Assembly (NCBI GenBank): GCA_020137815.1
Contig: CM035355.1
Span: forward strand, 7,502,001 to 7,566,000
From: Hormiphora californensis
Lineage: Eukaryota > Animalia > Ctenophora
Length of the DNA stretch: 64,000 bases
Direction of reading: 5' to 3'
The translations under genes and the position numbers were made by a program. The notes under the pieces were generated by a model. The model saw only the letters and a program-made list of their open reading frames with translations. It was not told the DNA's origin and searched no databases. Below are positions 1 to 64,000 of the stretch, one piece after another (within the stretch, counting starts at the first letter, position 1; each line of letters begins with the position of its first letter).

Positions 1-132
1 GTACGGCGCGTACCGGGAACAACTCCAAAACACGATATGTAAAGTTGGGGTCTGACAGCTTTATAAAAACTGGATATACAAAACACACAACTCGTCTATA
101 TTTTATGTTTAAAAAAACACGTAAAAAAGTGT

Positions 133-972
133 TCACGAATAGGGGAGAAGGGAGTGTCTGAGGGTGTTTAGTTCGAGTTCGAATGATAGTAATCCGGAGA
201 GTTCCGATTCAAGAAGATCAATTAAGTTGGAGTTATCATGCGAGTAAATCCAGTGTCCATCAACAAAATCGTACCTAGGGGAGATGGGGAAGTGAGGGTT
301 ATGTACAGCGTGGGGAAGCTACGATTTCGGTAGACCCAACAATATTTTCAAGGTAAATAATCAAAACAACAAATGTTATCTGTACCGTTTAGGGCCGGAG
401 ATTGGTGAAGAGAGCCAGAGCTGTTGGTTGGGTGTTTGTCGATTTACTACGTATGTATGTGATTCGTCAACTCGTAATGTTAACACTTCCCCATTATATT
501 CAACCTGAAGAAGGTGTGTTAGTTTGGGTGTTTCTTATCGGAGACTCTTATACAGTCACCAAGTCATAGAATTTAGTCATTTGACTCCTTACAAGGTGGT
601 ATAGTAATCAATTTACCAATTAACTAATCAATCTCAACTAATCAATTGCATATTAATCAATTAACTGCCTAACTAATTAATCAATTAATTTCCTCAACTC
701 ACATCAAAATGCTCACTCAGATCAGGTAGAAAATCAGGTAATTCCTCCAACGACTCACTGAGCGTATCAAGTGTCTCCGAGCAGACTGTCATGAAATCAG
801 GAGGAGTTGTTGAGAAGTTCCGGGTTGAGGAGGAGAAGTACCGAGGGAAATTATTGAGCTGTACTTGAGATTGGGTACTAAACATTGGTTGGTTGCTGCA
901 GTAACTAGGAATTCGTTGTTGATAGGTTGCTAGGCAACGTCTTGGAATAACTCCAAAGCAACGCCGCATCAT
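133..972 (-). CDS. FXN: Frataxin; 3 coding exons (972-703, 504-386, 274-133)
   Basis: Spliced translation gives a mitochondrial presequence, then [40 protein letters not shown], the frataxin signature. GT-AG junctions keep frame. Acceptor TTTCACAG (AG at 975-974) lies 1 nt before the ATG. Confidence 0.93.
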
Positions 973-1332
973 CCTGTGAAATTCGGGTGAGAGGTAGTAA
1001 ATTGGGGCACTAAACTGTGTGCCTTTCATGGGTTTGTAAACCACTTAGGGTTAGGAAATAGTGGTTTGGAGGCAATAAATACCTCCAAACCTCCGAGGTA
1101 TAAAAACTGGAAACTAGAGAGTTGGAGAACAAAATTCAGTTATCGATTACACACAGCAGATATTAAAAAGTAACAGATCAAAATTTAACTAAACAAGTTT
1201 AACCCAAAAACACGAAACACAAAAAACCATTATCACTAGAACGCAAATCAAGTCCAGAGTTCACTATCCAGTCCAGAGTTTTACAGAACAAAGTTGTGGC
1301 AGCATTTCACCGCAAAGTTATCGGCAGGGTTG

Positions 1333-4300
1333 CTACAAATGCAGTTTACCCGCCAGACTTGTCATGAGAAAAGCAGTGACCCCAACAATGACACTAGTGG
1401 TAACAGCAATACCCGCTGGTGTCTTGGCAAGATCAAGTAGGTTAGCAGCCCAGTTGCGGCTCCAGTCCAGATAACCTGAGCGTGGTACCTGGGAGAGGAA
1501 AGTGAAGGTATAACAAACTGAATCATCCTTGTAGTTGAAGAAACTATACAACTACTGTGAACATGGCAATTGTCAATCGACTAGAGGTCGCTAGTATATC
1601 ACCATTCTCATCCTACTCATGGGCCTATAAAATGTTGGCCACCCAAATCTCAATTAAATGTAAACAAATAAAGAAGTAATGTATTACCTTGAGAATGAGC
1701 TCCTGTTGTTTTACAGGTAATGTCTTTATCACAGCAGGTGGGTATTCCTCAAACAACCCCAAAGCAGTTTGGATCTAGAACAAACATCGTGATCAGAATT
1801 ATTATTGATATTTTTCAATTCTGAGCTTTATTATTTTCAAATATTGTCCAAACGGATATCTTGAAATTCCCAAATAATGGTGGGGTTTGGACCAAACCCC
1901 ACTATCATTTGTTCATCTCATGATATCTCCATCCCTCCCTCTCTTACCAGGGACTCCCAGGGGAGGTTCTGGGGTAGGGTATGGAGGACATGATGGACAG
2001 CACTCAGTTCACATTCTACACTCATTATCCTGGTCTTCCGGTAGAGGACGATAGCTGCAGATAAGTAGACGGGGAGGAGGGCATCCGATACGATAAACGC
2101 GTCATACAGCCTGGGTGAAATTAACTTAATAAATATTTGTTGGTGATTAAAAACTTTTAGTTAGCAATAGAAAAGTCGTATTTGGTAGGTAGACCATGAT
2201 ATTAGACAGGGGCCGACAGACAAATACTTAGCAAAATACCCGTGTGTACCTGTATATTAGCGCCTCATCTGTGATGACATATGCAAACCAAGTGATAATC
2301 CAAGACAGGCTAAACATTGTTCCCGCGTCCGAGTTCACAATAAAATCAGCCAACTCAGGACATTTCTGAAAAATGAATTTTTTACTGTCTTTGAACATAA
2401 TACGATCTGTATTGTAGTGCCGAAACAAGGAATCACTTACACTGGTTGCCCTTAGAAACATGATACAACTAGTTACACGGAATTCGGAAAGCGGTATATT
2501 CTAGGGCGTTCTGGTACAGGTGATTTAGTGGAATCAGCATTTACCTGACTAACAAGAGGAATTATGTAGCCCATTAGTTTTGAGGTTTCTTCCAGATTCT
2601 CCTTGATATGCGAGGACAGGTGGGTATCACACAACTGCGCCATAATAACTCCCCCAAGCCGCTCACCCACCACGTATAGCAGGGTTAAACTAACATCATG
2701 GTAACCCTGAAAAGTAGAGGGTATTAGTTGTGTGAATGTTCCTCTTTTCTGTACTTTAGGTACATGATATCGAAACTACACGTGTACTGAACCCGGTACC
2801 CTGTGTAGTGTGTACCCGATAAGACACCCTGCACAAGTTCCTAGTCCTCACTTGTGTACCTGGTATACCCGATATAGTACCCACATGGCAGTACCCACAT
2901 GCGCAGTGTGCATGTTATACCCGATCTATAGTACCCACCTGATAATAGTGTCTGCCGGGTTTCTCCGCCAGTGATTTGATAATCACGTTTTTCAGTCGGG
3001 TTTTCAGCGCTAGAACCTTGTTAGATGGTGTTCCTGGTTGTATCCGAGAGTTGCACCTGTGAACATCCAGACACACCTGAGAGAGAAGTAAAGTGTTACG
3101 AATAATTATTTCACAACAGTGGTGCCTTGCTCGACCATCTCTCACAATGAAGATATCTACACCATTGTACGATGCAGGGAATATGAAAATCGATGTAGGG
3201 AATATCAATATCGATGGAAGCTGAACTTTAATTCCACATCTCACATCGCTTAAAGTCCGATTTTTAATAATGTGAACGGGGGGCGCGCAAAAAACTTTCC
3301 CACGCACCGTGGGAAAGTTTTTTTTCGTTTTGTTTCGATCATTTCTCTGGCTCCTGATAAGATAAAGACTTGATCTTGGTTGCATTGAAAAGGTCTTAAA
3401 ATTATCTTTCCGATACTTCCGAGATCAAGTCTTAAGATTGTCAAGAACAGAATTTAGCACGCGCAAATAGAATTAAGTGGAATTAAGTGCGCGCCCCCCG
3501 TTCACATTATTAAAAATCGGACTTTAGTCAACACGTTAATTAACTATTTGTACGCGTATAATACAGAGATCTGTCAGGTACCTGTGTAAAATCCCGGAAG
3601 CTGGTGATATCACACTCAGTCACACTTTCAGAGGGGGAGATTCCCAGGAAGACCGGCCACAAGACCCTCCTGTACTCGTTAGACAACAAACCGCCCTCTG
3701 ACAGGGCCAGGGATCGGATCTCATCCCGTGATAAACACCCTGTCGAGGGATAAAGTCAAGCCTTGGTATACCGCGTGCACCTCGATTTACTGTTTTGATA
3801 AATCGAGGTTTGACAACACCAGGAACCGACCGAATCAGGAAATACTGGTCCCTGATTGACTGATAACCAGTCACGTGACCTAAATAACGAGCTCTGATTG
3901 GTTGTTTACTTAATTCGGTCGGTTCCTGGACAACACATACAATTTGGTATCGAAGACACCTCACACTCTGTTTAGCTCAGGTCGCCGGACAAGGGGTAAC
4001 TTCGTAACCAAACAATACACAATGTGTGTGTATTACACATTGCACTCGAATCTCGATACATATACATTCCTTACATCATGTGTTAATGTTGTACAGGAAA
4101 ATGTACGTGTTTGGTAATGGACGGAAGACAGATGTGAGTGTGTAATGGAATTAGACAATTTGTTTGAAATGGCAATCTAAAAACACGATACACAGATACA
4201 CAGATACACCTGATATTTAATAGGTACAGTCGGACCCCGATTTAGGGCCCCCCGATTTAGTGGCACCCCGATTTAGGGACAGGATTTTTTTCCCCCGATA

Positions 4301-4584
4301 TAGGAAATTAACCTTATTTGACCCCGATTTAGTGGACACCCCGATTTAGTGGACAAGAGCCTTTCCCCCGAGGGTGTCCCTAAATCGGGGTCCGACTGTA
4401 CATGGTACACAGATACCTGGTTTTTATAGGTGCAGATGATGGGGGAAATAGTTAATACATGGTAAAGGTGCAGTGATCGGGGAATACCTGACTTTCCTGT
4501 CACAACATGAGCGAGATAGTTGTCCTTTCTTCTTCTCACCTCCCACCTATCATTCTCAGAGCGCCGTCTCTTTCTCTCTGACAT
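1333..4584 (-). CDS. TBC1D20: TBC1D20-like Rab GAP; exons about 4584-4488, 3697-3582, 3076-2939, 2706-2545, 2365-2250, 2110-1948, 1774-1688, 1488-1333
   Basis: EGGLLSNEYRRVLW, QVCLDVHRC, HYYQGYHDVSLTLLYVVGER, GTMFSLSWIITWF, RLYDAF and a C-terminal TM tail match TBC1D20. The first exon is less certain. Confidence 0.88.
3254..3523. mobile_element. Kolobok-like MITE in a TBC1D20 intron
   Basis: About 35-bp TIRs AGTCCGATTTTTAATAATGTGAACGGGGGGCGCGC. Flanks are TTAA and TTAG (TTAA TSD with one change). AG..CT termini. Confidence 0.65.
3820..3928. mobile_element. 109-bp hAT-type MITE
   Basis: TIR CAGGAACCGACCGAA; 8-bp TSD GACAACAC (3812-3819, 3929-3936); second copy at 29425-29533. Confidence 0.85.
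4227..4398. mobile_element. Tc1/mariner (pogo-like) MITE, short form
   Basis: TIR CAGTCGGACCCCGATTTAG, TA TSD, internal CCCCGATTTAG repeats; longer relative at 23783-24606. Confidence 0.85.
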
Positions 4585-5085
4585 TCATACAACAAACTTT
4601 AGGGAAGAGAGAGGGGATTAGGGAACACATAGGCCATGTAGCAAATAGACTCGCAATCTGTTGCTATTAGCAACAGATTGCAAGTCTATTGGTCTAACAA
4701 AAGATAGAAAAGATCAGATGTTGTGCAGTGTATAAAAATGTGTATTGACTTGCTTTCAGTGCGGTCAAGAATTTACAATACAAAAAACCCTGAAGATACA
4801 AATAAATATCGAATCAACTCAATGTCTCTTTTGTGTTACTCGGAGTAATGCCGAATTTTCATTTCTCTCTCTCTCACTCCCTTTACATCTCTTCCTCTCT
4901 CGATCAATACAATGTTTCGTAATTTTCGGTTGAAAATGTTTCACACAATCTCAATAAACTCTTTTGATAACTTTAACACGCAACACACGATAATAAAATA
5001 ATATTTTTCTCATTTTCAACTCATTCCGCTCAGCTCCCATTCTCACATATCAAATCGTCGTCTTGGTAGGGTGTTTGACTGTTGT

Positions 5086-8000
5086 CTACTTCCTGATCTT
5101 GTCGTCGTTGAGGATGGGGGTTCACCACCACCTTCATCACTATTTACGGGGGTGGTGCTGGGAGATCTACCTCGCTGCTGTTGATCCACACTAACTCTGC
5201 TGTTCGATCTACTACTGGGACCTGAAAATTGGGGTTAGATAGCATCTACTGACCTGGGGTACAGGACCAATTGTTCATGTTGGTGTGCCGTGTGATTCAA
5301 TCAACTAATTACTGTGTGATGTCACCATGACAACACCTCAGGGTGATAACTACCTGGGTAGTTGAGATCGAGATTAGCGAAGGAACCGGGCAGTGAATAC
5401 CGGGCCTTTCTTGTCCGTTCAGAGTCGTAATACACCCTAGAGGAAAGGGGGTTATTCCGTGATAACTAGCTAGCTAACCCCATGCAATTAGAGTTGCTAA
5501 TCGACCCTCTAATCAATCTCTCCTTTCTCTCATTAGGAGAAAAAAGTGGGAAGGAAACACCCCTTTCTCTCTTATTCATTCCTGTCCCTGGCAGTTCAAG
5601 CTCTGTGTGACCTGTGTGTTAAAATACGGGACGGTGCAAACCGCAGGCCACAGGAGCTGTATTTGGGGCCAGGAGGAGCTCTCTCAGCGGTGGGGTTGGT
5701 ACTGTTTGATGCTATATTTAGAAACTCCTAAATTGCCGTGGTAATTCATTTCCCCCCTCTCTCCAAATACACACGCACTTCACTCTCATTTCAGAGATAC
5801 AGCATTGTAGAGTTAAATTAGTGTTACGTAGAGAGATATATACGGAGTTATATCATGGTAACTACTGCGATACAACCCGTTTGGCAACATAACTAGCTCT
5901 CAATCCAGAGATCCAGCTAATTGGAGACACACAACTCCAGCGTGGTAATCACGTACTAACTACTATTGTAAAGGAGTTCGAACCGGGGACTTTTGCTGCA
6001 TAATATACAGTGTTATAATTGCGTACCAAGCTTCGCCACAAAACCATTTTTATCGCGTACGAGATAAATACTAAAGTCACGTACATAGTATGAGATTCAC
6101 GTACATAGTACGAGATAAATTCGATACAAAACTGAAAACAAGAACTAAAAACATGTACATACGAGACAAATAATACTTGCTAAATAGTCACGTACGGTGA
6201 GTCGTGATCCTCATCGCCAGCAGCAATGTTCAGGTGGGAGGAGTAGGGAGAGGGGCATGTTGTGGAGAGGGAGGCCTTCACATCACAGTGGTTCATTAGA
6301 CGTAATAACTCTTCCTGATAGTGGAGAGAGGGGTTTTGCAGTGCAAATTATTTTGGTCGTACGTTGTAACTGATTGTGTGTTACCATGGTTACCTGTATG
6401 ACTGATTGTGTGTTACCATGGTTACCTGTGTAACTGATTGTGTGTTACCATGGTTACCTGTATAACTGATTGTGTGTGACCATGGTTACCTGTGTGTGTG
6501 TGTGTGTGTGTTTAGCACCTCCCATCATTCCGCCCACTGTGCTGCCCCTTCAAAGGTCGACAGCCGACCTCCATTATAATCACTCCACGCCACTACCCTC
6601 CACACAAAGGGACAGTGTTGGTGTTCTCCGGTTCAGTCCTGGTGTTCTGCAGAGCAAGCTCCACATTTCCCTCGAACTGTTCCGGCACCACAAGAAGAGT
6701 TTTGATTCACGGCTTAATAGAGACCAGCGTGTCTTGTATGTTGGGACAATGGGTGAAATTTACCTGCCTCCCTGGCTGGTCTTCGGTTACTACTGCTGCA
6801 AGGAGCTGTAGAAGTAGGTGGGTCTTCCGAATTTGCCACAGCGATAACTCACAGCCCGTGAGGCCTGTGTCGGTTGACAAATCTTATCACACTCTAGGCC
6901 TTGGGTCGATACCGCTAGTACACAGATCTGCATACAGCCAGGAGGTCCGGAAAAGTCTAATTTCTTAGACTTATATTGCACGGTTAAGCGTCTACACTTA
7001 AAGTAACACTGTGAGGCATTGGGCAAGTATCAGCCCCCAGTGGTGTGCATTTTGCGGATTTAATACTTGCCTAAGGAGGCGGGGTGGCCGAGTGGGCCCA
7101 GACCTGCCCCATTACTCGCGGGTCCTAAGGTAGATGTGCATGTGTGTAGTCCCTCCTAGGTAACAGTCTCGACTCTGTTACCTGTTTCAGGTCAGGATGG
7201 TTAGGGGTGGTTGCATCTGGCTGTAAGTTAGGTGAGTTTTATCAGGTCGAGTGTTTGGTCGGGAGTGAGAATATTCTCGGCAATGTCCCGGTAGTCTAGC
7301 CATTGTTATCATGGAGGTTATGTGCTGATTCATAATGGTCATCAGCGACCGCGATTAAGTAGGCTTAGTAACTGGGATTTAATTTAATAAATTCCGTTTA
7401 CTCAACCTAGGGATAGACCCTATTTCAAGTGAGATTATCAGTTCAACTGGGATCAGTTGCACTGCAAGAGCTCGGTGCCATGTGTAACAAGGTTACTGGC
7501 GGGGGTGAGATTATCAGTTCAACTGGTATAGTTTCACTGCAAGAGCTCGGTGCCATAATTGAGTCCGGCAAGGTCTCTGGCAAAGTTTACTCCCCGTACT
7601 TGGGGAGATGGTGTAATACCGGCCGGGGGTATCTCTAGTCAGAGAGAGATGAGTCATGGTTACCTGTATAACTGATTATGCGTTACCATGGTTACCTGTA
7701 TAACTGATTGTGAGTTACCATGGTTACCTGTGTAACTGATTGTGTGTTACCATGGTTACCTGTGTAACTGCGGATGGTGTATCGACGGGTAGCGGAGAAT
7801 CCTTTGTTGAATCATTCGCCGTGGTCAGATCCCAGATCTGTATGGAACCATCCTCATGACCTTATTTGGGTAAAACATAGTTACACTAGGGGGACCCAGA
7901 GTTACCGGCAACACAAACTAAGTTCTACCTCCTCCCTTTTTCTCACCCTTGTTTAATTCCACCCCTCTCTCTCTTTCTTACTCTATATTTCTCTCTCTCT

Positions 8001-11000
8001 CTCCCACCCTCTCTTCTCATACCTGTAAGGATATAACGTCGCATCCTGGTCCGGGTGCTACTATCACACTCAAATAGAGAGTGTGCAGATATCTCGGACC
8101 CGTCCACAGATCTGATCGTACAGAGTCGCTTGCCGGTACACGCCACCAGTACAAACAACTCATTACTTGACTGTATCACCTAGAAATGGAGCTTTTGTTT
8201 AGACTTAAGATTGGGATTTGGGATTAATTGTAATGTTGCTATAGCTTAGGCAAGTGCAGATATCTGACTAACTCTAATGGAGTTCCTGGCCTATAATAAT
8301 CCCCCTAAAATTACCTTTTGTAGGAAAACTGCCCCATCATCCTTCTCTCCGTAAGGTCCGATAAAGTTGGAGTTACTCATCGCCTGGAACGGCTCATCAA
8401 GGGACAACACGTTGAAGGAGGCCAGGGGAGTGGAGCTAGGCTGGGTTAGAATCCGGCCACGGAACCTGTAACGAGAGTGAGGTCACAGTTGCAACCTCTA
8501 AGTTTTGTAGGTGTTGGGTAATGGGAAATTAATCTCTGATCTCTTCCTCACTGTGAGGATTAATTTCCCATTACCCAACACCTACAAAACTTAGAGGTTG
8601 CAACTGTGTCACAACGTAGGTACCACCCGGTACCACCTTTAAAATAATGAACACGTATCATGTATACCTTGTCACCGTCCAGGTCCTGACGTGGTTGCTC
8701 TCTGAACAGATACTGAGTAGGTGGTTCTCACTTAGCATGACACGGGTAACAACTGATCTGTGAACTGTAAACGTTTGCAGCACCTGGGGTCCTGGACAGG
8801 AGGATTGGATTTTTAGAAATCTCTCATCCAAACTTGCTACCCGATACAGGAATCTTGAAAGTAAGTCTGTGTCGGCAGTTGTCAGTGTTGGGTCGGGATG
8901 GAATTCATTACATAAGTAACTTGTTTCATTGGTCCTATTTAACAGTTAAATACACCCCTAAATTGCTAGTTTTCTCACCTTGCCCTACGGTTTCCGGATG
9001 CTGGAAGATAATCCTCACAACACCCATATTGGTCCCATACGCAATCTCAATCCAATCCCCGCACTGCTGCCCAATACACTGTTTGGGTGTCATGTAGACA
9101 CTAATGGCAGTGATTGAGACCCCTTTGCCTCGTTCTGGGTCACAATACAACTGACTGACAAGCAGGTCATTGTCTTTCATTCGAAGGGGGAACTTGGCCA
9201 TGTCAACGCAGTAGATACAACCATCTGCACAGCCGATAAACAGCATACAACCTGCGGGGAGAGGGGGTTGGTTGTAAATGATACGATTCGGATTATGCAA
9301 AGCATATCGCTCCAAAGAGTCTAACTTGGGGGAGGGGGAGGGTGTGTGTTATTAGAGTTGGGGTACAAAACACACAGCCACTCCCAACAAAAATGCATCT
9401 TGTGAATCCACATGACACATGTTTTTACACAGACTAAACACTTTTGTTTGTGAAATAAAATTTATATGAATGAAGAACAATATTCAAAATAAACAGCGTT
9501 CTTTCCAAACTAATCGTCTATTTCATCAATCTCCCTCAAATCATTAGAAAAATCAGACACCTCCTCGATTCCTTCCATTCCACCGACCACCATGAAACTA
9601 ACACTCCTCGCCCTGTCAACTACGGAAGTAACCACTTCTGAGGCACGTCTCTGCAGGTCATCTCTATAACTCTTGTAGTTCCTTATCCGACAGTAATAGA
9701 TAATCGGGTTCAGGGTGGCATTGATTGCAATACTAAACACAGCCAGAGCTAGTCTCACATAAACTACAACCTCTATCTCTAGGGTTATCCCGATGTCAAA
9801 TGCCAGTACAGTGAACTCGTACAGTAGATAACAGGCGAATGGAACATTGCATAGTAGGTATACCGATGTGATCAGGAGAATTGTGGTTGTAGCTGCCTCT
9901 TTCCGGTCTCGTCGCCTGTTAGTTGGCACCCTTGTTATCTTGCGGCTCCGGTGGATGGACCTGATGGAAAGCCAAGCGCTGGCTAGAATTGGAACAACCG
10001 GTAGGGAGAAGGAACCAAGGAAAAATACTAGGAAAAGAAGCTTAAACTCCAATTCTGACATTCCATACATCATCCAAATGGCAGTGACGGTATATGAATC
10101 ATATCCATACCTGTCACCGTAGAAAAAGGGCAAAATCCCGGAAAGGATGGAAATGAGGGTGTAAATGATAACAACGGTGAAAACATGGAGAGGCTTCACT
10201 TTTTTAAACGGTTTGACCAAGTTTATACATCTCACCACGCTTAGAGTCAGAACAAGAAACACCGATAGCCTACTGGTGACATTCCAAAGCACACCCCAGA
10301 CTTGGCACAGGATGTGCGATGCAAACAGGACTGGATCTCTCCGTGCCGCTAGTGATATACACATGGGCATGAGCAGGATACTGGTGGTGATGTCAACTGA
10401 GATTATCAGGAGATACAACCGGTTTGGGATGTCCATTCGTTGTCGTAGGAAGTAAGGGATTGCGATTGTGTTTCCCACGGATCCGTAGAGGAAACATACT
10501 GATCCCGTTATCATGAAGAGAGAGTCGTAGAAGTTTACAGGGATGAATACTGGATAGGATGGAGATGGGGAGGGAGTAGTTGTGTTGTAAGTTGTGTTGT
10601 ACGTTGAATTGAACATTCTTTGGTAGTAATTTCGATTAAGATAAACTATTAAACAAGATGACAAAAAATGGGAATGGAGAGGAAATACCTACAAGGACAC
10701 AACTAGTGGAACGAATGATTCCATAGTACATCGTGTTCATGGCACCAAGACAAAGAGAGAGCGAGTGAAGGTGTTATAAATGTTAAGTGAGAGCAGGTAC
10801 GTGTATTTTGGAAAGTGAGAGCTTGGGAAAATACTGTACTATGCAGAAACTGGTAGTACTAATGCTTGGGGTTCTGTGGACTACCCTCTCTACTTGCAGT
10901 ACTAATGCGTCGGGTCTCTAAACTGTGGATGGGGACTATCTACCCTCTCTACCCCAGTGGCAGTACGATTATTGGTGCATCAGTATCCAACTTTAGCAAC

Positions 11001-12887
11001 CTCTCAGTAAAGAGGGTCCCTCTCTGATCTGATCCCGACTCGCGTCCCATGAATAGTAAAGAATCACCAGCTGTCAAGGATCCCCGAACCTAACCATCGA
11101 TTACTGGTGAATACTTGCATTACTTGACCCTCTCTCTACCCGCTCCAATAAAATAATAATGGCCATGTATGTACCACGTATCATTAATATTAATTCTTGG
11201 TACCTGCGACATCGTAACTGGTGATGGGTTGAACATGTTGTAGTTTCCAGGTTTGTGTCATCGTGTTCCAAACTCCTATCACACCACTTGAATTGAGGGC
11301 CACCAGACCTATGACAAGTACATTCGTCAACAACTGGTTACCAAGGGTTACCCATTGGTTACCACTGGTTACCAAGAACTCCACCAACCTGACGCGATGA
11401 AGATGAGTGCTTCAACAGTTACATCCAGATCAAAGTTAGCAACAATACTACCATCTGATACATTCCATAGGTAGATTTGGGTACCACTGCTTACCGCAAT
11501 AAATACCTGAAAATAATATATTGGTGCAGAGTCGTTTTGATAATATAAGAGCGTTGCCATGGGAGTGAAGTTCCCAAAATATTTGCTGAATTATATTGGA
11601 TATCTCAATTGCCGAATGTCGACATTTCCACCACACGTGGACAAATAATTACCTCTTTACTATTCGGCCCAGATACGGGAACCCGAGAGTTGAATGCCAT
11701 AAGGTCTACATTATGGTCTAGTTTCACTGCAAAGACAGGTCTCCACTCGCTGTAATCTCCCAGCTTGTAGCAAGATAGTGATGTTGGGTATCCCACTGCA
11801 ATGTAGTTGTGGGAGCCGAGAACGTGGATCACCTGAAGGTACACATCTGGTATATAATTTGGATTTAATCTTGAACTGTCCGGAGAAGATTGAGCAAGGT
11901 GTTGCCTAGCTAGACCCTGTTTCACGCGCCCTGCCCACAAATGTAAAGGGGGGGTTAGAACATAACAATCAAGGTGCTGGGTACCTGGTTGTTTCTGTGG
12001 CTGTCTTTATGCCTCCGTCTCAGGGTTACAGGGGAGCTGCTTAGTTTGGAGGGTAGTGGCAGGTGAGCATGGAACAGCAAGTTGCCACAGTGGCTCTTGT
12101 TCAGAGACAGGCACACCTGTGATGCGTCGGATGAGTGGCGTGATACCAAAGTATTCCGCTTCGTGAAGTAAACTGGGGGAGAGTGAAATGTAAATTAATG
12201 AGATCCCAATGAGATATTTGTAACTGGGGAGTGTGAAATGTTGATGAAATCATGGGATATTTGTGACTATGTATATGTATGACAATCAAGTTGTTCTGTA
12301 CTCTGTAGAGATGTAGTACATCTGTCATCTTAAAAACATGAGTCTCATCCAATTAGCTAGGTACGCCATGGCAACACAATGATTACTATGGCAACACAGA
12401 TATTAAGTACTAACCTTTCCAGATTCACCCCATCTAGGTTCACGTTTTTTGTTCTGAGGAAGTTGAGGATAACAGCAAAGAGAGCGGGATCTCGGTCAAT
12501 GAACACGGCCCCATTCTCGTCAAGCACAATTGGAATTCTGTTGCTTAGGAGACCTGGAGATATTAAGTAACTTTGTTATGGAAACATGTAGCTCCAAAAT
12601 GTTTACACTGCTTTACACTTTTCATATCGTTATTGCTGGACCACAAATCAAAAGGATATTGTTTCGATTATACTTCATGCTGCACCTGTAAAAAACGTGT
12701 CATTAATCCAGATCAGGGTAGTCCGACTAGTAGTAAAGAGTTGTCCACCAACGTTCAGTTTCACAATTTCACTCGTCCTAAAGTTGGGGAGATCCCTCCT
12801 TGGTGGTCGGTTGCCCCCTGACCTCCTGCCCCGCTGCTGTCCTGGCTCCCGGGGACACTCCCCACTGTACCGGTGCCCTCCACTCAT
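5086..12887 (-). CDS. KCTD3: KCTD3/SHKBP1-like BTB plus WD40-like protein, about 13-14 exons
   Basis: BTB: [41 protein letters not shown]. Also [99 protein letters not shown]. Last exon ends ..DDKIRK* at 5086. Confidence 0.9.
6366..6495. repeat. About 32-bp tandem repeat (GTAACTGATTGTGTGTTACCATGGTTACCTGT), distal half of a split array
   Basis: About 4 units; the same unit recurs at 7654-7770. Confidence 0.85.
6540..7340 (-). mobile_element. Degenerate RTE-like non-LTR retrotransposon fragment
   Basis: Broken minus-strand frames read KIRLFRT..LYA, LW and ..WRGVII, resembling the RTE-clade C-terminus. Many stops. It sits between the two halves of the tandem array. Confidence 0.4.
7654..7770. 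repeat. About 32-bp tandem repeat overlapping a KCTD3 splice donor
   Basis: The minus-strand unit contains CAG|GTAACC; the functional donor GT is at 7759-7758. Confidence 0.85.
8484..8608. repeat. Foldback/MITE with about 49-bp perfect inverted arms
   Basis: CACAGTTGCAACCTCTAAGTTTTGTAGGTGTTGGGTAATGGGAAATTAATC and its exact reverse complement, in a KCTD3 intron. Confidence 0.85.
9510..10616 (-). CDS. Intronless class A (rhodopsin-like) orphan GPCR nested in KCTD3 intron 9252-11203
   Basis: N-glycosylation-site-rich N-terminus ([13 protein letters not shown]), GN in TM1, D in TM2, C at the top of TM3, SVVRC at the DRY position, CNVP in TM6, NATLNPIIY in TM7. Confidence 0.9.
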   Translation of the reverse strand: MFNSTYNTTYNTTTPSPSPSYPVFIPVNFYDSLFMITGSVCFLYGSVGNTIAIPYFLRQRMDIPNRLYLLIISVDITTSILLMPMCISLAARRDPVLFASHILCQVWGVLWNVTSRLSVFLVLTLSVVRCINLVKPFKKVKPLHVFTVVIIYTLISILSGILPFFYGDRYGYDSYTVTAIWMMYGMSELEFKLLFLVFFLGSFSLPVVPILASAWLSIRSIHRSRKITRVPTNRRRDRKEAATTTILLITSVYLLCNVPFACYLLYEFTVLAFDIGITLEIEVVVYVRLALAVFSIAINATLNPIIYYCRIRNYKSYRDDLQRRASEVVTSVVDRARSVSFMVVGGMEGIEEVSDFSNDLREIDEIDD

Positions 12888-13109
12888 GTGGTACTATCGG
12901 GATGTGGACATGTTGTTGCTTACACACTATACTAGGAAAGAAATAATCAGGGTTAGATATATATTATATTTTGAGGAGTCTGAAACTGATGGATGTTTGG
13001 TGGAAGGAGAATAAACAAAGATTCGTTAGCCCAAAACGCATCACAATATTGTTTACACACAAGAATTAGAGATTTAAAATTTAAAACGTCTTACACACTC
13101 AAAAATTGA

Positions 13110-15323
13110 TTACTGTTCAGCCTCCTTTTTTCCAAAAACGATATCGGTTACAAGTCCCCTGAGGGCTGTTTTCCTCTCCTCTCCCATCTCCCCATCTCCC
13201 CTGAGGTCAGTCACCACTTCACCCTGGAGAGCATCCAACATATCTCTCTCCTCCTGAGGGAGATCCTCTGAGACGATCTTCAAAACCGCAGAGATACACC
13301 TACCAGGGACGTGGAGAAAAGCTGAGTGTTGCTTCAGGAAGATCAGACTGCTGCCAATACTTAGGAGCTCGCCCGCTTTCTCTTCGGTTTTCAGTGATTC
13401 CAATAATGATTGCTTCTTGGCAAACACCAAGTTTCGTTCCTTCTTTTTGTCAAGTTTTCGCACCATTAGCTGTGTAAACTGTGGATCAGTTATAGCGGTG
13501 TATGTCTCAAGGAATTCTGCCACATTTGAACCCGATGTCACTGATGCGATGATTGAAGTTGCATGAGGTTTTGCATCTTTAGGCAAGTAGGGGATGAGCG
13601 AATCCATCTTGCTGGTGTCAACTTTATACGGACATTCGTATTCCTCCGCCAGCACAGAAAATGTTGATTTGGTAAGATCCGTCCCCAGAGTTTTGAGGAT
13701 GTGCCGTTCAATCTGACCCCGGATGGCATCCTCAAAAACTTTGAGGCCCTTTTCACATTGGATAATTGTGTTGTAAAGATTGTTAATCGTATCCTCATCG
13801 ACTCTCTGTTGAGCTTTGCTCGATTTCTGAGTCTTCTTCCTCATCTCCTCCTCCAAAGCAAGTCGGTACTTTTCATCCAGCTGTTTTTTCAGCAAATCAC
13901 CAATCTCTCCGAGCGTTTCTTCCTCTTTCGGCTCGGCAGATTTGAAGAGCTCGAAGTTAGCAAGTTCGGCAGCTACTTGGGCTGGTGACAAAAAGGTAGG
14001 TCCGAGAACAGGAGTAAGAGATGCAGGCTCATCATCATCTATGTCACGTGATTTCCCGCCTTTCCCGCCCTTACCACGCTTCCCTCCCTTGCTCTTTTTA
14101 CTAGGCTTACTGCTCTCGGCCAACATTACAGACGCATCGTCAAACTTTTTCAGTGAGGCTAAGATCTTAGGATTCGCTGCGTCCGTTGCCGCCTTTGACG
14201 TAATACGCTCACTAAACTGGTCCAGCAAAGAGTTGAGAAGGTCCACTGAAATGAGTGCTTTGCTTGGGAGAACCCTGTATTTCTCCGCGGCCATGCTCTC
14301 CATAAACCGATCAACAAGTTTAGCCTCATCTGCTGGTTCACACCACTCAAACATCCAATCAGTCAGCTCTATATAACCTTCCGCAGCCAGAGTATCCTCA
14401 ACAAGGGACTGAGCGCCGGCAAGGGCGTTCTTACTGACACACCCAGATGGGAGGGTCACGGCATCGCTGTACCTAGATATGACCGTATGAGGATTGTCAA
14501 TCCCTTTGTTTGCCATCATTGTCATGGTCAGATACCCGTTCTGATAGTAAAAGCTATCTGCCCATTGGTGTTGTGCGGCAGTGTAGAGTCCAGGGATGAA
14601 CACAGGATTGCTACTTTGACCGTGGAGTTGTCCTTGAAGTCGTCCACTAGCGATCATCTCCTTGACACAATTGTGACCCAAGCTCGGTGTTATCTTATGG
14701 TTCTCAAAGATCTTCCCAAGCTGAACCGGCCTTGTAGCGGCACTACAGGCACCCCTGAGCTTGGCAGACTGACGTTCCACATATGCCGTAGTGAAGAGTG
14801 TGTCCGTCTTTTTGTCGTAAGTTCCGGAGATGATCTCACCAATCCGAGGAACCAACTCCTTGGAGAGATTGGTGACGGGGAGGGAAACATCCCTGCTCAG
14901 TTGGGCGAGAGGCAGCAGTCCAGTCTCCTGAAGCGTCTCGTTTATCTCTACAGCCAGGTTATCAAAGAACTGCTTACTGACCAGCTCCCCATAATGAAGG
15001 GACAGGGTTGAATCGTGTGCCAGCAACTCTGCAACTTTCTTCTCAACATGGCTGTAATCCAAGTTGAGGGTTTGGGAGAGGTCCGTCACGGCAACCCTTC
15101 CTCCACTCAGTGTCAACTCATCCAGGATGTCCCTCTCTACCTGAGCAGGGGTGATGTACTCCTTGCCATCACAGGAAAAGTGAACATCCAGCCAACCCAA
15201 GCTGATAAGACGTTGGATAACGGCTACGCAGTTCCTTTCTGATAATCGGTTCTTAGCAACTTCCGTTTGGACCGTGAATAGCTGCTCCTGGAGCGCTCGA
15301 ACATCGGCCCATGACGCTGACAT
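13110..15323 (-). CDS. UFL1: E3 UFM1-protein ligase 1, intronless CDS
   Basis: SWADVRALQ..NRLSERNCV.VIQRL...DGKEYITP..GGRV..L...LNLD matches the UFL1 N-terminus; KKSKGGKRGKGG linker; LHVPGRCIS near the C-terminus. First ATG at 15323. Confidence 0.93.
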   Translation of the reverse strand: MSASWADVRALQEQLFTVQTEVAKNRLSERNCVAVIQRLISLGWLDVHFSCDGKEYITPAQVERDILDELTLSGGRVAVTDLSQTLNLDYSHVEKKVAELLAHDSTLSLHYGELVSKQFFDNLAVEINETLQETGLLPLAQLSRDVSLPVTNLSKELVPRIGEIISGTYDKKTDTLFTTAYVERQSAKLRGACSAATRPVQLGKIFENHKITPSLGHNCVKEMIASGRLQGQLHGQSSNPVFIPGLYTAAQHQWADSFYYQNGYLTMTMMANKGIDNPHTVISRYSDAVTLPSGCVSKNALAGAQSLVEDTLAAEGYIELTDWMFEWCEPADEAKLVDRFMESMAAEKYRVLPSKALISVDLLNSLLDQFSERITSKAATDAANPKILASLKKFDDASVMLAESSKPSKKSKGGKRGKGGKGGKSRDIDDDEPASLTPVLGPTFLSPAQVAAELANFELFKSAEPKEEETLGEIGDLLKKQLDEKYRLALEEEMRKKTQKSSKAQQRVDEDTINNLYNTIIQCEKGLKVFEDAIRGQIERHILKTLGTDLTKSTFSVLAEEYECPYKVDTSKMDSLIPYLPKDAKPHATSIIASVTSGSNVAEFLETYTAITDPQFTQLMVRKLDKKKERNLVFAKKQSLLESLKTEEKAGELLSIGSSLIFLKQHSAFLHVPGRCISAVLKIVSEDLPQEERDMLDALQGEVVTDLRGDGEMGEERKTALRGLVTDIVFGKKEAEQ

Positions 15324-15944
15324 GATCTGCACTGTAAATAATCAGGGCTGTTAGGATCTAGGGTAAAATATAGCCATGTGACAGACCTTGATATACCTGC
15401 CTTCTGTATATCAGGCCTCGATATTACAGTCCTTGCAATCTCTCAACTGTTTGATTAATTGCGCGATATAGCTACTACTGCAGCACAATATATGCACACT
15501 CGTCACTTAACAATGTTGAATTGTAAATTGCCGCTATGTGAATGTTGATTGTTGAGTCAACATTCCTCTATCGGCAATTTACAACTCAAACCAACAAGTT
15601 GTAACTTGTACCCTTGTCATATTATATAGGTACTACTGCTTGCACCATTGTTTTACCTATACACACGTCACACGTCATATAGGTAAGAATAATACAACAT
15701 TATTCAAGACTTACATAACACGTGATATGAATCTACACATATGGACCATGTGTGTGCCATGTGTGTGTGTGCATTCAATAAACGTGCCACATGTTTACAT
15801 GAGGGTGTATCTTGTTACTGAGAGAGAGCTGTAGTGAGTGTGTGTTAACGTGCTGTGTTGACATAACTAGCTCTCTTTCTTTCATTGATTGCTGTTGTTT
15901 GTGTGTGTTGTCTCTACTATATAAAACGCTATATAATAGTAACC

Positions 15945-17834
15945 ATGGCTACAAAGCAGCCTCCAATTGGGATTGATCTGGGTACAACCTACAGCTGTGT
16001 GGGGGTCTACCAGAATGGGAAAGTGGAAATTATTGCTAACGACATGGGCCACCGGACCACGCCCAGTTATGTAGCCTTTACGGACATTGACAGGCTGGTC
16101 GGGGATGCAGCGAAACAGCAGGGTGCCTACAACCCCCAGAACACAGTATTCGATGCTAAGAGGTTGATTGGAAGGGGTTACACCGACGAATGTATCCAGG
16201 AAGATCTGATGCATTGGCCTTTCAACGTCATCAACGAGAACGATAAACCGAAGATAGAGGTTGCGTACAAGGGTAAACGAAGGCTGTTTTATCCGGAGGA
16301 GATCTCAGCCATGGTCCTGGGTAAGATGAAGGAAACTGCCGAGGCGTACCTGGGTGGAACTTGTGAAGATGCCGTTGTGACAGTTCCAGCTTACTTCAAT
16401 GACTCACAGAGACAGGCAACCAAGGATGCTGGGGTTATTGCGGGGCTCAATGTCCTGAGAATCATTAACGAGCCCACGGCAGCAGCCATTGCGTACGGGT
16501 TAGATCGCCGGGCTGAGGGAGAAGTTGTGGAGAAGAACGTGCTGATATTTGATCTTGGTGGTGGTACATTTGATGTCTCAATCCTGTCCATCGATGACGG
16601 TGTGTTTGAGGTGCGATCTACATCTGGAAATACTCACCTTGGAGGAGAGGACTTTGATAACCGCCTGGTGGATCACCTTATCCAGGAGTTCAAGAGGCGG
16701 GAAGGAGAGGATATTGGGGGTAACAAACGGGCCATGAGGAGGCTTAGGACTGCCGCAGAGAAAGCGAAACGGTCTCTCTCATCCAGTACGCAGGCCTCAA
16801 TTGAGATTGATTCTCTTCAAAATGGTATCGATTTCTACACTAGTATCACTCGTGCAAAGTTTGAGGATTTGTGTATGGATCTGTTCAAGAGTACCATGGA
16901 ACCGGTAACTCAATCTCTCACTGATGCAGGTTTCGAGAAATCTAACATCCATGAGATTGTCCTAGTGGGTGGGTCAACTCGAATTCCCAAAATCCAGCAG
17001 CTCCTCTCCGAAATGTTCGATGGACGGACCCTGAACAAGAGTATTAATCCTGATGAGGCCGTGGCATACGGAGCAGCAGTCCAGGGTGCCATATTGACTG
17101 GAAATAAGGCCCAAGAGATCCAAGAGATGCTGCTGATCGATGTTATTCCCCTGTCCCTGGGAATCGAAACCGCGGGAGGTGTCATGACAACCCTGATTAA
17201 ACGGAACTCTGCAATTCCCATCAACATGTCCCGGATATTTACCACTTTCCAGGATCGCCAGCCCGGTGTGAGTATCCAGGTTTACGAGGGAGAACGGGCC
17301 ATGACACGGGACAACCACCTGTTGGGAAAATTTGAGTTGCACGGAATCATGCCTGCTCCTCGGGGTGTCCCCCAGATTGAGGTCACTTTTGATGTCAATG
17401 CCAATGGGATTATGGAGGTGTCTGCAGTGGATAAGAGCACCTCCCGGAGGTCGGCAATCCAGATTCGAAACGAAAAGGGCCGTCTAAGTAAGGAGCAGAT
17501 CGACAAAATGTGCCAGGATGCGGTTATTTTTGCGGAGGAGGATAGGGCTGCAAAGGGACGGGTTGAGGCAAGGACTGAGCTAGAAAACTACATCCAGGGA
17601 ATCAAAATCAACATTGACAACCCTCCCCAAGGTCTGAACATTAACGAACAGGATATGGCCACACTGCGACAGTGCTGTGAGGAGAACAGGAGATGGTTGG
17701 AGGTCAATTCAGACGGAACGGAGGCTCAATTTAGGGGAAAACTGGCTGAAATGGAGCGAAAATGTGGGCCTATTTTGATGAGGGTATATCAAAACATGAC
17801 TTCGGCTAATCAGTTTAGGAATAATGCAGTTTGA
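15945..17834 (+). CDS. HSP70: Cytosolic-type Hsp70, intronless, without C-terminal EEVD
   Basis: [38 protein letters not shown]; first ATG at 15945; ends ..QFRNNAV*. Confidence 0.95.
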
Positions 17835-18819
17835 AGAAAGAACTTTATAGACTGAATAATGGAGAGTTCGTGTTTTTGTAAAATTTGTTGGCATTTCAGA
17901 TAATTTGTTTTTATTCTTTGACACAGGAAATAACACAAGCTCCCTTTCTTTTTGAGCCACGAGAACTCATGTGCAATGAGTAGTAAGTAAAGGTAATTGT
18001 CCCAACGGGACCGGGACAGCTGCCCTACAGCTACCTGGGGGAGACACGCTGCATTCAATCTTCAGTCGGAAATCGATTAAATCTGGGCTGAGTGACTAGA
18101 ATGTCAATGATTTTGGGATAGTCACCCCTTCACTAACATTCACGCGAAGCACGGCAAACGAACAGTGGTGTAATCCGATTACAGTAATCGGTTAGATTGA
18201 GTTGAGCGAACAACATCGGCAATAAATACCGGACAGACTTTGATCTGCCCGGTATTTGTTGCTGATGAGGTGACATACATGAGATACCAAGATGACAACT
18301 TTCGGCATCAAAGGACAGCACCCGTTGTGTGATCTTTTTGTGCGGTCACCTATCCTCTCCGATGTGGCCACTGGCCTCTGAACTATTTATTTGGTTATTA
18401 GGCCTCTTGTTACCAGTTACGGGGCTGCTCGTATGAGGGGACTGTAGCAATGCCAAGAGATAATACAGCGCTTTTTAATCACATGTCTAATCTACAGGGA
18501 GTAGGGACGGAGCTGGGCATCCGGCGACCGGCGGCCCAGTGTGTCTATGTGTGTCCGGGGCCAGGGGTGGTCCATTAACAGGTCAGGGGGCGTGAAACCC
18601 CCCTTAACCAGGGCCATGGGCTGCAAGTCCCGGTGGCTGGTAGGTCGGTAGGGCTTTTAAAACGTTAAACGGCTAATTTTGGAAAGGTTTAGAAAATTTC
18701 AGATTTTCAGAACCGCGACCGTGATTTTTTTCAGGGTGATAGCGCGGCCGCGGCGTATTTTGAGCGTCAATTTTAACGTAGCGCGCGGCAAACAAGAAAT
18801 CCGCGACGCGACGGCCCTT

Positions 18820-20480
18820 CAACTCTATACGGTCTGTTGAGGATAAGGACTCTAAATTGACTCAAATCTTTTACGCAGACGACGGCCTTGGCGGGGGCAC
18901 TCTCAGTACTGTAAAAACCTGGTGGGAGAAAGTTAAACAAGATGGACCCGGTTATGGCTATCTCCCAAATCCAGGGAAATCCTGGCTGATTGTGAAACCA
19001 GAATTTGAAGAAGCTGCTCGATCCATGTTCCCTGACGTAAACATCACTTCTCAGGGCCAGCGCTACCTGGGTTCATACATTGGTACGGAGGAAGGCCAGG
19101 CCGAGTTTGTGAGGAATGAAGTTGCGAAATGGGAGAGCGAAATTGATCAGATTTGTGACATTGCCCTGAACGAACCTCAGCTTGCATACACTGCATACAA
19201 CGTCGGACTATCAAAACGTTGGAGTTATCTCATGAGAACCACTCCTGGGATTTCGGACCAACTAGGCACTATTGAGGAGAAAATTCATCAGAAGCTCCTC
19301 CCGGCGATAACCGGTCAGCCTGTTGTAAATGAAACCTTGAGATTGGTTGCATCCCTCCCTGTACAGTTTGGAGGTCTAGGAGTGGATAACCCCCAAACAA
19401 CATCAGACTCAGATTACAGCTTCTCGAAGTTTATCACTGACGAGCTCTCAGCTGCAGTCCTAGCTCAACAGGAAACATTTAAGATGAACCAAAAGGAACG
19501 AGCAGAGAAGAAAACCCTTATCCACCGAACCAAGAACGATATTCATCAGAAGAAAATCGATGAGATCAAAAGTTTGATGACATCAGCTGAAATCAGAAAT
19601 TTTGACCTACTCAACGAAAAGGGGGCCTCATCCTGGTTAACATGTCTCCCTCTCCAATCCTTGAACTTCACACTCAACAGGCAAGAGTGGCATGACGCCA
19701 TGTCTGCTCGGTATAACCTGCCTCTCGTTGGACAGGCCTTACCTCAGCATTGTGCATGTGGGGAAGAAAACACCATCGACCACCTCATATCCTGTAAACT
19801 CGGAGGCTTTGTATGTTTCCGACACAACAACGTGAGAGATCTCATTGGCCACGAACTGAATAAAGTATGTGTCGACACTAAGATCGAGCCCCATCTTCTA
19901 AATGTTCGAGGGGTGAATCTTCCGGCTGGCACTATAACAGCCGATGGCGCCAGACTTGACATCAGTAGTCGCGGCTTTTGGTCGGATATGGACAATATCT
20001 ATTTTGATGTTAGGATTTTCAATCCAAGGATATCGTCCAACTCAAACCAGACCATCGCCAAAACATATGAAAAACACGAGAGAGAGAAGAAAACATCCTA
20101 CCTCCACCGTGTCCTAGAGGTGGAAAAGTCAACATTCACACCACTGGTAATGTCAACTACAGGGGGCCTCGGAAGGGAATTTAATAAGACTTTGAAACAG
20201 TTGGCTGAGAAGAAGGCGACTAAAACAGGATATTCATACGATCAGTGCATCCGGTACCTGAGGCTAAGGTTGTCGTTTGCCATGGTCCGCTCCGTCACCA
20301 TTTCCATCAGGGGGCACCGTGGACGGCTTAGGGCGGAAGGCAGCAGCGGCAGAGACGATAGTATTTACCAAATAGACTAAATCTTTATTTATATAATTTA
20401 TTGACCCCGTTTGTTTAATTTATTATTGACATTGTTATGTGTATGACGGACTGTGTGTACCACTATTTATATTCAAGGCC
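18820..20480 (+). mobile_element. 5'-truncated CRE-clade non-LTR retrotransposon (RT C-half plus RLE endonuclease; ORF ends at 20380)
   Basis: YADD, NPGKSWLIVKP, YLGSYIG, EKGASSWL, CACG..H..SC..RH zinc motif, RLDI..GFW..FDVRIFNP..EKK restriction-like nuclease. Ends approximate. Confidence 0.85.
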
Positions 20481-20986
20481 AATATCGGCCGACCCCCCCC
20501 CCTTTTAAATGTGCATTTTTGTTTCGTCGCATTTTTCACTTGCACCCTCCCTTTTTACGTTTTTGTTGGTAATTTCGGATAGTTATTTCATAATTATTAA
20601 TTTCGGTTCCTGATGAGGAAGATATTAAAATTATCTATGCAATGCACCCGAAATGAAGTGTTTGTCTTGTCAGAAACCAGAGATATCGCAGAAATAAACT
20701 TTGCAAAAATCAGGGGTCCTGGTTTTTGCAAAGTCCAGGGGGTGAACCGTGAATAGTTGAAAAATAAAATTTACTCTACTGCTGAACAGTGGACACGTAC
20801 ACTTCTGAACTTATTGAATAGCACTCCCTTATCCCACATACCGGTGGGTGGCGGTAAGCGGTTGGGTGGCGGTAAGCGGTTGCTGTCAGCTGTGGTGCTC
20901 CTTCATTCACTGGGAGTATACCAATCCACCCTTATCAATTCACTTATTCGTGGTACCAATCTAACACTAAGCAATATCTTTAGGAA

Positions 20987-21322
20987 ATGAGTTTTATATC
21001 GAGAGTTGTCTGTAGCTCACTAAGAATTGCTACAGTCCCCTCCTCCGGGCTCCACACAACACCCACAGCTCATGGATGGCCTCGAAAAATGACTTATTAC
21101 AAACGCTTTGTGGAACGATACCCCAAAAGGTTTTCTGTTCAAAAACAAATGTTGTGGTACGGCGAGGGTTCGTGGCACAGGACAGTGTGGGGAAAACGAC
21201 TTGTTGCAGAAATGAAGGATAGGAACCTGATGGAGTCAGATCCTTGGGTGCAAAACCAGCTCAGGTTGAAGCATGGACATAAATCACAAAATAAAGTACT
21301 GAACAATCCCTTTAGTAGATAA
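20987..21322 (+). CDS. Small basic mitochondrial protein, probably a divergent mitoribosomal bL34m
   Basis: Presequence-like N-terminus; S-x2-K-x5-G-x6-T-x2-G-K spacing (SVQKQMLWYGEGSWHRTVWGKRLV) equals the bL34 core spacing; acceptor TTTAG 3 nt before the ATG. Confidence 0.55.
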   Translation: MSFISRVVCSSLRIATVPSSGLHTTPTAHGWPRKMTYYKRFVERYPKRFSVQKQMLWYGEGSWHRTVWGKRLVAEMKDRNLMESDPWVQNQLRLKHGHKSQNKVLNNPFSR

Positions 21323-21544
21323 AACTTTTGTGTGTGATCAACTCTGTAAATTATTGTTTCTTATCCCTGCGTTATTTAGTTTTATTAACAACTTGTCGGA
21401 GGTCAATTACCAAAACATGCAGTGCCATATTCCCCCTCTCCCTGACCCTGATTCCAGTAATGTTTTACAATCCATCTCTCTTGCTACAGGATATAAATGG
21501 CTACCATAATGTGAAGTTAATACAGAGGGCGTGACAATGCTCCA

Positions 21545-24500
21545 ATGAGAATATCCCTGGTGATTCATTTCAAAAAGTATCCTGATGACATGAGTTACGT
21601 TGAAAGTATGTGATATATCAAGAAATATATCTGGTGCTCTCTCTCTCCTCTCTCTCTCCCCAACCATTATAAATGCTAAACTTGTCTCCCAACACCAATG
21701 CTATATACTAATCTTCTCTCAAAAATAATCTCGGTAAAGGAGTTACTCACAATCCACTCTCTTCAGATACAATCGAGGGTACCAGTCAGGAGTTACATGA
21801 TTTCCAAATCACTGAATACACAGGGGCGGAGGTATTCGGGCAGGCGTTTACTTGTGGTAACCCTGACAACCAAACGATCCATGGAATGATGCAGCTCTTC
21901 AACGATAAATCAAAGTGTAAGCTACTGCCAACACACTACTGGTCTGTTTGTGTGTCTGTTTGTGTGTACGCATATAATATATGTTTCTGTTTGCGTTTGT
22001 CTGCGTCTATTAATCTGTTTGTCTGATTTTAATCCCATTCTTCGTATCCTATCAGCGTGTGAAACGTATCGTACCTCTCTTGTATGTTTACTGGCCGTAC
22101 CAACCTCCTTCAACCTTATGGACGTTGTTGAGTTTCTCTCCCCCTACGCACCGACCATCACAGGAATCAGGATCATCCGAGATAGAACTGCCGATACTTT
22201 CATGGTTAGTAACTTAGCACTTGTCTGAAACTTGGGAGGATCGGGGTGGGTCCCACCTACTCTCCCTAAATGTTCTACCAACACTGCACCACCTTCCCAT
22301 CGGGGGGACGGTGAGTTTGGTAGACGATTTAGGAGAGGTAGTAGGACAATAAAGTGCAACACAACTCGTAACATCAACTGCTCACTGCTCAGGTCCTCCT
22401 AAAGTTCATGACAGAGGAAAATGCTGAGGAATTCTTTGACTCACAACACGATAAACCCTATAACATGTTAGAGGAGGATACTGTGTGTCATTTAGCATTT
22501 GTTAAGGACCTACAGTTTGCTAACTTTGATGTTCACCCTGAGACCCTATCAGCGGGATCTCTGATCGAGTTACCCCCTTGTGCAGTCTGCTTAGAACGAA
22601 TGGGTAGGTCACTTGGCTACGAAGCACCATCCCATTCAGATAAAAACACGCCCCATCCCTGCTCTGAGTGCTCATACTAACCCTAATACCTTCTCCATAT
22701 GATAAAATCCCTATACATCCTTGGTACTGAAATTACCCCTCTGTTATTATTGCTCTGTATACAATAAAAGGGGTGAATTCGTAACCAAGTACATCCTAAC
22801 CATAATTCCCTAGATGACAGTACAACTGGAATACTGACAGTTCTCTGTAATCACACCTTCCATTGCGAGTGTATGGGGAAGTGCCTAACTTGTCCTGTCT
22901 GCAGATTCCATGCTGTCCCCCCTGAGGCAACTAACCACGTCTGTATGGTGAGTTACACTGCGTGGTTACACTATGTGGTTACACTATGTGGTTACGAAGT
23001 CACCCCTAATACGCTGTGTACCTCCGTGAGCTTTCACGGAGGGGTAATTTCATTACCAAGCGTGGTTACATGTGGTTTAGATAGATATAGAAGGAGTCAG
23101 AGTAGGAAAATATGTTTCTCCATTGATCCAGTTTCCCTTCTATCACCCCCATTATCACTCCCCAACAGGTATGCGGTAACTCTGAGTCGGAGCGGCTATG
23201 GCTATGCCTCATCTGTGGATACGTGGGTTGTGGACGTTATGAGGGGGGTCACGCCCGGGGCCATTTCGAGAGGACAAACCATACCTACTGTATGGATATT
23301 GTGCAGCGGTGTGTATGGGACTACATTGGCGATAACTATGTTCACCGGTTGATTCAGAATAAGACGGATGGGAAACTTGTTGCTGTCTCAGACTCAGGTT
23401 TTACTTCATTTAGGAATATTCCAAGATATATAATAATTTTATTTTCCTATACATCTTCTTCTACTTTCTTTTTTTCGCTCGATCTATTCATCTTTGACAC
23501 TTATCTTCATCTTCAAACTTCCCTCTTCTTCCCAGAGGGTGCCTATGATGAAAAGTTTGAATCTCTGACTCTGGAGTACACGTATCTCCTAACCAAACAG
23601 CTCGAATCTCAGAGGCAGTTCTTTGAAGAGAAACTATCATTTGTTGAAGTTGAGGCCAGTGAGAGGGTCCACGCTTTGGAGGAAGAGGTGGGTGTGTTCA
23701 CTTAATTGTTCCATTGTGCAGCCGCTATGATATCTCATTTAGCCACTTTGTCTAATCTAAAAGAGCCAAAAGAAATGTTATACAGTCGGACCCCGATTTA
23801 GTGGCCCCCGATTTAGTAGCACCCCGATTTAGTGGCAGGATTTTTTCCCCCAAAAATTTTTTTGAATTTTTTTGTGAAATTTTTTTGAAAATGTTTCAAA
23901 GAACCACCAGCCACGTCCGAATCGTGTTTCGAATCAGTAAATCTTATCGCATGTCCTCCTGCTAATTAGACGGTTCGGAACGAACCGATACATGATCCCC
24001 ATGGGGCCATTGAATCAAAAGTTCACCAAGCGTCAAAATTTCGATTCGATGGGGATCACGTTTCGACATGCGGTAAGATGCACCGATTCGAAACAGGATT
24101 CGGACGTGGCTGGTATACATTTAAAAATTTTTAAAACTTTTACAGTAAGATTGTCAATGCTTTGATCGGTGCTCCGGGGGTGCTCCCCATAAATTTTGAG
24201 AGAAAAAGTTATTTTGAAATTTTGATACTTCCTCACCCGCTTAGGGTGCCCCAATTCGGCATGGTATCACGTATCGGTTCGTTTCGAACCCGCTAATTAG
24301 ACAGGACATCCAGTAAGCTGTACCGATTCGAAACACAAATCGGACGGGCCGGTATAACTTAGAAAATTTTTCACAATTTTTTTGAAAAAATTATTTTATA
24401 GTTTTCTATTTCTAATCAGAAATAATCATGTCATCAATACATAAATATTGCATATAACAGTTAGAGGTGTCTTTAGTTTTAGTATAGCATTTTGGGCATA

Positions 24501-27500
24501 AAATAGGTTTTTATGGGCCAAATATGGCTCACCTCGATTTAGTGGCACCCCGATTTAGTGGCAGGATTTTTCCCCCCGAGGATGCCACTAAATCGGGGTC
24601 CGACTGTAGTTCTTATAATATCTGACTGGTAAACTGCTGCTAACCAGGTTTTCTTGTAGATTTTGAGGTTAAAAGCAGAAAAAGGAGGTGTGGTGGAGGA
24701 TTCAGCAAAACAAATTGAGGCGGAGAAGAAGAAAACACAGAAAAGGGGCGAGAAAATGAATGTGAAAATGACAGAGTTTAGGAAGGAACTGGATTTGGAA
24801 CGGGAGTTAAATAGTCAATTACAGGTAGCTATGAGTTTTTGTATTTTGACAATTTACAAGCTCCGCAGCTTTCCCTCGCAGTACTTTATCGCCCTCTCAC
24901 CCCATTAGGGTCTGAAGCCCCGTGCCTCATTTGTGGTAGGCGGACTCTAGTGCTAACGGACTCTATATCTAAACCCAAGGAGGACTCCATATATCTAACC
25001 CTAACCTTTACACTAACCCCTAAATTCGAACCCAAATAACGGTCCTAAGTTAGGAGTCACTCCTAACACTTCTAAATGAGTATAGAGGCACAGCAAACTC
25101 TCGTTTCCGGCCTAACGGCCGAAATCTCGAGTTCGCTTTTCGTGATTCTAGCACTAGATTCCGCTTACCCTCATTTGTACACTGGGCAGGTCGGTAGAAC
25201 TTCGACAGAATTTAGGGTAGGTCAATTTAGGGTAGGTCTGAATTTAGGGTAGGTCTGAATTTAGGGTAGGTCTGAATTTAGGGTAGGTCTGAATTTAGGG
25301 TAGGTCTGAATTTAAGGTAGGTCTGAATTTAGGGTAGGTCTGAATTTAGGGTAAGTCCGTAACGTATCGTTTATCAAATCATTGCAATTCGAGATTAGGT
25401 TCTGATTAGGTCGCTGAACCGCGTCCCGTATCTCGTATCAACTCATTGCAATTCGATATTAGTCACCAATTAGGTCGCTGAACCACGTCCCGTATCTCGT
25501 ATCAACTCATTGAAATTCGAGGTTAGACACAGATTAGGTCGCTGAAGCACGTCCCGTATCTCGTATCAACTCATTGCACTTCCATCTTAGTCACCGACAC
25601 TAAGTACTATGTACTTAAAGTAGTTGAACTGAGTTAGGTCGGTAGACTTTGTTCCGTATCGAATCAAATGAAATTAGGACTGTTTGACTGTTCACTGATT
25701 AGTTTATGCACGTAGACTTTAAGAGTTCCATCCTGAGTTGAAACCTGTTTAAGAAGAAAAAAATTCGTTTGCCATCTAATTTGTGTCTAACCTCGAATTG
25801 TAATGATTTGATACAAGATACGGGACGTGGTTCAGTGACCTAATCTGTGTCTAACCTCGAATTTCAATAATGTTGATACGAGATACGGGACGCTGTTCAG
25901 CGACCCAATCGGTGACTAAGATCGAATTGAAATGAGTTGATACGAGATATGGGACGTGTTTCAGGGACCTAATTTGTGTCTAACCTCGAATTTCAATGAG
26001 TTGACACGAGATACGGGACGTGGTTCAGCGACCTAATCGGTGGCTAAGATCGAATTGAAATGAGTTGATACGAGATACGGGACGCGGTTTAGCGACCTAA
26101 TCAGAACCTAATGTCGAATTGCAATGCTTTGATAAACGATACATTACGGACCTACCTTAAATTCAGACCTACCCTAAATTCAGACCTACCCTAAATTCAG
26201 ACCTACCCTAAATTCAGACCTACCCTAAATTCAGACCTACCCTAAATTCAGACCTACCCTAAATTGACCTAGGGTAAACCGGGGCAATTCGAACAACCGG
26301 GGCAATTCGAACATAGTACTGCCCGTCTCTCACCTAGTTAAGCTATCATAATGACGTCATCCTATCTCCAGAAGAAAACTGCTCGTTCGAGCCTGCCCGT
26401 TACCACTAAATAGGCTCTAGATCCGGTTTAAGTTGGTCAATTTCCGATTTGAAAAAACCAGCTGAAAGCTAATAATATCAGCTTTCAGATGGTATAAAAA
26501 TTATTTAAATATTCGCACGTTTTCATTCCAAATTCTGGTAAATTAAGATTACCGGGGCAATTCGAACAACCGGGGCAATTCGAACATGGGCAATTTGGTT
26601 AACACACCGGGGCAATTTGGTTAACTCCCGGGCCAATGATGTGCAGTTCTTTGTACCACGTGATCACGCGTGATACCGGGGCAATTCGAGCAAGAACGAC
26701 CAGCGTGTAGATTGCGTGTAGATTACATTGTTCGAATTGCCCCCACCTCTAACAACACCAGGCGGGAATCTTCTTCTGGTGTTGTGAGGACGTTCACGTG
26801 ACTCCCACGTGACGAAATAAAGCACTCCTATTGGTGATGCTCGAATTGCCCCGGTACCAATTTTTCCGACCAAAATTTTTCAATTAGTTATTTAGTTAAG
26901 TAAATGATGGTCCCTATAGTTGAAATTTATCTTATTTGAAAGATAAAATAATGAACTTTAATCCTATATAATTTTTTTCATTGTATCTTTTTTTAAATGG
27001 GAGTGAGAACCGATTAAGTAAAAAGTTAACCATTTTGCCCCGGTTTACCCTACCCTAAATTCTGTCGAAGTTCTACCGACCTGCCGTACACTGTCAGACA
27101 CTAACCCCCATCCTCTCCTAGGAAAACCAGGCAGCATTGCGAGTACAACTCTCAAAGTTGGAGGCAGGTCTAAAACAGAAGGAGGAGATACATGAGAGGG
27201 AGAAGGAATCCCTGCAAGAGCACATACAGGATCTGATGTTCCATATCCAGGTTCGAACAGGAGGGGTGTAACATTATCACGCCCTGCATCCCTTCTTTTC
27301 TTTTTCCTATTCCTTTACATGAGCTTAATAACTCAGGGCTGGTTTTGCATTTGTTTTTGCACCAACAACCACTTTCTTCCCCGTTCAGTCAAAAGAAGCG
27401 ATAGAGAACAGTCCGTATAAGGGAGAGATAGTGGATGGTCAACTGCAAACTGCATCGCCATCCTCCTCTCGAGCGGACCAGACACCAAAGAAAAGAGGCC

Positions 27501-27514
27501 ACAAGAAGAAATGA
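21545..27514 (+). CDS. BRAP: BRCA1-associated protein (BRAP2/IMP): RRM-like, RING, ZnF-UBP, coiled coil; about 10 exons
   Basis: [119 protein letters not shown]; stop at 27512-27514. Confidence 0.92.
23783..24606. mobile_element. Tc1/mariner (pogo-like) non-autonomous element, 824 bp
   Basis: Same TIRs as 4227-4398, TA TSD, internal inverted repeats. Confidence 0.85.
24935..25169. mobile_element. 235-bp MITE with GG termini and 9-bp TSD (Merlin- or Mutator-like)
   Basis: TIR GGTA[G/A]GCGGA[C/A]TCTAGTGCTA; TSD CTCATTTGT (24926-24934, 25170-25178). Confidence 0.8.
25185..27085. mobile_element. Merlin-like foldback element with subterminal 17-bp and about 60-bp tandem repeats
   Basis: TIR GGCAGGTCGGTAGAACTTCGACAGAATTTAGGGTAGG; 8-bp TSD GTACACTG (25177-25184, 27086-27093); mirrored (AATTTAGGGTAGGTCTG)n arrays. 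Confidence 0.8.
26272..27050. mobile_element. TA-TSD MITE nested in the right arm of the Merlin-like element
   Basis: TIR GGGTAAACCGGGGCAA; TA on both sides; removing it restores AAATTGACCTACCCTAAAT, the mirror of the left arm. Confidence 0.85.
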
Positions 27515-27549
27515 ATTGATGTATCACAAGGACTGAGAAGATAATGATA

Positions 27550-28223
27550 TATATACCCTGCTAACTTAAATAATGCGCCAGTGGCGAGAAGTCCCACTAG
27601 CGCGCTCTCAGTAAACAGCCAGTCCAGCGGCAGATTATTTCCCACTGGCAGGTTATTTATTTTTAATTCCTACGTAACATTCAAAGTGTGTGTAAATGAT
27701 CAGTTCTTACTAAAATACAGAGGGAACACTATGTGCAACACTTACACACTACATTGGAGAGAAAGAAAGGACACATTCCGTCAATTACTCTCTCTTTATC
27801 TCCCCTTTTGTCTCACTATCTCTTTCTCTGTGTTATTTGTGACATGCCCCTTATCAGGCTATTTCTTTCACTCTCTTTCCTTAGCAACTGCTTAGTAACT
27901 GTTACCAAACAGTGTACACTCAATTGTGACGTGTTTTTAACTATTTCTCAGTTCTCTTTGTGTGTTTTGATTAGTGTTCTCTCTCTTGTTGGTGTGTAAT
28001 ACTTGAAATAAACAACTAAAGCAGGGTATATAACCCATAAACTCTGACCACTGGCACGTTATAGGTTTAAACCCCTCCGCCTCTCCCTCGGCTCCGCCTC
28101 GGGATCGTCGTCGTGATTTAAACCAGTTTATCCGCCAGCGGCGGATAAACTCCAGCTAACTTCTCCCAGCGGCGCGCTGGGAGAAAGTTATCTGAAATAA
28201 CGCGCCAGTGGCCAGAGTTTATG
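27550..28223. repeat. Two adjacent related inverted-repeat units (unclassified non-autonomous DNA element)
   Basis: TATATACCCTGCT/AGCAGGGTATATA (27550-28032) and CATAAACTCTGACCACTGGCACGTTAT with its inverse (28036-28223); shared GCGCCAGTGGC motif. Confidence 0.5.
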
Positions 28224-28822
28224 CCTCATTTAAATTGATGTTGTTTTTTGTACGTAATATTCCAGTCACATTTTGCCCCAACCTTGAACAGCGAGTTGTC
28301 ATGTTGGTAGCGCGCGGTGTGATAAAATGTAGGTACCTTCGCGCGGGAGTAGGGAGATTTTCTGCGTTCCACTTTAACAGATGAATTCTTCTTGGCGTTA
28401 AGAGCAGTTCATCCTCTTTGAGATGATACAATAAATAAACAAGGTTTGATTGTCCGTTTAATCTAAGCCAATGTCCACAATCCACATGACTGACCAGCCG
28501 ATAGCCGGATATCCACACTCCGGGTCAATAGCGCGCGCTTTGGAGAACCCGCGCCAAAAGTAGGGGTGTTCTCGCCAGATGGAAGGAGATGCGCGTTACA
28601 TTCCTGTCACCAGAGAAACAGTGCCCTGTGGAACAAATTACAACATCGGCCTAAAAGGATCGGTGTGAATATACATCCGATTAATTGACCGGTATTGTAT
28701 TTAGCAAAACGCGTCTTTTTAAGTGGTTTTAAAATCTTAATCCACTTACAAAATTCACATCTCAATTTACAAACACAATTCAATATCTCTGAAATTAAAA
28801 ACACAAATCACAATCTAAGGAA

Positions 28823-31800
28823 TTAACCGATTGGCGAGAGTCTCATTTGATCTAGCGTAAACTCAGCGGCTTCTAGAGATCCTTCGACCCACCCCTGGAA
28901 CTCACTCCATGCCTCGTTACTGACAAACAAGTTGTGTTTGTCAAACGGTCGTGACAACTTCTTCCGTAGTTTTCTGAAAATGATGGAGATGGGTAAAATG
29001 AAAACCGACATCCCGATGATTTGCCATTTCCCGATTAACTATAGACAGATAAATTCCGGTTTTAATATCTTAACTAGACAGATAAAATCCGGTGTTAATC
29101 TCTCTCACCTATCGTCACACCCGGGTCTCCACTGGTGTATTGCCACGGGATTGGAAGGGCACTCATGGTCACATCCCCAGCAGGTATAACTAGTTAGCAG
29201 GGGCCAGGGGACATTGTCAACATTAAACAGCTCTCCAAGCTGGAATAGCGCCTCCTTGACAACCGCATTCGAAGCGGGTGTGAACTGGTTTTTGTACTGA
29301 GTCTGCGGGAGAATGGATGTTAATTATCATCTTTGATTGTGGTACTATAATAGATCACCTAGCTACAAAAAAAACATAAACATTTGAAAAACTAAAGATC
29401 ATAATGTGGAACAACACTGAAGACCAAGAACCGACCGAATCAGGAAATACTGGTCCCTAATTGGCTGATAACCAGTCACGTGACCTACATAACGAGTTCT
29501 GATTGGTTGTTTACTTGTTTCGGTCGTTTCCTGCTGAAGACATACCTGAAGTTTAGAAGAGAAAAGAACAGAGATAGACTGAAGTTGCGACCAAAATGCA
29601 CTATTACTCTTGTCGCAGTAGATTGTCAGGGCCGCAGTGGCAGGGAGGGATGTCCGAGTATTGGGCGTGCTGTACCAGGGGTAAACCATTGATAATGGGA
29701 GGGAGGTGATATTGTTGCCGTAGAGTATCTTGCCCGGGATTGGAGCTAGATGGGGGAGTTGTTATAGGGTGGAGTATTGTTTAGTTTTCATTTCTCTCAC
29801 TCTCTCGCTGTCACTGTCACTGGCATGCACTGTGGCTGTCATGCACTCTCACTCTCACTCTCTATTTCTCTCTCCATCTCTCTCACTCACAGTAATCATT
29901 CCACCAAGCCCGATTGAAGTACAGGTTGATCTTGGTCATGTTGACATCGGTAACAGAGTTGTAACGGGCCTTCAACTTTTCCAATTCTGGAAATGGCACA
30001 TCCTGAAATTAAAGTTGGGTTTTAATACATAGAAAAACCTATCAGGGGGAGGCTAAGTGACCTAAAATAAATTATCTAATTGAGAGAAAATTTGAGAAAT
30101 TTTAGGTAGAAGCATTCGGAGCCAGCGGAGGATGAGGTTCCTTGTTTCGCCTGCTTTCATCAGGTATTTCGCCTAGCTTGTATTTATTTTCTTTTGGTTC
30201 TGTTTTACCGCTCATGGTAAGGTTTTTATTGGCATTTTATAGCATTTTTTCGAGTGAAGCACGAGTGGAAATGATATTTACAGACATTTTCTACCATCTA
30301 ATGTGGACGTTTTTCCATCTATATCAGTCTGTTATCTCATCTGGACAGTTATGTGAGCCGAGAGTGTTTAAATCAGTTTAATTCAGTGTTTTGGGTCTAC
30401 CATTTTTTGATATACGTCTTTAAGTAACCGCTCAGATCGCCTCTCAGTGTCAGTGTCAGTTCTACTACACTGGCCCTGTGAGGTAAGGGCGGCATATAAA
30501 TAATAATAATAATATTCAAACTTATATCCTGCCCATATTCTACAGGGACAGCAGAGCTTTACAGATGCTGTCACTGGAGGAAACTCAGAGCAGTTAACTA
30601 ACTCTTAACCCAAAAATAGAGACTCAAACAAAAAAACGGTGGAAAAATCCAAATTATCCGGCTCACATAAGTGGAAAACAGATTAGGCTCATAACAGACC
30701 AAAATAGAAAAAACTCGGAAAAAGGCCACAGGATATATGTCACCACTGTCACTTCATCACTCCAAATATAGACACAGATCAAATGTTCAGACAACAGATT
30801 CTGAACAACTGGATAACTGAAAATCGGAATAAAATTACACACTCGTGCTTCACTCATGCTGCAAACCCATCGAATAAAGATCAGTTAAAAACTTGTCACG
30901 AGGTAAGATACAGACCTAAGTACAATACTTACGCTAGACAGTACAGCGGGATGGGAGGAGTAGGTACCGAGAAAAGATGAAGGCTGGAAAAAGGAAAAAC
31001 AACCGAAACTAGCCTGATCCAAAGGCATCCACAAACAATCTTGTCTTTAACCCCGTTTTGAAAGATTCCACAGCAGGCCGAGATCGCAACTCAAGGGGGA
31101 GTGCATTCCACAGATCTGGCAGGAGAACAGATGGTCTCCTTTTCCTCAGTTTAGAATTTGCATTAATGCTCGACAGCTTCGGGTACTGGAGCTTATAAGG
31201 GTCTGGAACAGCAGTCGATCTGGTACGGCAAGTAACATCAACGATATCTGTAGGTATTTGCTCAATGAGGTAATCTGGAGCACTTCCATGTACAATCTTA
31301 TAGGCCATGAGACAGGCCTTAAAGATCACCCGTTGCTCCACAGGGAGAATGTGGGTTTCTCTCATGTAAGGGAGGTAGTCCTCTTGATGACCGTGGAGTC
31401 CATAGATAAACCTTATACAAGAGTTGAGCACTTTCTGTAACCGAGAGATGAGCTTCATTGGCAAACCTCCGTAGAGGACATTGCAGTAATCCAAGCGGGA
31501 TATAACCAGCTGCTTAACAAGAAGGATTCTGGTAGAGAAGTCCAGGCATCGGTGGACTTGCCATAAATTCCTCAGTAGCATTCCACAGTTTCTTCTGACA
31601 CTGTTCACCTGACGTTCCAATGTCAGGTTCTCATCCATATAAATACCCAGAGTCTTTCCGGTAGTACCTGTGAAGTCAACTGGGTAGATATCTGCATCCC
31701 CAAACCTAATACAGGGCTCAAAAGCCAGCTTGTCAATGGCACTGCTCTTCCCTAGAAGAAGGAGCTCCGTCTTCGACTCATTACACTTCAGCCAATGCTG

Positions 31801-34800
31801 AACCATCCAAGTCTTGATCTGATCAAGACACTCTTCAACTTTCCTCCTCGTGATACTCCATCCACTTTCATCAAGAGGGACTAGACTCACATAGATTTGA
31901 GAGTCATCCGCATAGAGTTTGATTTTGAGTCCATACTTGTGTACCAGATCCTGTAGTTCCTCAACATATAAAAGAAACAAAACCGGTCCGAGAAGGGACC
32001 CTTGTGGCACTCCACAAATCAAGTAGATAATCTTCGATAGTTCTCCTCTAACGTTGACTCTGAAGTTCCTCAGTCCAAGATAGCTAGTAAACCACTTGAG
32101 TGCTGTTCCTCTTATTCCAAATCTCCTTCTCAAAACATCCACAAGTTTAGCATGGTCAACCGTGTCGAACGCTGCACTCATGTCCAAAAGGAGTAGAGCT
32201 ACAACATTTCCCTTATCCATCTCCTGCAGTAGATCATCAAACATCCCCATGAGTAGAGTTTCACAGGAATGACCAACTCTATATCCTGACTGGTGAGAGT
32301 TGAGTAGGTCATTTTCATTCAGAGCCTGATTCAGTTGATCAAGGACAACTTTCTCTAGAACCTTAGAGACAAAGGGAAGGTTAGACACAGGACGGTAGTT
32401 GGAAAGGCTATCACGATCACCATAGGGGTTCTTGATGGTTGGAAAAACCAGTGCTTGCTGGAACAATTCTGGAACAATACCTTGACGGATAGAAGAATTG
32501 ATAATCTTAGTAAAGAGTGGAGCAAAAACTTCCACGCACTCTTTGATCAACCATGTCGGTATAAGATCAAGATCACACGTTTTATCCGACATATTCTTAA
32601 TGATCCTCTTCATCTCATCCTCAGAGACTTCCCTGAATTCCTCAAGAATACAATCCTTATCCAGGTCCACAAGAGAGTCCACATCCTCCGCAGGAAAGTC
32701 CACATCTGCCTTCACTGAGTTCCTGATTTTTTCCACTTTTCCAGTAAAGAAGTCCGCAAAATCCTCGGCCAGTTTACGATCACAATCCACATCCGGCAAC
32801 AACACCTCACTGTTTCCAAGTAGTCGATTTAGTTTCCTCTGTAACGCTTTGGAATCCCCTTTTGATTCTTCAAGATCTTCTTTCAGATAGTTAGTCCTCG
32901 CTTCCTTATCAACTCTACTAAACATCTTCTTCATCACGTTATACTGCATCTTCGTAACAGGCGTCTTCTTGCTTCTCCAAGTCCTCTCCGCAGTCCGACG
33001 TCTTCTTAGCGCATCCCTGACATCATCATTGTCTCTCCACGGGCGAACCTTTTTCACTTTCTTTCTTCTCTTCAAAGGGACAAAACTATCTACTAACTCC
33101 TTCAGTTCTCTTTCATAGATCTCAAACAAATCATCTGGGGAATCCAAATCAAACCGTCCTTCAAGGCCACTTCCTCTGAGGGCCTTCATGAACAATACCG
33201 GGTCCACTGATTTAAAGTCTCTGTAGGTGTTAACTCGATCCCGTTGCTGTAGGTTTCCAACCTTAGTCTCCAGTACGACTTCACTCAGAACAAGAAAATG
33301 GTCAGACTCTGTTCCCTCAGGATGTATTTCCACAGATTTAACTTTCTCCTCTACCTCCTTTGGACATATAACCAGGTCAAGAGTGCCTCCACGGTTGTGT
33401 GTTGGTTGCCTGGGGACAAGCTGAGAAAACTCATGTGAGTCCAGGAGTTCAGCAAGCTTCTTAGTGTAGAAGTTGTCCCTATCCTGCCATTGAAAGTTAA
33501 AGTCTCCCATAATAAGGGGAAGACCAGTCTTCAATACTAGCTCTGAGAGATAGTCTGTGAATTCCTCTAGGAACTTCGCTTCAGTGAACCTAGCTTTACC
33601 GGTATAGGGCGGTCTGTAAACATTACATATCCGAGTAAGGTCCATTCCATTACCAATTAAAATCTCCTGAATCTGGAACGATTTAAATTTCCTCACTGGT
33701 GGTAGTTTCATCTTAACTCCATCCCTGTAGAGTATCCCAATACCGCCTCCTGCCCTCTCCGCCCTAGGGGATGAGAAAATATTCCAGCCATAGTCTCTTA
33801 TCTCCTGAAGTTTCGCGGTATCACTAGTCTTCAAGTAGGTTTCCTGAATCAGACAGATATCACATTCCATGTCTTCAAGATGCGCTATAACCCCAGACGT
33901 TTTATTCATTATCGAGTGCACATTTAGTGTGCCAACACGCCACGTCTCTTTACCTTCAGTTCCTCCCACGCCCTCGTCAGATAAGCGTTTTTTCTCTCCT
34001 TACTGACACCACTTGTGTTTTCCATCAGTCTTCCTCGAGCATTAACATAATGCGGACACAAGTTACTTGATGCTGGATGGGATTTCGCATACTTCTTGTC
34101 ATCCTTACTACCTCCAACATCACAGTTTACACACTTCATCCGATTGAGTTCATTCCCACTCTTCGCCCTACATTGTCTGGTGTCATGATCTCCTGCACAG
34201 AAGGCACAGGTGGCGCTTTTATCTTTACTCGGACAATAGACAGATCCAGCTACGTGTCCATAACGCTGGCAGTGGAAACACTGAGTAACGTAGAATCTGT
34301 CCTTCACAATGTGCTGTCTTAACTTCAGGAAAATCCTATCTCGATTATCAGCAATGGCTTCTCGTATATCAGGTGTAACCTTGAGCACCGCATACCTCCC
34401 AGCAGTGTTAACATGAATGACACTGACAGCTTGCCCAGACTCATATAGCCTCTTCACCACTTCATTCTTATCACTCAAGATGGCGTCCAATAGCACCTCT
34501 TTGTTCAACAGGTCATGGTCCAGATCGGAAATCAATACCCGAGGATCCATCTTCTTCTGCTTCTCAACAAACGGAGTAACATTCAGAAACGGGGACAGCA
34601 CTTTCTCTGCTTCTTTGAGGTCGTCATCAGTTGCAAAAAACAACTGAGTGCCCTTCCTGTTCACCGAAGTGTCCAAGACGGGGATGTTCTTCAGAGCTTT
34701 CACGACCTTCGGTTTCACTACCATTTTCCACTTCTCCTCACACATTGGTGTCACTCCTTCCTCATTGCTGTCTTTGATGCTCATATACCGTTTCACAGGG

Positions 34801-37800
34801 GTAGCTGGTGCAGCTTTCTTCTCCTGCTGACCAGAACTACACGTTACTTCACTCTCCTCTCGGTTCTTCTTCAATATCTCATTGACTACTGGGGCCATGA
34901 GTCCAGGTAGGCTATTCATCAACTCTTGCTTCAGTTTTGAGAAACCATCCTTCAGATCATCACTTGAAATCGAGACTCCAGAATCTGACGATGGTGTAGG
35001 ACACCGGGAACTGTCCGGAAGCATCCGGTAACACATAATCAACATCTGCCAAAGATCCTTCTTCGTAGGTCCACCTGGAGCATCCATAGGCTCACCCGGG
35101 GTACCAGCATCCTCCTCCAATTTCTTCCACACTGTACTGCCTTTACATTTGTCAGAGAAGCTCGTGACAAGGAGCTTACCTTCGAAGTCCTTCTTCGTTC
35201 CACTTTCATACTGGGGTGCCAATCCCGACATTCTATCCTGTAACAGTGGCGCGAGGATCCGATCCACCAAGATTTGGCTTCCTGGATTTGGCTCAACGAG
35301 GTCTCCCAAGATCTGCCCAACTTAGAAAGAGACAGGAACACCAGGCTTGTCTTGTCTTGAAAAGAGGGGGATTGAGCAGAAGTCTTAGAAGAGTAACGAG
35401 GAGCAGTTGAACGGAACCTCAAATTAATTTGTTTAAAGTAGTGTTGAAAAGTTTGAAACATATTATTATTATTATTAGTTTCATTTGAATGAACTAGTAA
35501 ACCCGTTCGCCCTACGGGCGAATTTCGGGGAAATGGTATTGGTAGCTGGATTAGGGAACACTGACATCATCAGTCTAACTAATTACATGCACTATCCCAT
35601 CTTAAGTAACGGTACCGTAGAAGGAGCTCAGGCGGGATCGCTGCGAGTTTCTGGTTTCAGAACGTCAGATGATGATCCGGCGATCAAAGTTATAAAAGAA
35701 CTTACTGAGATTGATCATCGGTTCTGTTCAACCTCTAACGTCTTGTTCGTTCTCCCTGCACTTCTTTTGGTGTTGCTGCATTTAAACCCCTCAGTGTATG
35801 GAAAAGTATAAGAGAATGGCGGTGAGATCTTGCGTGAATAACTCCAATTGTCGCTGTCGTATATCAATAGTTGTTGAAGAGAGCATATTAGCTGGAACAA
35901 AGCAAGATCAAATGCACGTGCACGTGCAGTATAGTAGCAACCATGCCATTGGCAACGGCTCCGATTCCTGGCCCCACTCCAGTAGTATTCCACAGTCCAC
36001 CTCTAAACCTGCACGTGCTAAATGCCATATAAGGTAAAAAACGTCACACAGGATTTCCCTATTTGCTTTAATAATAGTATGATTGAAACATTGTAACTAA
36101 CCATGATTCTAACTTTCTCAATCGCTTTCCTTGGTATCGCCAGAACAGTCATCTTTGCGTGAATTCGAACCGCCTTTTTACCGTTTCCACCTGGTTGATA
36201 CACCAACTCACAACCCCTGTTACTCCAACCTAGATCGTTTTTCATAATAGTCTGCAGCCGACAATTAAGTTTCAACCACATCGAATCATCAGCGGAAGAG
36301 TTTACACCAAGTCGACCGTCCAATGATTTCTTCAACGCGAGAATGAGATCAGAGAATCCGTTAGAAAACTTGGAAAAATTACTCTCAATAGCTGCGTGAG
36401 TCCTCTCCATTTGGATAACAATTCCTGCGTTCGCATCTCCCTTTATAAAGCACTCAAAGTAGGCCTCTTCCAACATCTTGATAATCCAGGAGCTGTATCC
36501 CATGGAACGGAGGAGGCCACGCATGGAGTACATGTAAATTGGGATGTTTTCCCACATGAAATGTCGGCGAAATTCATACCAAAAGTCTAGATTCTGATAT
36601 ATCCGTACTAGCTCCATGTTCTTCTGATCTAGGACTTCCTTGACTTTCTTTTCATCACCCAGCACAGTGAGGAGCTTGTGTATGTTAGCATTAAGGATCG
36701 TGATGTAGACCTCCTTATACACGTCACCTGGGTGAAGGAGAATAGTTACCAATAGTTACCAATTATATACTAGTAGTAACTAGTAGTAACTAATTTAGTA
36801 ACCAATAGCTACCATTTACCAATAGTTAGTATCTGAGGCGAAGTGCGCAATCCTAAAATAAATTAGCCACCTAGGTGCCCCTACCTGGGCTTTTTCCGAT
36901 TTCATCTTGCTGCTTGATGCCAAACAATCGAGTCCAAATACCAGGATTCTCTTCCGCGTACCAGGAAGTGAAACTTTCCCCTTTAAAGTTGTTTCTATTG
37001 AAACCAACTTTACCCGTTGATTTCATAGGGAATGGTTCAATGGGAAGGGCATCCGGTCTACCCTCTTCCTCTTTGAGATCTTCTATCAGCTTAACCAATC
37101 TGGGCATCACCTGTTGGAATATTAATTAGCTGCAGGTCAAACTATTGTTATATGTAGTTGTCTCACAAAAGACTGAACTCTCCGAACCGGGCCGCGATGT
37201 TTTAGTTATAATGCAGTATGACAAACTGTTGGAATATGTTTCTAGGCCAAGATCTGCTCAAACTGACAAATCAAATAGAGTTGTTAGAAGTGAGGTATAG
37301 AGAGGTATGAGGTATGAGAGGTATGAGGTATGGAGAGTCGCACACAAACCTGGTCTTTTGCAAACTTCTTCTTATCGTGTTCATCGTACTCCACACATAT
37401 CCTCATAGCACCCTCCTCACACAACACAAAGCTGTCCATATTATTTTTCTTCCTGCTGCTAAAAACCTTATCCGTCCAGATTCTCCCACCGATGCGATCA
37501 TCAGACTCGATCATTAGGATGTCTTTACGGGTCAGTTTGGGATTATCTCTCAGCAACTCTCGGAGGATGTATAAACCCGTTACTCCGGCACCTACCACTA
37601 CCACTTCGTAGGTTTTATCGTTGGGAATATCGTCAGGTTGATGTGTGCCTGGAATTGATTTATATGTTACAAGGAAAATTGTTGATGTTACAAGGGAAAT
37701 ATAGAAGGTGCGGGAAAGGGGGAATCAACATTGAACGATATACAACAGCCTTCTCAAACAGACTGCATGTAAATTCTAAAATAATTACCTACCATTTTTA

Positions 37801-37976
37801 GTAGCTGATAACGAAAGTTCCTCTCTATCAGACACACTTCCTTCACTCATTGTATCACTAGTGGTACTATAGTATATACTATCCTCAACTGTCCCTCCCA
37901 GCAAAGAGATGGGGCTTTCTGGTAGATCCACGGCTGACAAAGTGATGGCTTCAAAGTCGTCCTCAAAAATGGGCAT
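28823..37976 (-). CDS. Flavin-dependent amine / L-amino-acid oxidase; exons about 37976-37789, 37648-37350, 37110-36884, 36727-36114, 30002-29891, 29745-29546, 29301-29110, 28975-28823
   Basis: VVVVGAGVTGLY..E..DRIGGRIWT..EEGAMR (FAD site); LAIPRKAIEK joins in frame to DVPF..KINLYFNRAWW across a 6.1-kb intron; then ITSLPL, ALTIYCD..FW..LQ, VV.EA..QL.ELF..VP.P, H.W.PG, NEAWSEFQGWVEGSL. Confidence 0.85.
29425..29533. mobile_element. 109-bp hAT-type MITE, second copy
   Basis: Near-identical to 3820-3928; TSD CTGAAGAC (29417-29424, 29534-29541). Confidence 0.85.
30106..30500 (+). mobile_element. 5'-truncated L2-group 3' end (last ORF2 codons plus 3' UTR); its (TTA)n tail probably displaced to 35461-35476
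   Basis: GTA GAA GCA TTC GGA GCC AGC GGA GGA TGA (VEAFGASGG*) parallels the VDAFGSG* end of the intact ORF2; ends in a GCCCT..AGGGC hairpin followed by GGCATATAAAT. Confidence 0.6.
31009..33999 (-). CDS. LINE ORF2: apurinic endonuclease plus reverse transcriptase (frame open from 33999; no ATG before the first APE motif)
   Basis: VGTLNVHS, IQETYL, GGGIGILY, VYRPP, MGDFNF, TLDLV, SDHF; NYRPVSNLPF, QSGYR.GHS.ET, LLDMSAAFDTVDH, GVPQGSLLGP, YADD, SRLDYCN. Confidence 0.93.
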   Translation of the reverse strand, partial: GEKKRLSDEGVGGTEGKETWRVGTLNVHSIMNKTSGVIAHLEDMECDICLIQETYLKTSDTAKLQEIRDYGWNIFSSPRAERAGGGIGILYRDGVKMKLPPVRKFKSFQIQEILIGNGMDLTRICNVYRPPYTGKARFTEAKFLEEFTDYLSELVLKTGLPLIMGDFNFQWQDRDNFYTKKLAELLDSHEFSQLVPRQPTHNRGGTLDLVICPKEVEEKVKSVEIHPEGTESDHFLVLSEVVLETKVGNLQQRDRVNTYRDFKSVDPVLFMKALRGSGLEGRFDLDSPDDLFEIYERELKELVDSFVPLKRRKKVKKVRPWRDNDDVRDALRRRRTAERTWRSKKTPVTKMQYNVMKKMFSRVDKEARTNYLKEDLEESKGDSKALQRKLNRLLGNSEVLLPDVDCDRKLAEDFADFFTGKVEKIRNSVKADVDFPAEDVDSLVDLDKDCILEEFREVSEDEMKRIIKNMSDKTCDLDLIPTWLIKECVEVFAPLFTKIINSSIRQGIVPELFQQALVFPTIKNPYGDRDSLSNYRPVSNLPFVSKVLEKVVLDQLNQALNENDLLNSHQSGYRVGHSCETLLMGMFDDLLQEMDKGNVVALLLLDMSAAFDTVDHAKLVDVLRRRFGIRGTALKWFTSYLGLRNFRVNVRGELSKIIYLICGVPQGSLLGPVLFLLYVEELQDLVHKYGLKIKLYADDSQIYVSLVPLDESGWSITRRKVEECLDQIKTWMVQHWLKCNESKTELLLLGKSSAIDKLAFEPCIRFGDADIYPVDFTGTTGKTLGIYMDENLTLERQVNSVRRNCGMLLRNLWQVHRCLDFSTRILLVKQLVISRLDYCNVLYGGLPMKLISRLQKVLNSCIRFIYGLHGHQEDYLPYMRETHILPVEQRVIFKACLMAYKIVHGSAPDYLIEQIPTDIVDVTCRTRSTAVPDPYKLQYPKLSSINANSKLRKRRPSVLLPDLWNALPLELRSRPAVESFKTGLKTRLFVDAFGSG
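33924..35231 (-). CDS. LINE ORF1, gag-like with three Cys/His knuckles
   Basis: First ATG at 35231 (MSGLAP), conserved in the second copy at 61456; CFHCQRYGH..C, CAFCAGDH..C, CVNC..H..C. Confidence 0.88.
   Translation of the reverse strand: MSGLAPQYESGTKKDFEGKLLVTSFSDKCKGSTVWKKLEEDAGTPGEPMDAPGGPTKKDLWQMLIMCYRMLPDSSRCPTPSSDSGVSISSDDLKDGFSKLKQELMNSLPGLMAPVVNEILKKNREESEVTCSSGQQEKKAAPATPVKRYMSIKDSNEEGVTPMCEEKWKMVVKPKVVKALKNIPVLDTSVNRKGTQLFFATDDDLKEAEKVLSPFLNVTPFVEKQKKMDPRVLISDLDHDLLNKEVLLDAILSDKNEVVKRLYESGQAVSVIHVNTAGRYAVLKVTPDIREAIADNRDRIFLKLRQHIVKDRFYVTQCFHCQRYGHVAGSVYCPSKDKSATCAFCAGDHDTRQCRAKSGNELNRMKCVNCDVGGSKDDKKYAKSHPASSNLCPHYVNARGRLMENTSGVSKERKNAYLTRAWEELKVKRRGVLAH
35418..35459 (-). other. 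Genomic copy of the ctenophore spliced-leader exon
   Basis: Minus strand reads GTTTCAAACTTTTCAACACTACTTTAAACAAATTAATTTGAG, matching the ctenophore SL as I recall it (not database-checked). It is joined directly to the LINE 5' UTR; no SL-RNA intron or Sm site is recognisable after it. Confidence 0.85.
35494..35813 (-). mobile_element. Short non-autonomous Helitron
   Basis: 3' end: TTCGCCC-GTA-GGGCGAA hairpin, 8 nt, CTAG, then T. The putative 5' TC(TTATAC) near 35813 is less certain. Confidence 0.55.
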
Positions 37977-38752
37977 TGTGAGTAAATTTACAAAAACTGT
38001 GCCCCCTTTGTACTGCTCCTGATAACTGGATAATTGTCACGTGGTAAGCTTATCCGAGAAAAGAACTCAAAAGCAGGCAGAGATGCAACCAATGTTAGCG
38101 ATTTTTAGAGCAAAATGAAGGTGAAAATGCAAAACTGAGACGGAATCGGTGGACATGTGAAGGTATATTTGTTGTTATCTTAACCTTGGTGTGAGGCAAG
38201 AGCGGGCCTGAGTCGAATAGGGAGTGAGGAGAAGAGAAGACAGAGAGAGAGACGAGCGAGAGAGAGGTAGGAAGGGCCGCAGGAGAGCAGATCGCGCATC
38301 CCTCTGCGAGAGAGAAGGGAGCGAGAGACGAGAGCCGAGGAGCGAGATAGAGAGGGAGCAGAGGAGAGGGACGAGAGCTGCGGCATAGAGTAGAGAGAGC
38401 AGTATGCTCAGACTAGAGAGATCGTCGAGCCGGAGATACTATCAAGTACTCTCTGCTCTCGATGCTCGACCGAGCATCGCAGCAAGCGAACTCTCTTCGA
38501 TCTCAATCTCTCTTTCAGCGCTCTCTCTCTCTCTCTCTCTCTCTCTGATCTCTCTCTCCCCGCAAGTTAAATCTATTATCAGTTATGCAAGCATATTACA
38601 TAAAATGCAAGCATATTTCATAAAATGCACCACCAAATACAGGGCCTCTACCGTCAGAAGGTGGAATTCCGAGAACCACATGGTACAAATATGAAACACA
38701 CTGATTTTTTAAAACGGACATTTGGCACAAAAAGGGGTGGCTGGGTTCTCGA

Positions 38753-39791
38753 TTAAATATCATCAATATCATTCAACATCACATTCTGATCATCTTCCTC
38801 GTCTGAACTGCCATCAATATCGTCCTGGAAACAAATGTGATGGTGAGATGTGGGGATTTAATATTTATAGATGGTGAGATGTGGGAATTTATAGATGATG
38901 GGGATAATGTTGGGGGACTATGAGACCTGGATGACGAGCTCGAGTGCTACGTACAAGTGGTGGTTTCTGGTAGCACTCGAGCTCGTGATGGTTTGATTGG
39001 GGACGCCTATAAATTTAGGGGGACACCCGACACGGGACACCCTGCAATACGTACCTGGAACTCAATTCCGTCCAGATCATCATCTTCATTGATTTGGGCA
39101 TCATTAATCTTGGCAGTCTCGGGGAGTTCCTTGTAAGCCTTCAGGTTCCTCGCTTCGTCGGGGTTATACTTCTGAATCACATCAGCCTTGCTGTCTTGGT
39201 AATCCCTTAGACCTGGTGAGTTGTATTGTATGAGAGATCGGAGGTGAAAGGGTAGATAGAGGAGGTGGATATGTCATGGAAACATTGGAATAACAATGTC
39301 ATATCTCCCTGGTTAATCCCTTACCTATCATATGATATCTCCCTGGTTAATCCCTTACCTATCAATATGATATCTCCCTGGTTAATCCACACCTTCTTCC
39401 TCAGTTTACCCCGAATGTGACACAACCTCTTAACGCCGTCAAAACAGAAAGCCTCCAATCGACCGTTACCTAACAACTTCAATACCTGATGAGGGTAGGG
39501 TTAGGGATGGGACGAGGGAGAGAATAACAGAGAAAGGAACGGGGAGAAAACGCTCTCATTTTAAAACAAATAATAAAGTATGCTTCCGCAAATAAGGGAG
39601 CGTTAATGAAAAAGGAAGAATTCAATTCAGTGATGGTGAAACTACGACAACCATAACACAGCTAAACATAAAGCCCATACCTGAGCGTATTCCTGGCCGT
39701 GTTCCTTGAAAACCAACTCCCTCTTTTCACTTTCATTTTCGTTTTTACCCCTCCGCCTGTTCTTACCTCCCTTTCCCTTGTTCTTAGGCAT
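38753..39791 (-). CDS. EIF1A: Translation initiation factor eIF1A; 4 exons (about 39791-39681, 39485-39358, 39212-39055, 38825-38753)
   Basis: [96 protein letters not shown]; acidic tail DIDDI*. Confidence 0.96.
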
Positions 39792-40281
39792 GCCTACTAC
39801 TGTGTCAAGGGATATATTGTCATCTTCAGATGTCAGTTTTCGGTGATATAGCTGGTAATAAGCAATTTGTTCAATCAAATGCAATTAACCGTATATCAAC
39901 ACATGTGTGTGAATTGTGAATAACAAACAACACAGTACAAACAATGCCACACAGTACATTCTCTCTTTACAGAGATAGAACTTTTGACGGTTGTTGGTAG
40001 CACATACTACTATTTCGATCAATTAAATCAATATTAGGCAGTGTAGTAAGCAAGTAGTTAACATTAAAAAAGTCAAAACTCGCTGCTGACTAAATCTAAC
40101 TATGTAATTTGTTTTGGATCATTTGTAACCCCAGAAATGCATTTTCAAATGGAACAAACAGGCCCTGTTGGTTGGATAGTATCCAATGGATCACACCTGA
40201 CACCAATGGATAAACATCAGCACTGGAAACACCAACTTGGTGTCACCAAGATCAAGATGACCGTGGGTTAGAAAATACTCA

Positions 40282-40557
40282 CTAAAAAATGGTGCTAGAA
40301 TCTATACCTAGCAAACACAGTTGGCGTAGATTGCTTGCCAGCGCCAAATTTCAGACGGTCATAGCTCCACTCCCTGGTGAGATAGAGACTTGAAATTTGC
40401 TGTGTAAGAAGAACTCGACATGATCTCCTTACAAAACAAATTTCGAGTCTCTATCTTATCAGGGGGTGGATCTATGGCCGTCTGAAATTTGGCGCTGGCA
40501 AGCAATCTACGCCAACTGTGTTTGCTGGGTACTATAGATTCTAGCACCATTTTTTAG
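40282..40557. repeat. About 275-bp foldback with about 90-bp inverted arms
   Basis: CTAAAAAATGGTGCTAGAATCTATA..CAAACACAGTTGGCGTAGATTGCTTGCCAGCGCCAAATTTCAGACGG mirrored. Confidence 0.8.
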
Positions 40558-40693
40558 ATTCTAGCAGCTAGATTTTCGAACGTAACAAACGCACTCATCT
40601 GACTTCTGAATAGGGCAGGGGAATCAGGAATCTTCAAACGACAACATTCGTACAATACTGTTAGCAAACTGTATAGAGTAATTAAGACTCCAG

Positions 40694-41792
40694 TGTGGTG
40701 GGAGAAATGGCTCACCCTAGAACAATTGCAAAAATGCATAATAACCTGTAAATCACTTGTAATTTGAAGTTCAAACTAGTTTTAAAATAGTTTTGAAATT
40801 TTTTTAGAAAAATTTTAGTTTTGAAATAGCTTTTGAAATAGCTTTTGAAATAGCTTTTGAAATAGCTTTTGAAATAGCTTTGGCCGGGTGGTAGAAACGG
40901 CTCATGTGGCTCATCTGGCAGCTGCACGATCATTATGAACACAAGGACATTCATATAACAGCGAAAACCAGTGTACCCGACTAATTTTAATACGCCGAAT
41001 CACGTGAGCAACTCTGGCAAGCGCTCAGATGTGAAGAAAGTGCCCTAATTGAGCATAATTGGGTGTAATTGACCGGACTTACAACTTTTCTCCTGAAAAC
41101 TCTAGAAGTTAATGTGAGGGCACTTTTCCGACTAACTTTGATACGCTGAATCACGTAAACAACTTTTCCAAGCCCTCAGAGATGAAGAAAGTGCCCTAAT
41201 TGAGCAATTACGGTCAATTAGACCTAATCAGACTCAATTAGGGCAATTTCCCCGCCTCTTAGGGCTTGGAAAAGTTGCTTACGTGATTCAGCGTATCAAA
41301 GTTAGTCGGAAAAGTGCCCTCACATTAACTTCTAGAGTTTTCAGGAGAAAAGTTGTAAGTCCGGTCAATTACACCCAATTATGCTCAATTAGGGCACTTT
41401 CTTCACATCTGAGCGCTTGCCAGAGTTGCTCACGTGATTCGGCGTATTAAAATTAGTCGGGTACACTGGTTTTCGCTTTTATATGAATGTCCTTGTGTTC
41501 ATAATGATCATGCAGCTGCCTGATGAGCCACATGAGCCGTTTCTGCCACCCGGCCAAAGCTATTTCAAAAGCTATTTCAAAGGCTATTTCAAAAGCTATT
41601 TCAAAAGCTATTTCAAAAGCTATTTCAAAAGCTATTTCAAAAGCTATTTCAAAACTAAAATTTTTCTAAAAAAAATTCAAAACTATTTTAAAACTGTTTC
41701 AAAACTAGTTTGAACTTCAAATTACAAGTAATTTACAGGTTATTATATGCATTTTTGCAATTGTTCTAGGGTGAGCCATTTCTCCCACCACA
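40694..41792. mobile_element. 1.1-kb near-perfect palindromic non-autonomous element
   Basis: About 510-bp arms, TGT..ACA termini, CTCCAG direct repeat on both sides (40688-40693, 41793-41798), (GCTATTTCAAAA)n arrays. Confidence 0.85.
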
Positions 41793-42616
41793 CTCCAGAG
41801 AGCGTGTAGACTAAGAGTTGGCAAGTTCTAAGCAACCACTGTTACAGTGGTGCTCCGTCATGTTGGCTGCCCGCACAGCGTCGCCCAAAACTTTGTCACT
41901 TGTTCACGACGTCCAAAACGCTCAAATAATCATTTTATGTCAGGGGAGTATGTCTTAGGCGTTGTGAACAACGTGTTGGTCGAAGCTTTGTGTGGGCGCC
42001 GGCGGCCAATAATAAATATGACGGAGCAACGTGACCGTAAACTTTTGTGTTTTGGAAATCTGTTGGCCTATGCTACAGGCCCTTAGAAGCCGTGGAAAAC
42101 GCGCGCACTTGGGGTCTGCAGCGCATGCCAAGGAAATCTGAAGCTGAAGTTTGATTTTTTATTTTTCTCGCGAAATAAAAAACCAATATATAATACTTTA
42201 CTGCAACGCGCGCGGCGCGGCGGGCAAATGCGGGTAATGTGATGCGTTACAGCGCCTTCCGTAAAATCGCAAGTGACGTCATCGAGTATCACAATCGCTG
42301 ATACAATGAAACACATAAATTATCGTGTGCAAAAGATCAAAGCAATTTGAATTTGAAAGCAACCGGCCCGCTATGAGAGTCGACAGACTGGGTCACCCAT
42401 TGCCAATGGGCCATTGGTGACACTGACACTGACATAGTGATAGACACCTGGTGCCACGAAACAGGCCAGGGCCCAGGACGGTGTGCATGTGACTGAGCGA
42501 CAGTGACCATTCTTCAATTTAGATTCAATGTGACACAATACAAGATAAACTCTGTAAAATGTTGGCGAGATTGACACCCTGTAAAGCAGAGAGGTAGCAA
42601 TGGTAAAGCACACAGT

Positions 42617-43500
42617 TCACGTAAACAGCATGGGGTTCTCAAAAGCACCCATAAACTTGGCTCTCAGTTTATATAGTTCTGCTAAATGACTCTCAAGGAT
42701 ATCCTGCTGACTCAGAAGCTCCCCGTCTGATGATTGTCTGTATTTTACACTACAGTGGATCTCATTCGCCAAATCTGATGCTTTCTGAAAACATGAATCA
42801 GGTAGTAATTGCAACAATAGGTAAGTGGTTATTTTTCTTAGGCATAGAACAAAATTGAAAGTCATTGGCCTTGTTACTTGAATCCTAGTGGGTCCTGGAT
42901 CCCAGTCTCCCCAATCCAAAATTCCTCTAATCTATATCTATATTTAGGTATGTGTGTCCCGGGGACACTGTCCCACTCCCAACTCCCGGCCCTCTCTTCC
43001 CTGGGAAACTTCCTAGCTTCCCCTCCCCATGCCTCTAACTCCCCCTCCTAAATATAGTGCCCTATTGGCCCCTTTACTTGCTCTTCCCCATGGAGATGAG
43101 CTACTGCTAGTGTTCCCTCTCCCAACCCTTGATTTCTCTATACCTCCCTATCTCCGGCTATCTTTATCATTACCTTTTGTAGTTGACTATCCACCATTAC
43201 ATTTCTATCGGTGAGAGTGCACATGGTGTTACTGCTCGCCTCCGCCGGCTCAATGGATACCCGGATGAGCAGACACGCCAGGTCCAGTTCCTCACTATAC
43301 GCGTTGTGTAGGATCACTGACCTGTAACCTGGACATAGAGGGATTGTTAAGACAGAGAGAGGGAGGGTGATCGGGGAGGAGAGACAGGAGACTGGACAGC
43401 GAGGGACAGAGAGAGAGAGAGGGACAGAGAGGGACAGAAAGGGACTCTCCCTAGTACACGGGTGAGTACACCGACCTGTAACCAGGACAGAGGAAGAGGG
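42617..43500 (-). pseudogene. 3' exons of a phospholipase C gamma-like gene (end of C2 domain and tail)
   Basis: GYRSVILHNAYSEELDLACLLIRV at 43321-43250 matches the PLC-gamma C2 end; splices in phase to KASDLANEIH..MLFT*. Confidence 0.65.
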
Positions 43501-44285
43501 TGAGTCTCAACGAGACAGACAGGGAGGGTGAGGGTGATTGGGGATGATTTGGGGAGGAGAGGTCCTCCCTGTAAGTACTTGTTGAGTAAGTACAGCACGT
43601 AGCAGGATCGGGAGGGTAATGTGTGTATTTGGGCACTACGTGCAGTGGGAACAGTGCAGGGCAACACCAATTTGCAAGTTGAGAGAGTCACAAACTTTAA
43701 CTTGTTATCACTGCTGCAGTACCAGCTGTGATAACAAAATCCCTGCAATTCTACGATATCTTTCTCAAATGGGATAACCATGAAGGCAGTGAAATGATTA
43801 TTTTCTCAGGTGGTTGAGTAGTTGGAGTGTAGTATTATAACTTATATTGCCTTCCTCCCCTCCCTCTAAGAAAAATAGAAATTAGAAAGTTTGATCCTGT
43901 CTGATGTCGCCGACCCTTTTTTGATTGTTGCGATATAGGGCGTTCAGTTCGGGTCGGTGCCGCCAGACAGACAGGTTCTGAAAATTTCAGAACCTTTGTT
44001 TTGTTACATTTCAGACTGAAATGTAACAAAATGACCCAGTTTTGTGTTTCACATTCCATAGTTTGTCTCAATTCCATCTAGTCGCCTACTCTCTGTCAGT
44101 ATTTCAGGAAATATCACGGCATAAAATGTACGATCATTCGCTGTGTGCCTAGAATTAAATATATGCAATGTATTGCCATGGGCGTTTTGATATCCAACAC
44201 CGATTATACATTGTACCAGTAATAGCTTGAGTTGGTGTTTGTGCAGTCCCGATATCTCTAGCTAATTAGGGCTGCATTCCGACAC

Positions 44286-44532
44286 CACGTGTCTTGACTA
44301 ACAGTCACGTGTCTATACTAACAGTCACGTGACACCCTACACGTAGTTCCAGCCGGGGTACCACGTCACGGCAGTCAGTTTATCACTAATTGGGGCAGCC
44401 ACATACCAACTGCAGTCTGCTAATTGGGGCACATACCAATACTGTCTCATCTTACGCCCTCTCACCCAGACCCCCCAATAATTAGGGGCTCATTAGTGGG
44501 GCTCCAACTGCAAGGGGAGAAGGGTATAAAAA
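44286..44532 (+). promoter_or_regulatory. Putative kinase promoter
   Basis: TATAAAAA at 44525-44532, three CACGTG boxes at 44286-44332, repeated TAATTGGGG, upstream of a GCCACCATG start. Confidence 0.45.
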
Positions 44533-45069
44533 CAGGTCTCATTTCCATCACAAACATATCAATCACTGATCTTCTCTTCAAGCAACTACAGCTCCCACTA
44601 CTACAACAACACTTCAGCTGAACTCTCTGTGATACTACTTCATCTGATATCCAACAACCAACCAGCAGCAACTACTCCTACCAGTCCCTAACTGTTATCC
44701 AGCCTACTGAACACAGCAGCTCCTACTACTCAGCTGATATCTCTACCACGTGCCACAGCAGCTCCCGATCTCTCTCTCCCTACCACTGCCACCATGTACG
44801 GGAAAACCCGAGCTACCGAGATCTTCACGGACCACTACAGTCTCATTGAGAACATCGGAGCGGGCGGATACGGCACTGTTTGGACTTGTCTGGACCGGGT
44901 CACGAAGGAGAAGTTCGCTGTTAAAATAGTACCTGATAAGAAGTGCTGGAGGAAAACTTGGTAAGTTTTATAACACAGCTCCATCCCCCAACAACCCCAT
45001 CCCTGATCCCGAACTCAACCCCTCCCCTTTATTGATCAGACCCCCCTCCCTGGTAGCCCACATTCCCAA

Positions 45070-46860
45070 ACCCACCCTCCCTAATTCCTAAACCAACCCT
45101 CCCTAACCCACCCTCCCTAACCCACCCTCCCTAACCCACCCTCCCTAACCCACCCTCCCTAACCCACCCTCCCTAACCCCTCCCTAACCCACCCTCCCTA
45201 ACCCCTCCCTAACCCACCCTCCCTAACCCACCCTCCCTAACCCACCCTCCCTAACCCTCCCTCAAGACACAGAGCGTGGTGCCCATCTTCAAGAAAGGTA
45301 ACCGGTCAGATGCTGCCAATTACAGGCCAGTCTCACTTACATCTCATCTGGTTAAACTCTTTGAGAGAATCATGCGTACCAAACTGGTTGAGTTCATCAC
45401 AGCCCAGGAAATCATCCATCCAGATCAACATGGCTTCCAGAAAGGCAAGAGCTGCCTCACCCAGCTCCTCCACCACGTTGAGGATGTGATGAAAGACATG
45501 TGTCGAGATGAGAACGCCGATGTCATCTACCTAGATTTTTCAAAGGCATTCGACAAGGTGGATCATGCAATCCTTCTCAAGAAGCTCCATCTCTATGGCA
45601 TCCGAGGTCAAATCCACCAGTGGATCACCAACTTCTTGACAGGCCGATATCAGAGAGTCATCATTGATGGTAAGATGTCTGATCCTATCCGTGTCCTGAG
45701 TGGAGTCCCCCAGGGTACGGTCCTAGGACCCTTACTATTTGTCCTGTATATAAACGATATGTTCACCGTCGTCAAGCACTCCAAGCTGAAAGTCTTTGCT
45801 GATGACTCAAAGGCCCACAGAAACATCCGGACCAACCTCGATCACCAGCTACTACAAGAAGATCTTTTAGAGGTGGTTAGATGGGCTGACCAAAACAACA
45901 TGGAACTCAATGAATCTAAATTCCAACTCCTGCAGCATGGCAAGGATGATGACCTAAAATCTAACTATCAGCTACCATCCGGGAAGTCTCTCTGCTCTGA
46001 ATCGGTTGTAAAAGACCTGGGAGTTATCATTGACAGCGATCTAACTTTCAGGCCTCACACCCGGGAGAAGACAGCTGAAGCATCCCGGAAAGCAGCATGG
46101 ATTCTCCGTACCTTTTCCACAAGAGAGCCGGGTCATATGTTGCTGCTCTATCAGACTCATGTGAGATCCATACTTGAATACTGCTGTGCACTGTGGGACC
46201 CATGCTTCAAATGTGATATATCAAGTGTCGAAGCAGTGCAGCGCTCGTTCACAGCTAAGATCTCAGGCTGTAGTGAGTTAAACTATTGGGAGAGGCTAGA
46301 AAAGCTGAAACTCTATTCGCTACAGAGGAGAAGAGAGCGGTATGCCATCATCATCATATGGAAAATATGGAGCGGACTCATCCCTAACTCCATTGGCATC
46401 AACTTCCCCACTTCTGTCACACGTGGAGTCTCCTGTATCCGACCAATTGGTCACTCTAAATACAAATCTGTCAATACGATGAGACAGAACTCCTTCGTCT
46501 CCAGAGCTTCTGCGTTATTCAACATTGTTCCAGCACAAATTAAATCTCTCCCAAAACTGGAACAGTTCAAATCAGCACTGGACACATTCCTGAGGACCAT
46601 ACCAGACACGCCACCCACCCCCAACTACATCGGTGTCAACAACAACTCCTTGTTAGAGTGGGCAGTCAGTGGCACCCTTGTTCAGGTGTCTGGACTGGAC
46701 CTCCATAATGCGGTGGAAACGCTCGACGTTTTGGCCTGATGACATTCCTGTTCGAAGCCACCAAAGGTAGGTACCTAACCCCCCTCCCTAACCCCCTCCC
46801 TAACCCACCCTCCCTAACCCACCCTCCCTAACCCACCCTCCCTAACCCCCTTTCTCTAAC
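45070..46860. repeat. (CCCTAACCCACCCT)n 14-bp minisatellite (about 45070-45262 and 46774-46860) split by a CR1 insertion
   Basis: Visible tandem units, each containing the telomeric hexamer CCCTAA, in kinase intron 1. Confidence 0.85.
45255..46773 (+). mobile_element. 5'-truncated CR1-clade LINE (RT open to 46739, very short 3' UTR, AGGT tail)
   Basis: VPIFKKG..NYRPVSLTS, QHGF..GKSCLTQL, YLDFSKAFDKVDH, SGVPQGTVLGP, FADD, RSILEYC..W.P, SLQRRRERY. Confidence 0.92.
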
Positions 46861-48023
46861 CCCTCTTTCTCTATCTCCAGGTGTGACAAGTTCCAGCTGC
46901 GTGTCCCAGACGAGGTGTCTCTGTGGTTACCCCTACAACACCCAAATATCACCAAACTCCATGAGGTTAGTAAAACACCCCTCGATCAATTAGTCCCGTT
47001 GCAGCTCTTATCTAGTGTAAATTGCATATATTATCCCCTCATTTCTAACCCCCACCATCTCTAACCCCCAATCTAACCCCCACCGTCTCTAACCCCCAAT
47101 CTCCCCCCTCACCAGGTATTTTACGATGAAATCTCCCGATACTGGGCCATTGTGATGGACTATGATTCCGATTTTGAAGATCTGTTCAACTACATTGACC
47201 GAAATGGACCCCTCTCCAGCACTGTTTCAGCCCACATTACACGACAGGTATAACAGTTGTTCAGAACAACACACACGATACCGTTACTCAGATCTTCTCT
47301 TTTTACTTCCAGTCTCATTTTACCCCCTGGCCCTTCCCCATTCCAATTTCTAACCCTCTATTCCCGGTTCTCAGGTTATCAAAGTTGTCCACTACCTAGT
47401 TTCCTCTGGAATCGATCACCGCACTAAGGACGACCCCGCCTGCCGTGATTCCGCACTTAGGGAGGCTGCATTGAAGCAAGCGTTGTGTATGGGAGTTTTG
47501 CGGGATGAGGTAGGTGTACAGCTCCTGGAAGAAGCAACTGGCGAAGTGTCCTTTACCGAACTACTCCAGATCGGTGCCAACAGGGAGATGGCTTACACCG
47601 CCCGTCACGAAGCACGGGACGAGGCTGTCAATGTCAGCGTTCTGGCGCGAATCCCCACAAGAGGGACAGGACTGACGCGAGCAATGCTGGGGGCTGTGAA
47701 GAATTAGGACATGTCTATCACAGAGACTGCAGATCTACCCGAGCACCCGCCAACTACCGAGCTCCTCCTAACAAACGCTACGGGAGACAGAACAACTATA
47801 ACCGTCCAAACAACTACAACAGAGAAGGAATCAACAGTGGGAACAACCACCGCTACAGGGATGGTGGCTACTCTGGTGGGAACCCCAACGGGCCGAGATA
47901 CAGTAATTACCGCAACCCTCCTCAAGACAGATTAGGCTTCGTGAACTATAGGGACCGTTGGAACCCTGGGCCGCAGGAGCCTGTCAACCAGACTGCCCCT
48001 GAAGCACCTCAAAAAAACTAGCT

Positions 48024-51000
48024 GTGCCCTCTCCTAGTGAGAGGGCCTCCCTATTCCCCACCCCCCAGGTCACACACGAGTGCCAGCGCTGTACACAATG
48101 TATCCACGTGGCGATGAAATCTGAATGTGGAACAGAGTTCGAGAGCCTAGTGGACACTGGGTCCTGTGTTAATCTACTTGCTGCCAGGGTCGCAGACCGA
48201 ATGAAGCTCGAACCCATGCCAACTAAGATAGGTATCACGGGCGTCACGGGAAACTCTCTTAGCATTAAAGGTATGTGCTATGATGTCCCAGTATTCCTAG
48301 GAGGGGATCGCTTCCTGTGCGACTTTACCGTGGCCTGCATGAAGGAAGATGCTATTATTGGTCAACCCTTCCTGGTAAGGCACGAGTTCCGGGTCGACTG
48401 TGCTAGGAACCAACTGGTACGAACAGACACCACCAAGACAGTGGCCAGGAGTTTCAAGGAACAGACGTCTTACCACTGTCTAGTGATGAAAGATTGTCTG
48501 CTGACAGAGAGTGGGTTCGTTGGATGCCGCCTAAGCCTTTGCGACGTACCAGCAGAAGACGGAGAATATACCTTTACGGCTGCGGAAGGGATGTCCTTCC
48601 TGACCCTGCTGACGAACTTCTGGCAAAGGGGGGAACGAAGATACTGAATATCAGACTACAGTTGACGTTGTGAAGGGTGAGTTTCAACTGCCGATCCTCG
48701 TGGACCTAGTCGAGGGAGTCTCACTGTCTCTCCCCGAGGGACACAAGGTTGGAGAAGTGTTCCGGCTACAGGGGAATGTGATGGCGTGTACTGATATCAA
48801 GAAGTATGAGAGTGATTTTGACAGGGAACGGCAATGCTTGACAAATATGGACTGGGCTAAAGATAAGAACAAGGGAAAGCCACCGTGTCCAAGTCCTACG
48901 ATTTGCAAGGTGTCAAGAGTTATTCGGCCGCCTAGTGCCGATTGTGTTTTTGCACGGGCGACATGAACTTCAAAGCACCCACCTACTGGAGCACGATATC
49001 GAACTCTCTACAGACAAGCCGGTGAGATTGCCTTATCGTCGTGTGCCGTTCCACCTTCGTGAAGAGTGCATTGAAGAAGTGGAGGAGCTGCTCAAAGCAG
49101 GAATAATAGAACACTCAAAGAGTGATTACAACACACCAGCTCTAGTGATTAAGAAGAACAATAAATTAAGGATTATCATGGACTTAAGGGCACTCAACAA
49201 GGTTGTGATGCGTGCTATAGCACATTACCCGCACTCGACACATGCATAGCGGGATGTGGGGGGAGCATGCTGTTTTCTGCACTAGACGTAAAGGATGGCT
49301 TCCTACAAATAAACCTCAATCCGGAGCACCGAAAGTTCACTAGTTTTGCACTGCCCGGGATAGGATTCTTCCAGTGGGTTAGAATGCCGTTAGGGCTTTC
49401 TTCGTCGCCTTCATGCTTCCAGACCCTGTTGGACCGTCTACTTGCAGGGATACCGCCTACTGTTGCCGCAGCCTATGTTGATGACATCTTATGCCAGCCA
49501 AGAGCTTTGAGGATATGTTCGCGAACCTGGAGGTCGTCTTCGAGAGGTTTCGATTAGCCAATCTACGACTGAACCCAAAGAAATGTGAGCTGTTCCGACA
49601 GAAATTGAAATACTGTGGCGTGTATCTAACGCCTGACGGAGTTCTGGTGGATGAGGAGAAGACCGCTGCAGTGCGAGAGATGGTTCCTCCTAAATCTTTC
49701 AAGGATGTTAGGAGGATCCTCGGATGTGCTGGGTGGTTCAGAAAACACATCGAGGGGTTTGCCGCCAAGGCTAAGGGCCTCACCGACCTGCTCCGACTAG
49801 ATAAGTTCATGTACACCAGCGAAGCAGCCGCTAGTTTTGAAGAGCTTAAAGAAGCCCTTTGCAACCCCCCTGTGCTCATCTACCCCGACGCCAACAACCA
49901 AGCCCTTGGTTGTCTACACTGATGCCAGTGAAATAGCAGTTGGAGGTTGTATTGGCCACGCTCTTGACACCGGGTTCCACCCCATTGCATACGGATCGAA
50001 GGTCCTAGGAGTTACGGAGAGAAATTGGGCATCGTTCAAGAGAGAATTCTTTGCCATCTGGTACTTCGTGTCGAAAGTATGGAGATACTACCTATTGAAC
50101 ACCAAATTCATATGCCACACGGACATGAAGGCGCTCTCCCAGGAAGGATTTATGAGGCACACGAACCAGTCGGTGCTTATCCGATGGGCGATGGACCTAG
50201 GAGACTATGACTTCGCACTAAAGTATACGGCGGGAAAAGCCATGGAGGTCCCAGACTGCTTGTCAAGACTGCCAAGGTCATCTGAGGAGATAGCACGTTG
50301 GTTGACTACCCCTATCGCAGATCTTGAAGAGGACAACACACTGTACCTTGTTAGTCAACATGAAATACCCCCACCAAATGCTGATGCTCTGCGTGATGTG
50401 TCTACCCTGGACACTGACAATACTGATGTCCTGCATGATGTGTCTACCCTGGATACTGACAATACTGATGTCCTGCATGATGTGTCTACCCTGGATACTG
50501 ACAATGCTGATGTCCTGCGTGATGTGTCTACCCTGGACACTGACAATACTGATGTCCGGCATGATGTGTCTACCCTGGTTATCGACAGCGCCGCGGAACT
50601 ACCTACCGTGACTACACTGCGTTGTAGTAAGCAGACTGACCGTTCTGCTGATGTAGGACCCATCGACTACTTCAGAACACTCGGTGAACTGCAGCTGACT
50701 AAAACCCGCCAGAGACGAATCACGCCTAACGAGCCAGGTTGCACGGCCTTTCCGGAGGGTATCGAGTGTCTGTTCAACACAGTAGAAAAGGAGACTACAC
50801 GTGCGGTAGACTTGACTGAAACTCCCACCGGCTTACCTAATGGATCGTTCGAACGACCCATAACAGCACACTGCAGTCCTGCTCTGAAGTTGGCACAAGG
50901 AGAAGACACTGACTGTACTACGGTCCTCAAATGGATACGTGAAGACAACAAGCCCTCTGACCGTACACAAGTTGCTACTTTCTCAGATGGCCTGATGAAG

Positions 51001-52383
51001 ATGTGGATGTTCTACAAACACATGACTGTTTCGAAGAGTGGATTGCTGTGCTACAAGTACTACAGAACTAACGCGAAAAAGTTTCAGGAGCTAATATGGG
51101 TGCCACCCTCCACTAGACAGGATATCATCTCCAACTCGCACAATATTGATAGCTCCGGACACCTTGGACCGCAGAAAACTTTGTTCAGAGTCAGGGAGAA
51201 GTACTTCTGGGAGAACATGTCCACCGAAATAAAGATATTCTGCTCTACCTGCGAAATATGCTTTAGAGAGAACCAGGGTTACCTCCCAAAGCCCAGAGCA
51301 CCACTGAAACCATTCCCCGCAGCTCGACCTAATGAAATTATCGTGATTGACCTTGTCGGGCCAATCAGAGGGACTATACAGCATAAGTGGATCCTGACGA
51401 TAGTGGATAAATTCACACGGTTTGTACAGGTCGTGGCCCTCACCAAGGCCACAGCGGACAAAATTGCCCAGGCCCTACTCAACCACTTCTTCACTTTCGG
51501 AGTGCCCGAAATAGTCCACTCTGACCGAGGAGCTAACTTAACAACAGCTGACGCGGTACAGGAAGTATACAAACTCATGGGAATCAAGAAAACTCAGACA
51601 ACGTCATACCATCCGAGGGGAAACGGGTTGTGTGAAGTATATAACCGGCATATTGTTGCAATACTACGCAAGTTGGTTCGAGAGTTCCCTCAAAAATGGC
51701 CATTGAAACTAAAAGCGGCTGCATTCGCTCTCAACAGCTCCACATGCGGCTCCACCCGGTTCACTGCGGCCCATTTGCACTTTGGAAGGGAACTGCGTAT
51801 TCCGGCCGACCTTGTTTTTGACACCACCTCTACTGCCTACTACGAGAGCAGATCACACCTGGCGTCCCACAGCTATTATGAGATGAAGGACATCTTTAAC
51901 CTGGTCCGTTCATATGGAACCGCGGCTATCAACCGAAATAAACTGGCATACAACAAAAAGCTGAATTTTCAAACCAAATACGACGAAGGTGACCTTGTTC
52001 TGCTTTGGAAACCCCTCCCCCCATCCGTACAGAATTACCGAAAGCTGAAGAATCTGTATGGCGGACCCTTTGTAGTAGTAAAGGTTCTCACAGAATGGAC
52101 CTATTTGTTAAAAAGTGTGTCTACCCAGAAAGAGGAAGTAGCACACTATGACAAACTGCGAAAGATACCCCAGAATATGAGGCCTGCTACCAAGCAGAAT
52201 ACACCCCACACTAGCGGTGAAGGAGCTGATGAGGACCCAACAACTGGGAACAGCAATTATGACGCTCCTGAGGATATAATGGAACTACTTGATGTTGAAG
52301 ACGAAGTGATTATTGACGCTGAAAATCCGATAGACGAAGAAGAGGAAGCCGGTCATGGCTACAACCTCCGACCAAGAAAGTAA
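48024..52383 (+). pseudogene. Gypsy pol in several frameshifted pieces
   Basis: LVDTGS protease; D.RALN, LDVKDGFLQI, RMPLGL, YVDD RT; YTDAS..RE..HTD..D.LSR RNase H; H..GH..C..C and IDLVGP..HSDRG..GNGLCE integrase. Confidence 0.92.
50379..50578 (+). repeat. 42-bp in-frame tandem repeat (about 5 x DVL[H/R]DVSTLDTDN[T/A]) between RNase H and integrase
   Basis: Directly visible in DNA and in the translation. Confidence 0.9.
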
Positions 52384-52836
52384 TGCTAGAGCTTGAGCAT
52401 GTGGAACAGCTGTGCATATCATCAAATGACGACTTGTATGAGAACCTTGTGACTGATGAATGTGCACGACAGAACAAGATAGTGGAACTAGAGGAAAAAC
52501 GAATTGGATCCAAAGAATTGCAACGGCAAACTGAAGAATGAATGTGATAAAAGTGACAACAGTGAGAAGAAAGACACTAAGTATGAAGGAATGAAATACT
52601 ATAAACGATGAGTGAATGATATTAGTACAATATTTTTAGGACCAGACACCCGGGAAGGTCTGGTCATTGATCGTTCAGTGACACATAAACTGACTTCTGA
52701 TTCTACATGAAGAGTTTGAACCACCCTAGTAGACCCTGCCCGCAACCAAACCTGTCAGACAGTGGCCAATGTCTGACAGAACTAGTTTTGTGTTCGGACC
52801 CTTAACTCACACCACTCTCTCCATATATAGAGAATC

Positions 52837-54730
52837 ATGTCGGTTCTAGTGTGTCTCTTGATCGGATTAGCCACCTGTTCCACCAATGCACAAGCTGTTA
52901 AAAAAGAGGACACTTTTGAGGAGATACGATCCTTTGTGTTAGAAGGAGAACCCACCGTTATTAAAACTGACCTTGGACTGGCACTCGTTCCAGATAAAAT
53001 ATTGGTGAGCAGCGAGTCATCAATACTACAATCAGTGTTCCTACACATCAGGAAACCAAAGAGGCCGAGACCCCCCTGTGAGTTACCGTGCACACCGGAT
53101 ATCTCTCACCTAAACGCTCTTCTACCAAGCGCAGAAGGCTGCTGGATATCCGACATGCCGTTCCATAACCTCGCTCTTATCGGAGTGACTGCCTGGACAT
53201 CGACTGCTGAATGCGTCGCCGAATGCCTCAAAACCCCCAATTGCAAGCAGGTGTATGAAAAAACCACCAATGGTACTAACCCCGACCAATGCATCACCCT
53301 TACTGGCACCTCCTACCAAAGTTCCAACATCAGAGAAGGAGTTAACTCAAGGACCACCCTGCTGGAGTGCCTGAGCGCCAAGTTTGACAGCAGCCGAGAT
53401 GAACTGTGCAGACGGAAACAAAACCTACTATTCGAAGGACTCGCGCCGACGAAGCTGAAAAATCGGTAGACGAAATACTACAAAACCATTTGGGGCGATA
53501 CAGGGACCTTAAAACCGCGTATCAGTTGGAAAATGCTCTGAAGAAGAGTAATGAAGAGGGAACCGGAAACAGGGATAAGAGACTCCTCGGTCTCTCCTGG
53601 GAGGATTTTGACCCTCTACTAGATGTCCCAATCATCGGACACTTCTATGGCATCCTGAAGTCTCCTGTAGAGAATAAGAGAATCGCGGATCACGTGACCC
53701 GACTACAGGGAGCGTTTGAAAAATTTGCCGCGGATTCTATCGAAGCCGTCGAGAGTAGCCGCTCATTCGACAAAAAGATACTAAAGATCATAGACGCGGA
53801 GCTGGGCAAAGTAGACGAGAGACTACAGGACTTCAGATGCGACCTTGCATCCATAGCAGCGGCAATACTAGACATGCAAAACCACAAGAGATTTGAAAGG
53901 AAGCTGGAAACTCTTTTCTACAGTACGTTGCATGGTGAGATTGTTACACCTGTTTCAACAACACTACAACTCGAGGATCTCAAGAATATTGTTGGAAACA
54001 ACGAAGCATTTGAAGGCACAATATTCAAGGAGCACCCCGAAGTTCTATACAGGACCAGTGACCTGACGATCATGGAGGTGACTGAGTCGACAAAGGGTGT
54101 ATTGTTTAACTTCTTGTTAGTTGCCCCCAGACTACTGGAAGGAAACATATATCGTACATACAAACCACTTACCGTTCCAGTTGCCAAGAACACCTCTTCT
54201 GAAAAGTGCTACGAGTTACCCAAGCCATCTATCATCATGCTACAGGACAAGAACTTCTACGAAGTAGCAGCTACAGATTGCTTCGAGAAGGACGAAGTAA
54301 TATATTGTACACAGAGTTTCCACGACACATCCTCTACCCTCAAGAAGAAATGGGCCTGCTTAGCAGAGGGACCCGAGTTCGGCCTGTGCAACCTAATTCC
54401 TACGAGCTGTGAGACAACAATGCTATTCACTCGATCAGGAGCACTAGTATTCTCCCAGGAGGAGGTATTAGCTCAGAAGCAAGATGCCCGAACATCGCTA
54501 ACAATAATCAGCACTGACGACAGGGACACTACCAACTACTTCGTACCTTGGACCACTTTCAAATTAGTGCAGAGCGGGAAGAAGATCGTACACGCTGTCT
54601 CCACACCGGAGAAAGCTCTATCCCTGAACTGGACCAACCCGGATACACATCGCGTAATTAACAACTGGCTTGAAAAGACACAGTTTCGTGATGATCGACA
54701 TAACATCACAAGAGTCATTGAAGACCTCGA
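52837..54730 (+). pseudogene. env-like class I fusion glycoprotein (one frameshift near 53430; no TM anchor visible)
   Basis: Signal peptide, PAN/apple-like Cys pattern, RDKR furin site followed by LLGLSW..VPIIGHFYGIL, heptad repeats, Cys-rich C-terminal region. Confidence 0.75.
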
Positions 54731-54943
54731 GCTTCCACATCCGCTGATTGCGATGACATTTCCGATGTTGATGAGGAACCAATGTCACTGTGTCTAGCCT
54801 CCAGCCCACGGTCTCCCGACCTCAGCCCCCAGTCACCAACACCCTCAGATATGGAGGGTAAGAAGTCAATACCGCCTGCTAACCTACAAGTGACTTTTGT
54901 TCACTACGGGCCGCAGCCAGACCCTAACCCGGCCACTAGTAGT

Positions 54944-54978
<35 letters not shown>

Positions 54979-55450
54979 AAGCAGCGACAGCAGCGACAGC
55001 AGCGACACCAGCGACGGGGGTGACAGTGATGACTGTGAGGAGGAAGCTGCTGAGGGCGAGGTGCCGTTCGACCCAAAGATATTTCAGCTGGACTCGACGG
55101 ATCAACGAGGGCTTGTTAAAAAAGCCATGGAAGTGAATGGATGGAAGGTCAGCCCCATCAGTAAGATGAAGGGAAAGGGGCAGTTGCTCCAGGGATTGAG
55201 GGAGTGTTTGCTGATTCTCTCTCGCATAGAAAGAGAGTACCTGACCCCGGAAAACAGATGGAAATGCAATGACCTGGTGACCATCAAGAAGACCACGAAG
55301 AAGAATGCTATCCAGCAGCTGAGGTCTAGAGTCGCCCAAATGAGAACCCGTCTGGTGGGCCTGGAGAAACATCTTGAGAACCCCTCGAAGAAGCAGATCG
55401 GAGAGAAGATGAGAGCTGCGAGGAGGACTATCCAGGCGTTCAAGTGGTGA
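54731..55450 (+). CDS. Extra ORF between env and the PPT: Ser/acidic tract plus basic helical C-terminus, function unknown
   Basis: 222-aa ORF from 54782; frame open from about 54731; lies inside the element, upstream of the PPT. Confidence 0.5.
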
Positions 55451-55729
55451 ATATCCCGACAGTATCTTCCTGGATGCTGGTCGCGGCGGTGTCTTCCTGT
55501 ACTCCTACCTTGATTCATCGTGTCTTCCTGGACACCAACAGCTACCAACCATGTCTTCCTGGACGTGGCTGTACTTCTTTCTGCTCCGAGGAGGGGGAGG
55601 GTGTACAACTAGCGTGTGTGATTGGACACTTATTAGTCTTGGACATTCACTAGTATTTGCATGTTTTTTAGAAATATTATTATTATTATTATTATTATGA
55701 TTATATGTGTGGGTGGTATTATATTTGTT

Positions 55730-58700
55730 CACCCCAGCTGTTCTCACGGTCTCCTTGGGTCCCCGCCCCCGTTGTCCCGGGTAGTGTTACTGTCCCCGGT
55801 GGCATTGCTGTCCTCTGGTAGTTGCTGCGTGGTAGTAAATGGGATGGACGTGTCACGGGGACGTCTCCTGGGCCGGTGAGTGGCTGGGCTCCTCTTGGAG
55901 AAGTGTCAAAGTGCAATTATCGCCAGGAGCGCAGTAAATATTGAATGAGTTGAGCATGTATCTATATAGCTATGATTTTACTTTTGAGACTCAGTTCTCG
56001 CCTACACCAGAAAACACGACTTCTAAACGAGCAGCCAGGAATCTTACAGTACTTGTTGAATTGCGTTTAGTAAGGGGTGAGAGAGTCACCCCTTACTCAA
56101 CAATGTTGGTGATTATATTGATAATTGATGATGATTGTGATCGGGAGGACCCGATCGAAAAGCTTGTATTAGCGAATACAATCTCCAATTGATACAGGAT
56201 CAATAACTCACCATACTGGCCATGATGACCTGTTGCTCTATAGTCAGATGGTTCTCGATTGATAGTACCCATGGGTAGGGGGAGTCGTCTGAACGCAAAC
56301 CGTTAATGCTTTCAGAACCTGTAGGGGAATTGATTATTACTCAAACAAATAGGGAATGGTTGGTTTGACAGTAATCCAACTGTCCCCGATCACTGCGCTT
56401 ACAAACTATAACAAGGACAGCTCATATAATAACTCACATCGAAGAGCCTGATTTTGGTACAGAAAGTTCCCTTGTGCCATACAATGGGGTCCTTATTAGA
56501 CCCGTCAATACAGTCCAACTCAATCACCTGCCCCTTGGAGGAGCACCCTGATGTAGGCCTCAACAGAACTCTGTCCCGAGTACTGTTACCTGGAAATAGT
56601 CTTTTTATATGTGTGAGGTCACTACACGGGCTTCAAGCAGCCGCACCGGGTTCGGCCAGTTCGGAGAGGGCAGTATTTTGTAAGACAACAGGGCGGGTTA
56701 TGATAGCTGATTACCTTTATAAGTAGTGTTGTGAGAATGAGTTGATCCAGTAATAGTTCAGAGGATAACTCAGTTTATCTTTCTTTCCTGTTCACAACAT
56801 CATTTCTCGGCTGTATAACAGGTTACAAAACTCATAACAGAGATTCGCTTCTCTGCTCGGGAGGCTGTTCTACCAGAGATCCTGTTACCCAAAATGTAGA
56901 CTCTCCTTTGAGGGGAAATATCCTCTTTTGAGGAGGAGTTATATGTGATCTTTCTAACACACAAGGGTACGTGACATAGGAGATTTTGTGCGAAATAGGG
57001 GAGTTGACGTTGGGAATTATGGGTGAGGGGCTACGTTTTTCGCTTGGGTGTAAGGGGCTGGTCAAGACTTGTTACTCAAAAAGTCAGGACCGAATACAAT
57101 GTCAGCTTGGTGAGGTATCTGGGAGAATGAAACAGAAGAAAAACGATACCTGGAGTTTCCTTGAGAAACTTTTCAAAGTCTGGGCCAACGCGAGGTCCTT
57201 CTTCGAGTACTTGAAGTTGTGTCCCTCCAACTCGAACATCATACTCAGGGACTTGGGGTCAAAACAAACTAAAATACGGAGACAATGTTGTATGTTCTAA
57301 CTTGATCTACCGAAAATAAAATGTGGGCTGCCTGTGTTGTTTACACCTGCTTTGAAGATCCCCATCTCACCCCTTTAGCTACTAATGAAGATCGTCCATC
57401 TCTAAGCACCCCCCCCATCTATCTACTTACAAAGTCCTGGAAGAACTGCTGCAACGATCGATTGTCATGACTCCACTGATCCTGCTGCTGTAGGTGTTAA
57501 ACCAGTCCTTGAATTCTCAGGAATGTTTATGTTGGGTGATCACCCACTATCGTCTTGAAATCTGAGGAAGAGGTCAGTAGCCAGTATAGGTTTCAAAGCA
57601 AACTGGCGGGGATAAAAGAATGAAAACGAAAATCATTTTGGACATAATCATACACTTCAGCCCCTAAACCCCAAAAAATAGCTGTCTCTTCAGACACTTT
57701 TAACCGTGTTGATCAAGTATACCTCTGCTGTTGATACCGTTCTTTTTCCACTATTCATGTCATGATTATCTGTGGAGCCACCTATTGTATCGGATCAGTG
57801 TAGCGAATCTGCCTCAGTTCTCAGGTGTCCTCATCCACGTTTTAATCCGTTCCAGGTGGACCGCAGTTCTGTAGCATGCAGGGTGGGGGATGTGGTACAG
57901 GGGGTGATATGTGGAAGTCATGTGAGGGGGTGGCTGTCATTGCCTGAACATATTATCATTTCTTTCGGTCAGAGCATTGTCTTGACTGGCTTGGAAAGGG
58001 GTGGCATATGAGTGGTGGCAAGGTCTTACAAGTCCCATCTTACAGTCATGTGGAGAATGGATAGCTCAAAGGTGTTGCCATCGCAGCTCTGCCAATCTTT
58101 CTCCCTCAGGAACTTTGATCAGGTAGGAGGTACCACCGAAACACTCGCATTCATTCTCCGCAAGGTGGGGGTGATCTCCAAAGTTTCCCTGGGGTGGAGA
58201 AAGTGGTAAAGTTACTATCCTAGCCCCTGGCGTGGAGATAGTGATAGACAGAACATGATAATAATTGAGTGATTTACCTGCCGTGTAGCGTGGGGAATTC
58301 TGGGGGTTTCCTGGATCTCAAAATCCCTGATCATCGACAGTTCAACTGAAAATATTAATGTCGGTAACTACATTGCTTTGGCTGATCCCAGATCAACTAG
58401 ATCGAGGCTTGGTTTTCAAAAAAGTACCTCGTCGCGATGATAATACTGTTTATATTGATCAACTGCGATGTGAGCCACACAATGTTCAATGTTTTTACTC
58501 ACTGTGAAAAACAAAGGAAGACTTAGGTTTAGTGAAGGTGAGTCTAAGTAGATCGTCATCAAACAGAAGGTTTAGTTGCTCCATCTTTACAGACTCCCCA
58601 CCAACCACCCCACTTGTTACGTGGTACCTCTTGATTGGGATCTGTATGGCGGAACAAAATTACAGAGTCAACAAAGATACATACAGTGTCAACACAGCAC

Positions 58701-59420
58701 GTTTCTTGTGACCAACTGTTCATGGCGCCGATCTGATTACACTTGTTTTGAGTACAACCACGGGTCCGTCTGGTGCCGCAAGACAGGTATCAATGTTGAA
58801 CCACTATAATAGATTCTAAAGATAATTAAAAACACCACAAAATCAATCAACAAAGACTCTTCAGGGAGAGAGGCCAGCCTTATAGCACACCATGGTACCA
58901 GGAACTATCCTGTAGAGTGTTTCCCAGGATGGGTCTGTGAGGGGGCGGTGGACGGGAGACTCCCTCGTCCCTTGAAAAAATAGGGAGTCAAGTTAGGAAT
59001 GAGTCACACTACTGCACTAATATGACCATATGTAGGTACTCTGCTCTGGCGGCACTGACCCGATCTAGCGGAATCTGGCTACGCCATTCAGTGATTACTT
59101 GAGGGAGATAGATACTATCATTTTATCACTAGGAACAATACCATGGGCGCAGAGGCTGCTTTGCGTCTTCCAGCGTTGTTACCAATCGTCATGTTAAACA
59201 ATTACAGGCAGCACTAAAATAATCACAGATTCACAGCTATACCGCCGGTGTAGTAGTAAACCGCCTCTGAGAGCTCACTCGGTGGTAGCTCACTCGGTGG
59301 TAGGTAAAGTGTCTGGAATTGCTATCACTGATGTTGTATCCAAACTTAGAAGTATAACTCTCTCCTTCTTCTTTTTCACGTGTGCAGAAGCAGCCAGAAG
59401 CACCTATATACGAATAGACA
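55730..59420 (-). pseudogene. 5' exons of the phospholipase C gene (putative PH/EF region and catalytic X box), with many indels
   Basis: SHNT near 56740, QSSVEAYIRVLLQG, IELDCIDGSNKDPIVWHKGTFCTKIRLFDV (56580-56435), VLSIENHLTIEQQVIMA (56270-56215). Upstream exons are tentative. Confidence 0.75.
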
Positions 59421-59503
59421 GGCAGGTGAGTCAGGGCGGACTCATACACAAAACGTAAGCAAACAAATCAACAAGAAAGCTTTGATTGTAGTTCCTTCTT
59501 CAT

Positions 59504-59535
<32 letters not shown>

Positions 59536-60854
59536 TGAGTGAGAAAGAGTCAAGAGAGACAAAGAGAAAAAGAGAGAGAGAGAAAGAGAGGGACTATTTT
59601 TAGCTACAACAAGCCGTTATATATCTAAACCAATACATATGTTAGTAAGTCGGATTTACTTCCCTCATCGCGTCTTCACACTCTCCCCGACAAGGCCATA
59701 AAATAGGGTAATATGATAGCCCGCAGCTCTCAGTCCACAGAATCCCACATTATGTTTCTGATCAGTCTAGAAATATATGCAAAAAAAGAAAAGAGTGAAA
59801 AGTTTCTATATCGCTAGCTCGCGTTATTGCAGACCCCGTTTTAATTCTCATTGCGCCGCTACCACTACCAGACAGCCATATCGACATATCGCCCCTCAGT
59901 CCCAGCCTTGGGTTCCCAGAACACCGTATAACCTTTCCGCGGTATTCCTCTTTTTCTTTTCTTGCAAAAGTTCTGCTGAGCTCAATCTCATTCTCTGTCG
60001 TGACCGGCGTTTGTATCACATTTTTGGCTGTGTGGAAAGACCTCTAGTTCTCTTTCTAACGAGCCCGGATGAAGCAATTTGATCAAGAAATGACCAGTTA
60101 TGGCCAAAAACTATGCATTTGGTGCTAAAAAGTGTACAAACTTTACCACTTGAACCCACAATTTTCCGACTTCTGATGCGCGTTATTGTTTTGCGCGCAA
60201 ACAAATTTTTTGAGCCGCGCGCGGACTTAAGTTTGAAAACTCGAAAATTAAAAATCTTGAAATCTTGAAATTCGAATATTCAAATTCGTTTTTGATCTTT
60301 TTTTAACAGTCGTTTGAAATTTTGAAATCGCTGGCTTATCCGTTTGCCTTATCCTGCTTAGCATTCGTCAACAACAATCTTTCAGTCTCTTTGTGAAAAG
60401 CTCACTTCTTTGGCTTGGGATGCGCTGCAGCGGGCAGCCCGATCAGCCAGGGGCAGTGCCAGCCTGCAAGGCTTTCAGCCGCGCTAGCCCCTTTGCGGAC
60501 GGGGCCAGCAGGGTCCAGGGACTGTAAGCCCCGGTGAGGATCGTTGAGGTGAAAACACCCGGATAATTTTGCAGTTTGGATCACTTTTAACCCCAGAAAT
60601 GCATTTAAAAATGAATGTCGGATCATCACAAGTGCACGCCTGCAACGAGGGGCATGCATCGATAACAGCCCCTTGGCAGCCCCCCACGTTCTAGGGAATC
60701 CCTCTAACAGTCCATTTTTTCAACTGTTTACTGCCTTTTCGACTTGCCTAACTAGAGTACCCGTTTGCTGGGAACCCGTGACCTGGTAAATGGTAATTTA
60801 TCCTCATATAACCGGTGACATTTGTGTTTGATTTTTAAAAGATAAATTAATTTG

Positions 60855-60965
60855 TTCCTTAGCTGGTTGAGCTCATGGTCGAGTTTCTGCAGCGGTCGAG
60901 CAGTTAGCCAACTAGAAGCATCGGGCTCGGAGCCTAGCTCCATCGCACGCTGTGTCCTCATATCA
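60855..60965 (-). mobile_element. Small CRE-like fragment
   Basis: RAMELGSEPDASSWLTARPLQKLDHELN parallels RNFDLLNEKGASSWLTCLPLQSLNFTLN of the element at 18820-20480. Confidence 0.65.
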
Positions 60966-61289
60966 AGTACTGGCTACTTCCAAGATTTCAACAACACACC
61001 TTTTATTCTCTTCACTTTTGTCTTTTTGATTAAAAACGTTTGGAAAAACTTACAAAAATTAATAACAAAACTTTAAATTTGCAAATTGTAAAGAGATTTG
61101 TATTTTAAACAATTAAATGTAACACGCGGAAATAGATACTTTTAACGCTGCAAAAACGCGCGCGATATCCAAAAATCGCCTTTAGCTTTTTATATTTTGA
61201 TCTCGACCGAATTTTCTTGTTTTTAAAAAACTTGAGGAACAGAGGAACGAGAAGAACTTAGCATGAGGATCCAAGGATGAATTGATTTA

Positions 61290-64000
61290 TTGTTTCCGTT
61301 TTTATTCTTCTGTTTATCCCTCTCCTTAAAGAAAAGACAAGAGAAGACGTGTCTGGTTTTTCTAAGTAAAAGATCTCAGAGGACCTCGTTGGGTATTAAC
61401 CAAGACGCCAAGACTTGCAAGGAACGGTTCCTCGCGCCTCTATTTACAGGACAGGATGTCGGGTGTGGCTACCCATGTGGCTACCCATGATGTTATTATG
61501 TGCAAGACAGATATGGAGGGTAAGTTGCTCGCCACGAGCTACTCTGATAGTTGTAAAGGTGCCAGCATAGCACAGAGCATCAAGGATGATACGCGGACCT
61601 CCGAGGGGGACTACCAAACCGATTTGATGGACAGTTATCAAACAACTGTATGCTTTGTTACCGGACACCAGGACGCATCTCTACCCACTCATCTGAATCT
61701 GTATCTTCATTCACGGCAGGGAGATTTACAGAGACGTTGGAAAAGCTGAAAGAGGATCTTCAGGTTCACTTCCGGATCTAGTAGCTCCCAAGGGTTAGGC
61801 AAGATTCTTGCGGCTGATCGAGGAACCATCCCTGACAGTGTGACTCCTCCTGACTCAAATACTGAGAGGCAGTGGCTCCTGTGAACTCCGATAAAGAAGG
61901 TACCTGACAATCAAGGACAAAGGGGAAGATGGACCAATGTGTGAGAAGAAATGGACCGAAGTTGTACGAACAAAAGTGGAAACAGCGTTGAAGAATATTC
62001 CGGTGTAGATCTTTCTGTCAACAAGAGAGGACTAATCTGATGTTTGAGACGGATGATCAGATGGAACAAGCGAAGGAGGTTCTCTCTCCATTCCTTATGT
62101 GTCTTCTGCAGTGGAGAAAGAGAGAAGAAGGATCCCCGGATAATGGTCAATGACCTTGATCAGGACCTGTTAGAGAAGGATAGTCTTCTCTCCGAGATTG
62201 TCAGTGATAAGAATGAGTCAGTGAAGAGGCTTGTTGAGGAGGGTCATGTGTGAAGGTGGTTCATATTAACAAGACAGGGAGATATGCTGTGGATTCAGGT
62301 AACCCCAGAGGTGAGGAAGGTGATTGCTGACGGAAGGACAAGCTCTTTTTGAGCTCCGACAGCACTTTGTTAGGAACAGGTTTTATGTCACTCAGTGTTT
62401 CCACTGTCAGCGCTTTGGTCATGTAGCGGGTCCATCTACTGTCCAAACAAGGATAAATCTGCTGTTTGTGCCTTCTGTACAGGGGATCATGAACTAGGAG
62501 TTGCCAAGCCAAGAAGGATAACGTAGTGAGCAGAATGAAATGTCAACTGGATCATGGAGGAAGCAAAGAGGACAAGCGTCATGCTAAGAGTCACCCAGCC
62601 TCAAGCAGTATGTGTCCATTCTACATCAATGCTAAAGCTAGACTCATGGAGGCACAAGTGGCGTGACTAAGGAGGAAAAAACCTGTAATCAGACGAGGGC
62701 ATGGGAGGACCTGAGAGGAAAACGACTTGGAAGATTGGCTCACTAAATGTTCACTCAATTATGATAAAACGTCAGGTGTAATACACACTTGGAGGAAAAA
62801 GGATGCGACCATCTGGCGGACAGGAGACTTATCTGAAGCAAAGTGACACTGCAAAACTTCAGGAGATTAGAGATTATGGTTGAACATCTTCTCCTCTCCT
62901 AGGGCCGAACGCTCTGGAGGAGGAATTGGATCTTGTACAGGGATGGCGTAAAGATCAAGTACACACCAGTAAAGACTAAGTTTAAATCATTCCAGGTCCA
63001 GGAAGCCCTTATCGGTATTGGGCAGGATCTTACAAGGTTGTGCAATATCTATAGGCCTCCTTACACGGGCAAGGCAAGATATACGGAAGCACAGTTCCTG
63101 GATGAGTTTAATGACTATCTGTCCGAGCTAGTCTGCAAAACTGGATATCCGTTCTGATGGGTGATTTTAACTTCCAAGTCCACGACACCCAGAACTTCTA
63201 TGCCAAGAAATTACTTGCACTGCTTGACTCTCTGGGGTTTGATCAATTAGTTCCAATGCAAACCCACCCATGTGTCGAGGAGGTACTCTTGATCTCTTGC
63301 TGTGCCAAAAAGACAGAGTTTCTAAAGTTCAATCAGTGACAATATTTCCAGAAGGGACAACTTCGGAATCACTTTATGTTTTAGCTGATCTGTTAATCGA
63401 GGACTACTAGAAGTGAATACAAAACCCGTGAACAGATTGACACATAACAGAGATTTTAGGGCAGTTGACCTGGAACTGTTCAGGCGAGCTTTGGAGATGT
63501 GGATTGGAGTGCGGTGATGGAGTCTAAATCTGCTGAGGATGCTTTGGCTGCTTATTCGAGGATAATCGAGGATCTTGTGGAGAGGACTGTCCACTGAAGA
63601 GGAAAAAGAGAAAGGGGCGAAGATAAAGCCATGGAGAGATAATCCAGAGGTGCGTGAGGTTCTTCGACTACGAAGAAAGCGCGAGAGGGCTTGGGAAAGC
63701 AACAGAACTAGTATAACGAAGAAGCAATTCAATGACCTCAGAGAAGTTTGGACGTGTGGATAAAGAGGCGAGAATGAAGTAGTGTGAAAGATGATCTAGA
63801 GAATCAAGGGATGACCCAAAGCACTTCAGAGAAGCTCAGCCGCCTTCTTGGAAACAATGAAACCTTTCTACCGAAACAAGTGATAAGGGAAGCTAGCGGA
63901 TGATTTTGGTGACTTCTTTGTTGGAAAAGTTGAGAGGATCCGAACTACTGTGTTAGAGGAGCAGAACCAGAGGACAACGAGGAATGTTTTACATCGACCC
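61290..64000 (+). mobile_element. Second, diverged and indel-rich copy of the L2-group family (5' UTR, ORF1, APE; runs off the window)
   Basis: Colinear with 35417-32700: CCTCGCGCC..ATGTCGGG, DPRIMVNDLDQDLL, TQCFHCQRFGH, YRDGVKIK..YRPPYTGKARY, KPWRDN. Confidence 0.9.

Follow-up and report, generated by a model that had tools for sequence, protein, structure and literature searches.

The window analysed here, a 64,000-nt stretch of the Hormiphora californensis genome, harbors on its reverse strand an intact LINE that begins with a copy of the host spliced leader (SL). The element and its surroundings comprise the following features:

28820..37976, reverse strand: host gene, a predicted flavin amine oxidase with 8 exons, solved in silico; its intron 4 houses the element.
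30173..30502, forward strand: leftover 3′ UTR from sister LINE B, the insertion target, with 64-66% identity to the 3′ UTR of the element.
30501..31008, reverse strand: 3′ UTR of the element, with an (ATT)n tail at 30515-30501; the same tail is found in loci L009 and L006.
31009..33999, reverse strand: ORF2 frame, encoding APE endonuclease and reverse transcriptase; it stays open from position 33999 on and lies -1 relative to ORF1, with which it overlaps.
33924..35231, reverse strand: ORF1, 435 aa, open, with three CCHC-like knuckles visible in the sequence.
33987..33993, reverse strand: A AAA AAC, a heptamer that may serve as a -1 frameshift site, 60 nt upstream of the stop codon of ORF1.
35232..35417, reverse strand: 5′ UTR, 186 nt, with a pyrimidine-rich start and no AG in its first 32 nt.
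35418..35459, reverse strand: SL exon copy, 42 nt, matching without a mismatch both the published leader and the L013 SL gene.
35458..35477, forward strand: detached (ATT)n tail of sister LINE B, forming the 5′ flank of the element, from joint tables of DNA runs and sequence.
35490..35900, reverse strand: high-copy repeat, a hairpin then CTAG near 35495, from its fold and from depth and loose ends in DNA runs.
61308..64000, forward strand: decayed, frameshifted relative (C) with 67-72% identity, lacking an SL; homology begins about 35 nt inside the 5′ UTR.

The initial annotation described both ORFs as intact, and they are: ORF1 is open over 35231-33924, and ORF2, counted from its first ATG, over 33909-31009 (966 aa), this ATG falling downstream of a conserved GTLN motif. 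Pfam places Exo_endo_phos (PF03372/PF14529) at 7-207 of ORF2 and RVT_1 (PF00078) at 502-726; the best PDB match has an E of 2e-10, and the L1 endonuclease is also among the matches. With APE followed by RT in ORF2, ORF1 upstream and a simple-repeat tail, this is the organization of an APE-type LINE, and no LTRs are among the repeats listed for the element. Upstream of the ORF1 knuckles, RRM-like folds are weakly predicted; the low-confidence ORF1 structure model (pLDDT 56) gave no Foldseek match at E up to 0.001, with RRM entries among the weak rows. The knuckles are visible and the RRM weak for a type I ORF1 (RRM plus CCHC), which occurs in some L2, CR1 and Jockey groups and is not specific to L2. 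No stable fold was found in the 5′ UTR, and no Rfam family, ribozymes included, matched over 30000-36200 at E up to 1. At the other extremity, the element had been said to end at 30497, which we correct to about 30501-30503. It belongs to a dispersed repeat whose 3′ ends are commoner than its 5′ ends: in DNA run X2, contig depth, to be read as relative only, is 1141-1411 near the 3′ end vs. 661-843 in the 5′ half.

The surrounding gene model, an in silico prediction, contains a 669-aa open reading frame, and its ~6.1-kb intron 4 (about 36101-30003) holds the element in sense orientation, as had been claimed. Exon 2 shows weak FAD/amine-oxidase Pfam matches, and two other exons tested against Pfam gave no match. 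The element is inserted antisense into the 3′ end of sister LINE B, and the corresponding joint (30502-35458) has a depth of ~1000 in runs X2 and X4. Compared with the sister family's 3′ end, the target site shows a 1-nt loss and 2-nt microhomologies; a 5-bp ATATG target duplication was also considered and ranked below the 1-nt loss as less parsimonious. A short (about 5 bp) or absent target-site duplication is usual in L2, a trait that is not L2-specific. Unrelated DNA had been described beyond the SL. This does not apply to the first ~18 nt, which are the (ATT)n tail of the sister LINE; then comes the high-copy repeat, whose 3′ end we take to be Helitron-like. The decayed relative C is the only other relative in the window; it has no SL and is apparently clipped.

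The 5′ terminus was proposed to be a 42-nt host SL, and comparison with ctenophore leaders bears this out. Positions 35459-35418 (reverse strand) reproduce, from its third base to its end, the 44-nt leader that the available part of the genome paper (PMC8527503) gives for H. californensis, and all 42 nt match the SL exon of an SL-gene/5S tandem repeat, L013 (42/42). It is the single SL copy in the window: a scan with a 29-nt SL pattern allowing up to 3 mismatches returned one match, vs. none in 100 shuffles, and local alignment of the 42-mer gave a next-best score of 34 vs. 84. The H. californensis SL carries AG at its two ends only. The first 2 nt of the exon copy could equally be target sequence (microhomology).

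That the junction between SL and UTR is genomic, as claimed, holds at the family level. In run X2, one 740-nt DNA contig (34705-35444, 1 differing letter) contains part of ORF1, the UTR and 27 nt of the SL without a break, at a depth of 660.7, which is uncalibrated to single-copy DNA and is not a copy number; the body contigs next to it have depths of 671-843. Since the SL-joined contig is found at body depth, the SL-joined form is the dominant one among full-length forms in the X2 sample. The 740-nt contig is unbranched where the UTR begins; Logan contigs lose rare variants and branches, so a rare SL-less copy would escape detection. Joints of lower depth (31-110) in these runs are only a hint of a copy number between several and some tens. 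The check covered the UTR-SL junction at the level of the family.

An SL scan of metagenome contigs returned 19 loci: six LINEs of the same clade, four other retroelement-like loci, one SL-gene/5S array (L013) and eight mRNA-like contigs. The six clade LINEs have ORF1 identities of 34-75% and span a 34-leaf clade (support 0.83) in an 87-sequence APE tree of unnamed homologues; all six come from one assembly, and two have a flank of 5-6 nt only. The other four, all SL-headed, are L011, a second LINE type with a PHD-like ORF1 and APE, and three ORF1-like retroposons. The window copy is not a one-off, the dead-end case that had been raised as an alternative; the scan that returned these loci itself selected for the SL. 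SL-blind searches returned no loci, either with ORF2 in viral contigs or with an ORF1 alignment in genome and viral contigs, and the SL pattern had 0 matches in viral contigs.

The SL joins the UTR at a position constant within about 1 nt across elements; flanks differ at 11/11, several having 38-461 nt of upstream flank. Counted from the 43-nt gene exon's 3′ end, the match extends over 42, 43, 42, 41, 41, 40, 35, 42, 42, 41 and 38 nt in the 11 elements. In other words, the SL is perfect up to a 5′ clip of 0-8 nt, with ten elements clipped by 1-8 nt and one complete. The scan pattern fixed only the last 32 nt of the SL, so the further 3-11 matching bases were unselected. The 100 nt after the SL hold 52-59 identities in five distant families and 87 in L009. 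As in SL-relic retrocopies, a genomic SL heads a copy of a reverse-transcribed RNA; a tandem of SL and relic was found in none of the 10 retroelement loci nor in the window, and one partial back-joint has a depth of 31 in X4. TTTCAG or TTTTAG is kept right after the SL in three elements (L010, L011 and L017), which a simple renewal model does not predict.

The heptamer A AAA AAC/T occurs in 7/7 members of the clade, and the decayed copy has it too, at 62676. Conserved between ORF1 and ORF2, it is a candidate -1 frameshift site and a separate testable lead on ORF2 production; no conserved stimulatory structure was found 3′ of it (z -0.96 to +1.53).

A perfect, variably 5′-clipped SL beside diverged UTRs would most simply derive from an SL-bearing RNA. 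The presence of the SL head in the window LINE and in six diverged relatives suggests that the 5′ end is renewed by host trans-splicing at each copying, and we consider it fairly probable that this intact LINE of a repeated family, with the host SL as its genomic 5′ end, has its leader re-added in every cycle. In such a cycle, a Pol II precursor would begin upstream of the copy, either by host read-through, which the intron position would allow, or from an element signal firing upstream. The spliceosome would then read the precursor as outron as far as the AG that closes the genomic SL, and exchange this part for the capped SL from SL RNA. ORF1p and the APE-RT protein, of which the second may be made via the -1 frameshift, would bind the SL-capped RNA. 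Starting at the (ATT)n tail, target-primed reverse transcription would come within 0-8 nt of the cap and so copy the SL into DNA, and the target would be duplicated over a very short length or not at all. The lost cap-proximal bases would be harmless because the next splice restores them. We hypothesize that a cycle of this kind, with the genomic SL as acceptor, may be lossless and promoter-less.

The claim that this copy was made from an SL-trans-spliced RNA is favored by the identity of the SL, by the genomic junction and by its occurrence in more than one family. Use of the genomic SL as an acceptor fits less well with its terminal trinucleotide. The SL ends in GAG, found at 0/10 host acceptors (9 CAG and 1 TAG), and flatworm SL acceptors fit UUNYAG. 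The SL end differs from the acceptor of intron 4 at 1/10 positions and scores 3.4 bits as an acceptor, above 90% of 1696 AGs, with a matrix of only 10 sites. Sequence-word shares in RNA runs were at most 13% (0.00-0.13), with close to zero in the single run from this species, and do not count as evidence.

The GAG end, a poor acceptor, fits a rival in which the SL entered the elements on one or a few occasions and has since become an internal promoter or initiator, with transcription starting at the genomic SL, no need for trans-splicing, and selection keeping the SL perfect. This explanation, which we regard as unlikely, would also account for the persistence of TTTCAG/TTTTAG in L010, L011 and L017. 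Promoter elements inside the leader were reportedly described for a nematode SL gene by Hannon in 1990. Similar elements are suggested for DinoSL in the accessible portion of PMC12014239. However, 10/11 elements are clipped by 1-8 nt and yet agree with the SL as far as the clip, free of inherited junk and of family-specific change, although the first SL bases, if not repaired, should erode over families whose ORF1 identity is 34-75%. Activity would have to be restricted to rare complete copies (1/11).

Renewal by trans-splicing is also to be weighed against the existence of a few master copies, each with a promoter of its own upstream and an ordinary acceptor, of which the SL-headed copies would be dead-end products. 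Logan contigs could conceal such masters by losing rare branches, but the X2 contig has no branch at the UTR start, and an acceptor that is spliced away presumably cannot be passed on by retrotransposition, which makes a clade of many families hard to explain; we find this improbable. We give very little credence to an insertion at, or capture of, an SL RNA gene in the manner of CRE/NeSL, or to the SL acting as a splice donor. GT does follow the SL in the window element, and a 9-nt word a little past the SL recurs in the L013 SL-RNA intron (noticed by eye and post hoc), but GT is present in only 3/11 elements, flanks vary at all 11, and the target here is the tail of a sister LINE. The true gene, L013, has SL plus GTAAG, three hairpins (z -3.87) and 5S linkage, whereas three folded element 5′ ends have z of +0.05 to +1.65 (window element +1.65); Rfam at gathering score over six loci found 5S in L013 alone. 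The donor alternative of the initial annotation fails on the same points, and an identity of the element as an SL RNA gene was rejected for its lack of the SL-RNA intron, hairpins and 5S context. A one-off retroposition or an assembly/cDNA chimera is scarcely credible: read support is family-level rather than specific to the copy's flank, and S. mansoni authors voice a chimera caveat for their own cases in the part of their text available, but the family junction occurs in a DNA run at body depth, and the same head is found in six families related to it and in four further elements, several of them preceded by 38-461 nt of flank.

LINEs lose 5′ bases at each copying, and the known remedies are internal promoters or self-cleaving ribozymes. 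If renewal by trans-splicing is true, the host SL would add a third remedy for 5′ erosion, a 5′ end that can be renewed, in an animal and fixed across a clade. A broader version, which we put forward only tentatively and hold as doubtful, is that several ctenophore LINE lineages have no 5′ promoter of their own and depend on the SL as a self-regenerating acceptor, on host read-through for transcription, on SL RNA to repair the 5′ end at each round and on RT made from that capped RNA by -1 frameshifting, many genomic leader copies being such heads. In practice, the SL head may be a simple tag to count full-length LINEs in ctenophore genomes, and SL-headed LINEs may confound counts of SL genes, clusters defined by a "shared first exon" and the 5′ ends of TE consensus sequences. 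The available part of the Hormiphora genome paper (PMC8527503) reports many leader copies in ctenophore assemblies (718 and 491) without explaining them; SL-headed LINEs are a possible account, and one that can be tested.

Our literature search, with Repbase and subscription journals outside its scope, returned no report of SL-headed LINEs in ctenophores. CRE, SLACS, CZAR and NeSL are non-LTR RLE elements that target SL RNA genes and thereby adjoin an SL exon. The present element likewise adjoins one but differs in being, in agreement with the initial annotation, an APE element without SL-gene context; it is found at dispersed sites with varied flanks, here the tail of a sister LINE in an intron. 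L1Tc/ingi of trypanosomes are also APE LINEs in a trans-splicing host, with the opposite solution, the internal promoter Pr77 and unspliced transcripts, as far as described in the part of PMC1874656 available. As characterized in the accessible sections of PMC4120745 and PMC4245944, L2/CR1 elements of the Jockey superfamily with a type I ORF1 share the two ORFs, APE plus RT, CCHC knuckles, a microsatellite tail and a short or absent duplication, with L2 or CR1 as the candidate placement of our element; unlike them, it has the host SL as its 5′ end and a conserved slippery heptamer followed by an ORF2 whose -1 frame overlaps that of ORF1. In Hydra, about 30% of TE Iso-Seq reads carry the SL (PMC12220107); TE RNAs there use host trans-splicing too, but at the RNA level only, a genomic 5′ SL being unreported in the available passage. 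Dinoflagellate genomes keep SL relics from retroposition, later re-spliced (PMC12014239, in its available part), so that there, too, the SL entered DNA through retroposition; those are passive host genes in which splicing at an internal AG leaves 15 nt of relic, whereas the ctenophore element is autonomous, with no tandem relic in the loci examined and AG at the two ends of the SL only. The general idea of an SL on retro-inserted TEs is already in print for parasitic flatworms (PMC12582326, PMC5832876): according to the portions available, SL fragments adjoin LINE/LTR elements, and the authors propose integration of trans-spliced TE transcripts. Both cases join a genomic SL exon to retrotransposons. 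In flatworms the leaders are partial and lie no more than 500 bp from repeats (597 loci), or belong to six merged cases that carry a chimera caveat, and they are regarded there as by-products that are discarded; in the ctenophore, intact families throughout a clade have a near-complete SL as their fixed 5′ terminus.

The SL-headed arrangement is real and clade-wide. The window element is a complete LINE, as delimited by its sequence and ORF reading:

35459-30501, minus strand, complete two-ORF LINE

A 186-nt 5′ UTR precedes a 435-aa ORF1, in which three CCHC-like knuckles are visible, and an ORF2 carrying APE and RT domains (Pfam); the 3′ UTR of ~500 nt ends in an (ATT)n tail. Judged by its architecture, as far as the available passages of PMC4120745 and PMC4245944 describe it, this is an APE LINE of L2/CR1 type, and a candidate member of L2 proper. 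It opens with 42 nt that agree letter for letter with the final 42 nt of the H. californensis leader printed in the available part of PMC8527503, which bears out the initial annotation of this 42-mer as the species SL. The same passages give counts of genomic leader copies (718 for H. californensis, 491 for Mnemiopsis) without naming the sequences attached to them. Pattern and local alignment searches of the 64-kb window found the leader once.

It had been considered that this might be a one-off dead-end copy. Twenty of the 22 public sequencing runs listed contain part of the window stretch (six contain at least 70%), one of their samples possibly being the source of the window itself, and we aligned the contigs of four. 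In the DNA run X2, a single 740-nt contig (34705-35444, depth 660.7, one differing letter) extends unbroken from ORF1 across the UTR and covers 27 nt of the SL, near element-body contigs of depth 671-843. Were an SL-less 5′ end common, this contig should be interrupted; therefore, the SL-joined form dominates in X2. Contig data drop rare branches, the listing covers 32 of 6537 pieces, and the pieces listed for runs X4 and X5 include none across the SL–UTR junction. In run X9, from organism B, a diverged contig extends 5 nt into the SL. Contigs also continue from the SL 3′ end into other sequences (22 in X4, 23 in X2): one X2 loose end matches the 5′ UTR of the related LINE L012 in 29/30 letters by eye, and another, in X4, X2 and X9, has 15 letters in common with a decayed relative at 61308, which is without SL and whose 5′ end appears to have been clipped some 35 nt into the UTR. 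Two X4 joints, a partial SL–SL back-joint (35459/35430, depth 31) and the SL directly on a Helitron-like end (35453/35493, depth 67), are probably other insertions.

A scan of metagenome contigs for the 32 nt at the SL 3′ end, which selects for SL-bearing loci, returned 19 loci. Six, all from one assembly, are LINEs of the element's clade, with ORF1 identities of 75% (L009), 43-46% (L002, L005, L006, L019) and 34% (L012); these SL-headed relatives, together with the X2 contig at body depth, show that the copy is not a one-off. Eight of the 19 resemble host mRNAs (six with Pfam matches), and 10 of the other 11 are retroelement-like. L011 is a different LINE type, with a PHD-like ORF1 (by eye) and APE (Pfam); in L010, L016 and L017 an ORF1-like frame was seen but no ORF2. 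A GCCCC...GGGCAG-like 5′ UTR motif is common to these four, weakly in L011. L017 (462-1620, plus strand) is a complete SL-headed element with a single 318-aa coiled-coil ORF1-like frame, no RT, a microsatellite tail and flanks on both sides, possibly a retroposon that is non-autonomous and has ORF1 only. A homologue (27%, E 5e-16) is encoded in L010. L013 is a tandem repeat of 778 bp in which the SL RNA gene alternates with 5S rRNA; for the predicted SL RNA, folding gives three hairpins. A midpoint-rooted APE tree was built from the seven elements and the 80 of 91 homologues that passed a coverage filter, 87 sequences in all; in it, SL-headed members are spread across a 34-leaf clade with support 0.83. 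SL-blind searches, with ORF1 in viral and genome contig sets and with ORF2 in the viral set, returned no relatives; since the scan itself selected for SL, the X2 contig is the sole basis for the SL fraction among full-length copies.

L013 and cDNA-like contigs suggest an SL exon of 43 nt, starting at A. Eleven elements match it across 35-43 nt counted from the 3′ end, perfectly up to each clip point and with flanks all different. Over the 100 nt after the SL, five families have 52-59 identities to the window element and L009 has 87. The SL is thus clipped at nearly every insertion yet carries no inherited damage, which is most simply read as renewal from SL RNA. We regard renewal of the 5′ end by host trans-splicing as likely, and to this extent the proposed origin of the copy from an SL-trans-spliced RNA holds; a fully promoter-less version of the cycle is possible, at a lower probability, and transcription may start from a host promoter or from one of the element. 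SL RNA would supply a fresh 5′ end, restoring the clipped bases, and the genomic SL end would act as acceptor for daughter copies. Because splicing removes the original acceptor, these would persist only if the written-in SL provides one. The SL end differs from the acceptor of the element's own intron at 1 of 10 positions, making GAG, where ten host acceptors have CAG (nine) or TAG (one). It scores 3.4 bits on the 10-site matrix (true sites 0.2-8.1, leave-one-out), which is compatible with acceptor use without proving it.

The main rival is that the SL acts as an internal promoter. The weak acceptor at the SL end agrees with this, as does TTTCAG/TTTTAG, a canonical-looking acceptor retained as the first 6 nt after the SL in L010, L011 and L017; the unbroken SL 5′ match does not. 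Speculatively, under trans-splicing renewal, TTTCAG/TTTTAG may recruit the spliceosome, and occasional upstream GAG use would keep the site heritable. Capture of an SL gene, or the suggested use of the SL as splice donor, is unlikely, as GT directly follows the SL in 3 of 11 elements, and the three element ends folded have none of the features of the SL gene, namely GTAAG, 5S and stable hairpins (z −3.87).

The initial placement of the element in sense within a host intron agrees with an in-silico exon solution on the same strand (8 exons, 669 aa, predicted), whose ~6.1-kb intron holds it; one of three host exons scanned gave weak FAD/amine-oxidase Pfam matches. A single sense-in-intron copy does not amount to a bias. 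On its 3′ side the element adjoins the 3′ UTR of a plus-strand sister LINE (64-66% identity), and sister remnants flank it at 30173-30502 and 35458-35477. In X2 and X4, contigs of depth ~1000 connect 30502 to 35458, a single additional base lying between them. This joint is the normal 3′ end of the sister family; the element thus went in antisense, immediately ahead of the sister tail. The site reads as a 1-nt loss with 2-nt microhomologies, a 5-bp target duplication being the weaker alternative. Past the split tail, the flank is a high-copy repeat, presumably Helitron-like, that contains a hairpin and CTAG.

Elsewhere, the window holds an RT frame (45372-46739, PF00078) with CCCTAA-like tandem repeats on both sides (region 45013-47110), and an LTR-retrotransposon-like region (48114-55450, plus) of several frames with integrase (PF00665, PF17921), whose further ORFs had no Pfam matches. 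A 451-aa frame (19025-20380, plus), also without Pfam match, we take from its motif to resemble the C-terminal part of an RLE-type non-LTR element. Two long foldback elements (25200-26280 and 40740-41750) have inverted arms of 357-386 nt and tandem subrepeats. Ordinary host genes are a four-exon gene (38750-39791, minus), presumably eIF1A-like, the intronless UFL1 (13110-15323, minus; Pfam) and an intronless gene assumed to be Hsp70-like (15945-17834, plus).

ORF2 lies in the −1 frame relative to ORF1 and overlaps it; A AAA AAC/T occurs 48-60 nt upstream of the ORF1 stop in all seven clade members:

33987-33999, minus strand, slippery heptamer and −1 overlap (also in L002, L005, L006, L009, L012 and L019)
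62676, plus strand, slippery heptamer in the decayed copy

The heptamer is kept although its first A comes from a codon that varies and although AAA accounts for the minority of lysine codons in the clade's ORF1s (107/288). A conserved GTLN motif precedes the first ORF2 ATG in 5/7 members. Folding of the sequence after the heptamer found no stimulatory structure. A_AAA_AAC is among the most shift-prone heptamers in the passages available from PMC5009743. We regard this as a lead, a candidate programmed −1 frameshift in a LINE, the seven members being related by descent.

Our literature search found no ctenophore case of an SL-headed LINE, Derelle 2010 and the Hormiphora supplements lying outside its coverage. 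According to the available parts of the sources, flatworms have genomic SL beside LINE/LTR elements (PMC12582326, PMC5832876), Hydra TE transcripts carry SL (PMC12220107) and dinoflagellate retrogenes bear SL relics (PMC12014239). The element described here is not an SL gene, and it does not belong to the CRE/NeSL-type class.
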